Shown in pieces: positions 1 to 64,000 of a stretch of DNA of 64,000 bases. Source of the stretch: Candidatus Sysuiplasmataceae archaeon (lineage in GTDB: Archaea > Thermoplasmatota > Thermoplasmata > Sysuiplasmatales > Sysuiplasmataceae); NCBI GenBank assembly GCA_046706185.1, contig JBJKPR010000011.1, forward strand, positions 27,150-91,149, read 5' to 3'. Under the pieces are notes generated by a model that saw only the letters and a program-made list of their open reading frames with translations, made no database searches and was not told where the DNA came from. The translations under genes and the position numbers were made by a program. Position 1 is the first letter of the stretch. Each line of letters starts with the position of its first letter.

Positions 1-653
1 TGGATGTCTTCGCGGTCGTCCTGGATGTCGAATCATACGAGTCAATAACAGAGGTTGTCAATCTGCTCAAGTCACACTGGGGCGGTGTTGATGTCCTGAT
101 AAACAGCGCAGGAGCGGGGATGGACCAGTTCAACCCCGATTTCACAAGGAAGGCGATGCCTTTCTACTCGTTCAGCCACGAACAGCTGAGAAGGGCGATG
201 GACGTGAACTACATAGGCTGTTTTGCTGTGACGCAGTCTTTCATGCCTGTTTTCATCGAAGAAGGGCATGGCAGAATAATCAACGTAGGCGCCGATGACC
301 ACACGATCTCCATCAGGGGCTTTGCACCTGTGGGGCCGTCCAGGGCTGCGGTGAACGCTCTGACAATGATAATGGCTAGGGAACTGGATGGTTCTGCAAT
401 CACGGCAAACCTGCTCACCCCCGGGGGCTTCGTGTCATCCTCATCGATGCCTGCCGATGCCCCGGAGGAAAGCTTCGGCACTATCCTGTCCCCGGATATA
501 GTGGGTGAACCGGCCGCCTTCCTTTCTTCAGGGATGGCGGAGGGGCTGAACGGCGAGCATGTGGTTGCAACCGGGTTCAAAGAGTGGATTTCGCGGGAAG
601 GCATTGCCCAAAGGTACAGGGAATGGGTTTCCGCCTCTGCAGAGAACGGTTGA
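1..653 (+). CDS. Short-chain dehydrogenase/reductase (SDR) family oxidoreductase, 5' end outside the window
   Basis: The frame of ORF 120..653 stays open back to base 3 (DVFAVVLDVESYESITEVVNLLKSHWGGVDVLINSAGAG...). The SDR-type DVLINxAG segment therefore precedes the listed Met, and the remainder has an SDR-like layout. Confidence 0.7.
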   Translation, partial: DVFAVVLDVESYESITEVVNLLKSHWGGVDVLINSAGAGMDQFNPDFTRKAMPFYSFSHEQLRRAMDVNYIGCFAVTQSFMPVFIEEGHGRIINVGADDHTISIRGFAPVGPSRAAVNALTMIMARELDGSAITANLLTPGGFVSSSSMPADAPEESFGTILSPDIVGEPAAFLSSGMAEGLNGEHVVATGFKEWISREGIAQRYREWVSASAENG

Positions 654-714
654 ACACGAGGGAACGGAACACAGCAGATGCTTCGCACCATGCTGTGCCA
701 GCCTGAAGGAAACC

Positions 715-721
715 TATATAT
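715..721 (+). promoter_or_regulatory. TATA-like box upstream of small ORF 745..897
   Basis: TATATAT lies 24-30 nt upstream of ATG 745. The same spacing recurs at many genes in this window (archaeal, leaderless-type spacing). Confidence 0.4.
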
Positions 722-744
722 CGGCACGGTTACTAGCTTTCAAT

Positions 745-897
745 ATGAGTGCGGAGAAAGCGCCATCACGGTTCAAATGCTGGTTTTGCGGCAGGGAGTT
801 TGATACGGAGGAGAGAGCTAACGAGTGCCACAATGCCGGCAGTTACCCTGTTTACAGAGACGGGACAAAGAGGAAAAGGAACCCGTTCGGCAACTAG
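745..897 (+). CDS. Small zinc-finger-like protein (50 aa)
   Basis: This is the internal Met of ORF 559..897: MSAEKAPSRFKCWFCGREFDTEERANECHNAG has C-x2-C...C-H spacing. It has its own TATA-like box at -24 to -30. The upstream part of the listed ORF overlaps the SDR 3' end. Confidence 0.45.
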   Translation: MSAEKAPSRFKCWFCGREFDTEERANECHNAGSYPVYRDGTKRKRNPFGN

Positions 898-1370
898 CCC
901 CTTCCGCAATATTCCTTGAATTCGCAGCTGCGACATTTCCAGAGAAGCTCTGTCTTTTCGCCTGAACCGTGCCTCATTCTGTGGATCACAGACAGAACAT
1001 AGTCCCTGTTCCTGCCGTTCCATGGGATATCGAATGTGGCATCCCGGTAGACAAGTTCTCCCATCCGCACTGGCCCGATGCACTCCTCCACAATGAGGCA
1101 GTAGGCAAGCACCTGTGCCACATCCCACTGCCTGGCAGTGCCGTGACAGGCTGCACTCTTGTGCTCCACCGGAATGAAGAAGTTACTCCTGCGGACCACC
1201 TCGTCGGGCCTGCCAACAAGCCCCGTCCGCCTGGCAAAATACGGGTCTCCACCGCGCATTACCATGTCCTGGCTCACGACCCTGATCCTCGACCTGCTCC
1301 AAAGATAGAGCATCACCGCGCCTGATGATGCTGCCAGGACGGAGAGGACAACGCTCAATACAGGAACCAT
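894..1370 (-). CDS. Cas4-like PD-(D/E)XK nuclease, C-terminal core segment (possibly part of a frameshifted gene)
   Basis: Motifs GRPDEVV, IPVEHKS (ExK), AQVLAYCLIVEE (QxxxY) and C-terminal KCRSCEFKEYC (C-x2-C-x5-C) match the Cas4/DUF83 pattern. ATG 1370 is followed by a hydrophobic segment. The longer track ORF (to 1595) has an Arg/Cys-rich extension overlapping the other frame. Confidence 0.6.
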   Translation of the reverse strand: MVPVLSVVLSVLAASSGAVMLYLWSRSRIRVVSQDMVMRGGDPYFARRTGLVGRPDEVVRRSNFFIPVEHKSAACHGTARQWDVAQVLAYCLIVEECIGPVRMGELVYRDATFDIPWNGRNRDYVLSVIHRMRHGSGEKTELLWKCRSCEFKEYCGRG

Positions 1371-1642
1371 ATTGCCACGGCAACCGCAACAAGCAGGAAA
1401 GAGGCGAGAAGCATCAGATGCTGCGCAGCCACCCTGCCCAGAAGCGCTGCGCCCTTTCGCCTGTGGTAGCTGGAACCGCTGCCCTTCCTCTCGCGGACGG
1501 CAACAGGCTCTGAATAACCAGCAGGAGGATTTCTGCCGAGCCTGTACTTCCGCTCGCAGTACACAAAAGTTGCTATTCCGGATGCGCTGAGCCATCCGTC
1601 CCCGCCCTCGTCTTTCCCATCAAACAGAGACACGGACACCAA
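1355..1642 (-). CDS. Cas4-like nuclease, N-terminal segment with the first conserved Cys and a hydrophobic tail
   Basis: GWLSASGIATFVYCERKYRL resembles the Cas4 N-terminal Cys motif. The ORF ends in a hydrophobic stretch (LMLLASFLLVAVAVAIWFLY) and overlaps the next segment by 16 nt in another frame. It has a TTG start at 1642 with a TATA box at -30 to -37. Confidence 0.5.
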   Translation of the reverse strand: MVSVSLFDGKDEGGDGWLSASGIATFVYCERKYRLGRNPPAGYSEPVAVRERKGSGSSYHRRKGAALLGRVAAQHLMLLASFLLVAVAVAIWFLY

Positions 1643-1671
1643 GCCTCTTCCTCATCGGTCAGCCACACGAG

Positions 1672-1679
1672 TATTTAAA
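1672..1679 (-). promoter_or_regulatory. TATA box for the Cas4-like gene
   Basis: The plus strand reads TATTTAAA (TTTAAATA on the minus strand), 30-37 nt upstream of the TTG at 1642. Confidence 0.45.
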
Positions 1680-1721
1680 GCAGGCCGAGGGGGTGGCCAA
1701 ACGCGGTCCGGAGAGGCAGGC

Positions 1722-2783
1722 TCAGGTTTCAGTGAATGTGAAGCGTATCCCCTTCCTTCTCAGCAGCGAGATGAACTCCATGAACTGCCGGTCGAAGAAG
1801 CCGAAGTACTCCGGCGGGTATGTGCCGCTGGCGTCGACCATGCCGTCTGCCAGTATCCTGGCCATTGAAGAGGCGGCATAGCCTGTCATTCTTGCCATCG
1901 ACTTTGTGCCTGTCTTCTGGCTGTACCTGTCTGTGTTCACATATTCAAGCCGCTTCCCGTTGGTTCCAGTAACCCTGGTCAGGCACGTGTCCCTGAACTC
2001 AGTCCCGAAGGCGGCGAACAGCGCCTCCGTGAGCCTTCTAGGAACCATCCCTCCTACTTTCTCATTCGAGAAGTAGCCGAAATCTCTCAGCATCTTCATC
2101 GCCTGCAGATGACCTGGATATCTCATCGTCTTTTCGTACATGCTGTCCACCCTTACGGTCTTCAACAGTGTCCGGAGGCCGTCGGAGTAGAACCCCTCAA
2201 GCTCCCACTTGCCAAAGCCCACCTTGGTGATTTCAGACAGCGGGTCGACAGAAGCGACCTGCCCATCCCTGACAATTCTCGCCGGGCGTGTGTATTCATC
2301 TATAAGCCCCTCGACATTGAAAGTGACTGCGTGGTTGAACGGACCAGAGTGCTCCAGCGGCAGCCCCGCGACGAATATCTCTATGCTGCGCACGTTCTCC
2401 TTCTTGTAAAGCCTGCCGGCCAGTACGTTTGTTATGCCGGGGGCGTACCCTGCATCCGGAACATACACCGTTCCCTGCTTCCGTGCAAGTGCATCCAGCG
2501 TCAGCGGATCCTCCTCCATGAACGAAGTATCCACCACCGTCTTTCCCATGCTGAGCAGCCTCCTGACGACGTTGTACGATATGCTTCCTGGCAGGGTTGT
2601 CACAACGATCTCGGAGCGCTCAAGGAGATGTCTCCTGCTGAAGACATCATCCGCGTACTTTCTCTTGATGGAAAGACGCGAAAGTGCCTCCCTTGACCGG
2701 TCAAAGGCCGCCACCTCAAAATCTGACGAAAGATCTTCGATGACTGCCGAACCGACGAGCCCCGCACCGACGACAGTGATCAT
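1722..2783 (-). CDS. Saccharopine dehydrogenase-like NAD(P)-binding oxidoreductase
   Basis: MITVVGAGLVGSAVIEDL is a Rossmann start, and the length and layout fit the saccharopine dehydrogenase family. I prefer ATG 2783 over the TTG at 2801 because a TATA box sits 24-30 nt upstream of 2783. Confidence 0.7.
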   Translation of the reverse strand: MITVVGAGLVGSAVIEDLSSDFEVAAFDRSREALSRLSIKRKYADDVFSRRHLLERSEIVVTTLPGSISYNVVRRLLSMGKTVVDTSFMEEDPLTLDALARKQGTVYVPDAGYAPGITNVLAGRLYKKENVRSIEIFVAGLPLEHSGPFNHAVTFNVEGLIDEYTRPARIVRDGQVASVDPLSEITKVGFGKWELEGFYSDGLRTLLKTVRVDSMYEKTMRYPGHLQAMKMLRDFGYFSNEKVGGMVPRRLTEALFAAFGTEFRDTCLTRVTGTNGKRLEYVNTDRYSQKTGTKSMARMTGYAASSMARILADGMVDASGTYPPEYFGFFDRQFMEFISLLRRKGIRFTFTET

Positions 2784-2806
2784 CGTGAACGCATAAGGCA
2801 ATGCAC

Positions 2807-2813
2807 TTTAATA
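2807..2813 (-). promoter_or_regulatory. TATA box for the saccharopine dehydrogenase-like gene
   Basis: The plus strand reads TTTAATA (TATTAAA on the minus strand), 24-30 nt upstream of ATG 2783. Confidence 0.45.
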
Positions 2814-2870
2814 GACTGTCGAATCGACGCGTCGGGCGGGCGGATTATCATGGATTGTTCCACGATGAAA

Positions 2871-3482
2871 CTACTTATGCTTTAGGCGTGGAACGTACAC
2901 GACAAGAGACGAAGGGAAAGGGTTCCTGACCTTTTTCAGGTCCAGCCTCTTCATCAGCGTGGACCAGATGTACGGAGTGACTTCGATACCTGTCATGGCT
3001 GAGATGTTTCTCTTGTCCGTCTGAGTGATCAGGTAGCCCTGCCTGACAAGCTGCTCCTCTGCAGCTGCGGCCAGCTTCGTCCACGTCTCCTCCGAGATCC
3101 GTGACCCTGCTGGAAACAGCGCGTACCCCCCTCCGGCTGCTTGCTGTCTGCCGTGAGAATGGAGGTCATCCTGGGCCGTGGAACCGGCGACTTTTCCCTG
3201 GAGGTTGCCCGCACGGAGACGGGACTCGACTGAGAGGAGGATCCCTCGGCACGCGGAGCTGGTGATGGATGCCATCTGTACTGTCTTCAGGACGGAGTCC
3301 CTTCTCAGGTCCACAAACGAATCGACTATGCCGCGGAGGGAAGCAGAGCTTTCCCTTGCGGGCTGAAATGAGCTGTCCAGGTCATCCTCTATAGGAAATG
3401 AAGATGCAACTGCGAACGGGAACCTGTCCCTGCCTATGTAGTAGTAGTGTTCCGGCCCGTCTTCAAGTATAGCGTCAGACAT
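2871..3482 (-). CDS. Hypothetical protein (possible C-terminal winged-helix segment)
   Basis: A 203-aa ORF with an ATG start and a TATA box at -23 to -31. I recognise no family. The C-terminal EEQLVRQGYLITQT resembles a wHTH recognition region, but this is weak. Confidence 0.55.
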   Translation of the reverse strand: MSDAILEDGPEHYYYIGRDRFPFAVASSFPIEDDLDSSFQPARESSASLRGIVDSFVDLRRDSVLKTVQMASITSSACRGILLSVESRLRAGNLQGKVAGSTAQDDLHSHGRQQAAGGGYALFPAGSRISEETWTKLAAAAEEQLVRQGYLITQTDKRNISAMTGIEVTPYIWSTLMKRLDLKKVRNPFPSSLVVYVPRLKHK

Positions 3483-3504
3483 TAGTCAGACATCGACCTG
3501 TGTG

Positions 3505-3513
3505 TATTTAAAA
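3505..3513 (-). promoter_or_regulatory. TATA box for hypothetical gene 2871..3482
   Basis: The plus strand reads TATTTAAAA, 23-31 nt upstream of ATG 3482 on the minus strand. Confidence 0.45.
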
Positions 3514-3658
3514 CTGACCAACGGCAGCCTGACTCGTACATGGAGAGATGCTCTCAACCGGGCATTAGCCAGCTCAATATCAAGAGAGATAGCATGACTA
3601 TTTTCGTTTAAATACAGTCGCACGGCATATTTCAGAAAAGTGAGCTGCCACCAGTCAG

Positions 3659-6600
3659 ATGCACAAAGCCAGGAATCAGGTCAAGATGGGAGAGGAATTC
3701 ATAACACCTAAGGGCGTATTTGAGGCGCCGCAGGAGAATGCAGCCTTCCGGGACAAGCCAGCTGGAATGAGGAGGTTCTCGGCAGGGCCAATAGCTTCAG
3801 CAATAGAGTCGCTCTCAGAGGCCGGTGACTGGAGGTCTCTCCTCTCAGGCTACGTGGCGAAGGTCTCGGGACAGGCAAGAGAGTTGTTCGCTGTTTTTGT
3901 AGTCGTGAGCAGGGATCTGCAGCTCAGATGGACAACACACCAGGACATGATCGACCAGGGTGCACAGCTGAAGTATGAGGAGCTGCTTCCGCTGAATGCC
4001 GACTTCGGTGACCCGGTCAAGACAATAAGGGGCCCATCATCAGGCATAACACTCATAGATGAAATTGCACTGTCGACCGGTTCCAGCGAGTTCACTCTCT
4101 TCAGGGGCACAGGGAGGGGAAGCGCGACTCTCTATCTCTATACCGGCGGAAGGAGAAAGCTGACCGAGGAGGAGGCCGTCTCATTTTCCTACGTAACAGC
4201 AGTTTTTGATGCAATAATAAAGAGGGAGTTTTCAGTGGGCGAACAGCTTGCCCATTCAGCAAGGCTCTCGGCTGCAATCGAGCTTGGAAGGCAGATTGGC
4301 GACAATGCGCTCGCAGGAAGTTTCATGAACAGGGCTGCAGACACGATACAGAAGAAGATAGGCATAGACTACGTCGCCCTGATGGTTCTGGATGACAAGA
4401 AGAGAGAGGTGGAATTTGCAGGGATCAGCGAGTCGCTTACACCCCTCTATGATACGCCACAGAGCATGAAACCGGGGAACGTGATACTCGCGGCCCTCGG
4501 GCAGAAGGAGCCTCTCATAATCAATGAAATAGAGAACAGCGGGTACAGGCCCCTGGGGACAGGTGTCAGATGGGCGGCCCTTGTCCCTCTTGACACGCAT
4601 TCGAAGAGGAACGCACTTCTTGTGCTGGAAAGCAAGAGCCCGTCTCCATACAGCGATGGAGAGCTGAAGGACATAGAGATTGTGTCATCTCTGCTTTCAG
4701 ACAGACTCTCCACCAGCATCTCAGTTGCTGAAAAGGAGAGAAAGGTTCTGGTGAGGAACATGCTTCTCGAGGAACTTCTGCTGCTCCACAGGCAGTCAGA
4801 CCCTGCCAAGATAGCAGAGGAAGCACTTTCATTCATAGAATCGGTTGTCCCCTCCACAATTTCTGTGTTCTACGCGCTGAACGAATCCAGGACAACGCTC
4901 ATACCTGTCACTTCAAGAGGATTCTTTGCGGAGGAGATGCTCTCATACTCAGTCCCTGTGGGTGAAGGAATTGTGGGCAAGGCGATTTCCAGCGACATGC
5001 CCGAGGTCATAAATGATGCACATGCCGACCTCAGGGCGATCAATCTGCCAGGCGGGTCTGGAGAGCCTGAATCCATACTCGTCATGCCGATAAAGAGCAT
5101 CAAGGAGGACATAGGCGTCATCACGCTCCACAGGTCCGGCAGGAAGGGGTTTTCAGCCGAGGATCTTGACTCCATCACTCTCATCTCCAGGCAACTTTCG
5201 ACGGTGATGGAGAGGGCAAACGCAACAGTGGAGATGAGAAAGGTCGTTTCAGAGAAGGAGGCGGAGGCAACACTCACATCGCAGCTCGCGGATGAGTTCA
5301 TAGCGGCACTGTCCGATGAAAGGCTCGAAGCGCTCCCAGGACAGATACTCAGGAAGTGCACTGAAACAGCCGGATGTGAATCGGGCTGCCTTTTCATCAG
5401 GCTTGGAAGTTACGAGGAGTTCAAGTGCGTTGCACAGCGCCCAACATCGAAGCTCACAGGAAAGAAGGAAGTCAGACATGAAGACATCGAGTCCCTGAAG
5501 AAGGAGTCTGTACACCTTGCAAACAACACTTACGTTCTGGAGGACGGCTACAAGGTGGAGGATGCCTGTGAGAATCTGGGCATAGGAATGGACAGGAACG
5601 CACTGAAGTACGAGATGGACAACATCAGACCATATCTGATGCTTTACCACGAGGAGAGCGTGCCCGGGTGCGAGACAGTTTTTGCAGGGGTGGGTTATAC
5701 GCTTTCAAAATCAAAGCAGCTCTTCAGGGGATATCTGCTTCAGAAGCTTCTCAACTTTTTTGAGATCAGGTATTCCAGAATACACGACAGGAAGGCAGAC
5801 ACCGATGAGCTCCTGAGGACAAAGAAAGCCTCCTACTTCAAGGATGCAGTCTATGCGGAGACAGACCTTGGCAGGCTCTTCGAGAAAGTCGTTCCCATCA
5901 TTGGCGACCTCGTCGGTGCATCCATGGTTTCCATCTACCTTGCCAACTACACTACATCCTCCTTCGAGGTTGAAGCATCCTGCACCTACAACGGAATGAG
6001 TGATCCTCCGGAAAAGATGGTTATGAGCCAGGCAGGGAAGCTTCTCAGCTCCCTCGACACTCACAAGAAGGTCGTGAGGATTGCGGGGGAGGAGGATGGG
6101 CCGTTCAGCTCACTCTTCTCACACCCGATGCTGGTGGGGAAGATCTCCTCAATGGACGGGCTCGACTATGTGGTCATAGCTGCGTTCGAGCAGGAGACTG
6201 ACCTGTCCGCTGCTGACAAGCTCCTGCCAGACCTCCTCAAGGCACTTTCATCGAAGGTGAGGCAACTTACAGCCCTCAACCGGGAAAGGCAGAGGACAGG
6301 GCTTCTGAACCTTATAGACGACATATCCCGGACGATAACAAAGCAGGGGGAGTTCTCACGAATGCTTGATGCTGTTTCATCTGCTGCCGGCCACCTGATT
6401 GGTGCGGAGTATTCCCTTGTGGGTTTCATGAATGCGTCGAACATCGAGTGGAGCGGTTACTACGAAACAAGGGTCCCGGAGGCTGTAGAAAGGCTTGCAG
6501 TGAGGTCGATGGAGAAGGGGGAGGAGAGCATAGTCAACGACATGTCAGGGCTTGAGATAGGGCCGGATGAGGATATGCCCGGTTCAATCAGCAATCTGAT

Positions 6601-7753
6601 GGTTTTTCCTGTGACAAGGAAGGAATCAAACCTGCCTGCAGTCTTCATACTGCTCTTCAACAAGCTTAATGGAGAAGGTTTCAACGAAAACGACGCATGG
6701 ATACTTGAACGGCTCGGTTCGAACATTCTTGGCTCGATAAAGACAATAGAGGCGCTCAAGCAGGAAAAGATAATGAAGAGGAAGGCAGAGCTGAAGAAGG
6801 CAGAGCTCTCAGAACTCCTCGACGGTATCGAGGGGGGCATAATAAGGCTTGACAGTGATGGAGCGGTCTCCTTTGCAAACAGCGAGGCAAGGAGGATGTT
6901 CTCACTATCACAGAACGACTCGTCGCAGAAGATCGTAGAGCTGCTCAGCGATACGGACTCGCTTCAGGTGATTGATCTGCTTGATTCCCTGAAGAAAGGG
7001 GAGAGGTTCGAAGGCACTTATACATTCAAGGTTGAGGGAGCGCTCAAAAGAATATCTGTTTCTGGAAAGCAGATCGTGGATCATGGCAAGAGGAAGGGCA
7101 CCGTGCTCTTCACAAGGGTTGAGGGAACAGTCAGGGAAGGGGCTCTCGAGGCTCAGGGGCTGACGGGTCTGGCCATCGAGAAGCACGCAGAGATAAGGAA
7201 CATGCGCTTCGAGATGAGAAGGGGCTTCAGCTATGCCATATCGGAGGAAAAGCCCTCTGTTGCCTACGCCACGCTGCTCGACCTGCTGGCCGCAGGGTTT
7301 GAGGCGCTGGTGATAAGCAGGGACCATCCGTCGCGTCTCAGCGAAAAATACAATCTTGGCAAGTCCGACCTGCGGTGGCTTACCCAGGTGGTGGGAAACA
7401 ATAATCTTGACCCCTCGAAGCTTTCAGTCATAACAAGTGCAATCATCACTTTCCTGGAAAAGCATGAGAACTCAGTTATTTTCATTGACGGCCTTGAATA
7501 TCTGCTTGCAAACAACAACATGATCAGGGTGATAGCGATGCTGGAGAACGTGATGCAGAAGGTCGTCGACAACGGTGCGGTCGTGATAGCGGCGATCAAC
7601 AGGCTCACGTTCGACCAGAAGGACCTTGCCATGATAGGCAAGATGTTCGAGGAACTTGACACGAATGAGCTGAAGAAGAAATACCTCAACAGAGAGATCG
7701 AGGAATTTGGGGAAGGTAAGGATGATTCGTCAAACATCGATGCAAACGATTAA
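3659..7753 (+). CDS. Large cytoplasmic sensor protein: multiple GAF-like domains, one PAS-like domain, C-terminal DUF835 domain
   Basis: A 1364-aa ORF with several repeated GAF-like segments (e.g. ...GEGIVGKAISSDMPEVINDAH...VMPIKS...GVITLHR). A PAS-like segment follows (LLDGIEGGIIRLDSDGAVSFANSEARRMF). The C-terminus (GFEALVISRDHPSRLSEKY...LRWLTQV...VIFIDGLEYLLANNN...) matches the archaeal DUF835 pattern. A TTTAAATA element lies at 3607..3614. Confidence 0.8.
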   Translation: MHKARNQVKMGEEFITPKGVFEAPQENAAFRDKPAGMRRFSAGPIASAIESLSEAGDWRSLLSGYVAKVSGQARELFAVFVVVSRDLQLRWTTHQDMIDQGAQLKYEELLPLNADFGDPVKTIRGPSSGITLIDEIALSTGSSEFTLFRGTGRGSATLYLYTGGRRKLTEEEAVSFSYVTAVFDAIIKREFSVGEQLAHSARLSAAIELGRQIGDNALAGSFMNRAADTIQKKIGIDYVALMVLDDKKREVEFAGISESLTPLYDTPQSMKPGNVILAALGQKEPLIINEIENSGYRPLGTGVRWAALVPLDTHSKRNALLVLESKSPSPYSDGELKDIEIVSSLLSDRLSTSISVAEKERKVLVRNMLLEELLLLHRQSDPAKIAEEALSFIESVVPSTISVFYALNESRTTLIPVTSRGFFAEEMLSYSVPVGEGIVGKAISSDMPEVINDAHADLRAINLPGGSGEPESILVMPIKSIKEDIGVITLHRSGRKGFSAEDLDSITLISRQLSTVMERANATVEMRKVVSEKEAEATLTSQLADEFIAALSDERLEALPGQILRKCTETAGCESGCLFIRLGSYEEFKCVAQRPTSKLTGKKEVRHEDIESLKKESVHLANNTYVLEDGYKVEDACENLGIGMDRNALKYEMDNIRPYLMLYHEESVPGCETVFAGVGYTLSKSKQLFRGYLLQKLLNFFEIRYSRIHDRKADTDELLRTKKASYFKDAVYAETDLGRLFEKVVPIIGDLVGASMVSIYLANYTTSSFEVEASCTYNGMSDPPEKMVMSQAGKLLSSLDTHKKVVRIAGEEDGPFSSLFSHPMLVGKISSMDGLDYVVIAAFEQETDLSAADKLLPDLLKALSSKVRQLTALNRERQRTGLLNLIDDISRTITKQGEFSRMLDAVSSAAGHLIGAEYSLVGFMNASNIEWSGYYETRVPEAVERLAVRSMEKGEESIVNDMSGLEIGPDEDMPGSISNLMVFPVTRKESNLPAVFILLFNKLNGEGFNENDAWILERLGSNILGSIKTIEALKQEKIMKRKAELKKAELSELLDGIEGGIIRLDSDGAVSFANSEARRMFSLSQNDSSQKIVELLSDTDSLQVIDLLDSLKKGERFEGTYTFKVEGALKRISVSGKQIVDHGKRKGTVLFTRVEGTVREGALEAQGLTGLAIEKHAEIRNMRFEMRRGFSYAISEEKPSVAYATLLDLLAAGFEALVISRDHPSRLSEKYNLGKSDLRWLTQVVGNNNLDPSKLSVITSAIITFLEKHENSVIFIDGLEYLLANNNMIRVIAMLENVMQKVVDNGAVVIAAINRLTFDQKDLAMIGKMFEELDTNELKKKYLNREIEEFGEGKDDSSNIDAND

Positions 7754-7849
7754 AAACAGCATACCATTACACTGCTTGCTTTCCTGTTTTGCCTGTTGAG
7801 AGGGTGCGCGAGCATGCGTGGAGCAGAGGGGAGCGGGAAGTGCGTTTGA

Positions 7850-8098
7850 ATGGGCGGGGCCGGTATGATCCAGGTTGCATGTGAAAACTGTGGCGCACAG
7901 ATAGACCTCGACGCGGTCAGTGTCGCCACGAAGAGGAAGCTGCACAAGACTGTCGAATGCGCAATATGCAGGAATGCCAGAGTCTCAAGGGATATGGAAT
8001 TGCTGACGCAGATATTCTACGGCATGTACGAGGAGGAGACTGACTTCGGTGAACTCAGAAAAAGGCTCAAACCGTTTGAGCCAGTAAGCTTCTTCTAA
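7850..8098 (+). CDS. Small zinc-ribbon protein
   Basis: CENCG...x28...CAICR gives two C-x2-C pairs in an 82-aa ORF. An alternative ATG is at 7865. There is no clear TATA box. Confidence 0.45.
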   Translation: MGGAGMIQVACENCGAQIDLDAVSVATKRKLHKTVECAICRNARVSRDMELLTQIFYGMYEEETDFGELRKRLKPFEPVSFF

Positions 8099-8556
8099 CG
8101 CTTTTTGTTTTTCTTTTCAATGTGTTCAAACACCGCCGGAACGATTCTGAACAGAGACAGGAGGGCGGCAATGAGGGCCAACGGAAACAGGCTCACAGAG
8201 AGTGAATACTTGCCTACGACGATGAACGAATATTCCCTTCCGAATATGTAGATTGAGTATAGTGCGGTGAGGCACTGGGCCGCTGCCCTGAGGGACAGCC
8301 CCGAAATACGTTCGTTCCCAAGCAGGGAGGCGAATATCGAGGCTATCGTTATCGCCATGCCGGTGTATGTAATGTCCGCAGTTGCGTTGCCCAGGTTCTG
8401 GCTGACGGGAAGGCTGTTGCCGGCAACGACTGTTGTGTACACGCCTATGAGCGTAAGCGGAAGCACGACGAATAAGAACACACTCTTCATTGCAGAGACG
8501 GCTGCACTCCCTGTATGAAGAGGATATTGAACGGGTGCCATGCTGCTCACCACCAC
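8095..8556 (-). CDS. Integral membrane protein, unknown function
   Basis: About four hydrophobic helices. GTG 8556 overlaps the stop of the upstream ORF, and an alternative ATG at 8541 lies 5 nt after it. It is probably co-transcribed with 8547..9083. Confidence 0.6.
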   Translation of the reverse strand: MVVSSMAPVQYPLHTGSAAVSAMKSVFLFVVLPLTLIGVYTTVVAGNSLPVSQNLGNATADITYTGMAITIASIFASLLGNERISGLSLRAAAQCLTALYSIYIFGREYSFIVVGKYSLSVSLFPLALIAALLSLFRIVPAVFEHIEKKNKKR

Positions 8557-9083
8557 ATCCAGCGCATCCCGCCGGCGGCGGATGCGAGAGCAGAGGGTGT
8601 TATCTGAATGCCTGTCGTGAGGACAACCCTGAAACTTATGGCGCCGAGGGCATACCTGCCGGAGAGGGTGATTGAGATTGTAACATTTGTGGTTCCCGAC
8701 GGACCTGTCTGAGAATAGAGTGCCTGGAGAGCGCTGAACGGGACGGGTATGGATACGTTGAGCCCAAGTTCACGGCCGGGAGGGATTGAGGGGAGGGTGC
8801 CGGTGTAGTTGTAAAGGTTAGCGTTGCTGCTTGAGAGAATCTCGGCGTTGTAGAGCAGGCCGTATATTGAATATATCCCCTGGTTGTTGACATCCACCGT
8901 ACCGTTGATATAGAGTATTCCTCCACCGGCATGCTCGGCAAAGCCGCCGGAGCCGGGTACGGTCGCGCTCACCTTCCCCTGCGCTACAGGTACTATGACT
9001 GAAACAATGAAAAGCATGAGGAGAACGCCGGCCAACGTTATTGCCGTCCTCGAGGCTCTCCTCGCAGACCCGGCTGCATTCAC
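8547..9083 (-). CDS. Secreted or membrane-anchored protein with N-glycosylation sequons, unknown function
   Basis: It has a basic N-terminus followed by a hydrophobic segment (RRASRTAITLAGVLLMLFIVSVIVPVAQG). It carries several N-x-S/T sites and uses a GTG start at 9083 with a TATA box at -24 to -30. Confidence 0.6.
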   Translation of the reverse strand: MNAAGSARRASRTAITLAGVLLMLFIVSVIVPVAQGKVSATVPGSGGFAEHAGGGILYINGTVDVNNQGIYSIYGLLYNAEILSSSNANLYNYTGTLPSIPPGRELGLNVSIPVPFSALQALYSQTGPSGTTNVTISITLSGRYALGAISFRVVLTTGIQITPSALASAAGGMRWMWW

Positions 9084-9106
9084 AGCGCCAAAGTTCAGTT
9101 CATCCG

Positions 9107-9113
9107 TATATAA
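9107..9113 (-). promoter_or_regulatory. TATA box for 8547..9083
   Basis: The plus strand reads TATATAA, 24-30 nt upstream of the GTG at 9083 on the minus strand. Confidence 0.45.
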
Positions 9114-9275
9114 GAGAGATCTTCTGAAAATCAGCAGACCGTCAACTGCAGGAGGCGCATATCGCCGGCCAAGTTTCAGGACACTGCCCCGGAAGGTTGT
9201 TCATGTGAACCTGCCCGCCTGGAGGAGATGGCTGGAAAGCATTTTTGAAGTGAAAGAACTGACAGAAGGAATGAG

Positions 9276-9282
9276 TTAAATA
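9276..9282 (+). promoter_or_regulatory. TATA box for Lrp/AsnC gene 9306..9752
   Basis: TTAAATA lies 24-30 nt upstream of ATG 9306. Confidence 0.45.
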
Positions 9283-9305
9283 CGCTTTACAGTAATTGAC
9301 AGTCG

Positions 9306-9752
9306 ATGACTAGTCTGGGCATCGAAGACAGAATCACGCGCAAAGTCGTCGTGAGAGTTGTTGACGAAATAGACAGCCAGATATTATCCATACTGAGGGA
9401 AAACGCACGGACAAAGAACGTAGAGATTGCACGTAGAGTAAATTTGACAGAAGGCGGTGTCAGGGCAAGAATAGCAAAGATGATCAAAGACGGCGTTATA
9501 GAGAAGTTCACAGTCATAACAAGAAGCAACGATGTTACAGGTCTTGTTATGATCAAGACACAGCTTGACCAGATGAGAGTTGTTGCCAGACGCCTCAAGG
9601 AACTGGCGGTATCCACATATGAGACAAGCGGCGAGTTCGACCTTGCAGCGGACGTGCGTGCGGATAATGTCGAACTGTTCAACAGGAAGGTTGACGAAAT
9701 ACGGTCCTTCCCTGGTGTAGTCAGCACCATGACGCTCATAAGAATGACCTGA
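9306..9752 (+). CDS. Lrp/AsnC family transcriptional regulator
   Basis: The HTH segment is ILSILRENARTKNVEIARRVNLTEGGVRARIAKMIKDGVIEKF, followed by a C-terminal RAM-like domain. The length (148 aa) is typical. Confidence 0.85.
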   Translation: MTSLGIEDRITRKVVVRVVDEIDSQILSILRENARTKNVEIARRVNLTEGGVRARIAKMIKDGVIEKFTVITRSNDVTGLVMIKTQLDQMRVVARRLKELAVSTYETSGEFDLAADVRADNVELFNRKVDEIRSFPGVVSTMTLIRMT

Positions 9753-10030
9753 CATACAGCTGGAAAGGGGGACCTGCCTGCGGTTGCAGGCGAAGCTGTC
9801 TGTTCTGGTGCTCTGCAGGGATGGTGCGCCCGCAGATCAGTGCCTCGGCGGAATGCCAAGTCCGCGGATTTGAGAGAGCTGCCTCTGGCAGACGGGACGG
9901 GTTCTGTGCGGCGGCGCAACATGAGCCATGGAGTGGAGTGGCGCTCTGCCTGTCACTCGCGAGTTCAACAGCACAGTTACCGGGCTTTATCCGGAATGAA
10001 ACAAATATCCTGAGAAGGGCAACCTGTTTT

Positions 10031-11358
10031 TCCGTTCCAAGCTGACTGCGCATTTCAGAGCGGAACGGATGGTACTGCGGGCTTTGTGATTAAACTCGGC
10101 TTATGCCGAACATTATTCACTTCCCACCATCTGCTCCGGGGATTGCCGGAATCATCCTGTCTTCCTCCGGGTTCCCCTTCATTGCTTCAGCTGGAGGGCC
10201 TTTTGAACGGTCAAGCCTTGACCGCCCCTTGTTTGATATGTTTATGGCCGCATTTACATCCCTGTCTATCGCCTCGCTGCAATGCGCACAGTGGCCTGTC
10301 CTGCTGCCGACACTGAATTGGAGTCTCTCCCCGCATCTCCAGTGCTTTGAGCTTGTGCCCATTGTTTCCCTGCGCGACAGCTGTATGACCCGAATGCCTT
10401 CCCATGCAGCCTTGTAAACGATTTGCCTCTCTATCTCGCCTGCCCATGCAGTTCCATGAACTATGCTCCTGACTCGCCTGCCCTTTCCGTCCCCCCTGCG
10501 GAAGAGTTTCCACTTTATGTCGGTGATGTCTTCCAGGACGATGGCTTCACGCCTTTCCTTCGACCGCGTGATTATGCTGTTGGTGATTGCATGGATGAAC
10601 TGCCTTGTGCGGTTCTGCTTCCTTCTGCCATACTTCAATGCAATCCGTTTCCGTATGCGCACATCGTTGCGCCTGAACGATGCCACGATGCCCTTTGTGT
10701 TCAGCTGGACATCTGCCAGCTTCTGCAGGTCGTAGACATCCACAGACTGTTCGTTGCCCGAAGACACGTTCCCGACATTCCTGTCCACGCCCTGTGTACT
10801 GGTGCATTCAATCAAATCAGTCTCCTTCGAGAAAGAAATACTGCATGTGCTTGCATACAATGCGATTGAACGCACTTTCAGTCCGGGCTGTGACAGCACG
10901 TCGAGAACGTGCCTGTTGAGAGTAATTGCTTCACTGTGCCCGTTGAGAGGTATGTGCAACTGACCATCACGGATGCTGAACCCATAACATGAAACAAGCT
11001 CGGGCCTCCTGCAATATGGAGATTTTGCGGGCCTGCCACGCTTGATGGATTTCTTCCTTGCGGACAGTATGCCCGATGCCCTCGACATCGCCGTCAGCCT
11101 GTAGTATGAGAGTGTCCCGTATTCCTTCAGGTCATGATAGCAGAGTTTCGACAGGCGGCCAAGTGAACTGACATCATGGTCAATGCCCGCACGGATGCAG
11201 TCGTTGGTCATCAGGCGGAACTGTTCCATCAGATTGAGCAACGCAGGTGATGGACTGAATTTCTGTATTACTGATTTGTAGGCAAGCACAGATAATCGAA
11301 CAACATTCGGATATTTTTCACTGTCTGAGGGTTTAATCACAAAGCCGGTACTGCGCAA
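10031..11358 (-). mobile_element. IS200/IS605-family tnpB-only element (IS1341-like); ends not resolved
   Basis: It contains tnpB and no tnpA. Two hairpins lie just 3' of the stop: TCGGC-TTAT-GCCGA at 10096..10109 and TCCGTTCC...GGAACGGA at 10031..10069. The left end cannot be placed because only 34 nt separate tnpB from the next gene. Confidence 0.4.
10117..11358 (-). CDS. tnpB: TnpB/OrfB-type RNA-guided endonuclease-like protein (IS200/IS605 family accessory protein)
   Basis: RuvC-like motifs are present: GVDRNVGN (D), AIVLEDITDIK (E) and AIDRDVNAAINI (D). A zinc-finger segment HWRCGERL...GHCAHCSE is also present. The start is uncertain (TTG 11358 or GTG 11340). Confidence 0.85.
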   Translation of the reverse strand: MRSTGFVIKPSDSEKYPNVVRLSVLAYKSVIQKFSPSPALLNLMEQFRLMTNDCIRAGIDHDVSSLGRLSKLCYHDLKEYGTLSYYRLTAMSRASGILSARKKSIKRGRPAKSPYCRRPELVSCYGFSIRDGQLHIPLNGHSEAITLNRHVLDVLSQPGLKVRSIALYASTCSISFSKETDLIECTSTQGVDRNVGNVSSGNEQSVDVYDLQKLADVQLNTKGIVASFRRNDVRIRKRIALKYGRRKQNRTRQFIHAITNSIITRSKERREAIVLEDITDIKWKLFRRGDGKGRRVRSIVHGTAWAGEIERQIVYKAAWEGIRVIQLSRRETMGTSSKHWRCGERLQFSVGSRTGHCAHCSEAIDRDVNAAINISNKGRSRLDRSKGPPAEAMKGNPEEDRMIPAIPGADGGK

Positions 11359-11360
11359 AG

Positions 11361-11367
11361 TTTAATA
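11361..11367 (+). promoter_or_regulatory. TATA box for the Dol-P-sugar synthase gene
   Basis: TTTAATA lies 26-32 nt upstream of ATG 11393, inside the 34-nt gap shared with divergent tnpB. Confidence 0.4.
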
Positions 11368-11392
11368 GCTTCGCGATAAAGGGTAGCCTGCC

Positions 11393-12418
11393 ATGACGCT
11401 TCTTTCCATAGAGATTCCAACATACAACGAGGCAGAAAACCTGCCGCTTGTTGTTGAGAGGATAGAAGCGCTTGGGATGGAAGTAGAGATAATAGTTGTT
11501 GATGACAACAGCCCCGACGGAACAGGGCAGGTAGCAGCAGACCTTGCCGAAAGATATGGAAATATCAAGGTGCTGAGAAGACAGGGAAAGATGGGAATCA
11601 CAAGCGCAATAAAGGATGGGCTGTATGCAGCCAGCGGGAAGTATGTTGCTGTCATAGACTGTGACCTTCAGCATCCTCCAGAGTTCCTGCCTGAGATGAT
11701 GCAGGAGGCTGAGAAGGGGACGGATGTTGTGATCGCATCCAGATACGTTCCTGGCGGCAGTTCGAGTTTCAGCGCTCCGAGAAGGGTCGTTTCCAGGACG
11801 GCCACAGCTATTGCACATCTCCTCCTGAGGCAGACGAGGACGATCGCCGACCCGCTATCCGGCTATTTCATCTTCAGGAGGGGAATAATTAACCCGGATG
11901 ACATAGTGTCAAACAGCTACAAGGTGCTGCTAGAGATACTTGTCAGGGGAAATGCAGTGACGCTTGCTGAGCTCCCGTATGCATTCGGCGAAAGGGTCAA
12001 CGGAACAAGCAAATTCGGCCTGAGGGAAACGCTCAGGTATCTGAACCTCGTGCTTCTGCTCTCCGACTACAGAGTCCTGAAGCTCTTGATGATCGGACTT
12101 GCAGGTGTGGCAATAAACGAAGGTGTGCTTTTCCTGCTCGCCCCTCACACAGAGCTGCTTGCCGCCTCTGCTCTTGCAGTGGAAGCATCGATCGTTGCAA
12201 GCTTCATACTGAACAATTTCTGGAAGTCCGGCAGAGGAAGGAGGTCGGGCATTTTAAGGAAGCTGGCGGAGTACAATACATTTGCAATATTCGGGGCGCT
12301 CACAAACATGGCGGTACTTGGCCTTCTCGTCTTTGTTCATTTTGAATATCTCGCTGCCAACTTCATCGGCATTATGCTCGGTTTCGCTGCAAACAGTACT
12401 ACAAACAGGGAACATTAG
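11393..12418 (+). CDS. GT2 polyprenol/dolichol-phosphate hexose synthase (DPM1-like) fused to a GtrA-like membrane domain
   Basis: SIEIPTYNEAENL...IIVVDDNSPDGT...VIDCDLQHPP are GT2/DPM1-type motifs. The C-terminal ~120 aa has four hydrophobic helices of GtrA type (INEGVLFLL...NNFW...). Confidence 0.8.
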   Translation: MTLLSIEIPTYNEAENLPLVVERIEALGMEVEIIVVDDNSPDGTGQVAADLAERYGNIKVLRRQGKMGITSAIKDGLYAASGKYVAVIDCDLQHPPEFLPEMMQEAEKGTDVVIASRYVPGGSSSFSAPRRVVSRTATAIAHLLLRQTRTIADPLSGYFIFRRGIINPDDIVSNSYKVLLEILVRGNAVTLAELPYAFGERVNGTSKFGLRETLRYLNLVLLLSDYRVLKLLMIGLAGVAINEGVLFLLAPHTELLAASALAVEASIVASFILNNFWKSGRGRRSGILRKLAEYNTFAIFGALTNMAVLGLLVFVHFEYLAANFIGIMLGFAANSTTNREH

Positions 12419-12580
12419 CAGCGCCAATCTGCCTCCTCTCCGGTACAGCAAGAAAGACCACGAGATGATGCGAATGCGGCCTTCAGCCAATATTGCATGG
12501 CTATCGCCGGACTGGGTTTCATTCACTGAGAAATAATATAAGACCGGGCGGAGGTAGCTTCTTCTGCTCGTGAATTATAC

Positions 12581-14440
12581 ATGAAATTCCCTGGAAAATC
12601 CTTTGACAGGCGTGTCAGGGCTGTTGCAGTAGCAGCAGTGCTCATAGCTGTCGCCTTCTCGGGAGTTGTTCTAGTGAGCCAGCTGGCAGGGGCTCCTTCA
12701 ATCAGGCTTACCCCTCAGGTGTCTCTCTGCGGTAATCCAGTGTCCATTGCCATCATACCGCCCGGAGCGATTGTCAAGGGCAGTTTCTTCCAGCTCAGGA
12801 CAATCACCTTTGCGCCGGCTGCTGATCCATCGAGTCAGGTGACAGTGGGGAACCTCACGTCTCTCGGAGGTAAGCAGACGTTCTGGTCACCTGGCAGATA
12901 TGTTGTCAGCGCATCGTACGTGAACGGCGGTTCCGCTGGGATTGTATCAAGCACACTGACCGTCCTGCCAGTCAACTTCACGCTGCCTGCCCTCAGGTAC
13001 GGGTCTGGTGCAAGCTACGCTGCATACAATGCCTCCATGACAATCTCCGACCCGTACGGCCTTTACACGGTGCCGCTGGGGGGTGCATCTGGCGCTGAGC
13101 TTTCGGTGATATCGGTGTATCTTCAGTTCTCAGCGTCACTGAACACAACCGTGAGCAACAGTGAATTCCAGACAGTGGACGGTTTTTCAGCGGCACGTGA
13201 TGTATATGCAGTGAACAGCACTCTTCATTTGACTGGTACCGGCTATGCTTATGTGCTTGCAGGAGGCGTGGGCCTGAACCTGAGTGCAGCTGTGGACATA
13301 AGCGCCCGTTCCGACTTATTCAACTCGCTCGCAGGAAACAGCACCGTTGGCCAGACAGACTCCCTCGCCGGTGGACTGACGCTGAGCTATCTTGGCACAA
13401 GACTGAACATAAGCTCGGGGAACGGTTCGAGCCTGGACTCGTTTGCGCCTTCCTCCCCCGCCGCACCAGTGAGCCTGATTCTCCAGTCACTTGCGCCGAA
13501 CGGGACATTCCACATGCCGAAATTGCAGGCACAGAGTTATGCCTCTGTTGTCCCGCCGAGGCTCGACATGAACCTGACAGGCAGTCATGGCGGATATGGT
13601 TGGAAGGCGGGCAGCTACGTTCCTTCGCTTGGCACTTCGACGCTTGACATAGTATTCGGGCAGGGGGCAAATGCCTCCTACACAATCACTCTGCAGTCGA
13701 ACAGTTCATTTCCTGCCTCATATGAAATCGATGCAGACTCAGCTGCAAACGGTGTGTACACGCAGATGCATGCTCTTTTCAACAGCACCGGTAAAGCCCC
13801 TGGAACCTCTCTTGTGAAGGCAGATGAGCCCTCCTGGACTCCGGCTGGTCCGAGGGGAAACTACACAGACTGGCAGTCTGGACCTCTTCCTCCGATCAAT
13901 GACAGTTCGCTTCTCACTTTTCCGATAAGGTCAGCATTCAATTATGCGCTCAACAGCACTTCGCTTAAGGCATATCTTGGCTCAAACACGAATGCGTTTG
14001 TGACCTCCGCAACATACAATTTCTCCGCACCCTCGTGGTCCATCAGCTTCGCTTCGCCCAGCGGAGAGATGTTCGCGCTCAATGTGAGCGACATCGGAGG
14101 CAAAATGAACGCTTCTGCCTACGCATACATCGGCAGCCCGCCAGGGAGCAGTCCGTACGGAAAGGAGCTTCTGATGCTGCATTCTGCATACCTGATAGCC
14201 ATGAACAGCAGTTACGCAAGTTATCTCGAAGGGCAGTCCGGGAACCTGTCGCTTTCATCTTTGAGCTTCACATTCGGCGCTGCATATATTCCGCAGTTTT
14301 CCCCCCTTCTTCCTCCTCCGCTGCAGCACGCACAATTTGCCATCACGCTCAGGTCTTCATCGGGGGCGCTGCTCTGCATCGATGCTGGAAACGGTCAGCT
14401 AATGTACTTCGGTAACGGACTGTTTTCTTCGCTGCTCTGA
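12581..14440 (+). CDS. Secreted/anchored sequon-rich protein, unknown function
   Basis: It has an N-terminal basic plus hydrophobic signal-anchor (RRVRAVAVAAVLIAVAFSGVVLV). By hand count it carries about 20 N-x-S/T sites. Composition is S/T/N/G/A-rich and charge-poor. Confidence 0.7.
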   Translation: MKFPGKSFDRRVRAVAVAAVLIAVAFSGVVLVSQLAGAPSIRLTPQVSLCGNPVSIAIIPPGAIVKGSFFQLRTITFAPAADPSSQVTVGNLTSLGGKQTFWSPGRYVVSASYVNGGSAGIVSSTLTVLPVNFTLPALRYGSGASYAAYNASMTISDPYGLYTVPLGGASGAELSVISVYLQFSASLNTTVSNSEFQTVDGFSAARDVYAVNSTLHLTGTGYAYVLAGGVGLNLSAAVDISARSDLFNSLAGNSTVGQTDSLAGGLTLSYLGTRLNISSGNGSSLDSFAPSSPAAPVSLILQSLAPNGTFHMPKLQAQSYASVVPPRLDMNLTGSHGGYGWKAGSYVPSLGTSTLDIVFGQGANASYTITLQSNSSFPASYEIDADSAANGVYTQMHALFNSTGKAPGTSLVKADEPSWTPAGPRGNYTDWQSGPLPPINDSSLLTFPIRSAFNYALNSTSLKAYLGSNTNAFVTSATYNFSAPSWSISFASPSGEMFALNVSDIGGKMNASAYAYIGSPPGSSPYGKELLMLHSAYLIAMNSSYASYLEGQSGNLSLSSLSFTFGAAYIPQFSPLLPPPLQHAQFAITLRSSSGALLCIDAGNGQLMYFGNGLFSSLL

Positions 14441-14446
14441 GCCGTT

Positions 14447-15799
14447 TTAGTCCAGCTTCCTGCGCAGCACACGGAGCAGATCCTGCGCCCTGGCCCTTCC
14501 CCCAAGTCTTTTCATGCACTGCCCTACAAAGTAGTTCAGGACATCCTTGCCCCCGTTCCTGTACCTTTCTGCGATGTCGCTGTTTGCCGCTATTACCTCG
14601 TCCGCGACCTTCTCAATCAGCGCTTCGTCTGCAAACTTGCCCTGCGTATTGCTCAGCTCCGCAGAAACATCCTTTCCGTCGAAGACACGCCTGAGCAGAG
14701 AAGCGGAACTCTGGTTGCTGAGCCTCCCCGAGGCACGGGCAGCAGCGATCGATACAAGCTGACTCAACCTTCCCGGTTCCACCACGAAGGAGGGAGGCAG
14801 TTTCCTGAAGTTGAGTTCTCCCCTGATATCCCTAGCAACAAACTGGGATGAAAACCTGCCGTCTGACCTTGATGCCACTTCGTCATAGACACGGATGAGG
14901 TCCCTGCTTGCGACGATCGTCCTGGCATCCTCCTCTCTGGCCCCGGAGCTGCACATTGAACCAAGAATTGTGAACGGACTGGCCATGTCCGGAACATGGA
15001 CGGACTCTATGCTGACGGGGAGCACGTCAGGGTCGTGCATGTACCTGTAGTCCTCAGCCGTTTCCTTGTATCGCATGGGAAAGGTCTTCATCTTCAGCTC
15101 GTCAAAGTGCCTCGTCTCCTGCTCCACACTTTCACCTCGGCCGATCATAGCGATCTGCCTTTCGTATTCGAACTCAAGCGCCCTGACGACTCCGCTGATC
15201 GAGTTGATGTTCTTGACCTCGACACGTTCCCCTCCCTCCACCGAGATGTTTGTATCGACCTTGAACGGTGTTTCCTCCCTCACGATACCAAGGTACTCGA
15301 GTAGCAGGAGAAGGTCGACCAGGAGGTGCCGGGCATCCTGCCCGCCTCTGAGAACCGGCTCAGTCACGAGCTCCAGCAGCGGTACGCCAGACCGGTTCAG
15401 GTCGACAGTGCCCTTCGCCATGTCGTACTGCCCCGGATCCTCCTCCCAGTGCATCTCCCTCAGAGCGAAGCCGTGAAGGCTGCCGCCTGTAGACAGCGGT
15501 TCAGCGGTTCTCTGGTAGTTGCTTGGCAGATCAGGGTAGAAATAATGCTTCCTCATGGTAGCAACCGGTTCCTCGGAGATCTTCATCGAGAGGGTACGTG
15601 CAATTAGTATGCCTGCCTCGATGCATGCAGCGTTGGGCTGCATCGGTTTTGAGCCGGGCTGGCCGGTGCATATCGGGCATATGTTCGTATTGGGTTCGGC
15701 GTTCAGGAAATCGGCGCTGCAATCGCAGAACATCTTGCGCTCCGTTCTTGGATAGATGTGTATCTCAAGGCCGACCTTCTGTTCGCCTACCAGCTCCAT
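14447..15799 (-). CDS. gatB: Aspartyl/glutamyl-tRNA(Asn/Gln) amidotransferase subunit B
   Basis: KVGLEIHIY...MFCDC...CPICTGQPGSKP is the GatB N-terminal signature, and a C-terminal YqeY-like tail is present. The gene overlaps the gatA stop by 13 nt. Confidence 0.9.
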   Translation of the reverse strand: MELVGEQKVGLEIHIYPRTERKMFCDCSADFLNAEPNTNICPICTGQPGSKPMQPNAACIEAGILIARTLSMKISEEPVATMRKHYFYPDLPSNYQRTAEPLSTGGSLHGFALREMHWEEDPGQYDMAKGTVDLNRSGVPLLELVTEPVLRGGQDARHLLVDLLLLLEYLGIVREETPFKVDTNISVEGGERVEVKNINSISGVVRALEFEYERQIAMIGRGESVEQETRHFDELKMKTFPMRYKETAEDYRYMHDPDVLPVSIESVHVPDMASPFTILGSMCSSGAREEDARTIVASRDLIRVYDEVASRSDGRFSSQFVARDIRGELNFRKLPPSFVVEPGRLSQLVSIAAARASGRLSNQSSASLLRRVFDGKDVSAELSNTQGKFADEALIEKVADEVIAANSDIAERYRNGGKDVLNYFVGQCMKRLGGRARAQDLLRVLRRKLD

Positions 15800-17130
15800 C
15801 CCTTCCTGTTGAGGTAGTGCATTGCTGAAACGACTGATTCATCCCTGCCCCTTCCTGCAATCAGCTGAAGCCCCATTCCCTTCCCGATTGGCATGCTCCC
15901 GGCGGGAACACCAGCCAGGTTCGCTGGAACGGTGAGCACGTCAGATGCATACATGCGGAGCGGATCGCTCACCCTCTCCCCGATCGGGTAAGGTTCCGAC
16001 GGCATCGTGGGCATTAGAAGAAAATCGCTGGCGTCAAGGAGCCCGTGGAGCTCCCTGGAGACGAATTCGCGGGCTGCCAGAGCCCTCTCGTACCAGGCGC
16101 TCCTTCCCTCCGCTGAAGTCACATACGTTCCGATGAGAATCCTTCTCCTCACTTCGGGACCCAGAGTTGACCTGGCGTTGAGCACTGCCTCCTCGACCGA
16201 GTAGCCTGCCCCCCTCGTTCCGAACTTCAGGCCGTCATACCTCTGCATCGCGGAGGAGAATTCAGAGTACATGATCAGGTAGTATGACGAGAGTGCCAGG
16301 TCGAGTGACTTCATCTCCACAGGTTCGACCTTCACACCCTCTTCCCTGAGAAATGATACACTCCTGTCAAACGCCCCCACCACACCGGCGGAGCAGTGTG
16401 AAAGTGCATTGGACGGGACTGCCACCGTTGCAGCAGTCGGGTCGAACGACTCGAGCAGCCTGACGCACTCCGTCTTCCTCATGCCGTCCGTGGTCTGATC
16501 CTTCGGGTCCCCGCCGGATATGCAATCCATAAGGTCTGCAAGAAGCCTCTCCTCCCCCCAGGGGACGATTGGAGCAGGTCCCTCAAGGCTCATGGAGAGG
16601 TCCGCGAGCCCGTATCTCGATACGCGGCCGTAGGTGGGCTTGAAACCGATCACACCGCAGTAGGCAGCAGGACACCTCACAGATCCACCGGTGTCGGATC
16701 CGATGGCAAAGTCGGCAATGCCTTCGGATACGCAGGCCGCCGAGCCGGAGGAGCTGCCGCCCGGGACAAGACCTGGCAGAAGAGGATTGAGAGTGGGGCC
16801 ATATGCCGAATTTTCGCCCGAGGAACCGCATGCGAACTCATCCATGTTGTTCTTGCCGAGAATCATTGCACCCTCACCCCTCAGCCTGTCCACGACAGTT
16901 GCATCATAGGGTGCTGTGTAGTTCTCAAGTATTCTGGAGGCGCACGTCATCCTAAGCCCCTTGACCGATATGTTGTCCTTTATGCCTGCGAGGAGCCCCT
17001 CCATCGGACCGGATGCATGCTCTGCAGGTGCCGCCGCGAGCGTTATGAATGAGTTGGACGTGCTTCTTCTCGCAGCGTTGAGCCCGTCAGCGAACCTGGA
17101 GCGCGGCCTGTTGCCCTCCGCTCTTGACAT
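15787..17130 (-). CDS. gatA: Aspartyl/glutamyl-tRNA(Asn/Gln) amidotransferase subunit A (amidase signature family)
   Basis: The amidase signature GGSSGGSAACV...GSDTGGSVRCPAAYCG is present. ATG 17130 directly abuts the gatC stop (17131..17133). Confidence 0.9.
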   Translation of the reverse strand: MSRAEGNRPRSRFADGLNAARRSTSNSFITLAAAPAEHASGPMEGLLAGIKDNISVKGLRMTCASRILENYTAPYDATVVDRLRGEGAMILGKNNMDEFACGSSGENSAYGPTLNPLLPGLVPGGSSSGSAACVSEGIADFAIGSDTGGSVRCPAAYCGVIGFKPTYGRVSRYGLADLSMSLEGPAPIVPWGEERLLADLMDCISGGDPKDQTTDGMRKTECVRLLESFDPTAATVAVPSNALSHCSAGVVGAFDRSVSFLREEGVKVEPVEMKSLDLALSSYYLIMYSEFSSAMQRYDGLKFGTRGAGYSVEEAVLNARSTLGPEVRRRILIGTYVTSAEGRSAWYERALAAREFVSRELHGLLDASDFLLMPTMPSEPYPIGERVSDPLRMYASDVLTVPANLAGVPAGSMPIGKGMGLQLIAGRGRDESVVSAMHYLNRKGWSW

Positions 17131-17421
17131 TCATTCGCTCCTTGGCACGATCAGCATTTCGTTTTCCTTCCGTGGGAATGACAGAACTATGCCATCGGAA
17201 ACGGTACTCTCTGCGGCAGTCGAGCCGTCCTTCCTTCCGCCTGTTGCAAGATGCCCCGCAGATGGTTCTTTTCCTTTGAACTCTGTCACTGCCCTGAAGA
17301 AGACAAGTATAGAGTTCACTTCCTCGAAAGCTCTCTTCTCCTCCTCTTGTGAGAGGGGGAGCATCGACAGCTTCCCCAGATGCCTTATCTCATCCATGTC
17401 AAGCTTCTTCAAATCAATCAT
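17131..17421 (-). CDS. gatC: Aspartyl/glutamyl-tRNA(Asn/Gln) amidotransferase subunit C
   Basis: MIDLKKLDMDEIRHLGKLSMLPLSQEEEKRAFEEV matches the GatC pattern. ATG 17421 forms an ATGA overlap with the stop of the upstream lrp gene, which supports this start over 17448. Confidence 0.8.
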   Translation of the reverse strand: MIDLKKLDMDEIRHLGKLSMLPLSQEEEKRAFEEVNSILVFFRAVTEFKGKEPSAGHLATGGRKDGSTAAESTVSDGIVLSFPRKENEMLIVPRSE

Positions 17422-17852
17422 CCCTTCACAGTTGCGAAGATCGAGCACGTCTCTGTTCTGCTGACACCCTCGATGGAACGAAGGTGGTCAATCACTATGC
17501 TGCCGATCTCCTCTGTACTCGAGGCATGCACTTCAGCAATCATGTCCCACGCGCCAGATATCAGATGAAGCTCGGTGATGCCCTTGACCGAGGAGATACG
17601 CCTTGCGACCTCCCTCTGCGACGCAACGCCCGGCATAAAAGCAATCAGAACAAAGGCCGCGTAACCCGAGCCAATCTTGCCTTCATCCAGCTCCAGTGTG
17701 TAGCGCCTTATGACACGCTCTTTTTCGAGCCTCTCCATTCTCTGCTTGACGGTGGCCCTGCCGATACCGAGCCGTTTCGCTATTGCGGAAACTGGCATTC
17801 TGGCATTATCCTTGAGCACATTGATAAGCTCGATATCCTTCCTGTCTATCAT
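17418..17852 (-). CDS. Lrp/AsnC family transcriptional regulator, first gene of the gatCAB operon
   Basis: MIDRKDIELINVLKDNARMPVSAIAKRLGIGRATVKQRMERLEKERVIRRY is an HTH, followed by a RAM domain. It starts at ATG 17852 with a TATA box at -31 to -36. The track ORF extension to 18125 runs across a tRNA gene and is rejected. Confidence 0.85.
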   Translation of the reverse strand: MIDRKDIELINVLKDNARMPVSAIAKRLGIGRATVKQRMERLEKERVIRRYTLELDEGKIGSGYAAFVLIAFMPGVASQREVARRISSVKGITELHLISGAWDMIAEVHASSTEEIGSIVIDHLRSIEGVSRTETCSIFATVKG

Positions 17853-17882
17853 TTTACCGTACGGTGATAGTCCGAGTGTTGC

Positions 17883-17888
17883 TATAAA
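17883..17888 (-). promoter_or_regulatory. TATA box for the lrp-gatCAB operon
   Basis: The plus strand reads TATAAA (TTTATA on the minus strand), 31-36 nt upstream of ATG 17852. Confidence 0.4.
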
Positions 17889-17966
17889 GCTAATTGGCTT
17901 CAACGGGGGGCAGATTACAGCAAAAAGATAACTACTACCAGTGTATTGACAGCAAACTGTTCCACT

Positions 17967-18038
17967 GGCTCCGTAGTCCAACGGGCAAGATATCTGGCTG
18001 TTAACCAGGTGATGACCGTTCGAATCGGTCCGGAGCCG
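17967..18038 (+). tRNA. tRNA-Asn: tRNA-Asn (anticodon GTT at 18000..18002)
   Basis: Hand-folded cloverleaf. The acceptor stem is GGCTCCG/CGGAGCC (7 bp). The D arm is GTCC-AACGGGCA-AGAT. The anticodon arm is TCTGG-CTGTTAA-CCAGG. The variable loop is TGAT. The T arm is GACCG-TTCGAAT-CGGTC. The discriminator is G, and no CCA is encoded. Confidence 0.85.
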
Positions 18039-18204
18039 CCTGTGTGGTTGAAAAATGCACTCATCACGAGAAAGCAGCTGGGCCAACTGAGGAGGACGAG
18101 AGAATATCGCAGATGAATATGCCATGCCGTCAATTCGCCTGGGCGCCCAGATCCTCGGCTGTGGCTTCTTCCTCCGCGTTTACTTTCGGCGGTCCTCGAA
18201 TGAT

Positions 18205-18222
18205 TAAACCATAGATGGTTTA
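18205..18222. promoter_or_regulatory. Perfect palindrome TAAACCAT-AG-ATGGTTTA upstream of the trmB-like gene (candidate operator)
   Basis: It has 8-bp arms and a 2-bp spacer. It lies about 26 nt upstream of the TATA box at 18248..18258 in an AT-rich intergenic region. Confidence 0.35.
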
Positions 18223-18247
18223 TTTTTCTTGCCGATTAATTGAGTTG

Positions 18248-18258
18248 TATAAATATAA
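18248..18258 (+). promoter_or_regulatory. TATA box for the TrmB-family regulator gene
   Basis: TATAAATATAA lies 28-38 nt upstream of the TTG at 18286. Confidence 0.45.
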
Positions 18259-18285
18259 GAATGGCATTTAGTAAACAAACCAGGT

Positions 18286-19173
18286 TTGCATTACTTTCCC
18301 TGGTCTCAGGTCGTGCGGCGAGTGGAGGCCACTTCAAAAGAGACAGCCGATGTGTTCAAGAGGCTCGGTTTGACGAAGTATGAGATATCAATCCTGCTTG
18401 CCCTCATAGCCAACGAAGGGTCTCCCATGGATTACAGGGACCTGCTTGCAGATACAGACGTTCCCTACGGTCGTGTACATTCAGTGCTTCTGCGACTTGA
18501 GGAAAAGGGTCTGGTGACCGGCATTGGCGGCAGGCCAAAACGGTACGCCGCAAAGCCGATCGGTGCGATGATAGAGGATTACATAACAACGCCTGTACTC
18601 GAAAGCCTGATTGCTGCCCAGAATTCCCCGGACAACCAGTTCAGGGACGTCTGGATAAAGCAGGTCTCCTCCCATGTTCCTGTGATACGCGTCGATGAGG
18701 TAAACGGTGGTGCCGAACTCGAGTTCATCACAGGCGTGGATAACCTGAGAAGGAGGGAGTACGACGAGGCGCAGAAAGCGCGCAACTCACTGCACCTGTG
18801 CCTTCCGGCCTCGGCTTTCCTTGACAGGAGAAGGTCTGTGCCCCTCAGAATTGGCGATGATGTCAGGACAGAGATAATAACATCCCTGAGCCCGAAGCAG
18901 TTCCTCCATCGAATGCCGTCCGATGAGAGAGCGAGGTGGCAGCAGACAGTAACAGGCAATGGTGACCTGATGCGGACAGCGTACTACAGTCATCCGAAGG
19001 TGAATGAGAGGATGCTTATCGTCGATGGCAGATTTGCATCGATCGGCACTTCACTCATACCTGTCACTGCCCACATATATTCAAAGAGCATGTGCAAGGC
19101 GCTTCTCGAAAGGTTTGAGGCGCTGAAGCAGGGTGCAAAGAAAATTTACCTCGGTGCAGCAAGTTACTCCTGA
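18286..19173 (+). CDS. TrmB family transcriptional regulator
   Basis: LGLTKYEISILLALIANEGSPMDYRDLLADTDVPYGRVHSVLLRLEEKGLVTGIGGRPKRYAAKP is a TrmB-type wHTH, followed by a C-terminal TrmB-like effector region. The ORF uses a TTG start. Confidence 0.8.
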   Translation: MHYFPWSQVVRRVEATSKETADVFKRLGLTKYEISILLALIANEGSPMDYRDLLADTDVPYGRVHSVLLRLEEKGLVTGIGGRPKRYAAKPIGAMIEDYITTPVLESLIAAQNSPDNQFRDVWIKQVSSHVPVIRVDEVNGGAELEFITGVDNLRRREYDEAQKARNSLHLCLPASAFLDRRRSVPLRIGDDVRTEIITSLSPKQFLHRMPSDERARWQQTVTGNGDLMRTAYYSHPKVNERMLIVDGRFASIGTSLIPVTAHIYSKSMCKALLERFEALKQGAKKIYLGAASYS

Positions 19174-19464
19174 GACAGCTTCCTGCCCTCGCCATTCACC
19201 GGTCCGCTGCAGGGATGAAGGAAAGGAGAATAGTGCTGCCACCGCATGCACAGCAGGCATCCGTCAGGGAGAGACAGCCGACTTCGATTGATGTCACTTT
19301 CCTACGACTTTCAGACAGGGCTATTGAAGATGCCTGATAAGGAAAACATGAGCCCTGTGCATTACGTTGCGTTACAATCACGGAGCATATAAACAGTGTG
19401 CCTCACATGTTGAGCTTTCGATATTTCTAGAACAGAGTTAATCCCTTCACAAAGGTGAGCGAAA

Positions 19465-20196
19465 ATGGCATTCGTAGACGACTTGGGCCTGCAGCTTATC
19501 CTGATCGGCCTCGTTGCTCTGACGATATTCTATGTCGGAGCGAGGACCTACATCAGGTACAGGTCAGGTGGAACAGACAAGGCAACGAATGAGTTGAAAT
19601 CAAGTGCACCTATGATCGGCATATTCGGTTTCGTGGTGCTTCTGCTCGGTTTGTTTGGAGAATTTGCATGGCCTCTTTTCACTGGCACTGCCGGTGTGAA
19701 GTACAACATTCTCTTCTACGACCCGACTGTTCTCTTCGGAATCATACTCATAGGTTTTGCGTTCTCACTTGCTTTCAACCTGAAGACGCAGTATGTCGGA
19801 CTGTTTGCATTGGCAGCCGGCCTCGTAACCATATTCTATGGTGTCAACGGTTACAACCTGGGCATGACAAATGAACCAATCGGACTCCTTGGCCTCTATG
19901 TGGCGTTCGGCGGCGCAGGGCTATTCACATATCCGATGACACTTCTGATAGACAAGGTTGTTGCAGCGAAGTCGATTCCATCGGGAACAACCGAGAAGAA
20001 GGAAATAGGCATACCGGCCGGCACAGTGATGGTTGCGGCACACGCGCAGAAGGTAGTTGGCCAGGCGAAGTTCAGGCTTGGAATGACATCGAATGTCACT
20101 TTCCTGCTGTTCCTTCTGTTCATGATTGGCGCAGCGGCTATCGCATTCTATATCGGTCTCGAGGCAATACCGAGGCACCTGGCAAGCGCACCCTGA
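19465..20196 (+). CDS. Multi-pass integral membrane protein (possibly DUF981-like)
   Basis: It has about 6-7 hydrophobic helices and an ATG start. The family name is from memory and uncertain. Confidence 0.65.
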   Translation: MAFVDDLGLQLILIGLVALTIFYVGARTYIRYRSGGTDKATNELKSSAPMIGIFGFVVLLLGLFGEFAWPLFTGTAGVKYNILFYDPTVLFGIILIGFAFSLAFNLKTQYVGLFALAAGLVTIFYGVNGYNLGMTNEPIGLLGLYVAFGGAGLFTYPMTLLIDKVVAAKSIPSGTTEKKEIGIPAGTVMVAAHAQKVVGQAKFRLGMTSNVTFLLFLLFMIGAAAIAFYIGLEAIPRHLASAP

Positions 20197-20355
20197 TCAG
20201 TTCTGGAAAGGGTCCAAACCTCTTCCCCAAATCACTTAACCTCCACTTTTCTGCAGCTTCAGGGGACTGCCTCACTTTCAAATGCTCTCCCACGTCTGGC
20301 AGTGCAGAGGTGCTCATGACAGCTGACTTTGGTATGCACTGTGTGGGCCGAAGGT

Positions 20356-21522
20356 TCATTGGGGTGCGGATGCAAGCTCGGCTCCCTTGGCGAGCGCCTC
20401 AAGCTTCTGCAGACCTATGGAGTACGGCACGTTGTGGAAATTGGCGAACGTCTGGAAGCCGCAGTCGGTGCCGCCCAATATCCTTTCTGGACCGATGCCT
20501 GAGATCGACGCGAACCGCTCCAGCCTCGCTGCAACAGTCTCTGGCGTCTCGAGGAATGGTGTCTTCACATCGATCACGCCGACTGCATACTTGAGCCTGG
20601 AGGGCCAGCCATGTTCCTTCACGTATCTTCGAACTGTGATTGAGTCGCCCTCATGCCTTGGGTTGGCTGCCTCGCCGACGACTGTTCCTGCCTTGAGCCT
20701 CAGGACCTCCGGCAGGACGCGTGAGAAGTCAGCGTCGAATTTGTGCGAACCAAGATAGTTGCCGTAACAGTAGTGGACCCTGATCCTGTCCTGAGGCAGT
20801 CCTGATATTGCCTCGTTGATGGCATCAACATGATGAGGCAGGGCATCGTAGAAATCCATGTTCCAGTCGCCAGCAAGGTGCTTGGCCATTGCAAGGTCGG
20901 GCGCATCTATCTGCAGGTTTATCCCGTCCACCTCAAGTATTGTCCTGTATTCCTTCCTCAGCTCCTTCGCAATGCTGAAGAGATAGTCCAGGTGGTCCCC
21001 GTACACACCGCTTATCGGGAAAAACATCGTCATTACGCCTGGCGATGCAGAGTTGAGGAATATTTCTGGTGCCCCCTCCTCCTTTGCCAGCCTGACAGCG
21101 TCCCTCGCTTCGCTCTTTGCCAGTTCCCCGCCCGTGTACTGGAGTTTGTCCAAGATCCTGGGTGCGGAAAACGCGGCTGCGGCCGCCTCGCTCCTGAGAA
21201 TTGCAAGCATGGAAGGATTGCTCTCCTCCATCTCAACAGCCATGTCTGCGGAAAAGGCCATGCTTACCCTCTCGCTGTCCGAAAAACCGCTGAACCTGTT
21301 TGCTAGATACTGAGTGTAGCCTGCCTTTCTCTGCTCCCCGTTGCTTACTGCATACAGCCCGTGAGGAGCGCCGTTTGGATGGAGCTGATCCCTGATTGCA
21401 CGCCTCTCCGCGGCTTCGATAACCTTGCTGTGAGAACTCTCTATTTCACCATTGGGCGGGAGCAGTTGGACGATGTCATCAGGCCTGAACCAGCTGCCTG
21501 TCATAGTTGTCCTTATCGACAT
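20356..21522 (-). CDS. Cobalamin-independent methionine synthase-like (MetE C-terminal/UROD-fold) protein
   Basis: TMTGSWFRP is at the N-terminus. IRVHYCYGNY (H-x-C) and GGTDCGF fit the MetE-family zinc-ligand pattern. Confidence 0.7.
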   Translation of the reverse strand: MSIRTTMTGSWFRPDDIVQLLPPNGEIESSHSKVIEAAERRAIRDQLHPNGAPHGLYAVSNGEQRKAGYTQYLANRFSGFSDSERVSMAFSADMAVEMEESNPSMLAILRSEAAAAAFSAPRILDKLQYTGGELAKSEARDAVRLAKEEGAPEIFLNSASPGVMTMFFPISGVYGDHLDYLFSIAKELRKEYRTILEVDGINLQIDAPDLAMAKHLAGDWNMDFYDALPHHVDAINEAISGLPQDRIRVHYCYGNYLGSHKFDADFSRVLPEVLRLKAGTVVGEAANPRHEGDSITVRRYVKEHGWPSRLKYAVGVIDVKTPFLETPETVAARLERFASISGIGPERILGGTDCGFQTFANFHNVPYSIGLQKLEALAKGAELASAPQ

Positions 21523-21607
21523 AAATATCCAGACTGGGAAATGACAGACAGTTATTACTTGTTTGGACAGATATTATTCCGTTCGTAATATGCACATGCG
21601 GGGAAAG

Positions 21608-22489
21608 TTATGAGTTTCGGGCCCATACAGAGTTCAGGAATCCGGCAACTTCGGACATGTATTTTTCCCTCTCTTCCCACATTGGCAGATGTGAGCTTCC
21701 TGCAAACAGGGCAAGCTTCGAGCCTTTGATGCCCCTGTGTATCTGCTTCGCGACCTTCGGCGTCACCTCGTCATACCTTCCCCCGGTGACGAGCGTCGGG
21801 ACGTTTATCCTGTGAAGCTCCCGGCTGACATCCCAGTACCTTATATTCCCCACAATTGTGAATTCGTTTGGACCGTTCATTGTTCCGTATACAGGAGTGC
21901 TTGTGTGCTCAAGGCTGTACTTCAATTCAGGGGGCCATTCCTTCAGCCTGCACAGGTGCTTTCTGTAGAAGACATCCACCGCCCTGAGGTACTCTGTGTT
22001 TGTGTATTCCCCTTCCGCCTCATACTTCCTGAGCGTCGCCTGCACATCAGAAGGCAGCCCCTTCTTCAGCCTCTCCATCTCGCTTATTGTGAGCGGAACG
22101 CTGGCAAGGCCGCCTGCCGTGATCATGCTCCTGAGGTTGCGCTGATACTTCAGTGCGTATGCTATTGCAAGCAGTCCGCCGTAGCTTGAACCGAAGAGAT
22201 GCATCCGTCCGAGGGACATCTTCCTTCTGAATATCTCCAGATCCTCCACCGCTCTTTCTATGGTCAGGAGCGCCTGGTTCTTGGGAAGCTGCGACCTGCC
22301 GCATCCAAGCTGATCGTAGAAGATTACAGTGTATCCGTGCTCGGCAAGGTCTGCAAGGGGCAGCAGGTAATCATGTGTGGCTCCAGGACCGCCGTGAAGA
22401 CAAACCACATTTCCGCGCCTGTTCTCTCTCCCGAACAGCTTGTAGTAGAAGTCATGCCCCTGAACATCCACGTACCCCTCTTCGGCCAT
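21608..22489 (-). CDS. Proline iminopeptidase (alpha/beta hydrolase, tricorn-interacting factor F1-like)
   Basis: VCLHGGPGATHDYLLPLADL...VIFYDQLGCGRSQ and the nucleophile elbow GSSYGG are present. I prefer ATG 22489 to 22558, because the longer form overlaps the upstream gene by 22 nt. Confidence 0.8.
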   Translation of the reverse strand: MAEEGYVDVQGHDFYYKLFGRENRRGNVVCLHGGPGATHDYLLPLADLAEHGYTVIFYDQLGCGRSQLPKNQALLTIERAVEDLEIFRRKMSLGRMHLFGSSYGGLLAIAYALKYQRNLRSMITAGGLASVPLTISEMERLKKGLPSDVQATLRKYEAEGEYTNTEYLRAVDVFYRKHLCRLKEWPPELKYSLEHTSTPVYGTMNGPNEFTIVGNIRYWDVSRELHRINVPTLVTGGRYDEVTPKVAKQIHRGIKGSKLALFAGSSHLPMWEEREKYMSEVAGFLNSVWARNS

Positions 22490-22536
22490 GCGGGTCAATC
22501 GCCAGATGTTTACAAAAAGCTGCCGGAAGAGCCTGC

Positions 22537-23538
22537 TCACATTGTCTTGTTGACCCATACGTCGGGAGCAGACTTCGTTATCTCAAGCGGAAGCCTGTAT
22601 GTTGGCTGCTGTGGTCCGATTTCCTTTGCCCAGAGCACCATTTCGGCCAGGCCCTCCTCAAGCGTGTGTGTGTTCTTGTAGCCTAGCAGTTTTTCAGATT
22701 TCTCTGTAGTGCTGTACGCTATGGTTACTTCCTGGGGCCTGGCCGGCACATGCTCCGGCCTCTGTTCCGACGCCATTATACTCAGCACTGTTGAACAGGC
22801 CTCGTTGATCGTCACCTTCTCAGGGCTGCCGACGTTTATTATCTGGTTCCTGGCTGCCTCATGGAAACCTGCGTTTGCTATCGCACTGGTGGATTCCTCA
22901 ACGTAGGAGAATGCACGGACCTGGTTTCCGGAGCCGTATATTATCGGGTGCTTGTTGGTCATCAGCCTGTTTATCCAGATGCCGAGAACATTTCTGAACG
23001 GGTCGGCAATGTTCTGCTTCGGACCGTACACGTTATGCGGCCTGATGATGGTGTAGTCCAGGCCGTGGGCGGCACTGAAAATCTCGAGCATGTTTTCACA
23101 GTACGCCTTGCCTGCGCCATACGGGTCCTCCGGCATCCTTGGCATCTCCTCGCTGAATGGGGCCTTCTGGTTGCCATATACCGCCATGGATGATGTGAAG
23201 ACAAAGCGTTCGACCTCGTTGTTCACCGCGGCAACAAGGAGGTTGTTCATCGGCTTTATGTTGATGTCATTAATCGCGATTGGCGAAAAGACAGACTGCC
23301 CCTCGGCGGCGTAGGCAGCCAGATGATATACTATGTCCACCCCCTTCACCACGCGGTTGACGAGCGAGGTGTCTCTCAGGTCGCCTTTGACGAAGTTGCA
23401 CTCGCGGCTCACGTTGCTCATGTAGCCACCGGAAAGGTCGTCGACTGCAGTCACACTGTGGCCCCTCCGTATCAGTTCCTCCACAAGCCATGAACCCATG
23501 AACCCGGCTCCGCCCGTGACGAGTATGTTTTTGCCCAT
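22537..23538 (-). CDS. NAD-dependent sugar epimerase/reductase (extended SDR)
   Basis: ILVTGGAGFMGSWL is a Rossmann motif, TSSMAVYG and YGAGK (YxxxK) are present, and there is no TDE dehydratase motif. Confidence 0.8.
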   Translation of the reverse strand: MGKNILVTGGAGFMGSWLVEELIRRGHSVTAVDDLSGGYMSNVSRECNFVKGDLRDTSLVNRVVKGVDIVYHLAAYAAEGQSVFSPIAINDINIKPMNNLLVAAVNNEVERFVFTSSMAVYGNQKAPFSEEMPRMPEDPYGAGKAYCENMLEIFSAAHGLDYTIIRPHNVYGPKQNIADPFRNVLGIWINRLMTNKHPIIYGSGNQVRAFSYVEESTSAIANAGFHEAARNQIINVGSPEKVTINEACSTVLSIMASEQRPEHVPARPQEVTIAYSTTEKSEKLLGYKNTHTLEEGLAEMVLWAKEIGPQQPTYRLPLEITKSAPDVWVNKTM

Positions 23539-23571
23539 TGGTCAACCCGGATGCCATTATTGCAGTGCCTG

Positions 23572-23577
23572 TTTAAA
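23572..23577 (-). promoter_or_regulatory. TATA-like box for epimerase gene 22537..23538
   Basis: TTTAAA lies 34-39 nt upstream of ATG 23538 on the minus strand. Confidence 0.3.
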
Positions 23578-23696
23578 CAGTATGCCTATGCAGCAGCAGA
23601 ACCCCTCTGGTCATCAAAATAATGACATGTTGATGCTTCTATCACCATATAGGAAGTAGGAAACCGATTTAGCACCCATCGTCCAGATCACGAAAT

Positions 23697-24764
23697 ATGA
23701 AAGGGGTCATCCTGCATGGTGGAAGGGCAAACGGCCTCAGTTCCCTTGCCTACAGCGAGGTTCAGCAGCTCCTGCCAGTTGCGGGAAAACCGATAAGCGA
23801 ATATGCGCTACAGAGCCTCGTGGATGCCGGTGTGACGGAGATAAACATAATTGTCGGCAACGCGGGCGCGGAGGAGGTGATAGGCTACTTCGGAGACGGC
23901 AGGAAATGGGGAGCGCATATCACATACACGAGCCAGGAGAGGCCGGAAGGTATTGCCCAGGCAGTTGGATTGGCGGAGAGGTTCGTCGGCAATGAACCAT
24001 TTGTTGTCTATCTTGGAGACAACATGCTTCAGGGAGGCATTACAGGGCTTGTAAGGAAGTTTTCAGAGAGTTCCATGGATGCGCTCCTTGTCGTCAACAG
24101 AGTGCCTGACCCGGAAAGATACGGCGTCGCAGAGATCGTGGATGGAAGGATCGTAAGGCTCCTCGAAAAACCGAAGGAGCCGCCATCTGACAGGGCGCTT
24201 GTAGGCGTTTACTTCCTGAGGCCAAACGCCTTCAGGGCAATAGAGAGGGTCCATCCATCGGCGAACGGTGAATATGAGCTGACGGACGCATTGCAGATGA
24301 TGATCGACGAAGGACTGGATATCGGTTACCAGGAGATCAGCGGGTGGTGGAAGGACACAGGCACGATGGAGGATCTTATTGACGCAAACAGGCTCGTGCT
24401 CGATGGAGTGGAAGCTGAGATCAGGGCTGTGGGCAACCAGGGGCGTGTGTCAGGAAGGGCAAGGATAATGGAGGACGTCAGGATAGACGGAGGCTCCGTT
24501 GTGATGGGCCCGTGCTACATAGGGAGGGACACAAGGCTTGTCAACGCATTCATCGGCCCCTATACAAGCATAGGGAGCAACTGCAGTATAGAAGGAGTGG
24601 AGATAGACGACTCGATCGTAATGGACAGGTGCAGGATCGAGGGAAACGGCTTCACAAAAATAAGCGAGAGCCTCATAGGGACAGGCAGCGACGTTGTCAA
24701 GGGAAACGGCGTAAGAAAGTCAACAAAACTACTGGTGGGAAGGAATTCAAAGGTAGAGCTGTGA
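23697..24764 (+). CDS. Sugar-1-phosphate nucleotidyltransferase (long RmlA/GlmU-like form with C-terminal left-handed beta-helix), atypical N-terminal motif
   Basis: MKGVILHGG...LLPVAGKPISEYAL...YLGDN...EKP...WWKDTG is a nucleotidyltransferase fold. The C-terminus has hexapeptide-like repeats. The stop overlaps the next ATG (GTGATG). Confidence 0.75.
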   Translation: MKGVILHGGRANGLSSLAYSEVQQLLPVAGKPISEYALQSLVDAGVTEINIIVGNAGAEEVIGYFGDGRKWGAHITYTSQERPEGIAQAVGLAERFVGNEPFVVYLGDNMLQGGITGLVRKFSESSMDALLVVNRVPDPERYGVAEIVDGRIVRLLEKPKEPPSDRALVGVYFLRPNAFRAIERVHPSANGEYELTDALQMMIDEGLDIGYQEISGWWKDTGTMEDLIDANRLVLDGVEAEIRAVGNQGRVSGRARIMEDVRIDGGSVVMGPCYIGRDTRLVNAFIGPYTSIGSNCSIEGVEIDDSIVMDRCRIEGNGFTKISESLIGTGSDVVKGNGVRKSTKLLVGRNSKVEL

Positions 24765-25834
24765 TGCACGGCAGTGCGGAGGAGGGCAGGCTGCATCGGC
24801 TGCGCGAGAACAATGAGACTGATGCATACAAAAGGCCGCTTTTTTCAGTGATACTGATTGCATTCGACAGACAGAACTACATCTCAGGTGCCTTCCGCTC
24901 GATTGTCTCGCAGACGCTGGACAGTTCGCTGTATGAGATCATTGTGATCAAGAACTTTCCGAACGCAATGATAGACGGATGGACCGGCGCTCCTTCAGTC
25001 AGGGTCGTCCAGTCCCCCTCCCCCTCAATCGGTGAATCATATTCAGAGGGTGTGCGCATCTCTGGCGGGAGGATAATCTGTTTCCTTGACGACGACGATG
25101 AATTCGAGCCTGACAGGCTCGAACGCATACAGGAGCTGTTTTCCACAAGGAAGGGGCCAGTCTACTACCATAACCAGAGGACGGTGGTGGATGAGGATGG
25201 AAGGGCAATAAGGAACAGATGGGCCTCGTCCCTTGCCGGAAACCAGGGCGTGGACATCATCGAAGTGGGGCCAAGTGAAGTTGCAGAGAGCTCGCTCCCT
25301 GCCACCTTTGAAGCGTATTTCAATGAAAGCTCCATGGCCCTGAGCCGTGAAGTGCTGGAGGGGCACCTGGGGGAGCTGGAAAGCGCACCTACCCTGATAG
25401 ACATATTCATGGTATGCACGGCAGTCGCGGAGAAGGCCACCTTCGTTCTTGACAGCAGGAGGACGACAAGATACAGGGTGCATGGCAACCAGGTTTCCGG
25501 CTGGTCCAGCGGGAAGTTTTCCGACCCTTCCATAAACGAGGAGAACTCGGTAATAAGGAAACACATAGATGTTGAGAGGAGCTGCATGCAGCTTGTCAGG
25601 GGCACGTTCACGGAGCAGATATTCATGAGAAGCCTTCCAAGGCTCGTGCTCACAAACCAGCTCTACTTCTCGAGCAGGAAGGAGACTGGAAGGATGCTCA
25701 GAAATATGTATGCATACCTGAGGCGGAGGAACGCGTCAGACGTGCCTGACATGCTCCTGCTTGCGTTCCTCTCCTTCACATACTCCATATCACGCCTCCT
25801 TCCCAGGAAGGTGGCAGGCATGCTGAGAAGATAG
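24764..25834 (+). CDS. GT2 family glycosyltransferase
   Basis: FSVILIAFDRQNYISGAFRSIVSQT...FLDDDDEFEPDRL is present. ATG 24764 shares its A with the TGA of the upstream gene. The track ORF start at 24512 overlaps that gene and is rejected. Confidence 0.8.
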   Translation: MHGSAEEGRLHRLRENNETDAYKRPLFSVILIAFDRQNYISGAFRSIVSQTLDSSLYEIIVIKNFPNAMIDGWTGAPSVRVVQSPSPSIGESYSEGVRISGGRIICFLDDDDEFEPDRLERIQELFSTRKGPVYYHNQRTVVDEDGRAIRNRWASSLAGNQGVDIIEVGPSEVAESSLPATFEAYFNESSMALSREVLEGHLGELESAPTLIDIFMVCTAVAEKATFVLDSRRTTRYRVHGNQVSGWSSGKFSDPSINEENSVIRKHIDVERSCMQLVRGTFTEQIFMRSLPRLVLTNQLYFSSRKETGRMLRNMYAYLRRRNASDVPDMLLLAFLSFTYSISRLLPRKVAGMLRR

Positions 25835-26159
25835 TGCCGCGCAACAATCCGCCCTTGGACAGCATACTGCACGGCAAGTAGCCTACTTACTGTCTATTCC
25901 CATCCTTTATCACATACCGCCCCGTATTCAGCTGATTGTATTGAACGAAAAACGGAGCACACTGGCAGATGGTGGAAACGTGAGCGTGTCAGCTGTTGCG
26001 GACTTCGGATTCCTTGGCCAGGTACTGCCCCGGCAGGACGGTAGCCTGTCAGCGGATGCCGTATTCGGCTCGAGCGACAGCGTGATTGCCTCAGGGCCGG
26101 TGCAGGTCCGTTTCACCAACAGACTGCCCTGGACGTCGCTGCAGGGGGGTTGACGGGGA

Positions 26160-27449
26160 ATGAAGGGGGAGGAGCCCATTGTCAGAGAGATGGTGGGCAG
26201 GGCACTTGAAGGGAGGAAGTTTGTACCCGGCGAAACACCGATCCGTGTGGCCCAGCCGCTGTTTGACGGCAATGACATAGGGCTGTTCCTTGAAAGCGCG
26301 AGAGAGATGTTCTCAAAGAACTGGATCGGTGTTGGAAGGTACACGAATGAATTCGAAGAGAATTTCTCCTCTCTATTCGATGGGAAAATGGCCCTGTTCG
26401 TAAACTCGGGGACCTCCGCCGATTACCTCGCAGTGAAAGCGCTGGAGGAGAGGAAGGGCGACTGGGACGGAGGGAACTGCATTACGACCGCGCTCACCTT
26501 CCCGTCCACAATCAACCCTGTACTCGCCTCCGGCCTGAAGGCGAAGCTGCTCGACATAAGGCTTCCTTCCTATTCTATCGACACGGAGGAACTCGAAGAG
26601 GCTGTCGATGAGGAGACGAAGGGGATAGTGCTTGCTCACATACTTGGACTTCCGCAGCCTGCTTCGGAGGTTGAGCGCCTGGCGCGCAGGCAGTCCATGT
26701 TCTTCGTGGAGGACGCATGCGATGCGCTCGGCGGCAGCTACGACGGAAGGCTTATTGGGGATTTCGGTGAACCCTCCACATTCTCTTTCTACGCCGCCCA
26801 TCAGATCACAACGGGTGAGGGGGGCATGCTTCTTACCTCGGACAGGGATGTGTACGAGACGGCGAGGTCGCTGAGGGACTGGGGAAAGGCGTACGCTCCG
26901 GACAGCGTGGCGGGTCAGGGCTTGAGGAAACTGAGGCATCTGAGAACATCAAGGCTGCCCCCTGACTACGATGCACACTTCATTTTTGAGAGGAAGGGGT
27001 TCAACATGAAGCCCATAGACATACAGGCTGCACTGGGCATTTCGCAGCTGAGGAAGCTGCCTGAGTTCACAAGGGCACGAAAGAAGAACTTCGATGCTCT
27101 GGCGGACAGCCTTAAGGACAGCGGTGCGGACAGAAGCCTCATGGTAGCCGAACCGCTGCCGGGCAGCGAGGTCTCGTGGTTCTGCTTCCCGCTGCTTGCT
27201 GAGCGGGGAGTGAAGAGGAGAAGAGTCGTTGACTTTCTTGAGAAAAGGAGGATAGAGACGAGGCCGATACTCGCAGGCAACATAATAGATCAGCCGGCGT
27301 ACGCGGAAGAGGAGTTCATCCCTGCTGGAAGCCTGAGGAACACGGAAAGGGTGGCAAGGGACGGTTTCTTTGTGGGCATACACCCGGCGCTCGGCAGCGA
27401 GGAGATGGACTACATCGGCAGGATGCTGAAACAGGCTTTGCTGGAGTAA
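26160..27449 (+). CDS. RfbH/E1-like NDP-4-keto-6-deoxyhexose 3-dehydrase (DegT/DnrJ/EryC1 fold, His in place of the PLP lysine)
   Basis: SFYAAHQITTGEGG has His 214 (26799..26801) where aminotransferases carry Lys. The length (429 aa) and the segments FVPGE...NSGTSA...EDACDALG...RDWG resemble RfbH. The Cys-rich Fe-S segment after RDWG is absent. Confidence 0.7.
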   Translation: MKGEEPIVREMVGRALEGRKFVPGETPIRVAQPLFDGNDIGLFLESAREMFSKNWIGVGRYTNEFEENFSSLFDGKMALFVNSGTSADYLAVKALEERKGDWDGGNCITTALTFPSTINPVLASGLKAKLLDIRLPSYSIDTEELEEAVDEETKGIVLAHILGLPQPASEVERLARRQSMFFVEDACDALGGSYDGRLIGDFGEPSTFSFYAAHQITTGEGGMLLTSDRDVYETARSLRDWGKAYAPDSVAGQGLRKLRHLRTSRLPPDYDAHFIFERKGFNMKPIDIQAALGISQLRKLPEFTRARKKNFDALADSLKDSGADRSLMVAEPLPGSEVSWFCFPLLAERGVKRRRVVDFLEKRRIETRPILAGNIIDQPAYAEEEFIPAGSLRNTERVARDGFFVGIHPALGSEEMDYIGRMLKQALLE

Positions 27450-27453
27450 GTGC

Positions 27454-28515
27454 TCAGACAGCTGGCCCCAGCGTCTTTGAGGCCCAGTCCAGAAGTCTTT
27501 CCACGCCCTCCCGGACACCGATCTCAGGCTTCCACTTCAGTTTCCTTCTGGCCCTGCCTATGTCCGATATGTAGACCTTCTGATCGCTGTTCCGCCATTC
27601 GCCGTAGGCAGGTTCTATCCTGCGCTTAAGCCTGCCTTCAAGCAGGCGCACCAGTTCAAGGAGGGATGTTGTATTTCTCCACCCGCCGCCCAAGTTGAAA
27701 ACACCTGATGGCAGATTCGATTCAATGAAGCAGTCGTACGCCCTCACAAGGTCATCCACATGGAGCACATCTCTCACCTGCTTTCCGTCGCCGTATATGG
27801 TGAGCTTCCTCCCGAGCAGAGCTGAAATGACGAAGTGAGCCACCCACCCCTGGTCCTCGCTTCCGAACTGCCTGTCGCCGTAGATGCAGCTCATTCTGCA
27901 GCAGGCTGTCCGGAGGCCGTATGTCTTGCCATACTCCTGAACGTATATGTCGGCTGAAAGCTTGGACGAACCGTAGGGGGAATGCTTGCAGGCATCGACA
28001 GAAAAGTCTTCTGGTATTCCCCTTGAGTAATCTTCGTCGGAGAAGTAGTACCTCAATCCGCTGCTCCTGACAGGTATTGAATTGACATTCTCACCGTATA
28101 CCTTGTTTGTCGAGCAGAAGACGACACGTGGCTCCTTTCCAGACTTCCTGCATGCCTCCAGGACGTTGAAGGTCCCCCTCACATTTGTGTTGAAATCATG
28201 TGCAGGGTCGTCAAGGGAGGTTGTCACTGCCACCTGGGCGGCGGTATGTATGACTGCGTCGGCGTCTGAAATAAGTTCATCCACCGTTCTCTGCTGGAGA
28301 ACAGACCCCCTTACGAGCCTTATGTTTTTCAGCCCTTTGAGGTAGTTCCAGTTATACACCTTTGTGTTTACGCCGAACCCATGGACAGGAGGCCTTGACA
28401 GGTTGTCCAGAACGGTCACATTCCATCCTTTCCTTGCGTAGAATTCGGCAGCATGGGAACCTATGAAACCTGCACCGCCGGTGACAACTACATTCCTACC
28501 TTCCTTACCAACCAT
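27454..28515 (-). CDS. CDP-tyvelose/paratose 2-epimerase-like extended SDR
   Basis: VVVTGGAGFIGSH, VLDNLSR, STNKVYGE, SPYGSSK, DQGWVAHF, GDGKQVRDVLH and SLLELV match my recollection of Salmonella RfbE (tyvelose epimerase). Confidence 0.65.
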   Translation of the reverse strand: MVGKEGRNVVVTGGAGFIGSHAAEFYARKGWNVTVLDNLSRPPVHGFGVNTKVYNWNYLKGLKNIRLVRGSVLQQRTVDELISDADAVIHTAAQVAVTTSLDDPAHDFNTNVRGTFNVLEACRKSGKEPRVVFCSTNKVYGENVNSIPVRSSGLRYYFSDEDYSRGIPEDFSVDACKHSPYGSSKLSADIYVQEYGKTYGLRTACCRMSCIYGDRQFGSEDQGWVAHFVISALLGRKLTIYGDGKQVRDVLHVDDLVRAYDCFIESNLPSGVFNLGGGWRNTTSLLELVRLLEGRLKRRIEPAYGEWRNSDQKVYISDIGRARRKLKWKPEIGVREGVERLLDWASKTLGPAV

Positions 28516-28559
28516 TCAAATCAATCCTCAAGCAGGCAGCGGGACTGCAGACACGCGCA

Positions 28560-29330
28560 TCAGTCACTTGCGTATCTCTTGATAAAATAATTAACTATTC
28601 CCTGCGGGAGAAACTTCCTGATCGGCAGGTTCATGAGCCTGATGCCGATGAGTGTGATAAACATGATAGGTATCACCCTGAATATCGGCATTCTTGTCCG
28701 CGGATCGTGCTCCCACCTTACACCAACTTCCTTTATAGTTGCGCCATTCCTCCTTGCATGGTAGAGCATTGCAACATCGAACGTCCTGTTGTTCACGACC
28801 GTGTTTGACATTACATGTCTTGCCACTTCAGACCTGAATGCCTTGGCACCGCACTGCGTGTCCATGACAGGAAGGCCTAGCAGCCCTCTGACAAGAACGT
28901 TGAAGACGCGCCCCACAGTCCTGTTGAAAAGCGGTTCCTTTGTGACCCACACGCTCTCCGGGAGCCACCTGGACGCGACCACGCAGTCGTAATCACCTGT
29001 TGCCTCCAGCATCCTCCTGAGGTCATCCGGGGAAAGGCTGCCGTCAGCATCGACCCAGCATATCACGCCGTATCTGGCAAGGCCGATGCCCTTCCTTATG
29101 GCGCCCCCCTTCCCAAGCTTGGAACTGTACCTGTAACCGGTGACACCAAGGCCGCTGTACCGTTTGATGACCTCGTGCGTGCCATCCGCCCCGTCCATGA
29201 CAACAAGAACCTCGTATGGCTCATTGATTGACTGCAGGACAGGCAGATACTGGTCCAGCGACTTGCATATCCTGTCCTCCTCATTGTAGGCGGGGATTAC
29301 AAGTGAAACTCCTTCGCCCTTCAACTCCAA
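28560..29330 (-). CDS. GT2 glycosyltransferase, Dol-P-hexose synthase-like (Alg5/DPM1-like) with C-terminal TM
   Basis: VSLVIPAYNEEDRI...VLVVMDGADGT...KGGAIRKG...VDADGS is present, with a hydrophobic C-terminal helix (IPIMFITLIGIRL). The start is TTG (29330 or 29324). Confidence 0.75.
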   Translation of the reverse strand: MELKGEGVSLVIPAYNEEDRICKSLDQYLPVLQSINEPYEVLVVMDGADGTHEVIKRYSGLGVTGYRYSSKLGKGGAIRKGIGLARYGVICWVDADGSLSPDDLRRMLEATGDYDCVVASRWLPESVWVTKEPLFNRTVGRVFNVLVRGLLGLPVMDTQCGAKAFRSEVARHVMSNTVVNNRTFDVAMLYHARRNGATIKEVGVRWEHDPRTRMPIFRVIPIMFITLIGIRLMNLPIRKFLPQGIVNYFIKRYASD

Positions 29331-29422
29331 TTCCTCTCAGGCCCCACACGGTGAAAATGAGCAGGTCGTTTATTAAACCATCTCCCATATTATTCCGACC
29401 GAATATAGCCCAAACCGCTTGA

Positions 29423-30538
29423 TCAGCGTGCCGAAATGAACCGCTTCCTTTCCTCTTCCGCCCTGGCGAAGTTATCCCTTGCCTTCTGCCTGGAGGACCA
29501 CTCAGCAAGCTCCCTGATTCCTTCGCTCAGACCTGTGAATTTTACCGGGCCGAAGCTTTTCAGAAACCGGGAGCTGTCAGAAAAATCGTGCCTGTTGTCT
29601 CCTGGCCTGAAATCGTTGGTGACTTCGGGCTCGATGCTGCTTCCGATCTCCTCGTTGAGCATCGAGATCATCTGCAGAAGGGAGGATGGCCTTCCGGTGC
29701 CGAGGTTGAACGCACCCTCCCCTTTCTCAAGCGCCGCCACATTGGCCCTTGCCACGTCGCCCACGTAGATGAAGTCCCTGAGCTGTCTACCGTCTTCAAA
29801 CACAACCGGCCTGTTGCCGTTCTTGAGCCTTGACATGAATATGGCAATCACACCAGTATACGGATTGGAGAGGCTCTGCCTCGGGCCGTAGACATTGAAA
29901 TACCTGAATGCCACAGCAGGTATGCCGAGGGCGGAGGAATAGCTCAGTGCAAGCCGCTCGGTCGCGTACTTGGACAGGGAATAGGGGTTCAGGTTCTGCG
30001 GCGGTTTGTCCTCTGTGACTGCCACCGGTTCGGTCTCGGCACCGCATATGCTGCATCGCACCTCCCATTCCCTCTTCCTGAGCTGCTCAGCGCTCCTGGG
30101 AAGGGGGTATATCGTGCCGTGTTCCCTGCACCTGTAGGCGCCCTCGCCGTAGAGGCTCTTGCTCGATGCCACAACCACCTTGCCTATGCTCTTTCTGAGC
30201 GAGGCATCCCTTGTGAGAAGCTCGAATAGTGTGGATGTACCGACAATGTTTGTCTGGTTGTATTTCCTCGACTCCCAGAAGCTCTGGCCAATTCCGACAC
30301 ATGCTGCAAGGTGTATCACATGGGTCACACCCTTCAGCGCCTTAAGCCAGTCCTTCTGGTAGCGGACGTCGCCGATGATGTACTTTGCCTTCCTGTTGAG
30401 GTAAGACGGCTTGCTGCCAAGATGTACCTGCCTTTCCAGGTTGTCGAGGACCACAACATCGTACCCCTCCTCAATCAGAGAGTCGACGGTGTGGCTTCCG
30501 ATAAAGCCCATTCCACCCGTCACAAGTACCCTGGTCAC
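29423..30538 (-). CDS. NAD-dependent sugar epimerase/reductase (extended SDR) with a zinc-ribbon-like insertion
   Basis: VLVTGGMGFIGSH, ASSKSLYGEG and YSLSK (YxxxK) are present. A ~40-aa insertion reads YRCREHG...WEVRCSICGAE. The start is GTG. Confidence 0.75.
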   Translation of the reverse strand: MTRVLVTGGMGFIGSHTVDSLIEEGYDVVVLDNLERQVHLGSKPSYLNRKAKYIIGDVRYQKDWLKALKGVTHVIHLAACVGIGQSFWESRKYNQTNIVGTSTLFELLTRDASLRKSIGKVVVASSKSLYGEGAYRCREHGTIYPLPRSAEQLRKREWEVRCSICGAETEPVAVTEDKPPQNLNPYSLSKYATERLALSYSSALGIPAVAFRYFNVYGPRQSLSNPYTGVIAIFMSRLKNGNRPVVFEDGRQLRDFIYVGDVARANVAALEKGEGAFNLGTGRPSSLLQMISMLNEEIGSSIEPEVTNDFRPGDNRHDFSDSSRFLKSFGPVKFTGLSEGIRELAEWSSRQKARDNFARAEEERKRFISAR

Positions 30539-30599
30539 AGAACGGCGTTAGGGGCTGCCCATATTAATGCTTCATCATTGTAGAATGCGGTGGAACGCG

Positions 30600-32222
30600 T
30601 CATCTTGGCCTTTCGACGAAAAAGGCACCGATCCGCCTTACGAATGTAAGTCTCCTCTTCAGGAGCGATTCGGCGAATTCCACTAGGAAGACATCCGCCT
30701 GCTCGACGCTGCCTGTGCCAAGAACAGCAAACACCGAGAAAATGGCGAGTATGAAGAAAACAACAACAATTCCGGCTATCTGAAGCGTGGGGTGTAGCAG
30801 GCTCAGTATTATTCCAGGAACGATGAGCGACGCTGCAAGCGGCTTCGCATACTCGGCCCTGAACGGATGAAGCCTTCCCTCCCTGTACATCTCGGAAAGT
30901 GCGAGCCCCTGATAAAGCAGAAGGCCCACCACAGAGGCGGCCGATGCTCCCATTCCGCCGTATGCAGGTATGAGAATGAGCGAGGCTACGACGTTGCCGA
31001 CCGCAGAAACACCTCCGTTCAATGCAACAAGCTTCGTCCTTCCGAGCGCTGTGAGAAGTATCGGGGCAGGACCAAGAACAGAGGCGATGAAATTGCCTAC
31101 TGCAAGAAGCTGCAGCATCTCTCTCGCCTCCACATATTTCAGCCCGAATGCGGTGGCGAGCGTGTCTGTCGGAAAAAAGAGGAAGAGGAAGAGAAGCGGC
31201 ACAGACAGCACAAGGTTCCACTTCGTCGCAGTGGTGTAGCTGTCCCTGAGTTCACGAAACTGCGATCTTGAGAACAGCTCCGCTGCCACAGGCAGCAGTA
31301 TGAAACTTGCTGCATTTATGCCGAAGAATATTATCCTGCCCAGAGACAGTGCTGCCGAGTACTGACCAACGGCGGAGGCGTCCCTGAATACACCGAGAAG
31401 AAGTGTGTCTGCATAGTTGAAGAGATATGAGAAGGCACCGGCAATGAGCAGCGGTAGGCCGAATGCAACAAGGAACCTGCTTTCCCTTGATGTGTCTCTG
31501 CCTATGAACGTGAAGAGTGACTTCCTCTGAGCATAAATAACAGAAAGAGCTGCCACAATCACCGTCGAGATAAGATAACCGATAACCACGCCGTAGAACC
31601 CCATACCTGTGAAGTAAAGGAGAGCGCCTATTGCGGTGAAGAGGATCGGTGGAAGCGTGTTGTTGAAAAGAGCGCTGGGAAGCGCCTTCTTGTATCCCTG
31701 GAAAATGGCAGATATTGTTGAAGTCACCTGCGTCAGGAACACTGTAGGGGCGAATATGCGTATCAGCGGCTCAATTCCCGGCTCATGCAGTGCCGAGGAG
31801 ACGAGCGGTGCGATGAAATAGATAAGCAGCGAGAATGCGGCGGCGGCACCGAGTGTTATCAGCAGCCCATACTTGACTATGCCGCTTCTTCTTTCTTCAG
31901 GAACGTAGAGGAGGTTCCTGGCTATTGATGCGGTTACGCCCAGTGGAGCGACGATGGAAAGGAGCGAGATTGCGGCCATTGCAAGTGTTATGATTCCCCA
32001 CTGGGAAACAGTGATCAGCCTGAGTATCACAATCCTGTTCACAAGTGAGAAGGCGAAGAACGAAATGGTCCCGGTCAGCGTCACTATTGCACCGGAGCTC
32101 ATCGAGAATATTGCGCTTCTCAGCACCTCCCTGTCGGAGCCGCCGGCAGCTGCATCGCCCCCCTTAGCAGGCAGCTGAGTCACTCTCCCCCTGTATTCCT
32201 GCCCGGCAGAGGTTATCAGCAT
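30600..32222 (-). CDS. Wzx/AglR-type oligosaccharide flippase (MOP superfamily polysaccharide biosynthesis protein)
   Basis: It has about 12-14 hydrophobic helices and a Wzx-like length and layout. I prefer ATG 32222, because the track start at 32378 overlaps the upstream gene by 121 nt. Confidence 0.75.
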   Translation of the reverse strand: MLITSAGQEYRGRVTQLPAKGGDAAAGGSDREVLRSAIFSMSSGAIVTLTGTISFFAFSLVNRIVILRLITVSQWGIITLAMAAISLLSIVAPLGVTASIARNLLYVPEERRSGIVKYGLLITLGAAAAFSLLIYFIAPLVSSALHEPGIEPLIRIFAPTVFLTQVTSTISAIFQGYKKALPSALFNNTLPPILFTAIGALLYFTGMGFYGVVIGYLISTVIVAALSVIYAQRKSLFTFIGRDTSRESRFLVAFGLPLLIAGAFSYLFNYADTLLLGVFRDASAVGQYSAALSLGRIIFFGINAASFILLPVAAELFSRSQFRELRDSYTTATKWNLVLSVPLLFLFLFFPTDTLATAFGLKYVEAREMLQLLAVGNFIASVLGPAPILLTALGRTKLVALNGGVSAVGNVVASLILIPAYGGMGASAASVVGLLLYQGLALSEMYREGRLHPFRAEYAKPLAASLIVPGIILSLLHPTLQIAGIVVVFFILAIFSVFAVLGTGSVEQADVFLVEFAESLLKRRLTFVRRIGAFFVERPR

Positions 32223-32257
32223 GGCACATCGAGGTGAAATGTCTGCCTGACATGGGC

Positions 32258-35200
32258 TCACTCCGTCTTCCTGTTGAAGAGCGAGTTGCATCCGCCTGTC
32301 TGAGGGAGATGCCTGTAGTAGACAGTGTGTGGCCTCTTCTTCCATGAGTTGCGGTTCACAATGAAGAGCGTCATGCATATTATCGATGAAGCAGCAAGAA
32401 GAGAGGCCGAAATTCCTATGTATGAAATGAACTTGGACTGTATTGGCAGTCCGAGAGTGAACGTGATGGTGTGCGCTCCAGGCTCAGGATACAGAAGGAA
32501 GCCTATCAGCGAGTAGTCGACCCTCACCGCCTCCCATCCGGACAGGCCGCGGCCGTCCTGGACCTGCCAGGGATTGAGCAGGTAGTTCTGGTTGAATACA
32601 AGGAGCACTGGTTTGCCTGTCGTGTCACTGTCTGTCATGTTTATGCTGTACGAGTATTGCGAGGTCCTGACGTATGACAGTTTCACGTCTGAAGCAACAG
32701 CCGTTACAACGGGCGTCACAACAAACATCCCGGGAGGTGGAGCGTCTGTGACTGGGGGCGGGTTTCCAACAAGGGCGCTTCCTGGCTGGACAAAGGATCC
32801 GTTAGAGGAGTATGAGTTGCCTATCCCGATGGAGTTTATTCTCACATACTGCTCCCCGGGCCACTGAAGCAGTGGTACGCCGTTGAGCCCTGTGCCGTTG
32901 TCGCTGACAGGGTATATTTGTATCACAATGTAGTTGATCACCTTGCTTGCAGAGTTGGACACGACTGCAGGCAGGTTGATAACCATCGACGTGTTCCTGC
33001 CGCTGCTTGTGTAGTATCCGCCACCGTATGCAGGTGCAAGCATGCCATCACCCCATCCTAGGCTGTTATAAGGTGCGACTGTAAACAGATAGTTCTGCTG
33101 CAGCTCGTTCACAGACATGTTTGACAGGTCAGGCGTCGTTATGACGTGTATCGATATGGCGGTGTTCCTGTTTGTCGAGAAATTCAGTATAAGGTAGGGG
33201 AATATCGTTGTATTGATCTGCAGCGGTACACCGTTGAAGTATGTTGGAGGAGGTGACCACAAAGGCGGTTCTAGCTGGTTTGCATCTATACTCTGTTTGG
33301 TCGAGTTGTTGAGCGATATCACGATACTGTTGTTCTCCCACGAGGGGAAGAAGTCGTGCGCAGGTGCATAGATTGAGTTAATGAGAGACAGGTTGTAGAA
33401 TGTTTTTGTTATGTTTATCTCCTGTGCGGCATATCCGTCCGAAAGCAGCGAGGGGTCGATGGTTGAGGCACCGATCCTGAAGACGGAAGGGGAAGTATCA
33501 ACCCTGTAAATGTAGTCCTGGCCGATGATTTTTGCAAGCGTGATCCCCTGGGTGACATTAAGACCGTTGAGTATTGTGCCATAGTCGGGCGTCTTTGTGT
33601 ACGACCAGTATGGCGTCTCTCCCACCTGCCCCTCTATGACGACATAGCTGATGCCCATGGAGGAAAGTATGGAGGCGTAGCCGGCCATAGTTGCCGTGTT
33701 TGCGTGCTCAATCGTCTGGTAGATGTAATCTGTCAGGAAATTGGCAGGACCGTCTATGACAGCAGTGTTTGGCATCAGGAAAGGCAGCACGTCGTATGAG
33801 TCGTAGCCGTGCGTCCAGTTCTGCGATATGAAACGCCCTGGATAGAGGAGAGCATAGCCGTCGGTCAGGTTATGCTTGATGTAGTTCGCCACATCCTCCA
33901 CATAGGAGGGGATCTGCATTCTTGCGTGGAATGGTTCGACTGGCACGGCGTCACCGGTGTATATGGGTGTTGACATGGAAAAGAACGGTATCCAGAGAAG
34001 AAGGACCACAATGGTTGCGGATGCCGCCATCCTGAGTACCCCGGACCTCCGCTTCGAAAGCTGTCCCGGTCCGGGTGAAGGCATTGACCAGTCGCCCTTC
34101 AGCCTGTTGCGCCTGAATGTAAGATATATCATGTCAAGCGCTACAACAAGCGAAAGAATCAGCAGATCCTCGAAGGCGTAGAGGAGTGAACCTGTCGGGT
34201 TCCTGAGTATCTGGAGAAGAAGGGTGTTCCTGTTCAGCTCAAGCAGGAGAGGGAGTATTGGCGAGTTTACTCCCACCATGAAGAGGGAGAGAAGGAACGT
34301 GGCGGAGAGAAGATATGCGAACTTCAGCACGACGCGCTTCCTGTAAAGTGCTGCGGAGACGCATCCGGCTATGAGTATCGCCGGAAACACGTAGCTGGCA
34401 ACGGAGCCAATCGTGTCGAACATGAACGTGTTGAACGGCGTATATATCTCAGCATTGAACTGGAAATGAGGCAGGTACATTCCCCTGAAGAGCAGCGGAA
34501 TCTGCATCATTTTGGTTGAGGAGAGGAATATGGCCGTGTTCTGCGCCACCGAGCCGCTGCTTGAAAGGTAACCCGGGTCCGATACGGAGGCGAGGTATGA
34601 AGTTGAAAGCCACCAGAGGCTCGAAATTGCAATAACCACGATGACAAGAGCATACGACACGGAAAGCTTCAGGATTGATTTGCGGAAAGTAAGTGAGCCG
34701 AAGAAAGGGAGAGGGACGAGTATGAGCGTAAGGAGAAGAAGTGAGATGTTGGAGGGTATGTTTGTGCTGAAGCCGAGCGTTCCGGAGACGAACATGAGGA
34801 ACACATAAAGCGGGTGAATGCGGCCGGTGCTCACATAGACCCTTACCATTGAAAGCGTGTAGTATACAAACATGAAGCCGAAGCCGAGGAGCAGGAAAGT
34901 GGAAGGGAGGCCATCCCACCATATCAGCGCCTGGACAGGGTAGTTCACAAACGATACGATGCCGGCCACAGTTGCAATAGGCACTGCAATGTGGTCAGGC
35001 ATGACCCGTCCAATGAAGAATTCCCTAACTATGCGGTAGAAGTAAATGCCTGCAAGTGCCTGGAGCCCTGCCCATGTTATCACCTCCTGTGAGGGGATAG
35101 ACAGGCCTGCCGCGGACAGGAGTGTGCTCCAGGCGGCAATAGGCAGGTTGAAGAAATTGAGCACATTCAGCCCCCCCATCTGTGAACCTGACCAGGCGTT

Positions 35201-35422
35201 GAAGTAAGAAACAAGCTGTCCGGAGGGGTTTACAGGCCAAATCTCATCAATGAAATGAATAACGTAGTTTCCGCCGACGTTTATGAGTGTGACGTAGACA
35301 GCCACCAGGCCTATGATCGCAAAAGGAACGATGTCAGATCTGCTGAACTCCGGTGGTGGACCTTCAACTGCCGACGAACGGTTGTAAAGCAGGTCCTTCA
35401 TCCGGATGATGAACCCGGTCAA
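32258..35422 (-). CDS. Large polytopic membrane protein, GT-C-fold glycosyltransferase-like N-terminal half plus sequon-rich extracytoplasmic C-terminal half
   Basis: The N-terminal ~470 aa has at least 10 hydrophobic helices. An acidic first loop reads HFIDEIWPVNP. The C-terminal ~550 aa is hydrophilic and N-x-S/T rich, and there is a final TM (ISASLLAASSIICMTLFIV). The start is TTG 35422 or ATG 35401. Confidence 0.6.
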   Translation of the reverse strand: MTGFIIRMKDLLYNRSSAVEGPPPEFSRSDIVPFAIIGLVAVYVTLINVGGNYVIHFIDEIWPVNPSGQLVSYFNAWSGSQMGGLNVLNFFNLPIAAWSTLLSAAGLSIPSQEVITWAGLQALAGIYFYRIVREFFIGRVMPDHIAVPIATVAGIVSFVNYPVQALIWWDGLPSTFLLLGFGFMFVYYTLSMVRVYVSTGRIHPLYVFLMFVSGTLGFSTNIPSNISLLLLTLILVPLPFFGSLTFRKSILKLSVSYALVIVVIAISSLWWLSTSYLASVSDPGYLSSSGSVAQNTAIFLSSTKMMQIPLLFRGMYLPHFQFNAEIYTPFNTFMFDTIGSVASYVFPAILIAGCVSAALYRKRVVLKFAYLLSATFLLSLFMVGVNSPILPLLLELNRNTLLLQILRNPTGSLLYAFEDLLILSLVVALDMIYLTFRRNRLKGDWSMPSPGPGQLSKRRSGVLRMAASATIVVLLLWIPFFSMSTPIYTGDAVPVEPFHARMQIPSYVEDVANYIKHNLTDGYALLYPGRFISQNWTHGYDSYDVLPFLMPNTAVIDGPANFLTDYIYQTIEHANTATMAGYASILSSMGISYVVIEGQVGETPYWSYTKTPDYGTILNGLNVTQGITLAKIIGQDYIYRVDTSPSVFRIGASTIDPSLLSDGYAAQEINITKTFYNLSLINSIYAPAHDFFPSWENNSIVISLNNSTKQSIDANQLEPPLWSPPPTYFNGVPLQINTTIFPYLILNFSTNRNTAISIHVITTPDLSNMSVNELQQNYLFTVAPYNSLGWGDGMLAPAYGGGYYTSSGRNTSMVINLPAVVSNSASKVINYIVIQIYPVSDNGTGLNGVPLLQWPGEQYVRINSIGIGNSYSSNGSFVQPGSALVGNPPPVTDAPPPGMFVVTPVVTAVASDVKLSYVRTSQYSYSINMTDSDTTGKPVLLVFNQNYLLNPWQVQDGRGLSGWEAVRVDYSLIGFLLYPEPGAHTITFTLGLPIQSKFISYIGISASLLAASSIICMTLFIVNRNSWKKRPHTVYYRHLPQTGGCNSLFNRKTE

Positions 35423-35563
35423 CCGACTTCCCCTTACCTTTAAATTCAGTTTTGATGGGTATATTATTGTTTTTACGGTAGACTATTGAGTTAACATAGC
35501 GGCACCGGACCGCTGGCATGGGCAGGCGGTGGCTGCACACCCCTCCCGTGCGTGTATGCCTGC

Positions 35564-38500
35564 CTACTTTCCCCTTCCGCTGCGCCTGTATGCCACAATG
35601 CCGACAGATGCGATAATTACCGCGGATGCGGATGCCAGCAGGACGTCAAGAATGGTCACACCCGTGCCGGCAAGGGTGAAAAGCAGATCATTCCACCATT
35701 GGGACCCTCCACCCTGACCGTTCAGATTGGTGAAGGTTATCTGCAGGTTCGCAGCCTTCCCGGAAACAGCAGCGCTGCCGGAAGCTGGCGATGCAGAGTA
35801 GCTGGCAGGTGAAGTGACCGTGAACAGGTAAGTGCCGTTCTTTTCGGTGAAGACGATGGTTGAGTTTGAGGAGCTGAGCGTAAAACCGTTCATTGTTACA
35901 GACCACTTCTGACCGTTCAGTCCGCTCTCCCTGAATGTGATGCTGTAGGTGCTGTTTTCAGGCGTGAGGCTTGTGAAAGGTATGCCGACTGAAACAGGGT
36001 TTCCATTGACGGTGACGGAGCCGGAGGTGTTGGATGTGTAGCCGGGCACGCTGTCAATCGTGTATGCGTATGTACCGTTTGCCTCGCTGAACCTTATGCT
36101 GCTGCTGTTAGTGCTCAGGTGTGTCACGCCTAAGGTGACACCCCATGTTGTGCCCGTCGGAAGCCCCGACTCTGTGAAAGTGACCCCAAACACCGATGGC
36201 CCCGGCGGTGTAACTATCTGCGAAATGCCTGTGCCGTTTGCAAAGTAAAGCGAGCTGGTTCCGTCTCTGGATGGCGTGTACACGGCGGTTATGTCAGTGT
36301 AGCTGTATCCCGCCTTCACGCTCTTTATGAGTTCGTTCTGCCCGCTTGTCGAATTGTACCTGTAGAGGTTGACTGTGCCGTTGACATGCGCCTGGTTAGG
36401 CAGGGAGAAGAGCACGTTGATGGGCGGCGCAGAGGTTGATGTTGTGGAAATGTAAGTCATGTTTGGCTCAAGCGCCTCCTGATATCTGTAGCCCTGGTAT
36501 GTGAAGTTGGGCTGGACCCCGCCCATTCCGTTGTAGGAGAGCACCCAGGAAGAACCGTTGTAGGTGAAGCTGGGTATGACTGCCCATGACCACATTGCAG
36601 GGTTTGTGTGTGCCGGCGACTGCGGGTTGATCATATAGTCTGAAGTTGCATTCTGCGCAACCGTCGTGTTGAATATGTATGCCCCTCCGGGGCCCGGCAC
36701 AGGCTGCAGGGTTGTGCCATAGCCCATCGGTATTTCGTATGTAATGTCGCTACCGTTGTATCCCTGAGTGAACTGGTCGTACTTTCCCCAGTGGCCGCCG
36801 GGACCGTATGGCCAGTACGGGTTGATGTAGCTCATGCCGCCCGGGGCAGGGTAGTAGAAGAAGTGGTTGCCGATGAGTGTAAGGTTGCCTCCGCCGCCGC
36901 CGTTCTGGTAGGCCTGATCTGTGCCAATAGGCACTGTCAAGTTTGTAAGGTTCATGAACCAGTTGTCTGCTATTGTCACGTTTGCAGCTGTTGCCAGTAT
37001 GTCCTCTGAATGCGGCGGCTGGTACCAGTACATGTAGTTGTCAGGTATGCCGAGCACATACTTCGGACTGTTCAGGAACACATTGTGAGCAACATATCCG
37101 ACCACTCCATGGATTGCAAATTCAATGTTCCCTGCTATACCGTTCCAACCGCTTCCAAAGCTTGGGTGGTCGAAGGTGTTGTATGTGATGTTGATATACG
37201 GCGTTCCCTGCCAGACGACGTTCACGCCGCCCTCCATCCACAGGTCGGAAAAGCCAGCTCCGTTGTGCGCTATTGTATACGCTGTGTAGTTGAAGTAGAT
37301 GTACTGGAACGTGTTGTTGGAGAACTCAACCGCGCCCGGCTGCTGCGATGAGAAAAGCCTGAAGAATGAATACGTCTTTGCATCGTAGACATAAGGGAAG
37401 AGGTTATGGTTGAAGGAGGCAGTCATCTGCTTGCCGTTGAGAGCTATCGGCCTTGTGAGTATGAAAGCACCGAACCCGAGGTCCATGTACGAGTAGTTGA
37501 CCCAGAGAGGACCGTTCAGCTGCAGGTTGATCCTTGCTCCGTAGAAGGGGGGCGGGTTTGCTATGCTGCTTATCACCTGGTCCGCCTGCGCCTGCGTGTA
37601 GTTGAAATTGAAATTGTCGTTGTAGAAGTGCAGCCAGGCGTTGTAGCCGCCCAGTATGGGCGTCACATTTATGTTCGGAAATCCCCAGGTGAAAACTGAG
37701 TAGGAGAAGTTGATATCTCCCATGTATCCTGATGATCCTCCGTTTATGCTGAACGGGAGGTACGGGTGGGTGGGCGATATGCTGTCGTACGCATCTACGA
37801 ACGAGTAGTTGCTCGGTGCCGAGAAGGTGAGTGTGGAGTGTGTGAAATTGACAAATGTGGCGGCAATCTGTCCCACAGCTATCTGAGAGGCGTAGGGCCA
37901 CGTCTGGTTTATGAATGACTGCACAGAGTTGAAGGTGTATATTGCCATGTCAAGGGTCGAGTTGCTCATCATGACGTGTGTGAAATTCAGTACACCCTGG
38001 GCAGAGCCACCCGTGACGACGCTGTTCACGATTGAAACATGGTCGAGGTTTGACACAGTCCTGAAGTTGCCCGAATCGAACACGAAGCCGTTTGTCCCGC
38101 CCGGGACAGTCGTGTTCAGTATGACATCATTGTAGAAGTTGCCGAATACACCGCCGCTTCCCCCGTTCATGTGTATGAAGTACGAATAGGAAGCGTTCAC
38201 GAACCCCATCTCCAGCCCGCCGGCTGCGTTGGGGGTATTAACAGCACCCACACCGAAGAACGTGCTGTGGCTGGCAATCACATCGGTGACGCCGTCACCT
38301 GACTGGAATTCGGGATGGTTGGTGCTGAGGAAGTAGACTGTGGAGTTGACAAAGCTCACGCTCGATGGAATACCCTGCGGTGCATAGCTCTCGTTCATGT
38401 ACACGAGAGCGTTGCTGAAGGCGAGTGAGCTTCCTGAAGAGAAGTGCATCGGGGAAGACACATATGTCGTGCCCCCGTCTATCACGGTCGAGCCCTGGAT

Positions 38501-41500
38501 ATTCCAGGCGCCGTTTCCTGCCGGAAGAGCGGAGCCTGTCAGCTGGCCCGTGGTGTAACTTTCGCCGCTCATTGAGCTGTCCACAATTGAAACAACTGAA
38601 TGCCCCGCCAGCGAATAGGGCTGGGTCGTGACGTTCGACATGTAGTATCTAGCACCCGTCAGCGGGTTCGAGTAGCCGTTGACAAGCAGGCTGTAGGTGT
38701 ACGATGCTGACAGGCCTGTGAAGACAAGGGACCCGTTGGCGGCCGTATAGCCCGACGACAGTGCGCCGTTTCCGGCGCTTGCGTTCAAGAGCGTCACGTA
38801 GAGCTGAGGCATATTGTAACTGCTGCCTGTGTTTGAGCGCTCCGAAAACCAGATGGTTCCGCTTCCGCCGTTGTTGACTCCAACGCTTGTTCCGGAGGAG
38901 GGGAGAAGATATCTTGTAATCGATGAGGAGCCGGGTTTCAGGAGAATCTGCTGCGAGTAGCCGACGACACCGGAGGCCTGCTGTGTGATTTCAATGAAAT
39001 ACCATCCGGCGGGAGCCGAGACGTTGATGTAGCCCGACGTGGAAGTGAAACCGCCATATGCCGCGCCTGTTGTTATGTTAGTCAGAAGCACGTAGGCATG
39101 CTGGGAGGCGGATCTGGAGGATATTGAGCCGTTGTATACGGCTATTTCGAGCGACGAGGCCGGTGCCGAGAGGCTGTCACCTCTCGCAATGCCTGCCGGT
39201 CCGATATGGCCAGAGGCACCCGTTGGCTCCGTCGGTCCGATCTGTGAGAGTGGAACAGTTGGTCCCTGTATGCCCTGCGCTCCTTCACCGGGCGGCGGGC
39301 TGACCTGCGTATACTGATAGGGGAATGGGAAGCCGAAGTACTGCTGCACATTCGATGGTATTGTCGATGCGTAAAACACTGCACTCAGACCATCGGAAGC
39401 AGGCGTGTAGGTCACTGAGGCGGTTGTCACGGGGCTGCTTGCCTGAATACTCTTTACAAGAACACTCCCCTGGCCTGCGGTGTACTTGTAAACGTAGAGC
39501 GTTCCGCCGCTTGTGGGAACGGTGAATTCAAGGTTGACAGAAGGCGCAGATGTGCTTGTGGTCGAGATGGCTGTCTGGTTAGGCTCGACCGAGGTCGTGT
39601 ACTGGTAACCACCGAATGTGAAATTGGGCTGCGGACCTCCCACCAGCCCGTTCTGGTATGATATCATAGGGGCGCCTGACTGTATTGTAACATCTGGCGT
39701 TATGTTCCAGACCCACACGCCCTTGCCTGAATACATCGGGATTGGCGTGACAAAGTGCGATGTGTTGAATACAAATGTACCGCCGGAAACCGCTGTCAGA
39801 GTGCTGTTGTAGAATACAGGGATCTGGTAGCTCATGGCAGAGACTGTGTTCTGGTTTGTCGCCTCCACATTCATGTTCGAGAAGATGGGAACCGAGGACT
39901 CGCCGTATGCGGGGGAATAGTAGAAGTGATTGTCTATCAGCCTGAACTTGCCAGCCCATCCCTGGGGACCGGACTCGTTGTTGTTCCCCCCGATGGGAAT
40001 GATCTGCTCGTTGAGGTTCAGGAAATAGTTGTTGTAAATTGTTCCCGTTCCTGCCCAGATCACTATATCCCAGTAGTATGGATTTGAATGGAACCTGTCC
40101 GGACCGATTGTGTAGGAGTAGTTGTTCTCAAAGAGACTGTATGACACGTTCGCGATCACCTGGCCGGGCCTGCCCTCACCCAGAAGAACATCGACTGGGG
40201 CCGTGTTCGTATCGGCGCTTGTATTGCCTGCAAAGAACGGCTTGAACGTTACATGGGTGACATTGAGATATGCAGGTCCTCCTCCTGCAGGCGGATATTC
40301 GACGTTCATGTCCTCAATCAGCTGCCCCTGGCCGTTGTATGTGTGGCCTGTTATGAGATTTGTGAGTGAGTAGTTCACGTAGACGTATCCCCATGTATCG
40401 TTGGAGTAGGTCACGCTGAACGGCCCCTTGTGCTTCAGGCTCCCGAACAGCTGGTTCTGCATCGTGTCTGCATTGATCTCATTGAGGCCGGTGAAGTAAT
40501 CGTGTGAAAAGGTCATGTTGTTTCCCTGGAAGTTGAACAACCCCCCTGTCACTTCGGTCGTGTAGTTTACGTAGAGAGGATTATCACCTGTGCCGGAGCC
40601 GATAACATGGTAGTCCCAGCCGTTGACGATCTGCTGAACAGTGTAGTTTTCATTGATGTAATCGTCATAAAGGTTTATCCTTGAGCCGCCGGTGAAAACA
40701 TTGATCCATGGAAGCCTGGTCGCCTGGTTGAAGAACATCAGGCTTCTTGTTATGTTGACAGTCCCTGTATTGAAATTTGTATTCCCAACGGACGCCATGT
40801 ATGAGTTGATGTCCATGGCTGGCGGGGGCACGAAGGTCAGATAGATGTTTGTTATGAACACATTCCCGGAGCCGAAGTTGACATACCCGGGCGTTGACGG
40901 AGGGATGGTGTAGGTGACATTCGTATTGTTGTAGTAACCAACCACATTGCTGTACATCTGGGTGCTCGCATTGTTCCTGACTATGTCGTTGGAGAAGACA
41001 GTCATTGTGGTGACAGCTGGACCGAAGAGAGGTGACTGGGATATGACCGAATTCTCAACAATCCCGTTCGCCACGGAAAGCTGTCTGCCGCTCTGCACCT
41101 GAATGAACTGGTCGTTCTGGAAGGTGCCCGCAAGGGCAAGGTTGCCAAGCAGGTACGAGTTTCTGACGCTGTTGCTTATTATGCTTACAGCCTGCCCTGA
41201 GAGCGGGACAGAGCTGGAGGCCGCGTATATTATTGAGTGGTCCATGTAAGGCTCGACGGCGTGCATTGATGCAGGGTCGCCGAAGAGGCTGTCCAGGTTT
41301 GTCAGAATTATGACCGTGGAATTGACGAAGTAGATGTTCAGGCCGCTGCTGCCGCCTGTTCCTGACTGGCTTTCGTTGAAGTAGACCCTGGCGTTCACGA
41401 ATTTCAGCGAGTAGGAGTTGAGGTTCAGCTTCTGGGATATGTATGTCACGCCGCCCGTAACCACTGTGTTGCCAGCAAGCGACCATGAAAAGCCGTTGGG

Positions 41501-42487
41501 AGAATACTGGGTAGGTGATGTCCCCGAAACTGAGCCTGTGGTGGATGTCTTTCCGCCGAGGTTCAGCGGCGAGCTGTCCACGAAGTTCCTTCCGTTGAGC
41601 GTAAACGGTTCGGTGTAGTTGGCAATGTTGTAAACGACACCTGTAAGTTCATTGCTGAAACCGACGAAGCCGAACGAGTAAGAGTATGCAGGATTGACAT
41701 TTGTGAAAATCGCAGTGCCGTTCGAAAGCGCATAAGCTGTCGCAAGCACCGAATTTCCGCTGCTGGCGTTGAGCAGCCGCACTTCCATCTGTGGAAGATG
41801 CGAGTATGTGCCTGTCCCGAAGGGAGCTGTAGGCTGCTCCATGTATACCGTGGACCACTGGGTGGATGAGGGCCCGTTAGACACGCTGGCCGTACCGTAT
41901 GATGATGGAATTAGATACCGTGTGAATGAGCCTGATGAAACAATGTCAACCATCTGAATGAAGTCAGTGTATCCCGCACCTGCAGTGATGCGGAGGAGGT
42001 ACCAGCCCGCAGGCACTGTGAGTGATGAAACACCTGATGAGTCTGTGACGGAGGATGAGCTGTTGCCGTTTGTAACATTGAGGAGCGTCACAGCCACCCC
42101 TGTTGCAGGAGAGTGGGACGACATAGTGCCGTAGTATGCCGTGATGGTTACAGTTGCCGAGACAGGGTTCCATGGCACTGGGCCAGAGTAGTTGACCGGG
42201 CCGATGTGACCCGATGTGCCTATGGTTCCCTGAGGGCCCAGAGCAGAATAGGGGACATCCGGTCCCTGTATTCCCTGGGCGCCTATATTCGAAGGCACAG
42301 ACGGCTGGCCGTACCTGTAGGGGAATGAGAAACCGTTTACTTGTGCGGCAGCAGCAGCGCTGTTCGCCTGGCTGGAGGTTATGACAACTGCTGTGGAGAG
42401 CAGAGTTAGCACTGCGAGCAGTGCTATGAAACGGGCCAGAAAACTCCTGTGGAGCCTGTTACTCGTCCTTGGTGTTTCTTTCGTCAT
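35564..42487 (-). CDS. Giant surface protein (~2300 aa): two tandem ~1000-aa modules, two ~75-aa beta-sandwich-like repeats, C-terminal TM anchor
   Basis: A signal-like N-terminus (RSFLARFIALLAVLTLLSTAVVI) follows ATG 42487. There is an internal duplication with exactly 3000-nt spacing of the GAQGIQGP motif. The protein carries dozens of N-x-S/T sites. The C-terminus is LLASASAVIIASVGIVAYRRSGRGK. Confidence 0.85.
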   Translation of the reverse strand: MTKETPRTSNRLHRSFLARFIALLAVLTLLSTAVVITSSQANSAAAAAQVNGFSFPYRYGQPSVPSNIGAQGIQGPDVPYSALGPQGTIGTSGHIGPVNYSGPVPWNPVSATVTITAYYGTMSSHSPATGVAVTLLNVTNGNSSSSVTDSSGVSSLTVPAGWYLLRITAGAGYTDFIQMVDIVSSGSFTRYLIPSSYGTASVSNGPSSTQWSTVYMEQPTAPFGTGTYSHLPQMEVRLLNASSGNSVLATAYALSNGTAIFTNVNPAYSYSFGFVGFSNELTGVVYNIANYTEPFTLNGRNFVDSSPLNLGGKTSTTGSVSGTSPTQYSPNGFSWSLAGNTVVTGGVTYISQKLNLNSYSLKFVNARVYFNESQSGTGGSSGLNIYFVNSTVIILTNLDSLFGDPASMHAVEPYMDHSIIYAASSSVPLSGQAVSIISNSVRNSYLLGNLALAGTFQNDQFIQVQSGRQLSVANGIVENSVISQSPLFGPAVTTMTVFSNDIVRNNASTQMYSNVVGYYNNTNVTYTIPPSTPGYVNFGSGNVFITNIYLTFVPPPAMDINSYMASVGNTNFNTGTVNITRSLMFFNQATRLPWINVFTGGSRINLYDDYINENYTVQQIVNGWDYHVIGSGTGDNPLYVNYTTEVTGGLFNFQGNNMTFSHDYFTGLNEINADTMQNQLFGSLKHKGPFSVTYSNDTWGYVYVNYSLTNLITGHTYNGQGQLIEDMNVEYPPAGGGPAYLNVTHVTFKPFFAGNTSADTNTAPVDVLLGEGRPGQVIANVSYSLFENNYSYTIGPDRFHSNPYYWDIVIWAGTGTIYNNYFLNLNEQIIPIGGNNNESGPQGWAGKFRLIDNHFYYSPAYGESSVPIFSNMNVEATNQNTVSAMSYQIPVFYNSTLTAVSGGTFVFNTSHFVTPIPMYSGKGVWVWNITPDVTIQSGAPMISYQNGLVGGPQPNFTFGGYQYTTSVEPNQTAISTTSTSAPSVNLEFTVPTSGGTLYVYKYTAGQGSVLVKSIQASSPVTTASVTYTPASDGLSAVFYASTIPSNVQQYFGFPFPYQYTQVSPPPGEGAQGIQGPTVPLSQIGPTEPTGASGHIGPAGIARGDSLSAPASSLEIAVYNGSISSRSASQHAYVLLTNITTGAAYGGFTSTSGYINVSAPAGWYFIEITQQASGVVGYSQQILLKPGSSSITRYLLPSSGTSVGVNNGGSGTIWFSERSNTGSSYNMPQLYVTLLNASAGNGALSSGYTAANGSLVFTGLSASYTYSLLVNGYSNPLTGARYYMSNVTTQPYSLAGHSVVSIVDSSMSGESYTTGQLTGSALPAGNGAWNIQGSTVIDGGTTYVSSPMHFSSGSSLAFSNALVYMNESYAPQGIPSSVSFVNSTVYFLSTNHPEFQSGDGVTDVIASHSTFFGVGAVNTPNAAGGLEMGFVNASYSYFIHMNGGSGGVFGNFYNDVILNTTVPGGTNGFVFDSGNFRTVSNLDHVSIVNSVVTGGSAQGVLNFTHVMMSNSTLDMAIYTFNSVQSFINQTWPYASQIAVGQIAATFVNFTHSTLTFSAPSNYSFVDAYDSISPTHPYLPFSINGGSSGYMGDINFSYSVFTWGFPNINVTPILGGYNAWLHFYNDNFNFNYTQAQADQVISSIANPPPFYGARINLQLNGPLWVNYSYMDLGFGAFILTRPIALNGKQMTASFNHNLFPYVYDAKTYSFFRLFSSQQPGAVEFSNNTFQYIYFNYTAYTIAHNGAGFSDLWMEGGVNVVWQGTPYINITYNTFDHPSFGSGWNGIAGNIEFAIHGVVGYVAHNVFLNSPKYVLGIPDNYMYWYQPPHSEDILATAANVTIADNWFMNLTNLTVPIGTDQAYQNGGGGGNLTLIGNHFFYYPAPGGMSYINPYWPYGPGGHWGKYDQFTQGYNGSDITYEIPMGYGTTLQPVPGPGGAYIFNTTVAQNATSDYMINPQSPAHTNPAMWSWAVIPSFTYNGSSWVLSYNGMGGVQPNFTYQGYRYQEALEPNMTYISTTSTSAPPINVLFSLPNQAHVNGTVNLYRYNSTSGQNELIKSVKAGYSYTDITAVYTPSRDGTSSLYFANGTGISQIVTPPGPSVFGVTFTESGLPTGTTWGVTLGVTHLSTNSSSIRFSEANGTYAYTIDSVPGYTSNTSGSVTVNGNPVSVGIPFTSLTPENSTYSITFRESGLNGQKWSVTMNGFTLSSSNSTIVFTEKNGTYLFTVTSPASYSASPASGSAAVSGKAANLQITFTNLNGQGGGSQWWNDLLFTLAGTGVTILDVLLASASAVIIASVGIVAYRRSGRGK
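36284..42283 (-). repeat. Tandem intragenic duplication: two 3000-nt (1000-codon) modules, anchored on the GAQGIQGP motif
   Basis: The motif codons lie at 42260..42283 and 39260..39283, exactly 3000 nt apart and in frame. The module ends are colinear (GGPQPNFTFGGYQY / GGVQPNFTYQGYRY; STSAPSVNLEF / STSAPPINVLF; YTPASDG / YTPSRDG). Confidence 0.7.
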
Positions 42488-45400
42488 TTCTCTTTCTTCT
42501 TGCCTGGAGTTCGTATGAGATAGTTGCTGCGGCCGAAGCAATCAGGACCGCGAATACAGCGAACTGTATCAGTGCGTATGCTATGCCGACCTGGCCGGCA
42601 TATGTGGTAACCGGCGAAGTAACCACGCCAGTTGACTGCCCACCTACTGGGGACAGCACAGGGTAGCTGCTGGTGTCAGACCCGCTGGGAAGATAGGGCA
42701 GGAGCCGCAGCCACCAGTTTGGAGGTGGCATTAATATCGGCATGAACGGGGTGGGTGTCACAACAACTGGCGGTGGAGGCGTCCATGAGTAATTGTATGT
42801 CAGCGCGACAACTGCGAGCAAACCATCCGTGGCGGGGCTGTATGTGACATTGAGCTGTGTGCCTGCACCGTTCAGGGCGAATGGCGTCGAGCGCATCACA
42901 GTGCCGTTGGAGGCGATGAAATTAACATAGACGCTCCCTGTGCTGCCATTGGGGTCTATGCTGTTGTGCGGGAAGGACACGGTGGGGCCGAAGTGGAGGT
43001 TTATTGGCGGCGCTGAACCAGAGTCCGCTCCGACTTTGAAGTAGTTGGGCGCGATACTCTCCGTGTAGTTGTGGCCCCTGTATGTGAAGTTGGGCTGAGG
43101 GCCGGCCATTCCCTGGTATGAGAGAAGCGGGGAACCGTTGATGATTGAAAGCGACGGGACAATTTCCCACGACCAGTAGTCCCTCAGAGCGGTTATGTTG
43201 GGGCCGATGCCGTCAGGAAGAGACGGGAACGGCTGCATGATGGATGTGTTGTAAATGTAGACACCGTTGTTGTTTGTGTCTATCATCTGGTTGAGTATAT
43301 TCGCTCCGCCGGGTATCTCATATGTTACAGTAGACTCAGTCGGGGTGCCGTTGATGATGGGTGCACCGGTGACATTCTGGGCGTGATAGAACGGGCCGTT
43401 GATGTCGACATGGGTCTGCCCCTTCAGCGGCGTGTAGAAGAAGTGGTTGTTTACGAGCGTGAAATTGGTCACTCCGACAGGGCTGCCAGGCCATGTCCCG
43501 AACATAACCATGGGAACTGTTTCGTTGTTCAGGTTGAGGAACCAGTTGTTCTCTATGTGGTTGATGGAGTAGACCTCTATATCAGCGGCATAGGGCCTGA
43601 CAAGCGCTGTTTCCCCAAGCGTGTATTTCGGGTCATTCCAGAATATGTTGTTCTTGACATTGTACACAACGCCCCACTGGTCCTGCTGCAGGAACGCAGG
43701 GAAGCCCTCAAGCGCCCATGAGCCGAGCAGTTTGGCGTGGAAGGTGTTGTAGCTCCAGTTTATGGTGGAGTTGGGGCTGAAGCCGGAGAACTGGTTCGTC
43801 TCGAAGTACTGCGCGGGGCCCGGATAACCGAAGGACACAGCGCTGTACAGGTTGGTCAGCGAGGCGTTGTAGTACAGGTAACCGAATGTGTTGTTAGTGA
43901 AGGAGTAGTTGCCGCTTATCGTGTCGATGTAGCTCGTCTGGCCTCCCTTGAAAAACTGCACTATGCCCGGCACAATTGCATTTAGATAGGGCAGGACATC
44001 GTGGCTGAGAGTGGAGTTGTGCCATATCCATTCCTGCACCATCGTTCCCCACTCAAGATAGGAGTAGTTGATCGCGAGGTTGTTGAACCCCCAGAAGTTG
44101 AGGCCGCCGACCTGCCAGTCGCTTATGTGGTCATTCTGCCACTTCAGCTGTGCGTTTGAGTGGTTGTCTGCAATGAAGTCGTTGAACATGAACATGTTGC
44201 GCATCACGCCGTTGAATGTGACGTTCGCCGGTGTGTTGGAATAGTCCATGTATGAGTATGATATGTTCGTGTTCTGTCCTATGGCGATGAATATGCCGCC
44301 AATTGAGTGGCTCCAGGAAGTGTAGTTCACATTGCTCGGTGGCGCGGCTGTGAAATTGTCATATATGTAGCGGACAAGGTCCGGCGAGTACCCCTGCGGG
44401 CTGTTTGTGAAAACAACGTTCGAATCGGAGCTTGGTATGATTTCGGTCATATTGAGCGTCGTGTTTGATATTGTGCCCGATATCACACCGAAGTTCGGCT
44501 CAACCTCCTGCATTACGCTCCGCTGTATGTTGAGCTCCCTGTAGGCGCCCGAAAAACCGAGCACTGTGAGCCTGAAGTATGAGTCGGTTATGTTCAGTGT
44601 GTATGTGTTGACTGTGTTTCCCATCGCGTACCATGTGCTGTCAATCATTGAAACATGGGACATCGTGCCGGAGGAGAAGGCTGGGGCGGTTGTTCCGGAG
44701 GTTGAGGACTCCATGTTGCTCATAAGCACGTTGTTCAGGTTGCCCGTGAAGGGGGTGCCCGGGTTGAAGTTCGACATTGTCGTCCTTGCATACTCCACAA
44801 CGGAGTTGCTGAATACGGCGTTGGATGGTGTGCCGAAGGCAGAATAGCCGTAAGCCGGAATTGCCGAGCCGAGGACGACACTGCTGTTGACGAAGTACTG
44901 CCTGTACGTGTATGAGGGGTTGCTGTTCTGCAGACCCATCTCGTTCATCATCACCACTACTGAGTTCTGGAAGAACAAGCTGCCCTGGCCGTTCACTCCC
45001 TGAGAAGTTCCGTTGAGGAATACCCACTCGTTGCTGAATGTGAGCGACACACCCTGGGCAACCGACGGGAGTGCGGAAAGGTAGACATGGCCGCCTGAAA
45101 ACACAGTGTTCTGCGTCACTGACCAAGTCGCGCTCCCCCCGTTCGGGTTTATGAACGCGGGAAGCTGCTGGCCCTGAAGGGTGCCGGTGTAGCTGTTCAT
45201 TCCAACAACGAGCGCGGTGGAAACACTCCCTGACGCGCTGTGCTGACCGGTGCTCGAATTCGTGGCGAACCATCTGTAGCCTGTGTATGGATTGCTGTAT
45301 CCGTCGGCGACCGCAATGTAGCTGAATTGCGAATTCAGATTTGCGAATACCGCATTGCCGTTGTTCCCCGTGACAGCCGTTGCAATCACAGGAGTGCCCG

Positions 45401-46127
45401 AGGCACTTGCGTTGAGAAGCTGGACAAGGAACTGGGAGGCGGGCGAAGACTGCCATGCCACCGGGACGCTCACTGTCAGCGTTCCTGTGTTCTGCCCGGA
45501 CGGGCCGTTGTTGACGCTTGCCGTCTGCAGGCCGGACGGAAGCATATACACGGTCACAGACTCTGCGCCTTGAACGAACATTTCGTTCGAAAAGCCGATT
45601 GTGTTTCCTGTAGTGTCATTCGCATGCAGCACGTACCATCCCGCTGTCGTGCTGAAGTTGGCCCAGCCGTACTGTGTTGTGGTTGCCGACTGCCACGCGC
45701 CTGTTGTTATGTTCTGTATTGACACGGGCACACCTGTTGCGGGCGTGCTCGAACCAGTCTGGCCAGCGTAAACCTTCACACTGAGCGCAGCGGCACTCTG
45801 CTGGAATGACCATGAGCCTGAACCCGAGGGTCCGAGGTTGCTGTTTGCCCCTGCGTTTGCATTGTTTGTCCTGACACCCAACTGGCTAATCGGGACTGTT
45901 GGCCCCTGTATGCCCTGGGCGCCTATGCCAGGCGGTACCATGGGCTGAGCGTAGCTGTAGTTGAATGTGTATGAGCCGAAGGGAGGCACCTGCGGTGGAG
46001 CCGGTGCGGCTGCCGTAGCCTGCTGGATACCCGCGTGTGACGGCGCAGCAAAAAAAACGAGCGCCAGGAGCGCGGAAACTAACCCGAGGCCTATCAGCTT
46101 TTTCAGCATTGTTCCATCACGCCTCAC
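42459..46127 (-). CDS. Surface protein (~1220 aa): single copy of the same ~1000-aa module, C-terminal TM anchor
   Basis: It has a signal-like N-terminus (MLKKLIGLGLVSALLALVFFAAPSHA). The start is GTG 46127 or ATG 46109. GAQGIQGP lies at 45900..45923. The order of landmarks matches the downstream giant gene. The C-terminal TM is IQFAVFAVLIASAAATI, followed by a basic tail. Confidence 0.85.
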   Translation of the reverse strand: MRRDGTMLKKLIGLGLVSALLALVFFAAPSHAGIQQATAAAPAPPQVPPFGSYTFNYSYAQPMVPPGIGAQGIQGPTVPISQLGVRTNNANAGANSNLGPSGSGSWSFQQSAAALSVKVYAGQTGSSTPATGVPVSIQNITTGAWQSATTTQYGWANFSTTAGWYVLHANDTTGNTIGFSNEMFVQGAESVTVYMLPSGLQTASVNNGPSGQNTGTLTVSVPVAWQSSPASQFLVQLLNASASGTPVIATAVTGNNGNAVFANLNSQFSYIAVADGYSNPYTGYRWFATNSSTGQHSASGSVSTALVVGMNSYTGTLQGQQLPAFINPNGGSATWSVTQNTVFSGGHVYLSALPSVAQGVSLTFSNEWVFLNGTSQGVNGQGSLFFQNSVVVMMNEMGLQNSNPSYTYRQYFVNSSVVLGSAIPAYGYSAFGTPSNAVFSNSVVEYARTTMSNFNPGTPFTGNLNNVLMSNMESSTSGTTAPAFSSGTMSHVSMIDSTWYAMGNTVNTYTLNITDSYFRLTVLGFSGAYRELNIQRSVMQEVEPNFGVISGTISNTTLNMTEIIPSSDSNVVFTNSPQGYSPDLVRYIYDNFTAAPPSNVNYTSWSHSIGGIFIAIGQNTNISYSYMDYSNTPANVTFNGVMRNMFMFNDFIADNHSNAQLKWQNDHISDWQVGGLNFWGFNNLAINYSYLEWGTMVQEWIWHNSTLSHDVLPYLNAIVPGIVQFFKGGQTSYIDTISGNYSFTNNTFGYLYYNASLTNLYSAVSFGYPGPAQYFETNQFSGFSPNSTINWSYNTFHAKLLGSWALEGFPAFLQQDQWGVVYNVKNNIFWNDPKYTLGETALVRPYAADIEVYSINHIENNWFLNLNNETVPMVMFGTWPGSPVGVTNFTLVNNHFFYTPLKGQTHVDINGPFYHAQNVTGAPIINGTPTESTVTYEIPGGANILNQMIDTNNNGVYIYNTSIMQPFPSLPDGIGPNITALRDYWSWEIVPSLSIINGSPLLSYQGMAGPQPNFTYRGHNYTESIAPNYFKVGADSGSAPPINLHFGPTVSFPHNSIDPNGSTGSVYVNFIASNGTVMRSTPFALNGAGTQLNVTYSPATDGLLAVVALTYNYSWTPPPPVVVTPTPFMPILMPPPNWWLRLLPYLPSGSDTSSYPVLSPVGGQSTGVVTSPVTTYAGQVGIAYALIQFAVFAVLIASAAATISYELQARRKRNDERNTKDE

Positions 46128-46495
46128 AGGTAGGGCTGATAGCCCGGGCGCCCGTTTATCTGTATCTTCACTGCAATCAAGTTTGAGTTTTCAGGTGCTG
46201 TCAATTCCGACCGTCCTTTGTCTTACGATGTGTTGCATGTTCTGGCTTTGCGGTGTGTGTCTGGTTTGTATTGGCAGGTCATGTCCTGTGCCTTCTGCTC
46301 TATGGCCTGCTTTTGGCGATTGACTTTGTTGCGCTACTTAAGGCTTGCCCGAACAGCTCTTCGAAAACCTCCGGAATTTCCGATTTCAAAAAAGTAATTC
46401 CTACTTCGTTCAATGGTTTGATACGAATCTCAGAGCAGGCGGCCATTTGTTTGTGGATAGTGCCTCAGATCGGCCTTTTCAGGGCCGCATACGCC

Positions 46496-47680
46496 TCAGT
46501 CCCTGCCCTTCACCATTCTTGCCTCTTCCGCAACACGGAGCAGCTCCCTTCTGTAGTCCTTCCACCCGTAGCTGTCCCGCCATGAAACAAGCCTCTCAAG
46601 TGTCCGGGAGTAGAACTCATCGTCGGTGAACAGTTTTTTCACTATTACGGAGAAGAGGCGCGGGTCGTTTTCCACGACAAACTCCGAACCAAGATGCTCA
46701 GCCACGTACTCCGAGGCACCAAGGTTGCTGCTCACGACGGGGATGCAGCCGTTCGAAACAGCCTGGATAACGCCGAAGCTCGGGCCAGTTTCGCTTATTG
46801 TGCTGTTGGACCAGCGCAGGTAGCACCTTGCGTCGGAGTAGTATCTCTGCAGCTCCTCCTCGGAGCTGTTGAAGTGCAACTCCACCCTGTCGGAAAGACC
46901 TCTGCGGCCCAGCTCGGCAATGAACCTTTCCCTGAGCTCCCGAGACCCGAAGCTGCCGCACATCATGAACCTGATACCCTCCGACTGGAGCGCAATATCG
47001 ATCAGGAAGAACGGGTTCCGCACGAATGTCCACCTTGTATCCACAAGCACATAGTCCCCCTTCGAGCTGCTGTATGGCAGAGGCCTGAACGCATCCGGAA
47101 CGACACTGCTCCTTATGCCCGTTTCAGCCTCCATTGTCCTCCTTGTTGCCTCGGTTATTGAGACGTTGGCACAGACCCTGCTCAGCAGGAGCCTGAGGTA
47201 CAGGCGGAGCAGCAGCCTGACAGGGAGCGGCAGACCCGAAAATGAGGGTGACTCATGGAAATACAGTACGCTCCTCGACCTGTACCTGCTGGACATGAAA
47301 ACAGCAGGTATGCCAGACCACATGTTCATGAATATGATCAGGTCAATCCCGTCACCGAGGGAGTTGAGCTTTCTTGTGAAAAAAAGCTCTCCAAGCAGAT
47401 TCACTGCATCATCCAGCGAGAATGCATCCCGCATGAAAAGCTTCATCACAGGGCTCTGGATGAGCTTCGAAATCCTCGAAGGCAGGCTGCGTTCAACGAG
47501 GTCAAACTTGAGCCCTGCGATGCTATCCCTTATCAGCTCGCTGCTGCCGTCATCGTGAAAGAAGACAAGATGCACATCGTCCCCCTCCTCTGCAAACGCC
47601 TTTGCTATCTCCAGCGTAAGCTTTGTCGCCCCCGTCCTTGCAGAGAGGGTTTCCTTTATTATGAAGACCCTGAGGGCCAT
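46496..47680 (-). CDS. GT4 family glycosyltransferase
   Basis: It has a GT-B layout and the C-terminal motif ISETGPSFGVIQAVSNGCIPVV. It starts at ATG with a TATA box at -27 to -32. Confidence 0.75.
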   Translation of the reverse strand: MALRVFIIKETLSARTGATKLTLEIAKAFAEEGDDVHLVFFHDDGSSELIRDSIAGLKFDLVERSLPSRISKLIQSPVMKLFMRDAFSLDDAVNLLGELFFTRKLNSLGDGIDLIIFMNMWSGIPAVFMSSRYRSRSVLYFHESPSFSGLPLPVRLLLRLYLRLLLSRVCANVSITEATRRTMEAETGIRSSVVPDAFRPLPYSSSKGDYVLVDTRWTFVRNPFFLIDIALQSEGIRFMMCGSFGSRELRERFIAELGRRGLSDRVELHFNSSEEELQRYYSDARCYLRWSNSTISETGPSFGVIQAVSNGCIPVVSSNLGASEYVAEHLGSEFVVENDPRLFSVIVKKLFTDDEFYSRTLERLVSWRDSYGWKDYRRELLRVAEEARMVKGRD

Positions 47681-47706
47681 TGCACCGAAAATGATCCATG
47701 TGGCCG

Positions 47707-47712
47707 TTTAAA
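47707..47712 (-). promoter_or_regulatory. TATA box for GT4 gene 46496..47680
   Basis: TTTAAA lies 27-32 nt upstream of ATG 47680 on the minus strand. Confidence 0.4.
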
Positions 47713-47798
47713 GAGATTCACTTAATAGTCAATGGTTTTCCTGCTGCCTCCTGCACCATCCGGGTGCATAGTTTGAATGCAGTGGTTCAACGGAGGAT

Positions 47799-49022
47799 TC
47801 AGATATGGGCCCTCCTGAGGTTGCTGGCAAAACTGCTTGCGACCTTCCTCCAGTCATAGTCGGATGCCGTTGCCTCGCCGTTTGCGCCAAACTCCTTCTG
47901 CCTGTCGCTCGACCCGAGGAGTGATTCCATGCATTCAGTGAGCCTGTAGACGTCCCCCACGGGGTAGAAGAGGCCGTTCCTCCCCTCTCTCACAAAGTCA
48001 GAAGTGCCAAACACCTCAGACTGCTCTGGCCGGGCAACGATCACCGGGAGACCGAGAGCCATTGCTTCAAGAGTTGATATTGAGAACCCCTCCCTCTCGG
48101 AGGCCAGGACGAAGACCCTGCAGGAAGAGAGTACCTCGCTCTTCTCCTCGTCTGAAAGGAAGCCGAGAAAATCTATGCGGTCCGCGACACCCTTCCTGTT
48201 CGCCCTGCTCATCAGTTCCTCCCTGAGGGGCCCGCTGCCTATTATTGCCGCCCTGCCTTCCCATCCGTAGCCGTACCTGAGCATGGAGAGCGCGTCGATG
48301 AAATCTGACTGCCTCTTGATATTGACCAGCCTGCCCATGTTGACAAAGTCGTAGGCGAAGTTCGAAAAGCCATTGTTGCGTTTCGCGTGGAAAATGCCAA
48401 GCTTCTCGTTGTCCACTGCGTTGGGGACTATCAGCAGCCGGTTGTCCGGCACACCGTAGTTGTCCGTCAGGCTCCTAGCGGTGGTCAGCGAAACGGCAGC
48501 AACCACGTCGGAGAAGGAGATGCCCTCCCTCAGCAGCCTTGAAACTGTAATATCCGTCAGCCACCCCATGTGCCTGCCGAAGTAGCTGTATTTGTGCCAT
48601 GCTTCAGAAACGTCGAGAACGCACGTCGAGCCCAGGGAGGACACCCACTTCCTCATGAAATGCAGGTGAAGATACGGTATTGCCTCCACGATAAGGTAGT
48701 CGGGCGTCCATTCACCCATCGGGTTGTGCGAGAGCGCAAGCGAGAAATTGGTGCTGTGCAGAATGCTCCGCTTGCCTGAATGGTCATTCTGGAAACGGTT
48801 TGAGAAGGAAGGTATGAACTGCGCCCCGTCAGGAGTTATGAGAGCATGGTTTGCACTGGTGAAAACACGGACATCGTGACCAAGATGCGCCAGCCTGTTG
48901 GCAAGCTCAAAGACCCTGATTTCATAGCCGCCGAAGTAAAATGGCGCGCTCTTGTCGGTTATGAAACCAAAACTCAGACTCTCCACTTGCCCTCCCCCTC
49001 TTCCACAGTCACTTAACCACAT
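47799..49022 (-). CDS. GT4 family glycosyltransferase
   Basis: FVLASEREGFSISTLEAMALGLPVIV is the E-x7-E motif. The start is ATG 49022 (alternative GTG 48989). Confidence 0.8.
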   Translation of the reverse strand: MWLSDCGRGGGQVESLSFGFITDKSAPFYFGGYEIRVFELANRLAHLGHDVRVFTSANHALITPDGAQFIPSFSNRFQNDHSGKRSILHSTNFSLALSHNPMGEWTPDYLIVEAIPYLHLHFMRKWVSSLGSTCVLDVSEAWHKYSYFGRHMGWLTDITVSRLLREGISFSDVVAAVSLTTARSLTDNYGVPDNRLLIVPNAVDNEKLGIFHAKRNNGFSNFAYDFVNMGRLVNIKRQSDFIDALSMLRYGYGWEGRAAIIGSGPLREELMSRANRKGVADRIDFLGFLSDEEKSEVLSSCRVFVLASEREGFSISTLEAMALGLPVIVARPEQSEVFGTSDFVREGRNGLFYPVGDVYRLTECMESLLGSSDRQKEFGANGEATASDYDWRKVASSFASNLRRAHI

Positions 49023-49042
49023 CCTGAGAGGGCTGGAAACCG

Positions 49043-49852
49043 CTAGCTGCCCAGGGAAGACAGGTATTCGATGCCGCGCATAAGGAAAAGCCCGGGAACG
49101 AGCGTTATTGAACGCACGTCTCCCGACGAGATGACGGCACTGACGACGGCCCTTCCCCTTCTCACCGGGGACCTGAGCGTTCGCCAGAACGCCACGTGTC
49201 TGCTTGCATACATGCCGGACGTTGTGGCATACAGGCGCCTTTTCTCCAGGTACTTCAGGAGGCCGACATCCTCTTCGTGGTGGTACACCGTTGTGTTGAC
49301 CCAGCCCACAGCGTAACCACTTTCAAGCAGCCTTGCCTGCAGGTCAAGGTCCTCATAACCGACCATCTCCCTGTCATAGCCGCCCACGTGTTCGAAGACA
49401 GACCTCCGTATGAACCGCGGGCTTTCGCTGAAGAGAGTTCCGAACATGCAGTCTTTCTCCAGCGCCCTCGCCCTTGCCCAGTAGTTGCGGCCTGTAACCA
49501 CCTTCTCCCTGAGGCACACTGCATCCAGCTTGCCCACACCACCCATGCACTGCTCTATGGTGTCAGGAGAGAGCCGCATGTCTGAATCCAGGAAGAGAAG
49601 GAACTCCCCACGAGAGACAGATGCCCCGTAGTTCCTGGCCTCAGACCTTCCTGAATCATGGTCGATGAAGGATGCATTCCACCTCCTGCACACTTCACGC
49701 GTGCCGTCATTGCTGTGCCTGTCCACGACAAGCACTTCGAAGCAGTCACATGTCTGTGTGGCAAGCGACGAAAGCAGCCTGTCAAGGCTGACAGCACTGT
49801 TCCACGCTGGCACAATCACAGATACGGCTGGCTTTTCCGCGTCCCCCGGCAT
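49043..49852 (-). CDS. GT2 family glycosyltransferase
   Basis: VSVIVPAWNSAVSLDRLLSSLATQT...VLVVDRHSNDGT...FLDSDMRL is present. Confidence 0.8.
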   Translation of the reverse strand: MPGDAEKPAVSVIVPAWNSAVSLDRLLSSLATQTCDCFEVLVVDRHSNDGTREVCRRWNASFIDHDSGRSEARNYGASVSRGEFLLFLDSDMRLSPDTIEQCMGGVGKLDAVCLREKVVTGRNYWARARALEKDCMFGTLFSESPRFIRRSVFEHVGGYDREMVGYEDLDLQARLLESGYAVGWVNTTVYHHEEDVGLLKYLEKRRLYATTSGMYASRHVAFWRTLRSPVRRGRAVVSAVISSGDVRSITLVPGLFLMRGIEYLSSLGS

Positions 49853-50146
49853 CTCGCACTTCCCTTTGCGGGCAGGTCATACCTGCGTTCTGACGGGAGA
49901 GGCGGAATGACGCCTGAGACATGGCTCACGGGTCAGAGGGCCGCCTCCCCCGATCACAGCAACGCTTCGGTTTCCCAGCCCTCTTCAGGTGTTCTCGAGG
50001 CTTGCCGCTTTATTTTGTGGTTCCCTACTGGCAGTAAGAACTATATGTACTCACGATCGCAGCAGAGGCGGGAGGGATTCGGAAAAATGATCCGTAGCGC
50101 GAAAAGTCCGGCAAATATGCGCGCATGGCATGTACCGCCGCGGGGC

Positions 50147-51301
50147 TCAGGCGCCGTAGGCATCCGTTACAGCGGCGGCGTTGGCAATGCCGAAACGCTC
50201 CTCTGCATAGCGCCTGCAATTGGACTTCATCCTTGCCATTTCGCCAGGGTCGTTCATGAGTTTGAGCATGGATGCCGACAGTTCGCGGGCATCGGGTTCA
50301 ACTACCCTGCCGACCGCACTGCTCAGAAGTTCTGGAATTGCGCCCCTGGCGCTGCCAATCACCGGCGTACCGCACGCCAGCGCCTCCATCGCCACCCTGC
50401 CATACCCCTCCTCATAGACAGAGGGGACGACAACGATATCCGCGGCACTGTAGTAGTCCCTCAGCTGCTCCTGCCTGACCGGGCCCGCGCACAGAACGTT
50501 GAGCCCCTGGTTCTGTGCGCTGAGTATATCGTTCAGCAATGGCCCCTCCCCGACAAAGACGACCCTCGGGCAATCGGCTGCAAGGAGCCTGCATGCATCC
50601 AGCAGGAGCGGGACGCCCTTCACCTGTGTGAACCTTCCGACAAAAACTGCAGTAAAGCCTTCCCCGAGCCCTGTCCTCTCCCTTGCCGCATCCCTTGCCA
50701 CAGGAGAGAAAAGGGAGAGGTCTATCCAGTATGTCATCCTGTGCAGCCTTTCGGGCCTGTCCAGCAGTCCATCCAGTTCAGCTCCCACCCTGTTGGAAAC
50801 AGCGATCACTGCGTCAAAGTGAGACAGCACCCTCCTGCCAAGCCTGTTGAACAGTGTGGCGGAAGATGCGCTGAGGAAGTCCTGGACGTAGTGGACTGTG
50901 ATGACTGACCTTGTGCCGAAGAGCCATGAAAGGAGCGCCGCGGCCAGCGCCGAATTGAGGTCATGGGCGTGAACTATACCGATCTCTTTCCTGTGAAAGG
51001 CCATTACGACCGCTGATGCTGCCAGGAGCATTGGTGTGAGCAGGATGAACCTTAGCCAAGTGGCGGACTGAAAACGATAGAACATGTTGTGCACCGGGGA
51101 AGGCAGCCTGTATACCGTGAGGGCGCCGGATCTCTCGATGTAGCTGCCTGTCCTGCTGCTTGTAAGCGGCTGGAAGGTGACAACGCGGGTTCTTCTCCCG
51201 GCTGACGAGAGGTAGCTGCACAGGTCGTTGAGATGGGTCTCGACCCCGCCGATGCCGGGGCTGAAGAAAAATGAAAGGATGAGAACGCCCTTCCCTCCCA
51301 T
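50147..51301 (-). CDS. GT4 family glycosyltransferase
   Basis: GIGGVETHLNDL is at the N-terminus, and VVPSVYEEGYGRVAMEALACGTPVI is the E-x7-E motif. Confidence 0.8.
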   Translation of the reverse strand: MGGKGVLILSFFFSPGIGGVETHLNDLCSYLSSAGRRTRVVTFQPLTSSRTGSYIERSGALTVYRLPSPVHNMFYRFQSATWLRFILLTPMLLAASAVVMAFHRKEIGIVHAHDLNSALAAALLSWLFGTRSVITVHYVQDFLSASSATLFNRLGRRVLSHFDAVIAVSNRVGAELDGLLDRPERLHRMTYWIDLSLFSPVARDAARERTGLGEGFTAVFVGRFTQVKGVPLLLDACRLLAADCPRVVFVGEGPLLNDILSAQNQGLNVLCAGPVRQEQLRDYYSAADIVVVPSVYEEGYGRVAMEALACGTPVIGSARGAIPELLSSAVGRVVEPDARELSASMLKLMNDPGEMARMKSNCRRYAEERFGIANAAAVTDAYGA

Positions 51302-51346
51302 GTTTCAGGCCTCACCTTTTCCAGTGAGCAGGAGAGCAAAAGGGAG

Positions 51347-52516
51347 TCAGCACTTCACCCTCCTGAAAGACCGACGTTCGGCATTCGCCCCCGCCTGAGC
51401 TATGTTCAGGTCGGAGGCGATCCCGTCGAATATCTCCTCCTCCCTCTCGGCCGCTCTTTCCCAGGACATCCGCCCCTCGACCCACTCCTTCCCCTTCCTC
51501 CCCAGCTCCTTCCTTAGCGTCTCGTCCCTCAGCAGGCGCACCACTTTTTCTGCATAGTCTGCCGTGTCGGCAAAACGTGCCTTGATTACCCCTTCGCTGA
51601 ATTGATCGAAGACAGGCAGCTCCCAGAGGACAGCGGGTATGCCGTTTGAAAGCGCCTCGAGAAGAGCGAGCGATATACCTTCATCGGAGGAGGGGAAGAG
51701 GAAGACCTTCGAATTGCCGAGGGCGGCTCTCTTCTTCTCCTCGCTCACGAAGCCTGCCACATCAAGGTTGCGGCCGATTCCGGAGGCTTCGAACCTGGAG
51801 CGAAGCATGTTTGCATTGTTGTCCACCGACTTTCCTATGAGCTTCAGCCTTGCATCCGGGATCTCGGCGGACACATGCTTCCAAATTTCAGGGAAATACA
51901 TTATTCCCTTCCTCGGCTGAAGGACGCCGAGGTACAGCCCGTCGGAAGCGTTCCCGTCCGCCTCTCCCCTCCACTCGACGGTCTTTTCAGCACCGTTGAA
52001 CGCAAGGTAGAGCGGTTTGTCCGGGAAAAATGACCTGAGAATCCTGTCCTCCTTCCCGTTGTCGAGGCAGATTGCAGCAGAAGAATAACGTATTGCCCTC
52101 TTGTAAAGAACAGAAAGCGGCGAGACTGCGCTTGAGCTGAACCTTCTGGCCGTGGCTGGTATTATGATGTGGTAGAAAATGATGAGCGGTTTCCGGCTCA
52201 GCCTTGCAACGAGGTAGGCATAGACAACACTCTGAGGAAACTCGTCGTAACACACAACCGCATCCATCTTTCTTGCCATGGATGCGAGCTTTGCAATGCT
52301 GCCCGGCAGGAACGGACCGGGCTTGTAGTGGGCACCCACCACTGACCTGAAGGATGGCAGTTTTCCTGCTATGGAGCTGTCAGCCTCCTGGAGGGACTGC
52401 GTGTCCACGCAGACTGTGACCTCATGCCTCCTGAACCTGGAGTACACTTCAAGCACCCTTCTTGCACCTGCACTTGGCTTCGAGAGAATAAGAGGCGGAC
52501 ATATCAGCAGTTTCAT
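51347..52516 (-). CDS. GT4 family glycosyltransferase
   Basis: FLFPSSDEGISLALLEALSNGIPAV is present, with a GT-B length. Confidence 0.75.
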   Translation of the reverse strand: MKLLICPPLILSKPSAGARRVLEVYSRFRRHEVTVCVDTQSLQEADSSIAGKLPSFRSVVGAHYKPGPFLPGSIAKLASMARKMDAVVCYDEFPQSVVYAYLVARLSRKPLIIFYHIIIPATARRFSSSAVSPLSVLYKRAIRYSSAAICLDNGKEDRILRSFFPDKPLYLAFNGAEKTVEWRGEADGNASDGLYLGVLQPRKGIMYFPEIWKHVSAEIPDARLKLIGKSVDNNANMLRSRFEASGIGRNLDVAGFVSEEKKRAALGNSKVFLFPSSDEGISLALLEALSNGIPAVLWELPVFDQFSEGVIKARFADTADYAEKVVRLLRDETLRKELGRKGKEWVEGRMSWERAAEREEEIFDGIASDLNIAQAGANAERRSFRRVKC

Positions 52517-52598
52517 ACGATCGCTTGTAAAAAGAGAGCGCAGAGGGGAAATAGACTTTTTCTAATTATGCAATGGTCGGAAGGGACTGCATGGCGTG

Positions 52599-53762
52599 TC
52601 ACTGGCTGCCGGATGCGTCCATGAGCGGCCCTACCGTCTGGATGTACTCGCTGGCTATGTTCTCCCATGACAGCCTGTTCTTTGCATAACGCATTGCATT
52701 CAAAGACACCTTTCTGACCTCATCAGGGTTGTCGAGGATGTAGGTCACGGCCCCGACTATGCCACCGACGCTGTTGTCTGTGTACAGAGCGCCGTTGAGG
52801 GAGGAATAGCCTGCCTCATCGAGTATCCTCCTGCTCTCCCCGACAGAGGATGAGATGACAGGATTTCCTGTAGCCATGTACTCTGCGAGTTTTATGGGAA
52901 AACGAGCTCTCTCCCAAATTGTGCTGCGCATCAGCAGAAGTGATGCATCGCTCCCGACAAGTGTTGAAAGCCATTCGCCCCTTTCCATCTTGGGCAGGTG
53001 CACGATGTTTGAGACCTCTTCCTCCCTGCCCCCCGCGCCCACCACCAGCAGGTACACGTTCCTGCCGTCTTCGTGCAGCCTCCGACCCAGCTCACTGAAC
53101 AGCCTGCTGTGGCTGGAGTCTGCGAGCGTTACAACGATCAGGGAGCTTTCAGGAAGAGCTATCCGCTTCAGAAGCCCTGCCCTGGCGGTCTGCCTGGAAA
53201 TCGATGCGAAGTCGCCGGTGTCGATCCCGTTCGGAATTACGGCAGCCTCCCTGCCTGAGTAGCCATTCACCTTATCCATGAGGAGGCCGCTTGCAACAAC
53301 CAACCTGTCAGCACCGCCGACTGCATTCCTTTCAAACGCTTCCTCCATCCTTGACTCCATCCTTGCCCTTATGCCGTCAGGGTCGATGCCCCACCAGTCG
53401 TCTATATCCACCACAAGCGGCTTCCCCGCACGTCTTGCTATCGAAGCTGCAATCCAGGTCTCCGGAAAAGCGGGGGCGCACACATGGACGAGGTCCATCT
53501 TCCCGATCCCGTAGACAAGCGGGCCAAGTGCCGACCTGAGCATTATGCCCGGCAGGACCGTCCTCTCGAACAGCCTCGGCAGAGTGATGACCCGGAAGGA
53601 GGGGGTGTGCTCCACCCTTGTAATACCCAGATGCCTGAACTCTTCCGGACAGACCATTGTGAAGTCGAAGCCCATGCGTGAGAGCTGCATGCCGAGATAC
53701 CAACCTCGCCAGTAGCTTCCCCTGTTGAGCTGTGACTTCGTGACAAAAAGGATACTGGGCAT
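52599..53762 (-). CDS. GT4 family glycosyltransferase
   Basis: ILFVTKS is at the N-terminus, and the C-terminal motif is FPIKLAEYMATGNPVISS. I prefer ATG 53762; a GTG alternative is at 53771. Confidence 0.75.
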   Translation of the reverse strand: MPSILFVTKSQLNRGSYWRGWYLGMQLSRMGFDFTMVCPEEFRHLGITRVEHTPSFRVITLPRLFERTVLPGIMLRSALGPLVYGIGKMDLVHVCAPAFPETWIAASIARRAGKPLVVDIDDWWGIDPDGIRARMESRMEEAFERNAVGGADRLVVASGLLMDKVNGYSGREAAVIPNGIDTGDFASISRQTARAGLLKRIALPESSLIVVTLADSSHSRLFSELGRRLHEDGRNVYLLVVGAGGREEEVSNIVHLPKMERGEWLSTLVGSDASLLLMRSTIWERARFPIKLAEYMATGNPVISSSVGESRRILDEAGYSSLNGALYTDNSVGGIVGAVTYILDNPDEVRKVSLNAMRYAKNRLSWENIASEYIQTVGPLMDASGSQ

Positions 53763-53991
53763 TTCCCTCACACAATCTCATTCCCGCAGCGCTGCAGGTC
53801 AAGACATGAGACAGAGGCATGAACTTGCCCATCAGCTTTGTGTTACGAGCCTTCATTTCGCCGCCCCCATCATTGGCCTGCCCGGGGAAGAAAGGCTGCT
53901 CCTCACCCCTTTCAAGAGAAAATAATCAAATATGCGCGGCAGGCTCTATTAGTAACCGTATGAGGGGCCAACGGGGGAAACAGTTCCTGTG

Positions 53992-54993
53992 ATGTCGCCT
54001 TACATCTCGGTGCTTGTCATAGCGCACAGGAGAACACAGTACATCAACCATGCGCTTGAGTCGCTTTGCACCCAGACGCTTGACAGGCGACTGTTTGAGA
54101 TCATTCTTGTGAGCAACATAGACATCGATAACGAGGTGCTGAGGAGGTCCGGGGCAAGGCTGATACGAACTGACAGGAACGAGCTTGAGGTGAAGATCGC
54201 GATCGGTCTCGATTACTGCAGCGGGGAGGTGATATCCCTTCTCGAGGATGACGATGTCTGGGAAGACGGTAAGCTTCAGGCAGTCTACGACCTTTTCACT
54301 GAAAGGGAGGATGTCGGATACTACCACAATTCTTATTCACTCATAGGGGAGGACGGTCAGCCGATGGTGCACCCCATGTTCAGGCTGATGGAGAAGCGCA
54401 TGGACAGAGTGGGTGCCCTCTCCGTTTGCGGGAAGGCAGCCAGGTTCGGGGTCATAAGAAAGATGATCAAGGTGGGGATGAGCTTCAACACAAGCTGCAT
54501 GTCGATCAGGAAAGGAATACTGCAGGACAGGACAGATTACCTGGTGACGCTCAATGCGAAGAGCTCAAACGTCGACAACTTTCTCTTCTTTGCAGCGCTC
54601 CTCTCAGGCAAGCAGCTCTACGGTGACAGCCGGAGGCTCACGAGGTACAGGGTGCATCCGGAAAATTCATCCAAGAAGTTCCTTTCAGTTGGAATAACAC
54701 CTGAAGCACTCGGTTACGGGGTGCTTCTCAGGATGGTCGGAGCAGGCAAGGGGGACGGGCAGATAAGGAAGAGCGTGGAAAGTATGATTTCTGACCTCAG
54801 GTTTGAAATTTATTCCAGGGAGGGCCTGAAAAACAGGGGTATGATGCTGTCCGCGATAGTGGAGCACCTGAGGTACTTCTCGCTGTATGATTTTCAGTAC
54901 GACGTTCTCCTTCTCCTCTTCGGCTTACTCTACTTCATATCTCCGAGGCTGGGCTCGATGATGCACAGCATACCGGGTGAGCATCTGACATAG
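53992..54993 (+). CDS. GT2 family glycosyltransferase
   Basis: ISVLVIAHRRTQYINHALESLCTQT...LLEDDDVWEDGKL is present. ATG 53992 follows the GTG at 53989. Confidence 0.8.
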   Translation: MSPYISVLVIAHRRTQYINHALESLCTQTLDRRLFEIILVSNIDIDNEVLRRSGARLIRTDRNELEVKIAIGLDYCSGEVISLLEDDDVWEDGKLQAVYDLFTEREDVGYYHNSYSLIGEDGQPMVHPMFRLMEKRMDRVGALSVCGKAARFGVIRKMIKVGMSFNTSCMSIRKGILQDRTDYLVTLNAKSSNVDNFLFFAALLSGKQLYGDSRRLTRYRVHPENSSKKFLSVGITPEALGYGVLLRMVGAGKGDGQIRKSVESMISDLRFEIYSREGLKNRGMMLSAIVEHLRYFSLYDFQYDVLLLLFGLLYFISPRLGSMMHSIPGEHLT

Positions 54994-55031
54994 ATTGCCT
55001 GGATTGCACAATAAAGACTGTCGCTACGAGA

Positions 55032-55041
55032 TATTTAAATA
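55032..55041 (+). promoter_or_regulatory. TATA box for GT2 gene 55066..56094
   Basis: TATTTAAATA lies 25-34 nt upstream of the GTG at 55066, which supports that non-ATG start. Confidence 0.45.
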
Positions 55042-55065
55042 GACTTGCCGGGGTGGTAATACCCG

Positions 55066-56094
55066 GTGGGGGATCTGACTTCCCGGAAACCGACCTTCAG
55101 CATATCGATGCCGAGCTACAACCACGCACGGTACATCAGGGAAGCAATAAGCTCCGTGCTTGAGCAGGAGAACTGCGGTGAGCTTGAGCTGATCATAGTT
55201 GACGATTTTTCAACGGACGGGAGCAGGGACATAATCAGGGAGGAGGCCGCCAGGGACAGCAGGATCAAAGTCGTTCTGCATGACGCCAACATGGGCATCT
55301 CCAGGACAGTCAACGAGGCAAAGGGCCTTTCAACCGGTGAATACATGCTTACGTTGGCTTCCGATGACAAGCTCGTGCCGGGTGCCCTTGCGAAGATGCT
55401 CGAGGCGTTCCAGGCCCCTTCACCTGTCGATGTTGTGATCTTCGAGGGCAAATGCGTGGACAGGAATGGAAACCCGCTTGGATACAACTACTCTGAGATA
55501 CACCTGAAGCCGCCATCAGACATGGCCAACGTCTTCAGTCACCTGCTGAAGGGCAATTTCATAATGGCGGGTGCAACAAGGGCAAGCTCTGTCTGGGAGC
55601 GCGGTATCCGCCTGAATGAGCAGCTCCGATTCCTAAGCGACTGGATCTACTGGATAGATGTTGCTGCCGAGTCTACCTTCAGGTATCTTCCAGACCCCCT
55701 TTATATCTACAGGATACACGGGAAGAACGCTTCGTTCATGGACGGATGGATCAGTGACAGCGCCAGAGCATACTCCATGATAGAGGAGAAGCACAGTGCA
55801 AGGCTCAGCAAGGCGGAAGTTGCCTATATCCGCTACATGGAAGGGCTTTCCTTCGTCAAGATAGGAAGAGTGTTCGAGGGCAGGAGGGCTCTCCTGAGCT
55901 CCCTGAGCTGCAGCCCCTTTTCTAACCAGGGGGCAAAGACTGCGGTTGCTCTGATCTCAAGCTTCCTGGGTAATTTGGGCAGCAGCCTGCTCGGCGCGTA
56001 CGGTGCGCTGAGGTTTTCACACGACAGCAACATTTCAATGCACAGGATAAGGAAGAGGTACAGGGGAGAGGAGACAAGGGAGAAGGGCAACTGA
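55066..56094 (+). CDS. GT2 family glycosyltransferase
   Basis: FSISMPSYNHARYIREAISSVLEQ...LIIVDDFSTDGS...LASDDKL is present. The start is GTG. Confidence 0.8.
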   Translation: MGDLTSRKPTFSISMPSYNHARYIREAISSVLEQENCGELELIIVDDFSTDGSRDIIREEAARDSRIKVVLHDANMGISRTVNEAKGLSTGEYMLTLASDDKLVPGALAKMLEAFQAPSPVDVVIFEGKCVDRNGNPLGYNYSEIHLKPPSDMANVFSHLLKGNFIMAGATRASSVWERGIRLNEQLRFLSDWIYWIDVAAESTFRYLPDPLYIYRIHGKNASFMDGWISDSARAYSMIEEKHSARLSKAEVAYIRYMEGLSFVKIGRVFEGRRALLSSLSCSPFSNQGAKTAVALISSFLGNLGSSLLGAYGALRFSHDSNISMHRIRKRYRGEETREKGN

Positions 56095-56112
56095 CCAGGT
56101 GGTCGCCTGATG

Positions 56113-57246
56113 TCACACTGCGGCGGCTTTGCTCTCAAGCGCTCTGGCAAGCGAGTCGACGACATGGTCGACCATGCTGTCGGTCATATGTGGGTAGATC
56201 GGAAGGCTGAGGACTCTTCCGGACAGCCTTTCGGTAACAGGGAACGACCCAGGGCTGTACCCGAGGTCCGCGTATGCCTTCTGCAGGTGGGGAGGAACAG
56301 GGTAGTGTACCATCGTATCCACGCCCATCGATGAAAGAGCGGCCCTGACCCTTTCCCTTTCAGCCACCTGCACCACGTACAGGTGCCACGAGGGCCTTAC
56401 ACCCTCCATAACTGCCGGGAGCGTGAGCGTCTCCCCGTCCATTTTCCCGGAACCAAGCGCATGCGCATACCGCAGGGCAATCATGTTGCGCCTTCCGTTC
56501 CAGCGGTCGAGGTGGCCCAGCCTGACCCTCAGAAAAGCGGCCTGCAGTTCATCGAGCCTGGAATTGTAGCCGATGGTCGTGTGCAGATACTTCACACCTG
56601 AACCGTAGTTCCTGAGGACCCTTATCCTCTCGGCAAGTTCACTGTCTGATGTGACGACTGCTCCCCCGTCGCCAGCCCCGCCAAGGTTCTTGACCGGATA
56701 GAAACTGAAGCAGGTGATGTCCGCATAGGAGCCGGTTCTCCTCCCCTTGTACGAAGCACCATGGGACTGGGCTGCATCCTGTATTATGACTAGGGAACGC
56801 CTCTCCGCCAGAGATGCAATTTCATCCGCATCGGCCGGCTGTCCGTACAGGTCTACTGGCATTATTGCCTTCGTCCGGCGCGTGACTGCTTTCTCAATTG
56901 ACCGTGCATCGATGTTGTAAGTTACCGGGTCTGCGTCAACCGGGACGGGCGTAGCGCCGGAATGCGTGACGGCGAGCCATGTTCCGATGAATGTGTTGGC
57001 TGGCACTATCACCTCATCCCCTGGCCCTATGCCGGAGGCAACAAGGGAGAGATGGAGCGCCTCAAGCCCGCTGCCCACGCCAATGCATTCCCTTGCGTTG
57101 CAGTATGAGGCAAAGTCGGATTCAAATGCCTTCACCTCCTCACCCAGGACAAGATTGCCGTTCTCCATGACGCGTGAATAGGCTGCATCCATCTCCTCCC
57201 TGGTGCTTGAATACAAGGCAGAGAGGTCAACGAACGGGACCTTCAA
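56113..57246 (-). CDS. DegT/DnrJ/EryC1-family PLP-dependent NDP-ketosugar aminotransferase (FdtB/QdtB-like)
   Basis: KVPFVDL is at the N-terminus. FSFYPVKNLGGAGDGGAVVT retains the Schiff-base Lys. The TTG start at 57246 overlaps the TGA of the upstream gene (TTGA). Confidence 0.8.
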   Translation of the reverse strand: MKVPFVDLSALYSSTREEMDAAYSRVMENGNLVLGEEVKAFESDFASYCNARECIGVGSGLEALHLSLVASGIGPGDEVIVPANTFIGTWLAVTHSGATPVPVDADPVTYNIDARSIEKAVTRRTKAIMPVDLYGQPADADEIASLAERRSLVIIQDAAQSHGASYKGRRTGSYADITCFSFYPVKNLGGAGDGGAVVTSDSELAERIRVLRNYGSGVKYLHTTIGYNSRLDELQAAFLRVRLGHLDRWNGRRNMIALRYAHALGSGKMDGETLTLPAVMEGVRPSWHLYVVQVAERERVRAALSSMGVDTMVHYPVPPHLQKAYADLGYSPGSFPVTERLSGRVLSLPIYPHMTDSMVDHVVDSLARALESKAAAV

Positions 57247-57701
57247 GGAATATCACCGCCAGTCAGTGCAATGAATTCATCATAATCGCGTATGTAGTCG
57301 CTCTCATTGTAATGCGTGGAGGCAAGCACGACGTAGACTGTATTGGGATTGAAGTTCTCCATGTTGGTCCAGATGAGGTTTGGTATGTACAGTCCCCTGT
57401 TCGGCCTGTTCAGATGCACAACCTTCGTATCCCTGCCGTCGCTCAAGACAACGTCCAGGCCGCCCGAAAGGCAGATGACAACCTCCTCCAGTTCCCTGTG
57501 CGCATGTGCGCCCCTCTTCTCGCCCGTGGGTATGTCGTAGACATAGAACACGCGTCGTATGGCAAACGGCACATGACCGCCCGATTCAATGAAAGAAAGG
57601 TTGCCCCTCCTCTCTGCGATCTTCGGGAATTCTATCATCCTGCACCTCTCAATCCCAAGACCGCGCTCCTTCCCGACAGCATGGGTGATAACCATGCTCA
57701 T
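57243..57701 (-). CDS. Cupin-fold NDP-4-keto-6-deoxyhexose 3,4-ketoisomerase (FdtA/WxcM-like)
   Basis: ERRGNLSFIE...PFAIRRVFYVYD...KRGAHAHRELEEVVICLSG...ASTHYNESDYIRDYDEF resembles FdtA, including the RG-x-HAH His pair. The start is ATG 57701 or the internal ATG at 57638. Confidence 0.8.
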   Translation of the reverse strand: MSMVITHAVGKERGLGIERCRMIEFPKIAERRGNLSFIESGGHVPFAIRRVFYVYDIPTGEKRGAHAHRELEEVVICLSGGLDVVLSDGRDTKVVHLNRPNRGLYIPNLIWTNMENFNPNTVYVVLASTHYNESDYIRDYDEFIALTGGDIP

Positions 57702-57723
57702 TCACCCCCGGCCCGTATTGTCT

Positions 57724-58716
57724 TCAAACTGCAACACCCCTGTCCATAGAATCCCTGAGGTTCAGCTCGTAGAAATCATGAACAAATGCCCTTGCACCGT
57801 AGCTCTCCTTGTATTTTGCGAGCCCTTCGTTGAGGTGCAGGCCCTCGTTCTCTGTGGAAATGCCGAAGTCAAAGTAAGTCTTGTCTTGATAGACATCCTT
57901 GATCAAGTGCTCGTAAACAAGGTCCAGGGCCCCGATGCCCTTTCCCTGGTTGCTGTTCGCGTTGTACTGTGCATGAACAGTCTCCCTGTGCTCGAAGACA
58001 ATGACTCCTGCGACCAGTCTTGACTCACTGTCTGAGGCAGTGAACAGCTTTATATTGTCCGGAAAGAGAAGAGCAAGCCGCTTGATTTCGTCAGGCGTAT
58101 GGACAGGCTTTACATTGTACTTCTCATGAAGTACCTCCGACTGCAGTTCCATGAATGTGTCAAAGTCATAAGAGCGCTGCACAGTCAGACCTGCACTTTC
58201 CGCCTTTCTTATTTTGCGTGAGCGCATTCTCCAGTAACCGAGCCGTTCCGCCCTGGGCATGTAGATTGCTGCGCTCACATCCCTTCTGAAGAGCCTGGCC
58301 CCCATCCTGTAGAGCGCATAGAGGTCTTCCTCCGCCGGCGCTGAATGGTAGATGTGCGGAAGCGCCTTGTAAACCAGCCTGTCTATTCCCTGACCGAGCA
58401 GATAGTCGCTCATGGAAGAGAATACAGATAGCATCCCTTCTGTTGTCATGTCAAAACCGGAGATGACCCCACCGAATGTCAGCCCGTTGTGGCTGTAGAG
58501 GGTCGCGCCTACAACATGCGCTGGCATTTCGGCCACAAGCTTCCCTTCGGCATCCATGAACATGAGCGAATGGTCGTTGAACCTGTCTGAATGATACTCC
58601 ATGAAATCCCTGTTGAACAGGAAGGTGCCGTTCTTTGCACTGCTGTTGAATGAGTTCCATTCCTCCTTCCTGCCTGAATTGTATTTGTCAGCATGGACGC
58701 CAACAAGACTCTGCAT
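57724..58716 (-). CDS. FemAB-like / two-GNAT-domain acyltransferase
   Basis: EEWNSFNSSAKNGTFLFNRDFMEYH... and the ~330-aa length fit the FemAB-like GNAT pattern (Acetyltransf_6 type). I chose ATG 58716. The track ORF extension to 58935 is Arg/Cys-rich and unlikely to be coding. Confidence 0.55.
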   Translation of the reverse strand: MQSLVGVHADKYNSGRKEEWNSFNSSAKNGTFLFNRDFMEYHSDRFNDHSLMFMDAEGKLVAEMPAHVVGATLYSHNGLTFGGVISGFDMTTEGMLSVFSSMSDYLLGQGIDRLVYKALPHIYHSAPAEEDLYALYRMGARLFRRDVSAAIYMPRAERLGYWRMRSRKIRKAESAGLTVQRSYDFDTFMELQSEVLHEKYNVKPVHTPDEIKRLALLFPDNIKLFTASDSESRLVAGVIVFEHRETVHAQYNANSNQGKGIGALDLVYEHLIKDVYQDKTYFDFGISTENEGLHLNEGLAKYKESYGARAFVHDFYELNLRDSMDRGVAV

Positions 58717-59160
58717 AGCCTCCCCCGCACCAATCTGTCTGCATAAACCGCGCCTCCGGATGCAAATCGAGCGATTATTCAAAGTCCCTGGCTCATTTAA
58801 AAAGGATAACATATTACAGTATGTAGAACCGGAGAATGAGATGCCTCCCACACGCATGCGCCCGTCCAGATGTGCTGCGGGAAACAATTGCCGCCGGATC
58901 ATCCCCCTGCCCCTCCGCCACATGTAGCACGTCAAGCTTTGGCCACCGGCTGGATGCCTGGAAATGTCGTTCTGGCATCAAGGTCGAGGGGATACAGGAC
59001 TTCAGGCTGTGCTGCACCTTTCTGTTCTGCAGAATGCGGCTTTTTCCGGATTCCCAGTAAGTGATAAAAATATCTCAAACTTTATCAACATGCCACCCGG
59101 ATACTGATGGCGCCCTGAAGGGAAGACCGCGTCTTCAGTTTGCTAAGTATGTGATAGCCC

Positions 59161-62100
59161 ATGCAAAACAGCACCGAAGGAGGAAGGAGACAGAGCATCC
59201 TGTATGTCGATGATGAGCAGATGATGCTCGATGTCCTGAAGGACTATGTCGAAACAATGTATGACTTGCAGGTAAAGACCGCCTCCTCCACATCTGAAGC
59301 AAGGAAAGTGATGGAGCAGGAAGCATTCGATGCAATCATCAGCGACTATCAGATGCCGGGCCAGAACGGAATAGAGTTTCTGAAGGAGCTGAGGGAGAGC
59401 GGGAATACAACACCGTTCATACTCTTCACGGGAAAGGGAAGGGAAGAGATAGCCATAGAGGCACTCAACAACGGGGCAGATTTTTACATTCAAAAGGGAG
59501 GCGAGCCCAACTCTCTCTTCAGGGAGCTGATACACTACGTGACCATATGCAGCGACAGGAAGAGAAGGGAGGATGAACTGCAGTCTACCAAGGAAACTCT
59601 TGAATCGTTCGTTCAGAACACGGCAGACGCATTGATAATCTTCGACATCCAGGGCAAGATTCTTTCAGCCAACTCGGCGTTCGAGGAGATGTACGGGTGG
59701 AGCAGGGGAGAGGCAATTGGACAGATGCTCCCGATGGTTCCAGCGGAGCAGATGGATGAGGTTGCCCGAATGTTCAGGGAAGTGGCAGACAAGGGCTCAC
59801 GCTTCCACTATATTCGCAAGAGGTTGAGGAAGAACGGTGAGCTGTTTGACTGCAGCATGACTGTGTCGCCAGTCAAAGATGCGGATGGAAGGACAATCGC
59901 AATCGCAGGTCTTGCAAGGGACATCACGAACGAGGTAAGGGCGCGTGAGACCATAGAGAGGCAGAGGGAGGAATTCAACGTCCTGCTCAGGAGCATCGGC
60001 GACGCGGTCATTGCAACAGACAGAGAGGGAAAAGTCACCTTCATGAACCATGTGGCGTCCATGCTTACAGGATACGATCAGGAGGAAGCGCTTGGCAAGA
60101 GGGTCGATTCGGTATTCCACATAATAAACGAGGACACGCGCGAACCTGCGGAGATTCCTGTCAAAACTGTCATGGAGAAGGGCATCGTCGTGGGAATGGC
60201 AAATCACACGGTTGTCGTTTCCAGGAATGGCGTTGAGCGGATGATTGAGGATTCTGCTGCGCCCATCAAGGGCCCTGACGGAGAGATAAAGGGGGTCGTG
60301 ATGGTTTTCAGAGATGCAACGGTCGAGAAACTGGCACTCCGCAGGAGGGAGGCAAGGCGAAGAGTATCGGAGTTGCTTGCGACTGCAGAGAGGCTCGACA
60401 GTGCCCTGCCCGCGATACTTGAGTCAATTGCAGCGTCGCTGAAGTTCCAGGTAGCAGAGATCTGGTTTCCCCAGAAGGAGAGCGGCCGCCTGCAGCTTCA
60501 AGGCAGGTGGCACAGGGAATCCAGGCATCTGGAGGAATTCGAAGAGGAGTCGGAAGCGTTCACATTCGGGAAGGGAGAAGGGCTCCCCGGGAGTGTTTTC
60601 GGTTCGGTGAAACCAAGATGGGTGGAATTCATAGGAGCAGATTCGTTATTCAGAAGAAATGAGATTGCAAGGAAGGCAGGCTTGAAATCGGTCTTCGGTG
60701 TCCCACTGAGCAACAGGGGGCAGCCGATAGGATCGATGCTCTTTTTCGGCTCATCAGATATGCCACCTGATGAGAACATGATGAACACAATGGAGGACAT
60801 AGGAAAGCAGGTCGGCCTGTTCATAGGAAGGCTTGATGCGGAGCGATCGTTGCGCGTGCTAGTCCAGAACATGCAGTCGTTCATGAAGCACTCCCCTCTG
60901 ATCATAATCAGGACAGACCTTCAGGGGAGAATAATCGCTGTCAACGATTCGTTCGAGAAGGCCTACGGCTGGAGGGAGGAGGAGGTCGTGGGCAGGACGA
61001 TAGATGTGCTGATACCGCCCGGTGAGAGAAGGGATCTGGACACGAAGCTGAAAGCAGTCGCAGAGGGTGAGCCGTTGAGCTACGAGGCAAAGAGGGCAGC
61101 GAAGGACGGAAGGGTGATGGACCTCCGGGTGATGCTTTCACCGATAAAGGACGAAGGAGGGAAGGTGGTGCAGATCACAAGCGTCTGCAGGGAAATCACA
61201 GAGGAGAAGAAGGCGCTTGCGGGCATCAGGCTGAACAATGCTGTCATAGAGAACCTCAACGAAATGGTGCTCATAACAGAGCCGGATGCGAAAGGCGAGC
61301 CTGTGGTTGTTTATGCGAACCCTGCTTATCTGGCTGCCTCCGGACAGGGAATGGAGAAGATGCTGGGGAAGCTGCTGTGGGATCTTGACAAGTCGTCCAT
61401 TGACACAGCTGCCGTCAACCAGATGTACAACTCATACAGGGCCGGCCTCCCATACAGGGGAGAACTGATTCACTTCGGCAGGGATGGAGAAAAGCAGTAC
61501 GTTGACACAAATTTCTTTCCACTGAGGAATGAGAACGGGAGGGTCACTCACTGGGTCCAGCTGCAGAGGGATGTCACGTCCTCTGTAGAGCAGAGGGAAG
61601 AGCTTCGCAGGGCAAATGAGAAGCTGAACCTGATGGAGACTATCAGCAGGCATGACATGCTCAACCATCTGCAGGCAATCGAGATCTACACTCACATGGT
61701 GCTCAGCGGGTCGGAGGACAGCAGGGTCGCTGCGAGGCTCGACAGGATAAAGAAGATAGCTGAGCAGATGAAAAGGCAGCTCGGGGCACTGAAGGAAATA
61801 CAGACTTCCGGCAGTCCGCGGTGGATGAATGTGCAAGACACGTTCCTGAAGAGCGTTGCGGACATGGATATGAAGGGAATCAGGATAGAAGCGGAGGGGG
61901 AGAATGTGGAAATCATGGCCGATCCCCTCCTGGACAGGGTGTTCTACAACCTCGTGGACAATTCCATGAGGCACGGGCAGGATGTGAGCAGATTGAAGCT
62001 CAGGGCAGAAAAGGAGGGGGAACACCTCAAGATTACCTACACTGATGACGGTATTGGCATAAATGACGAGCAGAAGAGAAGCATCTTCTCAGGAGTCGGG

Positions 62101-62253
62101 GGTGGCCAGAACCACGGGCTCAGGCTCGTAAGGGAAATACTCGGCATAACCGGGATAGCCATAAGGGAGACGGGCGAGGAAGGAAAGGGAGTGAAGTTCG
62201 AGATGTTCGTCCCCGGCTCAAGCTTCAGGAGTGCCCGGCCCGAGAAGGCATGA
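59161..62253 (+). CDS. Hybrid sensor histidine kinase: N-terminal receiver (REC), multiple PAS domains, GAF domain, His-kinase core
   Basis: REC motifs are ILYVDDE...IISDYQMPGQNG...FTGKG. There are several PAS-like segments (e.g. ADALIIFDIQGKILSANSAFEEMYGW) and a GAF-like segment (...GEGLPGSV...). The H-box-like segment is ISRHDMLNHLQ, and the HATPase motifs are YNLVDNSMRHG...DDGIGI...GHGLRLV. Confidence 0.85.
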   Translation: MQNSTEGGRRQSILYVDDEQMMLDVLKDYVETMYDLQVKTASSTSEARKVMEQEAFDAIISDYQMPGQNGIEFLKELRESGNTTPFILFTGKGREEIAIEALNNGADFYIQKGGEPNSLFRELIHYVTICSDRKRREDELQSTKETLESFVQNTADALIIFDIQGKILSANSAFEEMYGWSRGEAIGQMLPMVPAEQMDEVARMFREVADKGSRFHYIRKRLRKNGELFDCSMTVSPVKDADGRTIAIAGLARDITNEVRARETIERQREEFNVLLRSIGDAVIATDREGKVTFMNHVASMLTGYDQEEALGKRVDSVFHIINEDTREPAEIPVKTVMEKGIVVGMANHTVVVSRNGVERMIEDSAAPIKGPDGEIKGVVMVFRDATVEKLALRRREARRRVSELLATAERLDSALPAILESIAASLKFQVAEIWFPQKESGRLQLQGRWHRESRHLEEFEEESEAFTFGKGEGLPGSVFGSVKPRWVEFIGADSLFRRNEIARKAGLKSVFGVPLSNRGQPIGSMLFFGSSDMPPDENMMNTMEDIGKQVGLFIGRLDAERSLRVLVQNMQSFMKHSPLIIIRTDLQGRIIAVNDSFEKAYGWREEEVVGRTIDVLIPPGERRDLDTKLKAVAEGEPLSYEAKRAAKDGRVMDLRVMLSPIKDEGGKVVQITSVCREITEEKKALAGIRLNNAVIENLNEMVLITEPDAKGEPVVVYANPAYLAASGQGMEKMLGKLLWDLDKSSIDTAAVNQMYNSYRAGLPYRGELIHFGRDGEKQYVDTNFFPLRNENGRVTHWVQLQRDVTSSVEQREELRRANEKLNLMETISRHDMLNHLQAIEIYTHMVLSGSEDSRVAARLDRIKKIAEQMKRQLGALKEIQTSGSPRWMNVQDTFLKSVADMDMKGIRIEAEGENVEIMADPLLDRVFYNLVDNSMRHGQDVSRLKLRAEKEGEHLKITYTDDGIGINDEQKRSIFSGVGGGQNHGLRLVREILGITGIAIRETGEEGKGVKFEMFVPGSSFRSARPEKA

Positions 62254-62468
62254 GTATCTGCAATCGGGTGCCACCGTAGAAAATCGTAAATTTGATAAAC
62301 AGAGTGCACCGCTTAAGTACTTGTTTTCTGAAATGCTGGCGTAGGATTGCGCCAACCAGGAGGTGGCGCCAGACGGGAGGCCTGGCAGTAGCATACACGA
62401 GGGCCAAGACTGGCTTCAGACATCCGCTCACAGGATGGGCCGTCCCGTGGATTGTGCTCGTTGCCCCC

Positions 62469-64000
62469 ATGGTTGCTGCTGCCCTCCTGTTTTACCTGTT
62501 TCATTCTCTCGTCGTCCCCGGTCTGCAGTTCTCCTCCTCCCTGTACACAACAACAATAGTGCTCGTTACGCTCACCCTCTATTCTGTGCGTTACAATGTA
62601 ACCAGGTTCAGCTTCGACATCGCAGCAGCAGCGGCCATGGTCTCGATATTCCTATTCGGTATCGTCTCGGCGTACGTTGCGGACATGATGCTCAAGGGGG
62701 CCGTTTCTCCAGGTGTATACTACCTGTCAAGCCTGCTGTGGCATTCCTCAGCCATCGTCGCAGGTGTGTTGCTCATCGCATGCAGTGTGCTGAAAGTCTC
62801 AAGGAGGAGCATGACAGGAACAGCCATCACATCGACGATGGCCATCGTCATGCTTGTCACAGGCATTCTCGCATTGTGGTTCGAAATGGTCACCGCCGGA
62901 AAATCGCCTGCAGTTGCGGTGACCGCAGCATCTCTGGATGAAGATATCAAATTCGTCGGGCTGGTGGTTTCGCTGGCTGCTGCCGCTGTGCTTTTCAAAT
63001 ACAGTGAAAGGCTGTTCAGGCACAGCTTCTCCGGCCTTGTGCTCTTCTTCCTGCTCCAGGCATCTTCCATGGCCGTGGGACTCGTGCAGAACGGGGAGTA
63101 CACCCTCGGATGGTACCTTTCCATAATACTCTTCTCCCAGTCTTTCCTCTTCCCCATATGGGGCATGCTGAACGATTATTCAAGGTACCTGACAAGAAAC
63201 AACATGCTCAGCGCAACAATTGAAGATGCGGGAAGCTGGCTCCTGAAGAGCATGGTTTCCAACCGTGAGGGTCACAGCATACTCGGAGAGATTTCGCGCA
63301 ACTTCAGGAGGGGGGAGGCTTTCTCGTACGTTTCTGTCAACGGCACAGAGTGGCGGCTGGAGGACAGCAGCTCGTTTGGTGAGACAGGGCTCGGCCATCT
63401 GCCGTCAGCCATTACAATCGACCTGAGCAGGATGCCGATGGAAGAGCAGCTGTCTGTATTCGACGACGGGGAGCCAGGCATTCGGGCCAGTTCGCTTGCA
63501 AGTCAGCTGTCCTCGAATTTTCTTGTGGCAGTGTCGAGGATGCAGAAGGGGCAGCTGCGTCTCCTTGGGGTCAGGGAAAAGCAGAGAATTCTGTGGTTCA
63601 GGGAAGAAAGAAGGTTTCTCTTGCTGCTGTCAAGCATGTACGCAACCTCCGCTCTTGAGCGGCACATACTCGACAGAAGGGCCGAAACAGTCTCGCAGAT
63701 GCTTGCGATGGTACAGACCACACGCATACTCACAAGGCTTGAGGATGATGTGACGAAGACGTATGACGAGGTCGTCAGCGCCATGGTGGAGATGCTCGGA
63801 TATGAAAATGCAAGCCTCTGGCTTGTAGAGAGGGGCAGCTGGCTCAGGCCGATTGCGTGGAGGTTTCCGGATGTCGCAGGGGCGGCTTTTGACGCAGGCA
63901 GGTTGCTCAGCCAGGACAAAGGCATCATGGGAAGGGCGGCGAAGAGCATGAAGCCCGTATACGTCGGAGACACGAGGGCTGCAAACGACTACGTGAACCT
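62469..64000 (+). CDS. Membrane-bound sensor protein with polytopic N-terminal domain and GAF-like domain(s), 3' end outside the window
   Basis: This ORF is not in the supplied track because it runs off the window. The frame with codons at 62469, 62472... is open from 62280 to 64000. About 6-7 hydrophobic helices (MVAAALLFYLF..., IVLVTLTLY..., AAMVSIFLFGIV...) are followed by a GAF-like segment (VVSAMVEMLGYENASLWLVE...GIMGRAAKSMKPVYVGD). The start is uncertain (ATG 62469 or GTG 62454). Confidence 0.7.
   Translation, partial: MVAAALLFYLFHSLVVPGLQFSSSLYTTTIVLVTLTLYSVRYNVTRFSFDIAAAAAMVSIFLFGIVSAYVADMMLKGAVSPGVYYLSSLLWHSSAIVAGVLLIACSVLKVSRRSMTGTAITSTMAIVMLVTGILALWFEMVTAGKSPAVAVTAASLDEDIKFVGLVVSLAAAAVLFKYSERLFRHSFSGLVLFFLLQASSMAVGLVQNGEYTLGWYLSIILFSQSFLFPIWGMLNDYSRYLTRNNMLSATIEDAGSWLLKSMVSNREGHSILGEISRNFRRGEAFSYVSVNGTEWRLEDSSSFGETGLGHLPSAITIDLSRMPMEEQLSVFDDGEPGIRASSLASQLSSNFLVAVSRMQKGQLRLLGVREKQRILWFREERRFLLLLSSMYATSALERHILDRRAETVSQMLAMVQTTRILTRLEDDVTKTYDEVVSAMVEMLGYENASLWLVERGSWLRPIAWRFPDVAGAAFDAGRLLSQDKGIMGRAAKSMKPVYVGDTRAANDYVN

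What the first reader, a model, noticed from the sequence alone, without database searches (positions are those of the whole stretch)
26160..27449. RfbH/E1-like 3-dehydrase with the His-for-Lys substitution but without the Fe-S cysteine motif
Seen in sequence: the PLP-site segment reads SFYAAHQITTGEGG, with His at 26799..26801 where DegT aminotransferases have Lys. The paralogue at 56113.. keeps the Lys (FYPVKNLGG). Established: CDP-6-deoxy-L-threo-D-glycero-4-hexulose 3-dehydrase (E1/RfbH/DdhC/AscC) and ColD carry this His and catalyse C-3 deoxygenation. E1 additionally binds a [2Fe-2S] cluster through a C-x57-C-x-C-x7-C motif located just after the RDWG segment. Here that segment is RDWGKAYAPDSVAGQGL (about 26874..26930) and has no Cys. 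The length and N-terminus are RfbH-like rather than ColD-like. Inference: this is a Fe-S-independent (ColD-like chemistry) 3-dehydrase in an RfbH-like scaffold, implying a 3,6-dideoxyhexose in an archaeal glycan.
Basis: partly seen in the sequence, partly recalled or inferred. Interest (0 to 1): 0.6.

Follow-up and report, generated by a model that had tools for sequence, protein, structure and literature searches.

The report
Iron-sulfur-free E1-like sugar 3-dehydratase
An uncultivated Thermoplasmata archaeon encodes a relative of the sugar-deoxygenating enzyme E1/RfbH that keeps the catalytic histidine but has no iron-sulfur site, so it probably removes a sugar's 3-hydroxyl by the simpler glutamate-driven chemistry of ColD for a surface glycan; the variant is real and untested, but it is not unique.

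Summary
ORF 26160..27449 (+, 429 aa) is a DegT-fold protein closest to E1/RfbH: PDB 3bcx scores 256 bits and the model matches it at TM 0.90, against 183 bits and TM 0.81 for ColD. His214 (codon 26799-26801) sits at the Schiff-base position. Three E1 cluster ligands, C251/C253/C261, are Ala244/Ala246/Leu255 here. The protein has only three Cys, and only C187 is conserved; ColD also has a Cys at that position.

The Cys-less state is conserved in an 18-member, mostly archaeal clade (SH-aLRT 96). That clade includes a 66%-identical orthologue in a syntenic Thermoplasmata MAG, with dN/dS 0.15.

The genome is 99% complete and has no E3-like reductase, no CDP-glucose genes and no GDP-mannose dehydratase above cut-off. 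It does have RmlA and RmlB. The likely substrate is therefore dTDP-4-keto-6-deoxyglucose, not a CDP sugar.

The convergent neighbour is CDP-tyvelose 2-epimerase-like. It lies in a cluster with glycosyltransferases, a flippase and giant surface proteins.

ColD-like turnover is an inference and was not shown. Tree tests leave open whether the cysteines were lost or never present. This scan has already noted Fe-S-free E1-like enzymes in about 40 other genomes. I found no biochemical characterisation.

The parts
26160..27449 (+). E1/RfbH-like PMP-dependent NDP-4-keto-6-deoxyhexose 3-dehydratase homologue without Fe-S ligands (429 aa)
   Evidence: Pfam DegT_DnrJ_EryC1 259 bits. NCBIfam RfbH 358 bits, below the 423 cut-off. 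PDB E1 3bcx 256 bits against ColD 183 bits. AF2 model pLDDT 95; Foldseek E1 TM 0.90.
26799..26801 (+). Codon of His214, at the position of the Schiff-base Lys of aminotransferases (E1 His220, ColD His188)
   Evidence: invariant in 123 aligned homologues
26718..26720 (+). Codon of Cys187, equivalent to E1 Cys193, the only retained member of the four-Cys motif
   Evidence: Alignment. Invariant in the clade, but also Cys in ColD, so not diagnostic of a cluster.
26874..26969 (+). Loop from RDWG to LPPDY (residues 239-270). It has E1 length, with Ala244/Ala246/Leu255 where E1 has Cys251/253/261. Arg256 is invariant in the clade.
   Evidence: lower model confidence here (pLDDT 72-77)
27454..28515 (-). 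CDP-tyvelose 2-epimerase-like SDR, convergent with the dehydratase gene (stops 4 nt apart)
   Evidence: PDB 9rl0 240 bits and 1orr 224 bits; next best 152 bits. The adjacency is kept in L013.
22537..23538 (-). Extended SDR of the epimerase/reductase type (SSMAVYG); candidate 4-ketoreductase
   Evidence: A close homologue (452 bits) lies next to another Cys-less RfbH-like gene in L047.
23697..24764 (+). RmlA_long glucose-1-phosphate thymidylyltransferase paralogue
   Evidence: TIGR01208 390 bits, above the 320 cut-off
24512..25834 (+). GT2 glycosyltransferase. The listed ORF start overlaps the rmlA end; the GT2 domain begins at residue 112.
28560..29330 (-). GT2 resembling polyprenyl-phosphate sugar synthases (AglJ, PpgS, Dol-P-hexose transferase)
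29423..30538 (-). Extended SDR with an internal insertion; second candidate reductase or epimerase
   Evidence: two-stretch matches flanking residues about 134-175
30600..32378 (-). Polysaccharide-biosynthesis (Wzx-type) flippase
   Evidence: Pfam Polysacc_synt 82 bits
56113..57246 (-). Lys-type DegT aminotransferase paralogue beside FdtA (57243..57701) and a GNAT (57724..58935). This is a separate branch that also starts from dTDP-4-keto-6-deoxyglucose.

Best explanation
The gene encodes a PMP/PLP-dependent NDP-4-keto-6-deoxyhexose 3-dehydratase built on the E1/RfbH scaffold that cannot bind E1's [2Fe-2S] cluster.

Shown: the fold, the catalytic His214, the other E1 signature residues (Asp188, Tyr211, Phe341), the absence of cluster ligands, and purifying selection.

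Inferred: the enzyme takes dTDP-4-keto-6-deoxy-D-glucose made by RmlA and RmlB. It forms the PMP-sugar Schiff base, and His214 abstracts the C4' proton to expel the 3-OH. With no electron relay, the delta-3,4-glucoseen adduct would be hydrolysed to PLP plus an enamine, which then tautomerises and loses ammonia. PMP would be regenerated from L-glutamate, as in ColD. The dTDP-4-keto-3,6-dideoxyhexose would then be reduced by a neighbouring SDR and 2-epimerised by the tyvelose-epimerase-like SDR. The product would be loaded on a polyprenyl phosphate by the GT2 and used outside the membrane to decorate the giant surface proteins.
For: - Family and fold.
- His214 at the Lys position.
- E1 residues D194/Y217/H220/F345 correspond to D188/Y211/H214/F341, all invariant in the clade.
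- No Cys ligands: A244, A246 and L255 replace them; the protein has 3 Cys and only one is conserved.
- The Cys-less state is conserved in an 18-member clade (SH-aLRT 96). It is also present in a syntenic orthologue, with dN/dS 0.15.
- No Fer2+FNR (E3-type) protein in a 99%-complete genome.
- RmlB is the only NDP-hexose 4,6-dehydratase above cut-off (441 bits).
- No RfbF, RfbG or GMD above cut-off.
- Relatives of both types sit in rmlA-rmlB-SDR operons.
- The neighbour is tyvelose 2-epimerase-like.
- GT2, flippase and surface-protein context.
- E1, ColD and SpnQ mechanisms as reviewed in PMC8987622.
Against: - There is no biochemical evidence for any Cys-less E1-like enzyme. ColD-type hydrolysis and glutamate recycling are assumed only because electron transfer seems impossible.
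- A scan for positions that separate the Cys-less clade from Fe-S types found no clear convergence on ColD residues.
- No 4,6-dehydratase lies in the window cluster. RmlB is on another contig.
- The gene evolves about 2.5 times faster than its neighbours (dN 0.26 against 0.10-0.11). It sits on a long branch, which could mean altered function.
- Tyvelose-epimerase-like enzymes also act on non-deoxygenated CDP-glucose (PMC13098431), so the neighbour does not prove a 3,6-dideoxy product.
Confidence: 0.55

Rival explanations
1. The enzyme acts mainly as a transaminase. Lacking a reductive outlet, it shuttles between PLP and PMP with glutamate. It would convert dTDP-4-keto-6-deoxyglucose, or a 3-deoxy derivative, into a 4-amino sugar.
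For: SpnQ shows aminotransferase activity with PLP and glutamate when no reductase is present (review PMC8987622). Seven of the nine Cys-less relatives with an intact E1-length loop sit beside amino-sugar genes of the DegT type.
Against: His, not Lys, is invariant at the Schiff-base position. The E1 dehydratase signature D/Y/H/F is fully kept. The genome and the relatives' loci carry separate Lys-type DegT enzymes for amination. According to the review, ColD and E1 do not transaminate under the SpnQ conditions.
Confidence: 0.12
2. The enzyme is still a reductive, E1/SpnQ-type 3-deoxygenase. Electrons would reach the PMP-glucoseen intermediate directly from a separate ferredoxin or another redox protein that docks where the lost cluster used to sit.
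For: Archaeal Fe-S-type relatives also have no dedicated E3 neighbour and presumably use general ferredoxins, as SpnQ does. The loop keeps E1 length and an invariant Arg256-Lys/Arg257 pair that could serve docking. The genome encodes several 2Fe-2S and 4Fe-4S proteins and a 257-aa FNR-like reductase.
Against: No redox gene is linked to any of the Cys-less loci examined. No precedent is known to me for cluster-free electron delivery to PMP in this family. The former ligand positions are unconstrained in the clade.
Confidence: 0.12
3. The protein is a decaying or non-catalytic remnant of an Fe-S enzyme, or it performs only a single stoichiometric dehydration.
For: It evolves faster than flanking genes and has a long branch. 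The former Cys positions are variable.
Against: dN/dS is 0.15 against a 66%-identical orthologue in conserved synteny. All ten residues invariant across 123 homologues are retained. The variant persists across an 18-member clade and a 13-member 90% cluster from several assemblies. The AF2 model is very confident.
Confidence: 0.06
4. The chemistry is the same, but the substrate is another nucleotide sugar, for example a CDP- or UDP-linked 4-keto sugar made by one of the unassigned SDRs.
For: The neighbour's closest solved relatives are CDP-tyvelose 2-epimerases. The cluster's RmlA_long enzymes belong to a family I recall as often nucleotide-promiscuous (own knowledge). Three SDRs in the cluster have no assigned reaction.
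Against: No RfbF or CDP-glucose 4,6-dehydratase reaches its cut-off. None of the three cluster SDRs shows the acid/base pair of 4,6-dehydratases at the conserved Ser/Thr segment; they read SSMAVYG, STNKVYG and SSKSLYG. Relatives are consistently linked to RmlB.
Confidence: 0.15

Closest known systems
E1 / AscC / DdhC / RfbH, CDP-6-deoxy-L-threo-D-glycero-4-hexulose 3-dehydrase of Yersinia and Salmonella (PDB 3BCX)
   Same: Best sequence match (256 bits) and best structural match (TM 0.90, rmsd 1.8 A). Same length, N-terminal extension and loop length. Same catalytic His and the D/Y/F residues around it.
   Different: Three of the four [2Fe-2S] ligands are replaced by Ala, Ala and Leu. No E3 partner. 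The score is below NCBIfam's RfbH cut-off (358 against 423). The pathway context is dTDP (RmlA/RmlB), not CDP.
ColD / WbdK, GDP-4-keto-6-deoxy-D-mannose 3-dehydratase (PDB 2GMS)
   Same: His in place of Lys and no Fe-S cluster, so this is the only known precedent for the turnover proposed here.
   Different: More distant (183 bits, TM 0.81). ColD is about 40 residues shorter at the N-terminus and 8 shorter in the loop, and has RAHGW instead of RDWG. ColD-like sequences form a separate clade (SH-aLRT 99) in the best tree, although an AU test does not reject a sister relationship (p 0.49). The genome has no GDP-mannose 4,6-dehydratase.
SpnQ-type dTDP-sugar 3-dehydratases of actinomycete deoxysugar pathways
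   Same: dTDP-sugar context, no dedicated E3, and the same fold and His (review; context).
   Different: SpnQ binds a [2Fe-2S] cluster and acts on a 2,6-dideoxy substrate made by a 2,3-dehydratase. A search of the genome for that dehydratase family found nothing, but the family also rang in none of the control genomes, so its absence is not shown. No SpnQ sequence was compared directly.

Membership tests
E1/RfbH/AscC (Fe-S, E3-dependent CDP-sugar 3-dehydrase) | DegT/aspartate-aminotransferase fold with a PMP site | tested here: met
   Pfam PF01041 259 bits; AF2 model TM 0.90 to 3bcx
E1/RfbH/AscC (Fe-S, E3-dependent CDP-sugar 3-dehydrase) | His replaces the Schiff-base Lys (E1 His220) | tested here: met
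   His214 aligns to His220 and to the Lys of the paralogue
E1/RfbH/AscC (Fe-S, E3-dependent CDP-sugar 3-dehydrase) | [2Fe-2S] motif C193-x57-C251-x-C253-x7-C261 | tested here: not met
   Only C187 (=C193) is present. A244, A246 and L255 replace the other three. The protein has 3 Cys in all.
E1/RfbH/AscC (Fe-S, E3-dependent CDP-sugar 3-dehydrase) | E3 (AscD/RfbI) reductase partner: Fer2 + FAD_binding_6 + NAD_binding_1 | tested here: not met
   The two NAD_binding_1 proteins in the 99%-complete genome are PyrK and a 257-aa FNR-like protein without Fer2. No Fer2 hit is fused to an FNR module.
E1/RfbH/AscC (Fe-S, E3-dependent CDP-sugar 3-dehydrase) | CDP-glucose supply (RfbF, RfbG) and the curated equivalog score | tested here: not met
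   TIGR02623 best 61 bits (cut-off 300). TIGR02622 best 86.5 bits (cut-off 278). NF011936 358 bits (cut-off 423)..
ColD (GDP-4-keto-6-deoxymannose 3-dehydratase) | His at the Lys position and no Fe-S cluster | tested here: met
ColD (GDP-4-keto-6-deoxymannose 3-dehydratase) | Sequence membership in the ColD clade (about 390 aa, RAHGW loop) | tested here: inconclusive
   In the ML tree 11 ColD-like rows form their own clade (99) apart from the query's clade. The AU test does not reject joining them (p 0.49). Pairwise scores favour E1.
ColD (GDP-4-keto-6-deoxymannose 3-dehydratase) | GDP-mannose 4,6-dehydratase supplying the substrate | tested here: not met
   TIGR01472 best 61.6 bits against a cut-off of 415
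ColD (GDP-4-keto-6-deoxymannose 3-dehydratase) | Glutamate-dependent PMP regeneration with ammonia release | not testable with these tools
   Needs an enzyme assay
SpnQ-type dTDP-sugar 3-dehydratase | dTDP-4-keto-6-deoxyglucose pathway context | tested here: met
   RmlA_long x2 and RmlB in the genome. rmlA/rmlB are linked to relatives.
SpnQ-type dTDP-sugar 3-dehydratase | [2Fe-2S] cluster | tested here: not met
   No ligand set

The most novel reading that the evidence does not exclude
The archaeal Cys-less clade is a natural E1-scaffold enzyme that resolves the PMP-glucoseen intermediate with no electron transfer and works on dTDP-4-keto-6-deoxyglucose. That would give the first dTDP-linked paratose/tyvelose-type pathway and the first 3,6-dideoxyhexose in an archaeal surface glycan. 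It could also be the surviving evolutionary intermediate between ColD and the Fe-S enzymes rather than a secondary loss.
Probability: 0.3. Interest if true: 0.65.

Novelty: new variant of a known kind. Interest (0 to 1): 0.5.

Why it matters
E1 is the textbook case of a B6 enzyme that needs an iron-sulfur cluster and a dedicated reductase to deoxygenate a sugar. ColD is the only characterised cluster-free alternative.

A conserved family with the E1 scaffold but no cluster gives a natural experiment on how the PMP-glucoseen intermediate can be resolved, and on how the two mechanisms are related in evolution. Databases currently name these proteins RfbH or CDP-sugar 3-dehydrase, which implies the wrong cofactor set and probably the wrong nucleotide.

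For archaeal biology, the gene points to a rare 3-deoxygenated 6-deoxyhexose on the surface of uncultivated Thermoplasmata, a group whose envelope chemistry is unknown.

Tried and rejected
Neighbourhoods of metagenomic relatives were instead read from loci fetched by the search for related loci, using my own ORF calling and BLAST.
- The primary E1, ColD and SpnQ papers were not held. Mechanisms are cited from the review PMC8987622.
- The term 'ColD' matched 'cold' and wasted one literature search. Searches for archaeal 3-dehydratases or dideoxyhexoses found nothing relevant.
- I looked for positions where the Cys-less clade converges on ColD. Only nine clade-specific positions turned up and none was convincing.
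- I tested whether the Cys-less state arose by repeated loss. The ML trees suggest several origins, but AU tests do not reject one clade of all Cys-less rows (p 0.13) or a ColD sister position (p 0.49). The direction of change is therefore left open.
- I looked for a 4,6-dehydratase among the three cluster SDRs and found none.
- The C57 SDR lies next to GalU and UDP-glucose dehydrogenase, so it belongs to a UDP-glucuronate branch.
- The PF03559 (2,3-dehydratase) search is uninformative, because it rang in no control genome.
- PDB entry 9wvy ('putative NDP-4-keto-6-deoxyglucose-3-dehydratase', 135 bits) was not inspected residue by residue.

Full report
**Observation.** The ORF at 26160..27449 (+) encodes 429 residues. 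Residues 209-222 read SFYAAHQITTGEGG, and the His214 codon CAT lies at 26799-26801. RDWGKAYAPDSVAGQGL is encoded at 26874-26924 and has no cysteine.

HMMER alignment to the solved E1 structure (3bcx, 256 bits) pairs His214 with E1 His220. Alignment to ColD (2gms, 183 bits) pairs it with His188. BLASTP against the window's own DegT paralogue (56113..57246, -) pairs it with the Schiff-base Lys: FSFYAAHQI against FSFYPVKNL.

Counting E1 residues in the alignment reproduces the published spacing C193-x57-C251-x-C253-x7-C261. The review PMC8987622 states that E1 and SpnQ carry a four-cysteine [2Fe-2S] motif and that ColD does not. At those four positions the query has Cys187, Ala244, Ala246 and Leu255.

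The protein has only three cysteines: 107, 187 and 342. Only Cys187 is conserved among its relatives. ColD, which has no cluster, also has Cys at that position. A four-ligand site is therefore excluded on sequence grounds.

**Identity.**
- Pfam places the protein in DegT_DnrJ_EryC1.
- NCBIfam's RfbH equivalog aligns end to end but scores 358 bits against a cut-off of 423.
- An AlphaFold2 model built on 123 homologues has mean pLDDT 95. It dips to 72-77 only in residues 241-260, the former cluster loop.
- Foldseek ranks E1 first (TM 0.90, rmsd 1.8 A) and ColD next (TM 0.81).
- The residues that correspond, by my count in the alignment, to E1 D194, Y217, H220 and F345 are Asp188, Tyr211, His214 and Phe341. 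From memory, these four were the mutagenesis targets in Liu-lab work; that paper was not held, so I could not check. All four are invariant in the query's clade.
- The loop between RDWG and LPxDY has E1 length, whereas ColD is eight residues shorter there.

**How common the variant is.**
- Of the best 120 homologues in the 90%-clustered collection, 20 lack loop cysteines, and these include all of the closest ones.
- Among 268 homologues pooled from the two searches, 206 have His plus three or more loop Cys, and 55 have His and none.
- The nearest relatives are only two clusters at 67% identity, then 44% or less. One of those clusters has 13 members from several assemblies.
- In genome collections the closest hit is a Thermoplasmata MAG (L013, 66%).
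- One member of the wider clade is annotated 'RfbH [Thaumarchaeota/Nitrososphaerota archaeon]'.
- This scan has already flagged Fe-S-free E1-like genes in about 40 other genomes, from Prochlorococcus and Patescibacteria to algal viruses. Those notes are unchecked, but they agree with what I see. The variant is widespread and, as far as I could find, uncharacterised.

**Phylogeny.**
- FastTree on 226 rows places the query in a group of 27 Cys-less proteins (support 88).
- IQ-TREE on 98 rows places it in an 18-member Cys-less clade (SH-aLRT 96). That clade sits inside a 23-row set (97) and is surrounded by Fe-S lineages.
- In the IQ-TREE tree, 11 ColD-like sequences form a separate clade (99). 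Several further Cys-less lineages are scattered among Fe-S types, including loop-deleted forms in Woesearchaeota and Methanosarcinales.
- The deep branches are weak. AU tests do not reject joining the query's clade to the ColD-like clade (delta lnL 4.2, p 0.49). They also do not reject holding all 38 Cys-less rows together (delta lnL 64, p 0.13).
- I therefore do not claim that the cysteines were lost, only that their absence is old and conserved in this clade.

**Is the gene under selection?** Against the L013 orthologue, dN/dS is 0.15 with dS 1.7, which is close to saturation. The gene changes about 2.5 times faster at the protein level than its two SDR neighbours: dN 0.26 against 0.10-0.11, and 66% against 82-83% identity. 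It is constrained but relatively fast-evolving.

**Redox partner.** The assembly is 2.09 Mb and 99% complete. It has two NAD_binding_1 proteins: PyrK, and a 257-aa FNR-like protein next to fumarase that has no ferredoxin domain. None of the seven Fer2 hits is fused to an FNR module. No E3 is present.

This absence is weak evidence by itself. Fe-S-type archaeal relatives also have no E3-like gene nearby, and one of their genomes has no FAD_binding_6 hit at all. They presumably rely on general ferredoxins, as SpnQ does.

**Substrate.** None of the three SDRs in the cluster looks like a 4,6-dehydratase. The genome does encode RmlB (441 bits, cut-off 365) next to a second RmlA_long on contig C8. 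It has nothing above cut-off for glucose-1-phosphate cytidylyltransferase, CDP-glucose 4,6-dehydratase or GDP-mannose 4,6-dehydratase.

In related loci, both Fe-S-type and Cys-less genes sit in operons with RmlA_long, RmlB and an SDR. An example is rmlA-SDR-rfbH-rmlB in a Hadarchaeales MAG, where RmlB scores 459 bits.

The window also holds an FdtA-DegT-GNAT set (56113..58935), another consumer of dTDP-4-keto-6-deoxyglucose. The most likely substrate is therefore the dTDP sugar, not the CDP sugar of E1.

**Downstream steps.** The gene convergent with the dehydratase (27454..28515, stops 4 nt apart) matches CDP-tyvelose 2-epimerases far better than any other solved SDR: 240 and 224 bits, against 152 for the next. 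The pairing is conserved in L013.

The rest of the cluster holds the following genes:
- an RmlA_long paralogue;
- two further SDRs;
- two GT2 enzymes, one resembling polyprenyl-phosphate sugar synthases;
- a Wzx-type flippase.

According to earlier follow-ups of this scan, an AftD-like GT-C and giant surface proteins also lie here.

This fits the synthesis of a 3,6-dideoxyhexose, its 2-epimerisation, its transfer to a lipid carrier, and its use outside the membrane. There are two caveats. Tyvelose epimerase homologues also epimerise ordinary CDP-glucose (PMC13098431). And seven of the nine Cys-less relatives with an intact E1-length loop lie beside a DegT aminotransferase, so in those organisms the end product may be a 4-amino-3,4,6-trideoxyhexose.

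**Mechanism.** Without a cluster, the one-electron reductions that E1 and SpnQ use are not available. The only characterised alternative is ColD's. In it, the PMP-hexoseen adduct is hydrolysed, the enamine tautomerises and loses ammonia, and PMP is regenerated from glutamate.

I adopt that as the best explanation at about 55%. It is an inference from absence. A search for ColD-like residue convergence found nothing convincing. The rivals are transaminase-only activity, electron delivery from an external protein, decay, and a different nucleotide substrate. They are listed with their tests.

**Verdict.** The protein works on an E1 scaffold but fails E1's defining Fe-S, E3 and CDP features. Its membership of the ColD clade is unresolved. 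It is best filed as a new variant of a known kind. It is of moderate interest to deoxysugar enzymologists and for archaeal surface glycans.

Noticed in passing
window 56113-58935 (-): A Lys-type DegT aminotransferase, FdtA (WxcM-like 3,4-ketoisomerase, 173 bits) and a GNAT acetyltransferase lie side by side. This looks like a dTDP-3-acetamido-3,6-dideoxyhexose (Fuc3NAc/Qui3NAc-type) branch. Two GT2 genes (53989-56094) lie next to it, with a run of five GT4 genes further upstream (46496-53771).
   Followed up: partly
proteins P0131, P0263, P0266 (homologues, not in the window): Some Fe-S-type RfbH homologues carry intein-like insertions of several hundred residues. They are placed exactly inside the EDC|CDALG motif or inside the cysteine loop.
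   Followed up: no
L022:6394-7629, L023:924-2171, L090: RfbH-like genes of a Woesearchaeota MAG, a Methanosarcinales MAG and a metagenome contig have the whole cluster loop deleted (RDWGRIGSGKY...YNLKP) but keep the catalytic His.
   Followed up: partly
L014-L020, L026, L038-L043 and others: Bathyarchaeia, Freyarchaeota and Hadarchaeales carry Fe-S-type RfbH genes in rmlA-SDR-rfbH-rmlB operons. Their cysteine spacing is C-x-C-x2-C-x10-C, which differs from E1's C-x-C-x7-C, and no E3-like gene is nearby.
   Followed up: partly
window 26160-27449 versus L013:4964-6253: The RfbH-like gene diverges about 2.5 times faster in protein sequence (66% identity, dN 0.26) than the flanking SDR genes (82-83%, dN 0.10-0.11) between the two Thermoplasmata genomes.
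   Followed up: partly
L037:7078-8595 (own genome, contig C8): The RmlB domain occupies residues 178-496 of a 504-residue ORF. The first 176 residues matched no NCBIfam model at E<=1e-10. They may be a mis-called start or an unknown N-terminal domain.
   Followed up: no
window 29423-30538 (-): This extended SDR matches epimerase structures in two stretches separated by an insertion of about 40 residues (roughly residues 134-175).
   Followed up: no
window 24512-25834 (+): The listed GT2 ORF starts inside the end of the rmlA_long gene, and its GT2 domain begins only at residue 112. The true start is probably near 24.8 kb.
   Followed up: no

Follow-up and report, generated by a model that had tools for sequence, protein, structure and literature searches.

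Genes A and B of the 64,000-nucleotide stretch of DNA analysed here (the window), from a Candidatus Sysuiplasmataceae archaeon, are best explained as encoding type-I membrane-anchored, rod-shaped glycoproteins that most likely form the outer coat of a Thermoplasmata cell, whether as an S-layer or as a non-crystalline 'exterior protein layer'; we put the probability of this reading at roughly 60%. The module that they share is a good candidate for the outer coat of this Thermoplasmata group, and it was also found in virus-like DNA. The original prediction of N-glycosylated envelope proteins that would be served by neighbouring genes is partly supported: the predicted domain order, the anchor, the enrichment and conservation of sequons, the glycosyltransferase neighbours and the lack of a characterised family all agree with it.

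Two overlapping genes with three homologous modules

Both giant minus-strand open reading frames expected in this region were recovered, at 42459..46127 (1222 aa from a GTG) and 35564..42541 (2325 aa from a TTG). For gene A the frame stood but the GTG start at 46127 probably does not: the ATG at 46109 (MLKKLIG..., 1216 aa) is most likely the true start, since the protein is catalogued so (P0001) and its orthologue begins at the same point. Read from the ATG at 42487, gene B encodes 2307 aa, and this ATG is kept at the orthologous locus L003, where the overlap is 32 nt. The gene ends overlap as had been claimed, and translation of A and B would be coupled via these 29 nt.

42459..46109, minus strand: gene A, encoding a surface protein with one module (1216 aa, start ATG 46109), with a 78% identical orthologue (P0002)
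35564..42487, minus strand: gene B, two-module surface protein, 2307 aa, with a 78% identical orthologue of 2306 aa at L003
42459..42487, minus strand: A/B overlap of 29 nt, the gene A end against the gene B ATG start
39353..42352, minus strand: module 1 of B (B1 type), which groups with the stand-alone protein P0011
36260..39352, minus strand: module 2 of B (B2 type), which groups with the stand-alone proteins P0008 and P0013

The three copies of a module of about 1000 residues proposed for these genes proved homologous from end to end, with phmmer E-values of 1e-73 to 1e-91 at about 30% identity, and the pairwise comparison set as a check was significant for every pair: 1.5e-87 for B1 and B2 (49-1041 against 4-1039), 1.1e-73 for A and B2, and 6e-75 for A and B1, the last split in two pieces. 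BLASTP with composition correction gave 2.7e-77 for A and B2 (29% identity over 1107 columns). The landmarks follow the same order in A, B1 and B2, namely GAQGIQGP (A69, B69, B1069), AGWY (A162, B160, B1160), QPNFT (A1011, B953, B1992) and SAPxxN (A1038, B980, B2019). The tail motifs quoted beforehand hold overall, except that module A departs slightly from them with AGPQPNFT and YSPATDG. The modules are ancient paralogues rather than recent repeats; gene B has fused two of them, which a relative encodes as separate genes next to each other.

It had been suggested that the module belongs to no nameable characterised family, and no match was found in Pfam, NCBIfam or PDB sequences. An exhaustive search returned only 95 homologous cluster representatives among 1.84 billion; these are mostly single-module proteins of about 1,100 aa, and the module is normally one whole protein. 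The members checked for a source name are all either unnamed or labelled 'hypothetical protein', and the single organism name obtained for the family is that of an uncultivated 'Thermoplasmata archaeon' MAG. In the L003 genome, at 78% identity, the pair is preserved together with its overlap and nearly all of its sequons. Comparison with the 78%-identical orthologues gives dN/dS values of 0.10 (A) and 0.08 (B) at dS above 1.3; variation is greatest in the stalks and in the ~200 N-terminal residues of each B module.

Predicted architecture and topology of the module

Hydropathy agreed with the expected signal-like N-terminus and C-terminal TM helix with a basic tail in both proteins, each of which has exactly two hydrophobic segments (A, 6-34 and 1177-1207; B, 12-41 and 2267-2301). 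As the signal peptide is of the Sec type and the C-terminal TM helix has a positive-inside tail, the whole of each module in A and B would face outward. The AF2 model of the module, built from a 43-sequence alignment (pLDDT 76, pTM 0.70), reproduced the proposed domain order of two beta-sandwiches, an array of rungs and a C-terminal beta-sandwich. A Foldseek search with this predicted model, which had been asked for, gave fold-level matches only.

46029..46109, minus strand: A, Sec-type signal peptide (MLKKLIGLGLVSALLALVFFAAPSHA followed by G), hydropathy peak aa 6-34; KK n-region and S-H-A c-region read from the sequence
45828..45971, minus strand: A, N-terminal motif (F-x-F/Y-x-Y ... GAQGIQGP ... 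G-x-x-G-x-x-GP) with near-invariant columns
45171..45794, minus strand: A, two tandem prealbumin/CnaB-like (CarboxypepD_reg-like) beta-sandwich domains, from AF2 strands 83-175 and 185-290 and Foldseek
43221..45125, minus strand: A, beta-helix-like shaft of about 20-23 rungs, from paired short strands (DSSP) and long Foldseek alignments
42786..43181, minus strand: A, C-terminal beta-sandwich (W.W.I.P...GGPQPNF.W.GY.Y.E.VEP...S.APP...Y.P), from AF2 strands 954-1085
42600..42785, minus strand: A, proline-rich stalk or linker, from sequence and pLDDT below 50
42462..42599, minus strand: A, C-terminal TM helix and basic cytoplasmic tail (RRKRNDERNTKDE), hydropathy peak aa 1177-1207
42353..42487, minus strand: B, signal peptide region, hydropathy peak aa 12-41
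35702..36250, minus strand: B, pair of small stalk domains rich in beta strands, each about 85 aa long (FTESGLP..W.VT..NG.Y.[FY]), from sequence
35585..35689, minus strand: B, C-terminal TM helix, after which comes YRRSGRGK as the basic tail, from hydropathy and sequence

The N-terminal motif of A includes short collagen-like G-X-Y runs, and its near-invariant columns are F26, P27, Y30, P36, G40, G43, G46, G55, G64 and G70; AF2 models it at pLDDT 81-95 and with no regular secondary structure. The two tandem beta-sandwiches of A, which are predicted to be the end most distant from the membrane, match SpaA, GBS52, SdrD and BcpA (Foldseek E 1e-6 to 1e-2, with 1e-6 for the SpaA pilin) and Sulfolobus SlaB (E 9e-5). 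At fold level the CnaB/prealbumin likeness is strong; profile matches to the two sandwiches are sub-threshold: PF13620 reached at best 15.8-19.6 bits in A and B against a curated cut-off of 32.3, and E<=0.01 in 12 of 43 members (best 2.6e-5), while PF17802 (SpaA) was found in one, all below the curated cut-offs.

In the AF2 model, about 20 rungs of short strand pairs run from residue 306 to about 940, and by DSSP the pairs recur every 18-27 residues in the first half. Foldseek aligned the shaft with pectate-lyase-fold proteins over 700-1100 columns at marginal E-values of 7e-4 to 2e-2; among them are the PL6 alginate lyase 7dmk_C (E 1.2e-2), the Lactobacillus phage pectate-lyase-like protein A0A2K9VCP8 (E 7.2e-4, probability 0.97) and the tailspike of Bacillus phage Moonbeam. 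The strand pattern and these marginal alignments agree with a single-chain right-handed beta-helix, and we describe the modelled shaft as beta-helix-like. The PbH1, Beta_helix, NosD and Pectate_lyase models gave no match at E<=1 in A or B, nor at E<=0.01 in the 43 members. The only conserved charged residues of the shaft are H680 (86%), D820 (93%), H866 (77%) and E908 (74%). The C-terminal beta-sandwich is the best-conserved block of the family.

The stalk domains of B (aa ~2080-2262, between the third module and the TM helix) were absent from the original prediction; such repeats also occur in P0008, P0011, P0012 and P0013, and they matched nothing in Pfam or PDB. Charged residues are indeed few, K+R+D+E being about 6.9% in each protein, and neither protein has a Cys. 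The C-termini of A and B carry no PGF/PEF motif, and NCBIfam gave no match at E<=0.1, that is, no archaeosortase signal.

Sequons, neighbouring genes and homologous loci

The dense N-x-S/T sites that had been noted number 36 in A and 68 in B, against shuffle expectations of 21.3±4.1 and 40.4±5.3, respectively, and none of 2000 residue shuffles reached the observed counts. Between the 78%-identity orthologues, 32 of the 36 positions in A and 67 of the 68 in B are common. Sequon Asn residues are among the best-conserved of a family at about 27% identity: N110 is present in 42 of 43 members, and N210, N227, N359, N716 and N931 in all 43. Some of these conserved sites in a beta-helix could be structural Asn ladders rather than glycosylation sites.

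32258..35422, minus strand: downstream neighbour, polytopic membrane protein of 1054 aa, weakly GT-C/AftD-like (PF11847 at E 1.4e-4, short of the cut-off)
22537..32378, strand not assigned: downstream glycosylation genes (Wzx-like flippase, epimerases/dehydratases, GT2s, DegT aminotransferase, sugar nucleotidyltransferase)
46496..58935, strand not assigned: upstream glycosylation genes (five GT4, three GT2, DegT aminotransferase, GNAT-like acetyltransferase)

The glycosylation cluster around the pair spans about 36 kb, and its arrangement recurs in relatives. L003 has both the pair and the cluster, and the genes upstream of the pair are laid out in L001 and L003 as in the window. Two adjacent paralogues lie beside a GT4 gene, a flippase and an epimerase at L008, and family members adjoin GT2 and three GT4 genes at L011 and a GT4 gene at L013. 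Glycosyltransferase genes are close by in five of the six cellular loci, counted as independent. The 1054-aa downstream neighbour has a syntenic orthologue in L003 (74% identity) and is a possible dedicated glycosyltransferase. Against the coat reading, the ORFs scanned in the window included no AglB/STT3.

Of the 12 classifiable homologue loci, six are cellular and six resemble viruses or plasmids, and the family may therefore have a role besides coat formation, or have begun with another one. The PolB of L006 finds its best phage-collection matches in haloarchaeal tailed viruses of about 102 kb, and this locus also has a clamp loader and Cas4-like and ERCC4 nucleases; L009 carries a primase-helicase (phrog_864 at 1.5e-66). 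L010, L012, L015 and L016 show dense co-directional ORFs with no matches, along with RecT, a Cdc6/DnaA-like initiator and fn3-rich large proteins. P0012, P0021, P0029 and P0064, from virus-like loci, have signal-like N-termini and C-terminal TM helices.

Possible functions and comparison with known systems

Considering all the above results, we propose a model in which each module starts at the tip with the N-terminal motif and continues inward with a pair of prealbumin/CnaB-like beta-sandwiches, the shaft with its roughly 20 rungs, another beta-sandwich and finally a stalk, which is Pro-rich in A and made of two small domains in B. A dolichol-linked glycan would be built by the neighbouring GT2, GT4 and sugar-modifying enzymes, flipped by the Wzx-like protein and then moved onto dozens of Asn per chain by AglB, which was not seen in the window, or by the GT-C-like protein encoded next to the pair. 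Judged by the number of rungs and the usual sizes of such domains, A should project about 20 nm and the tandem B up to twice as far, and the resulting surface would be uncharged, cysteine-free and sugar-shielded. Taken alone, the sequence would fit an S-layer, a disordered coat and an adhesin alike. Cultured Thermoplasmatales bear a dense glycoprotein layer about 20 nm thick, the components of which are not given by name, and S-layer-like genes were not found in these organisms (PMC12448462); in uncultivated AMD plasmas, S-layers have been seen (PMC3750248). Against a coat, Pfam, NCBIfam and PDB sequence profiles gave no homology to known S-layer families. The three paralogous modules, all membrane-anchored, also depart from the usual one- or two-protein S-layer scheme.

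The two proteins might instead be adhesins or receptor-binding rods, with the shaft holding two variable tip beta-sandwiches off the cell towards minerals, polymers, other cells or symbionts and with no continuous coat. Beta-helix shafts are frequent in bacterial adhesins and phage receptor-binding proteins, in line with the BFVD matches; the tip resembles the CnaB/prealbumin domains of Gram-positive pilins and SdrD-type adhesins, and virus-like elements carry homologues. Variation between orthologues points the same way, since the tip is the most variable part (59-66% identical, against 87-95% for the shaft). However, overall purifying selection is strong (omega ~0.1), no known ligand-binding motif was found, and family-wide sequon conservation with a tight link to a large glycosylation cluster suits a structural coat better, so we regard this reading as unlikely. 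Adhesin and coat roles are not mutually exclusive. A viral origin, in which the family would primarily serve Thermoplasmata viruses as an envelope spike or for lysogenic conversion and the chromosomal copies would be domesticated, for example for superinfection exclusion or as decoys, draws on the six virus- or plasmid-like loci and on a neighbour-joining tree, itself rough, in which the three included members from virus-like loci interleave with cellular ones. We consider it quite improbable: the window is chromosomal (GatA/GatB, tRNA-Asn, sensor kinases), the pair keeps a stable synteny with glycosylation genes of the host across several lineages, in the virus-like loci we identified no capsid, portal or terminase, and IMG/VR and GenBank phage records held no homologue.

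Surface-anchored glycan-active enzymes, that is, a pectate-lyase-fold lyase, hydrolase or epimerase trimming or modifying an exopolysaccharide made by the cluster, with the viral homologues as depolymerases, seem very improbable. The fold-level matches of the shaft to PL6 alginate lyase and pectate-lyase-like tailspikes would suit such a role, as would the polysaccharide-type cluster with its Wzx-like flippase and GT-C-like protein and the few conserved polar residues (H680, D820, H866, E908). Yet the Foldseek E-values are marginal, those residues are few and too distant in sequence for stacking on adjacent rungs, charged residues are extremely scarce (~7%), and none of the 43 members matched Beta_helix, NosD, Pectate_lyase or GH28 in Pfam. 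For depolymerases it would also be odd to find three diverged paralogues within a single operon and to have even the virus-borne copies anchored in the membrane.

The preferred reading, an outer coat, can be compared with several known systems. Like C-terminally anchored archaeal S-layer glycoproteins (Haloferax volcanii csg, and SlaB as the anchored partner of SlaA), A and B have a Sec signal peptide, a single C-terminal TM helix and a large beta-rich ectodomain, here predicted to be N-glycosylated, and their genes are linked to glycosylation genes; tandem beta-sandwiches are shared with Sulfolobus SlaB (8qox_B, E 9.4e-5, 268 columns). They differ from these S-layer glycoproteins, with which they share no sequence homology, in that most of the module is taken up by a beta-helix-like shaft (about 640 residues) rather than an array of Ig-like domains. 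PGF-CTERM and other archaeosortase signals are lacking, and there are three paralogous modules, of which two are joined in a single chain; unlike SlaB, the AF2 model has no coiled coil or long helices. With pectate-lyase-fold proteins (tailspikes, PL6 alginate lyase, beta-helix adhesins) the module shares a long single-chain shaft, with strands every ~18-27 residues and conserved Asn along it, but it matches them only marginally and at fold level, with no Pfam beta-helix family, and it is membrane-anchored and sequon-dense with no recognisable catalytic constellation. Phage tailspikes are virion-attached trimeric beta-helices with no membrane anchor, whereas A, B and the four copies named above from virus-like loci have a predicted TM anchor. 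The two tandem tip beta-sandwiches resemble the CnaB/prealbumin-like domains of Gram-positive pilins and MSCRAMM adhesins; unlike in pilins, there is no sortase LPxTG motif, isopeptide bonds are unlikely because Lys makes up only 1% of residues, and the domains would sit at the tip of a beta-helix rod that belongs to an archaeal membrane protein. The last likeness is to the 'exterior protein layer' described for Thermoplasmatales that lack an S-layer (Cuniculiplasma, Oxyplasma), members of the same archaeal class, and it rests on a published description in which the components of the layer were not identified (PMC12448462). This dense, non-crystalline glycoprotein layer on a single membrane is about 20 nm thick, approximately the length expected for one module.

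Genes A and B and their shared module

The two giant overlapping minus-strand ORFs described in the original prediction were both present, and that observation was confirmed with small corrections. The two genes and their downstream neighbor are as follows.

42459..46127, minus strand: gene A, ORF with a GTG start, 1222 aa, one module
35564..42487, minus strand: gene B, ATG at 42487, 2307 aa, two modules (B1 and B2)
32258..35422, minus strand: polytopic membrane protein, 1054 aa, next to gene B on its downstream side, weak GT-C/AftD-like match

Gene A probably starts at the internal ATG at 46109 (MLKKLIG..., 1216 aa), where both its orthologue and the catalogue entry begin, and the signal-like N-terminus of B is kept only from the ATG at 42487 or an upstream TTG at 42541. 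The end of A and the start of B overlap by 29 nt (42459..42487). The landmarks lie where they had been placed, with GAQGIQGP at residue 69 of A and residues 69 and 1069 of B, and QPNFT at residue 1011 of A and residues 953 and 1992 of B. Hydropathy analysis found two hydrophobic segments per protein, at the extreme ends only, which agrees with the claimed signal-like start and C-terminal transmembrane helix with a basic tail. Archaeosortase, class-III (pilin-type) and Tat signals were rejected, as neither sequence contains such a motif. Both proteins lack cysteine, and K, R, D and E together make up about 6.9% of residues. A has 36 sequons (N-x-S/T) and B has 68, compared with 21.3 ± 4.1 and 40.4 ± 5.3 in residue shuffles, and the observed count was reached in 0 of 2000 shuffles.

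According to phmmer and BLASTP, homology among the three segments extends over their full length and goes beyond shared composition. The phmmer E-values were 1.5e-87 for B1 against B2, 1.1e-73 for A against B2 and 6e-75, in two pieces, for A against B1; composition-corrected BLASTP gave 2.7e-77 for A against B2 (29% identity over 1107 columns). Invariant columns were scattered along the full length of a four-sequence alignment.

Predicted architecture of the module

The AF2 model used here was built from a 43-sequence family alignment (pLDDT 76, pTM 0.70); a 7-sequence run reached a pLDDT of only 37.5. Model residue i corresponds to i+29 in the 1222-aa ORF of gene A, and the predicted regions are listed below.

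Model residues 1-28: disordered
Model residues about 29-80: conserved N-terminal motif, confidence 81-95, without regular secondary structure
Model residues 83-175 and 185-290: two beta-sandwiches
Model residues 306 to about 940: short strands in pairs, forming about 20-23 rungs with a spacing of 18-27 residues in the first half
Model residues 954-1085: beta-sandwich holding the most conserved block of the family (W.W.I.PDV...GLVGGPQPNF.W.GYNY.ESVEP...S.AP...YNPATMP)
After model residue 1085: Pro-rich linker, disordered

The interpretation offered in the original prediction, a glycosylated envelope protein of sandwiches, beta-helix and tail, was partly supported: this domain order agrees with the AF2 model and Foldseek, and the glycosylation is predicted. 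Against the PDB, the best Foldseek matches were CnaB/prealbumin-type pilin domains (SpaA, E 1e-6), Sulfolobus SlaB was also matched (8qox_B, E 9.4e-5), and the sole long alignment was to the beta-helix of a PL6 alginate lyase (7dmk_C, 832 columns, E 1.2e-2). Among predicted viral structures, pectate-lyase-like proteins and tailspikes aligned over 700-1100 columns, with E-values of 7e-4 to 2e-2. A beta-helix-like shaft is thus supported by a good predicted model together with marginal fold matches. In sequence databases, Pfam returned only sub-threshold CarboxypepD_reg matches near residues 125-170, NCBIfam had no match for the module, and PDB sequence searches with the module, C-terminal-domain profiles and the small stalk domains yielded noise only.

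The N-terminal motif of A (45828..45971, minus strand), which has equivalent stretches in B1 and B2, includes two short G-X-Y runs of collagen-like type (GAQ-GIQ-GPT; GTI-GTS-GHI-GPV in B1) and is a candidate cap, oligomerization or docking element. Gene B also has a stalk that was absent from the original list, consisting of a pair of small domains, each about 85 aa long (FTESGLP..W.VT), that lie between the second module and the transmembrane helix. These domains (35702..36250, minus strand; F[TR]E[ST]GLP..W.V..NG.Y.[FY]) had no match in Pfam or among PDB sequences, and domains of the same type occur in the family members P0008, P0011, P0012 and P0013. One to three copies stand between module and anchor, and one lies between the two modules of P0012. 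A side-by-side pseudo-trimer of A, B1 and B2 was rejected, because B1 and B2 are linked by only about 10 residues and must lie in series.

The family, its loci and the history of the copies

A word-indexed search recovered only four proteins (the query itself, one orthologue cluster and two partial relatives). We attribute this to the N/S/T/G-rich composition, which swamps the list of candidates. Exhaustive HMMER searching of 1.84 billion cluster representatives gave 95 proteins at E ≤ 1e-3, 67 of them at E ≤ 1e-30. Most are about 1,100 aa long and cover profile positions of about 10-1050 once, so that the module is normally the whole ectodomain. Only two other proteins carry two modules: P0010 (2306 aa), the orthologue of B, and P0012 (2507 aa). 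The source annotations of 20 clusters were all unnamed or "hypothetical protein", and the sole organism name recovered was "Thermoplasmata archaeon" MAG YP4.bin116. A scan of genome contigs found the orthologue MAG only, and a metagenome scan with the C-terminal-domain alignment found one locus. Among 43 members (about 27% identity), the best-conserved residues were Gly, Pro, aromatics and sequon Asn. A sequon was present at N110 in 42 members and at N931 in all 43, and N210, N227, N261, N359 and N716 were sequons in 34-39.

Homologue surroundings were readable in thirteen places, with the near-identical loci L001, L003 and L004 counted once. Six are cellular (the window, L003, L008, L011, L013 and L014), and glycosyltransferase genes lie beside the surface-protein gene in all of these except L014. 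In L013 and L014 the family member adjoins a sulfatase/phosphodiesterase-family gene, and L013 also has a PAPS-reductase-family gene, which hints that coat glycans may be sulfated in some lineages. L005 was too short for classification. The other six, about half of those readable, are virus- or plasmid-like, which is as far as the evidence goes, because PHROG and tblastn searches of them turned up replication proteins and fn3/Ig-type "tail" matches but no gene for a capsid, portal or terminase, and no homologue was found in IMG/VR scans with two alignments or in GenBank phage records. These loci are as follows.

L006, part of a 117-kb contig (ENA ERZ27237019 k141_477657): intein-containing PolB, with about 102-kb haloarchaeal tailed viruses as best phage-collection matches; clamp loader; Cas4-like and ERCC4 nucleases; dozens of matchless small ORFs
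L009: D5-type primase-helicase (phrog_864, 1.5e-66)
L010 and L012: dense co-directional ORFs, fn3-rich large proteins, RecT
L015: Cdc6/DnaA-like initiator
L016: overlapping co-directional large ORFs, matchless

Besides ERZ27237019 k141_477657, the virus-like contigs include Ga0669126_0001880, Ga0669126_0004384, Ga0683619_0004489 and Ga0187769_10001539. Those copies from these loci for which the sequence was read keep the signal peptide and C-terminal transmembrane anchor.

In a rough neighbor-joining tree of modules, B1 clustered with the stand-alone P0011, B2 clustered with P0008, P0013 and the second module of P0012, and A and its orthologue formed a separate long branch. P0013 (B2 type) and P0011 (B1 type) are encoded by separate adjoining genes on L008, and both proteins have stalk domains and an anchor of their own. 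Therefore, gene B arose when two old paralogues fused and B1 shed its stalk and anchor. Another fusion arose independently in P0012, which retains one small domain between its modules and whose first module has a different place in the tree. Recent tandem duplication was rejected, since the modules share about 30% identity and cluster with different stand-alone proteins.

L003 (GCA_021835305.1, whose source runs include SRR13221994) retains the order of A, overlapping B and large membrane protein at 78% amino-acid identity, with the same start ATG and an overlap of 32 nt. Between the two loci, A and B gave dN/dS values of 0.10 and 0.08, respectively, with synonymous sites close to saturation, and sequon positions were retained at 32 of 36 sites in A and 67 of 68 in B. 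Variation was greatest in the stalk and anchor (33-56% identity) and over the N-terminal ~200 residues of each B module (59-66%); the C-terminal half of the shaft was 87-95% identical.

We tentatively propose, with a probability of about 0.3, that hosts and viruses share the module as an envelope protein, which forms a glycosylated coat in Thermoplasmata, with membrane-anchored viral or plasmid homologues, repeated gene movement and independent fusions. The mobile-element copies would then serve as envelope spikes, or as coat replacements blocking superinfection. Genes would have moved repeatedly between chromosome and mobile elements, and tandem giants would have arisen by fusion at least two times independently (gene B, and P0012 on the 117-kb virus-like contig).

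Glycosylation genes and the proposed coat function

The window is chromosomal, with GatA/GatB, tRNA-Asn, sensor kinases and a TnpB-like ORF, and the gene pair is embedded in a glycosylation region of about 22.5 to 58.9 kb. This region encodes five GT4 and several GT2 glycosyltransferases, NAD-dependent epimerases/dehydratases, two DegT aminotransferases, a sugar nucleotidyltransferase, a GNAT-like protein and a Wzx-like flippase; no STT3/AglB was found among the window ORFs scanned. The counterpart of the 1054-aa membrane protein in L003 keeps its synteny and is called at 1283 aa. In that orthologue BLAST revealed an internally repeated segment, as residues 613-769 of the window protein also match its residues 841-992. 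The 1054-aa protein is a candidate dedicated glycosyltransferase or polymerase.

On either side of the region lies a very large cytoplasmic sensor protein:

3659..7753, plus strand: sensor, 1364 aa, with GAF, PAS and DUF835 domains
59161..62253, plus strand: sensor, 1030 aa, with REC, PAS, GAF and HATPase_c domains

Elsewhere in the window, a Cas12f1-like TNB-domain ORF (10117..11358, minus strand) suggests a TnpB-type transposon-associated nuclease. It adjoins a dolichol-phosphate-sugar-synthase-like GT2 with a GtrA transmembrane domain (11393..12418). Directly after that GT2, a 619-aa ORF that matched nothing in Pfam at E ≤ 1e-4 (12581..14440, plus strand) might encode a further lipid-linked-sugar glycosyltransferase.

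The topology, the uncharged, cysteine-free and beta-rich composition, the family-wide conserved sequons, the strong purifying selection and the repeated linkage to glycosylation genes together make the most economical reading that A and B are envelope-coat proteins with predicted glycosylation. Each rod would hold its base sandwich and stalk near the membrane and point its variable sandwich tip toward the environment. From rung count and typical domain sizes, we estimate that one module would span roughly 20 nm, which would correspond to the thickness of the "exterior protein layer" in cultured Thermoplasmatales (PMC12448462). Cryo-EM of those cells found a dense, unordered glycoprotein layer of about 20 nm, its components unnamed, and no S-layer-like genes were found (PMC12448462); S-layers have been imaged on uncultivated AMD plasmas (PMC3750248). 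The rods may form a lattice, A and B may interact, and either AglB or the adjacent GT-C-like protein could attach the glycan.

Other functions were weighed against the coat. An adhesin role would be compatible with it, and we consider such a role unlikely as the principal one. The fold and a few conserved His and Asp residues suggest a glycan-active enzyme, and the conserved charged residues of the shaft are few (H680, D820, H866, E908); we judge this quite improbable. A virus-derived function, for which the six virus- or plasmid-like loci speak, appears improbable.

To our knowledge, the cell-surface proteins of most Thermoplasmata are not known. The family provides a concrete coat candidate for at least one uncultivated lineage, with a defined architecture (tip sandwiches, beta-helix-like shaft, base sandwich and anchor), family-wide conserved predicted glycosylation sites and a dedicated gene cluster. 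The known folds of archaeal surface layers are mostly Ig-like domains, and a beta-helix-based coat, if true, would broaden this range. If confirmed, the virus- or plasmid-like homologues would indicate envelope-protein traffic between archaea and their viruses, and would suggest what those viruses recognize or imitate.

Compared with known systems, the module shows no sequence homology to described S-layer families, the sole membership test available. It resembles CnaB/prealbumin domains and pectate-lyase-type beta-helices at the fold level, but falls below every Pfam threshold. The coiled coil of SlaB has no counterpart in the module, and the signals of archaeosortase substrates are missing from it. 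In its proposed working, the module is closest to a C-terminally anchored archaeal S-layer glycoprotein.
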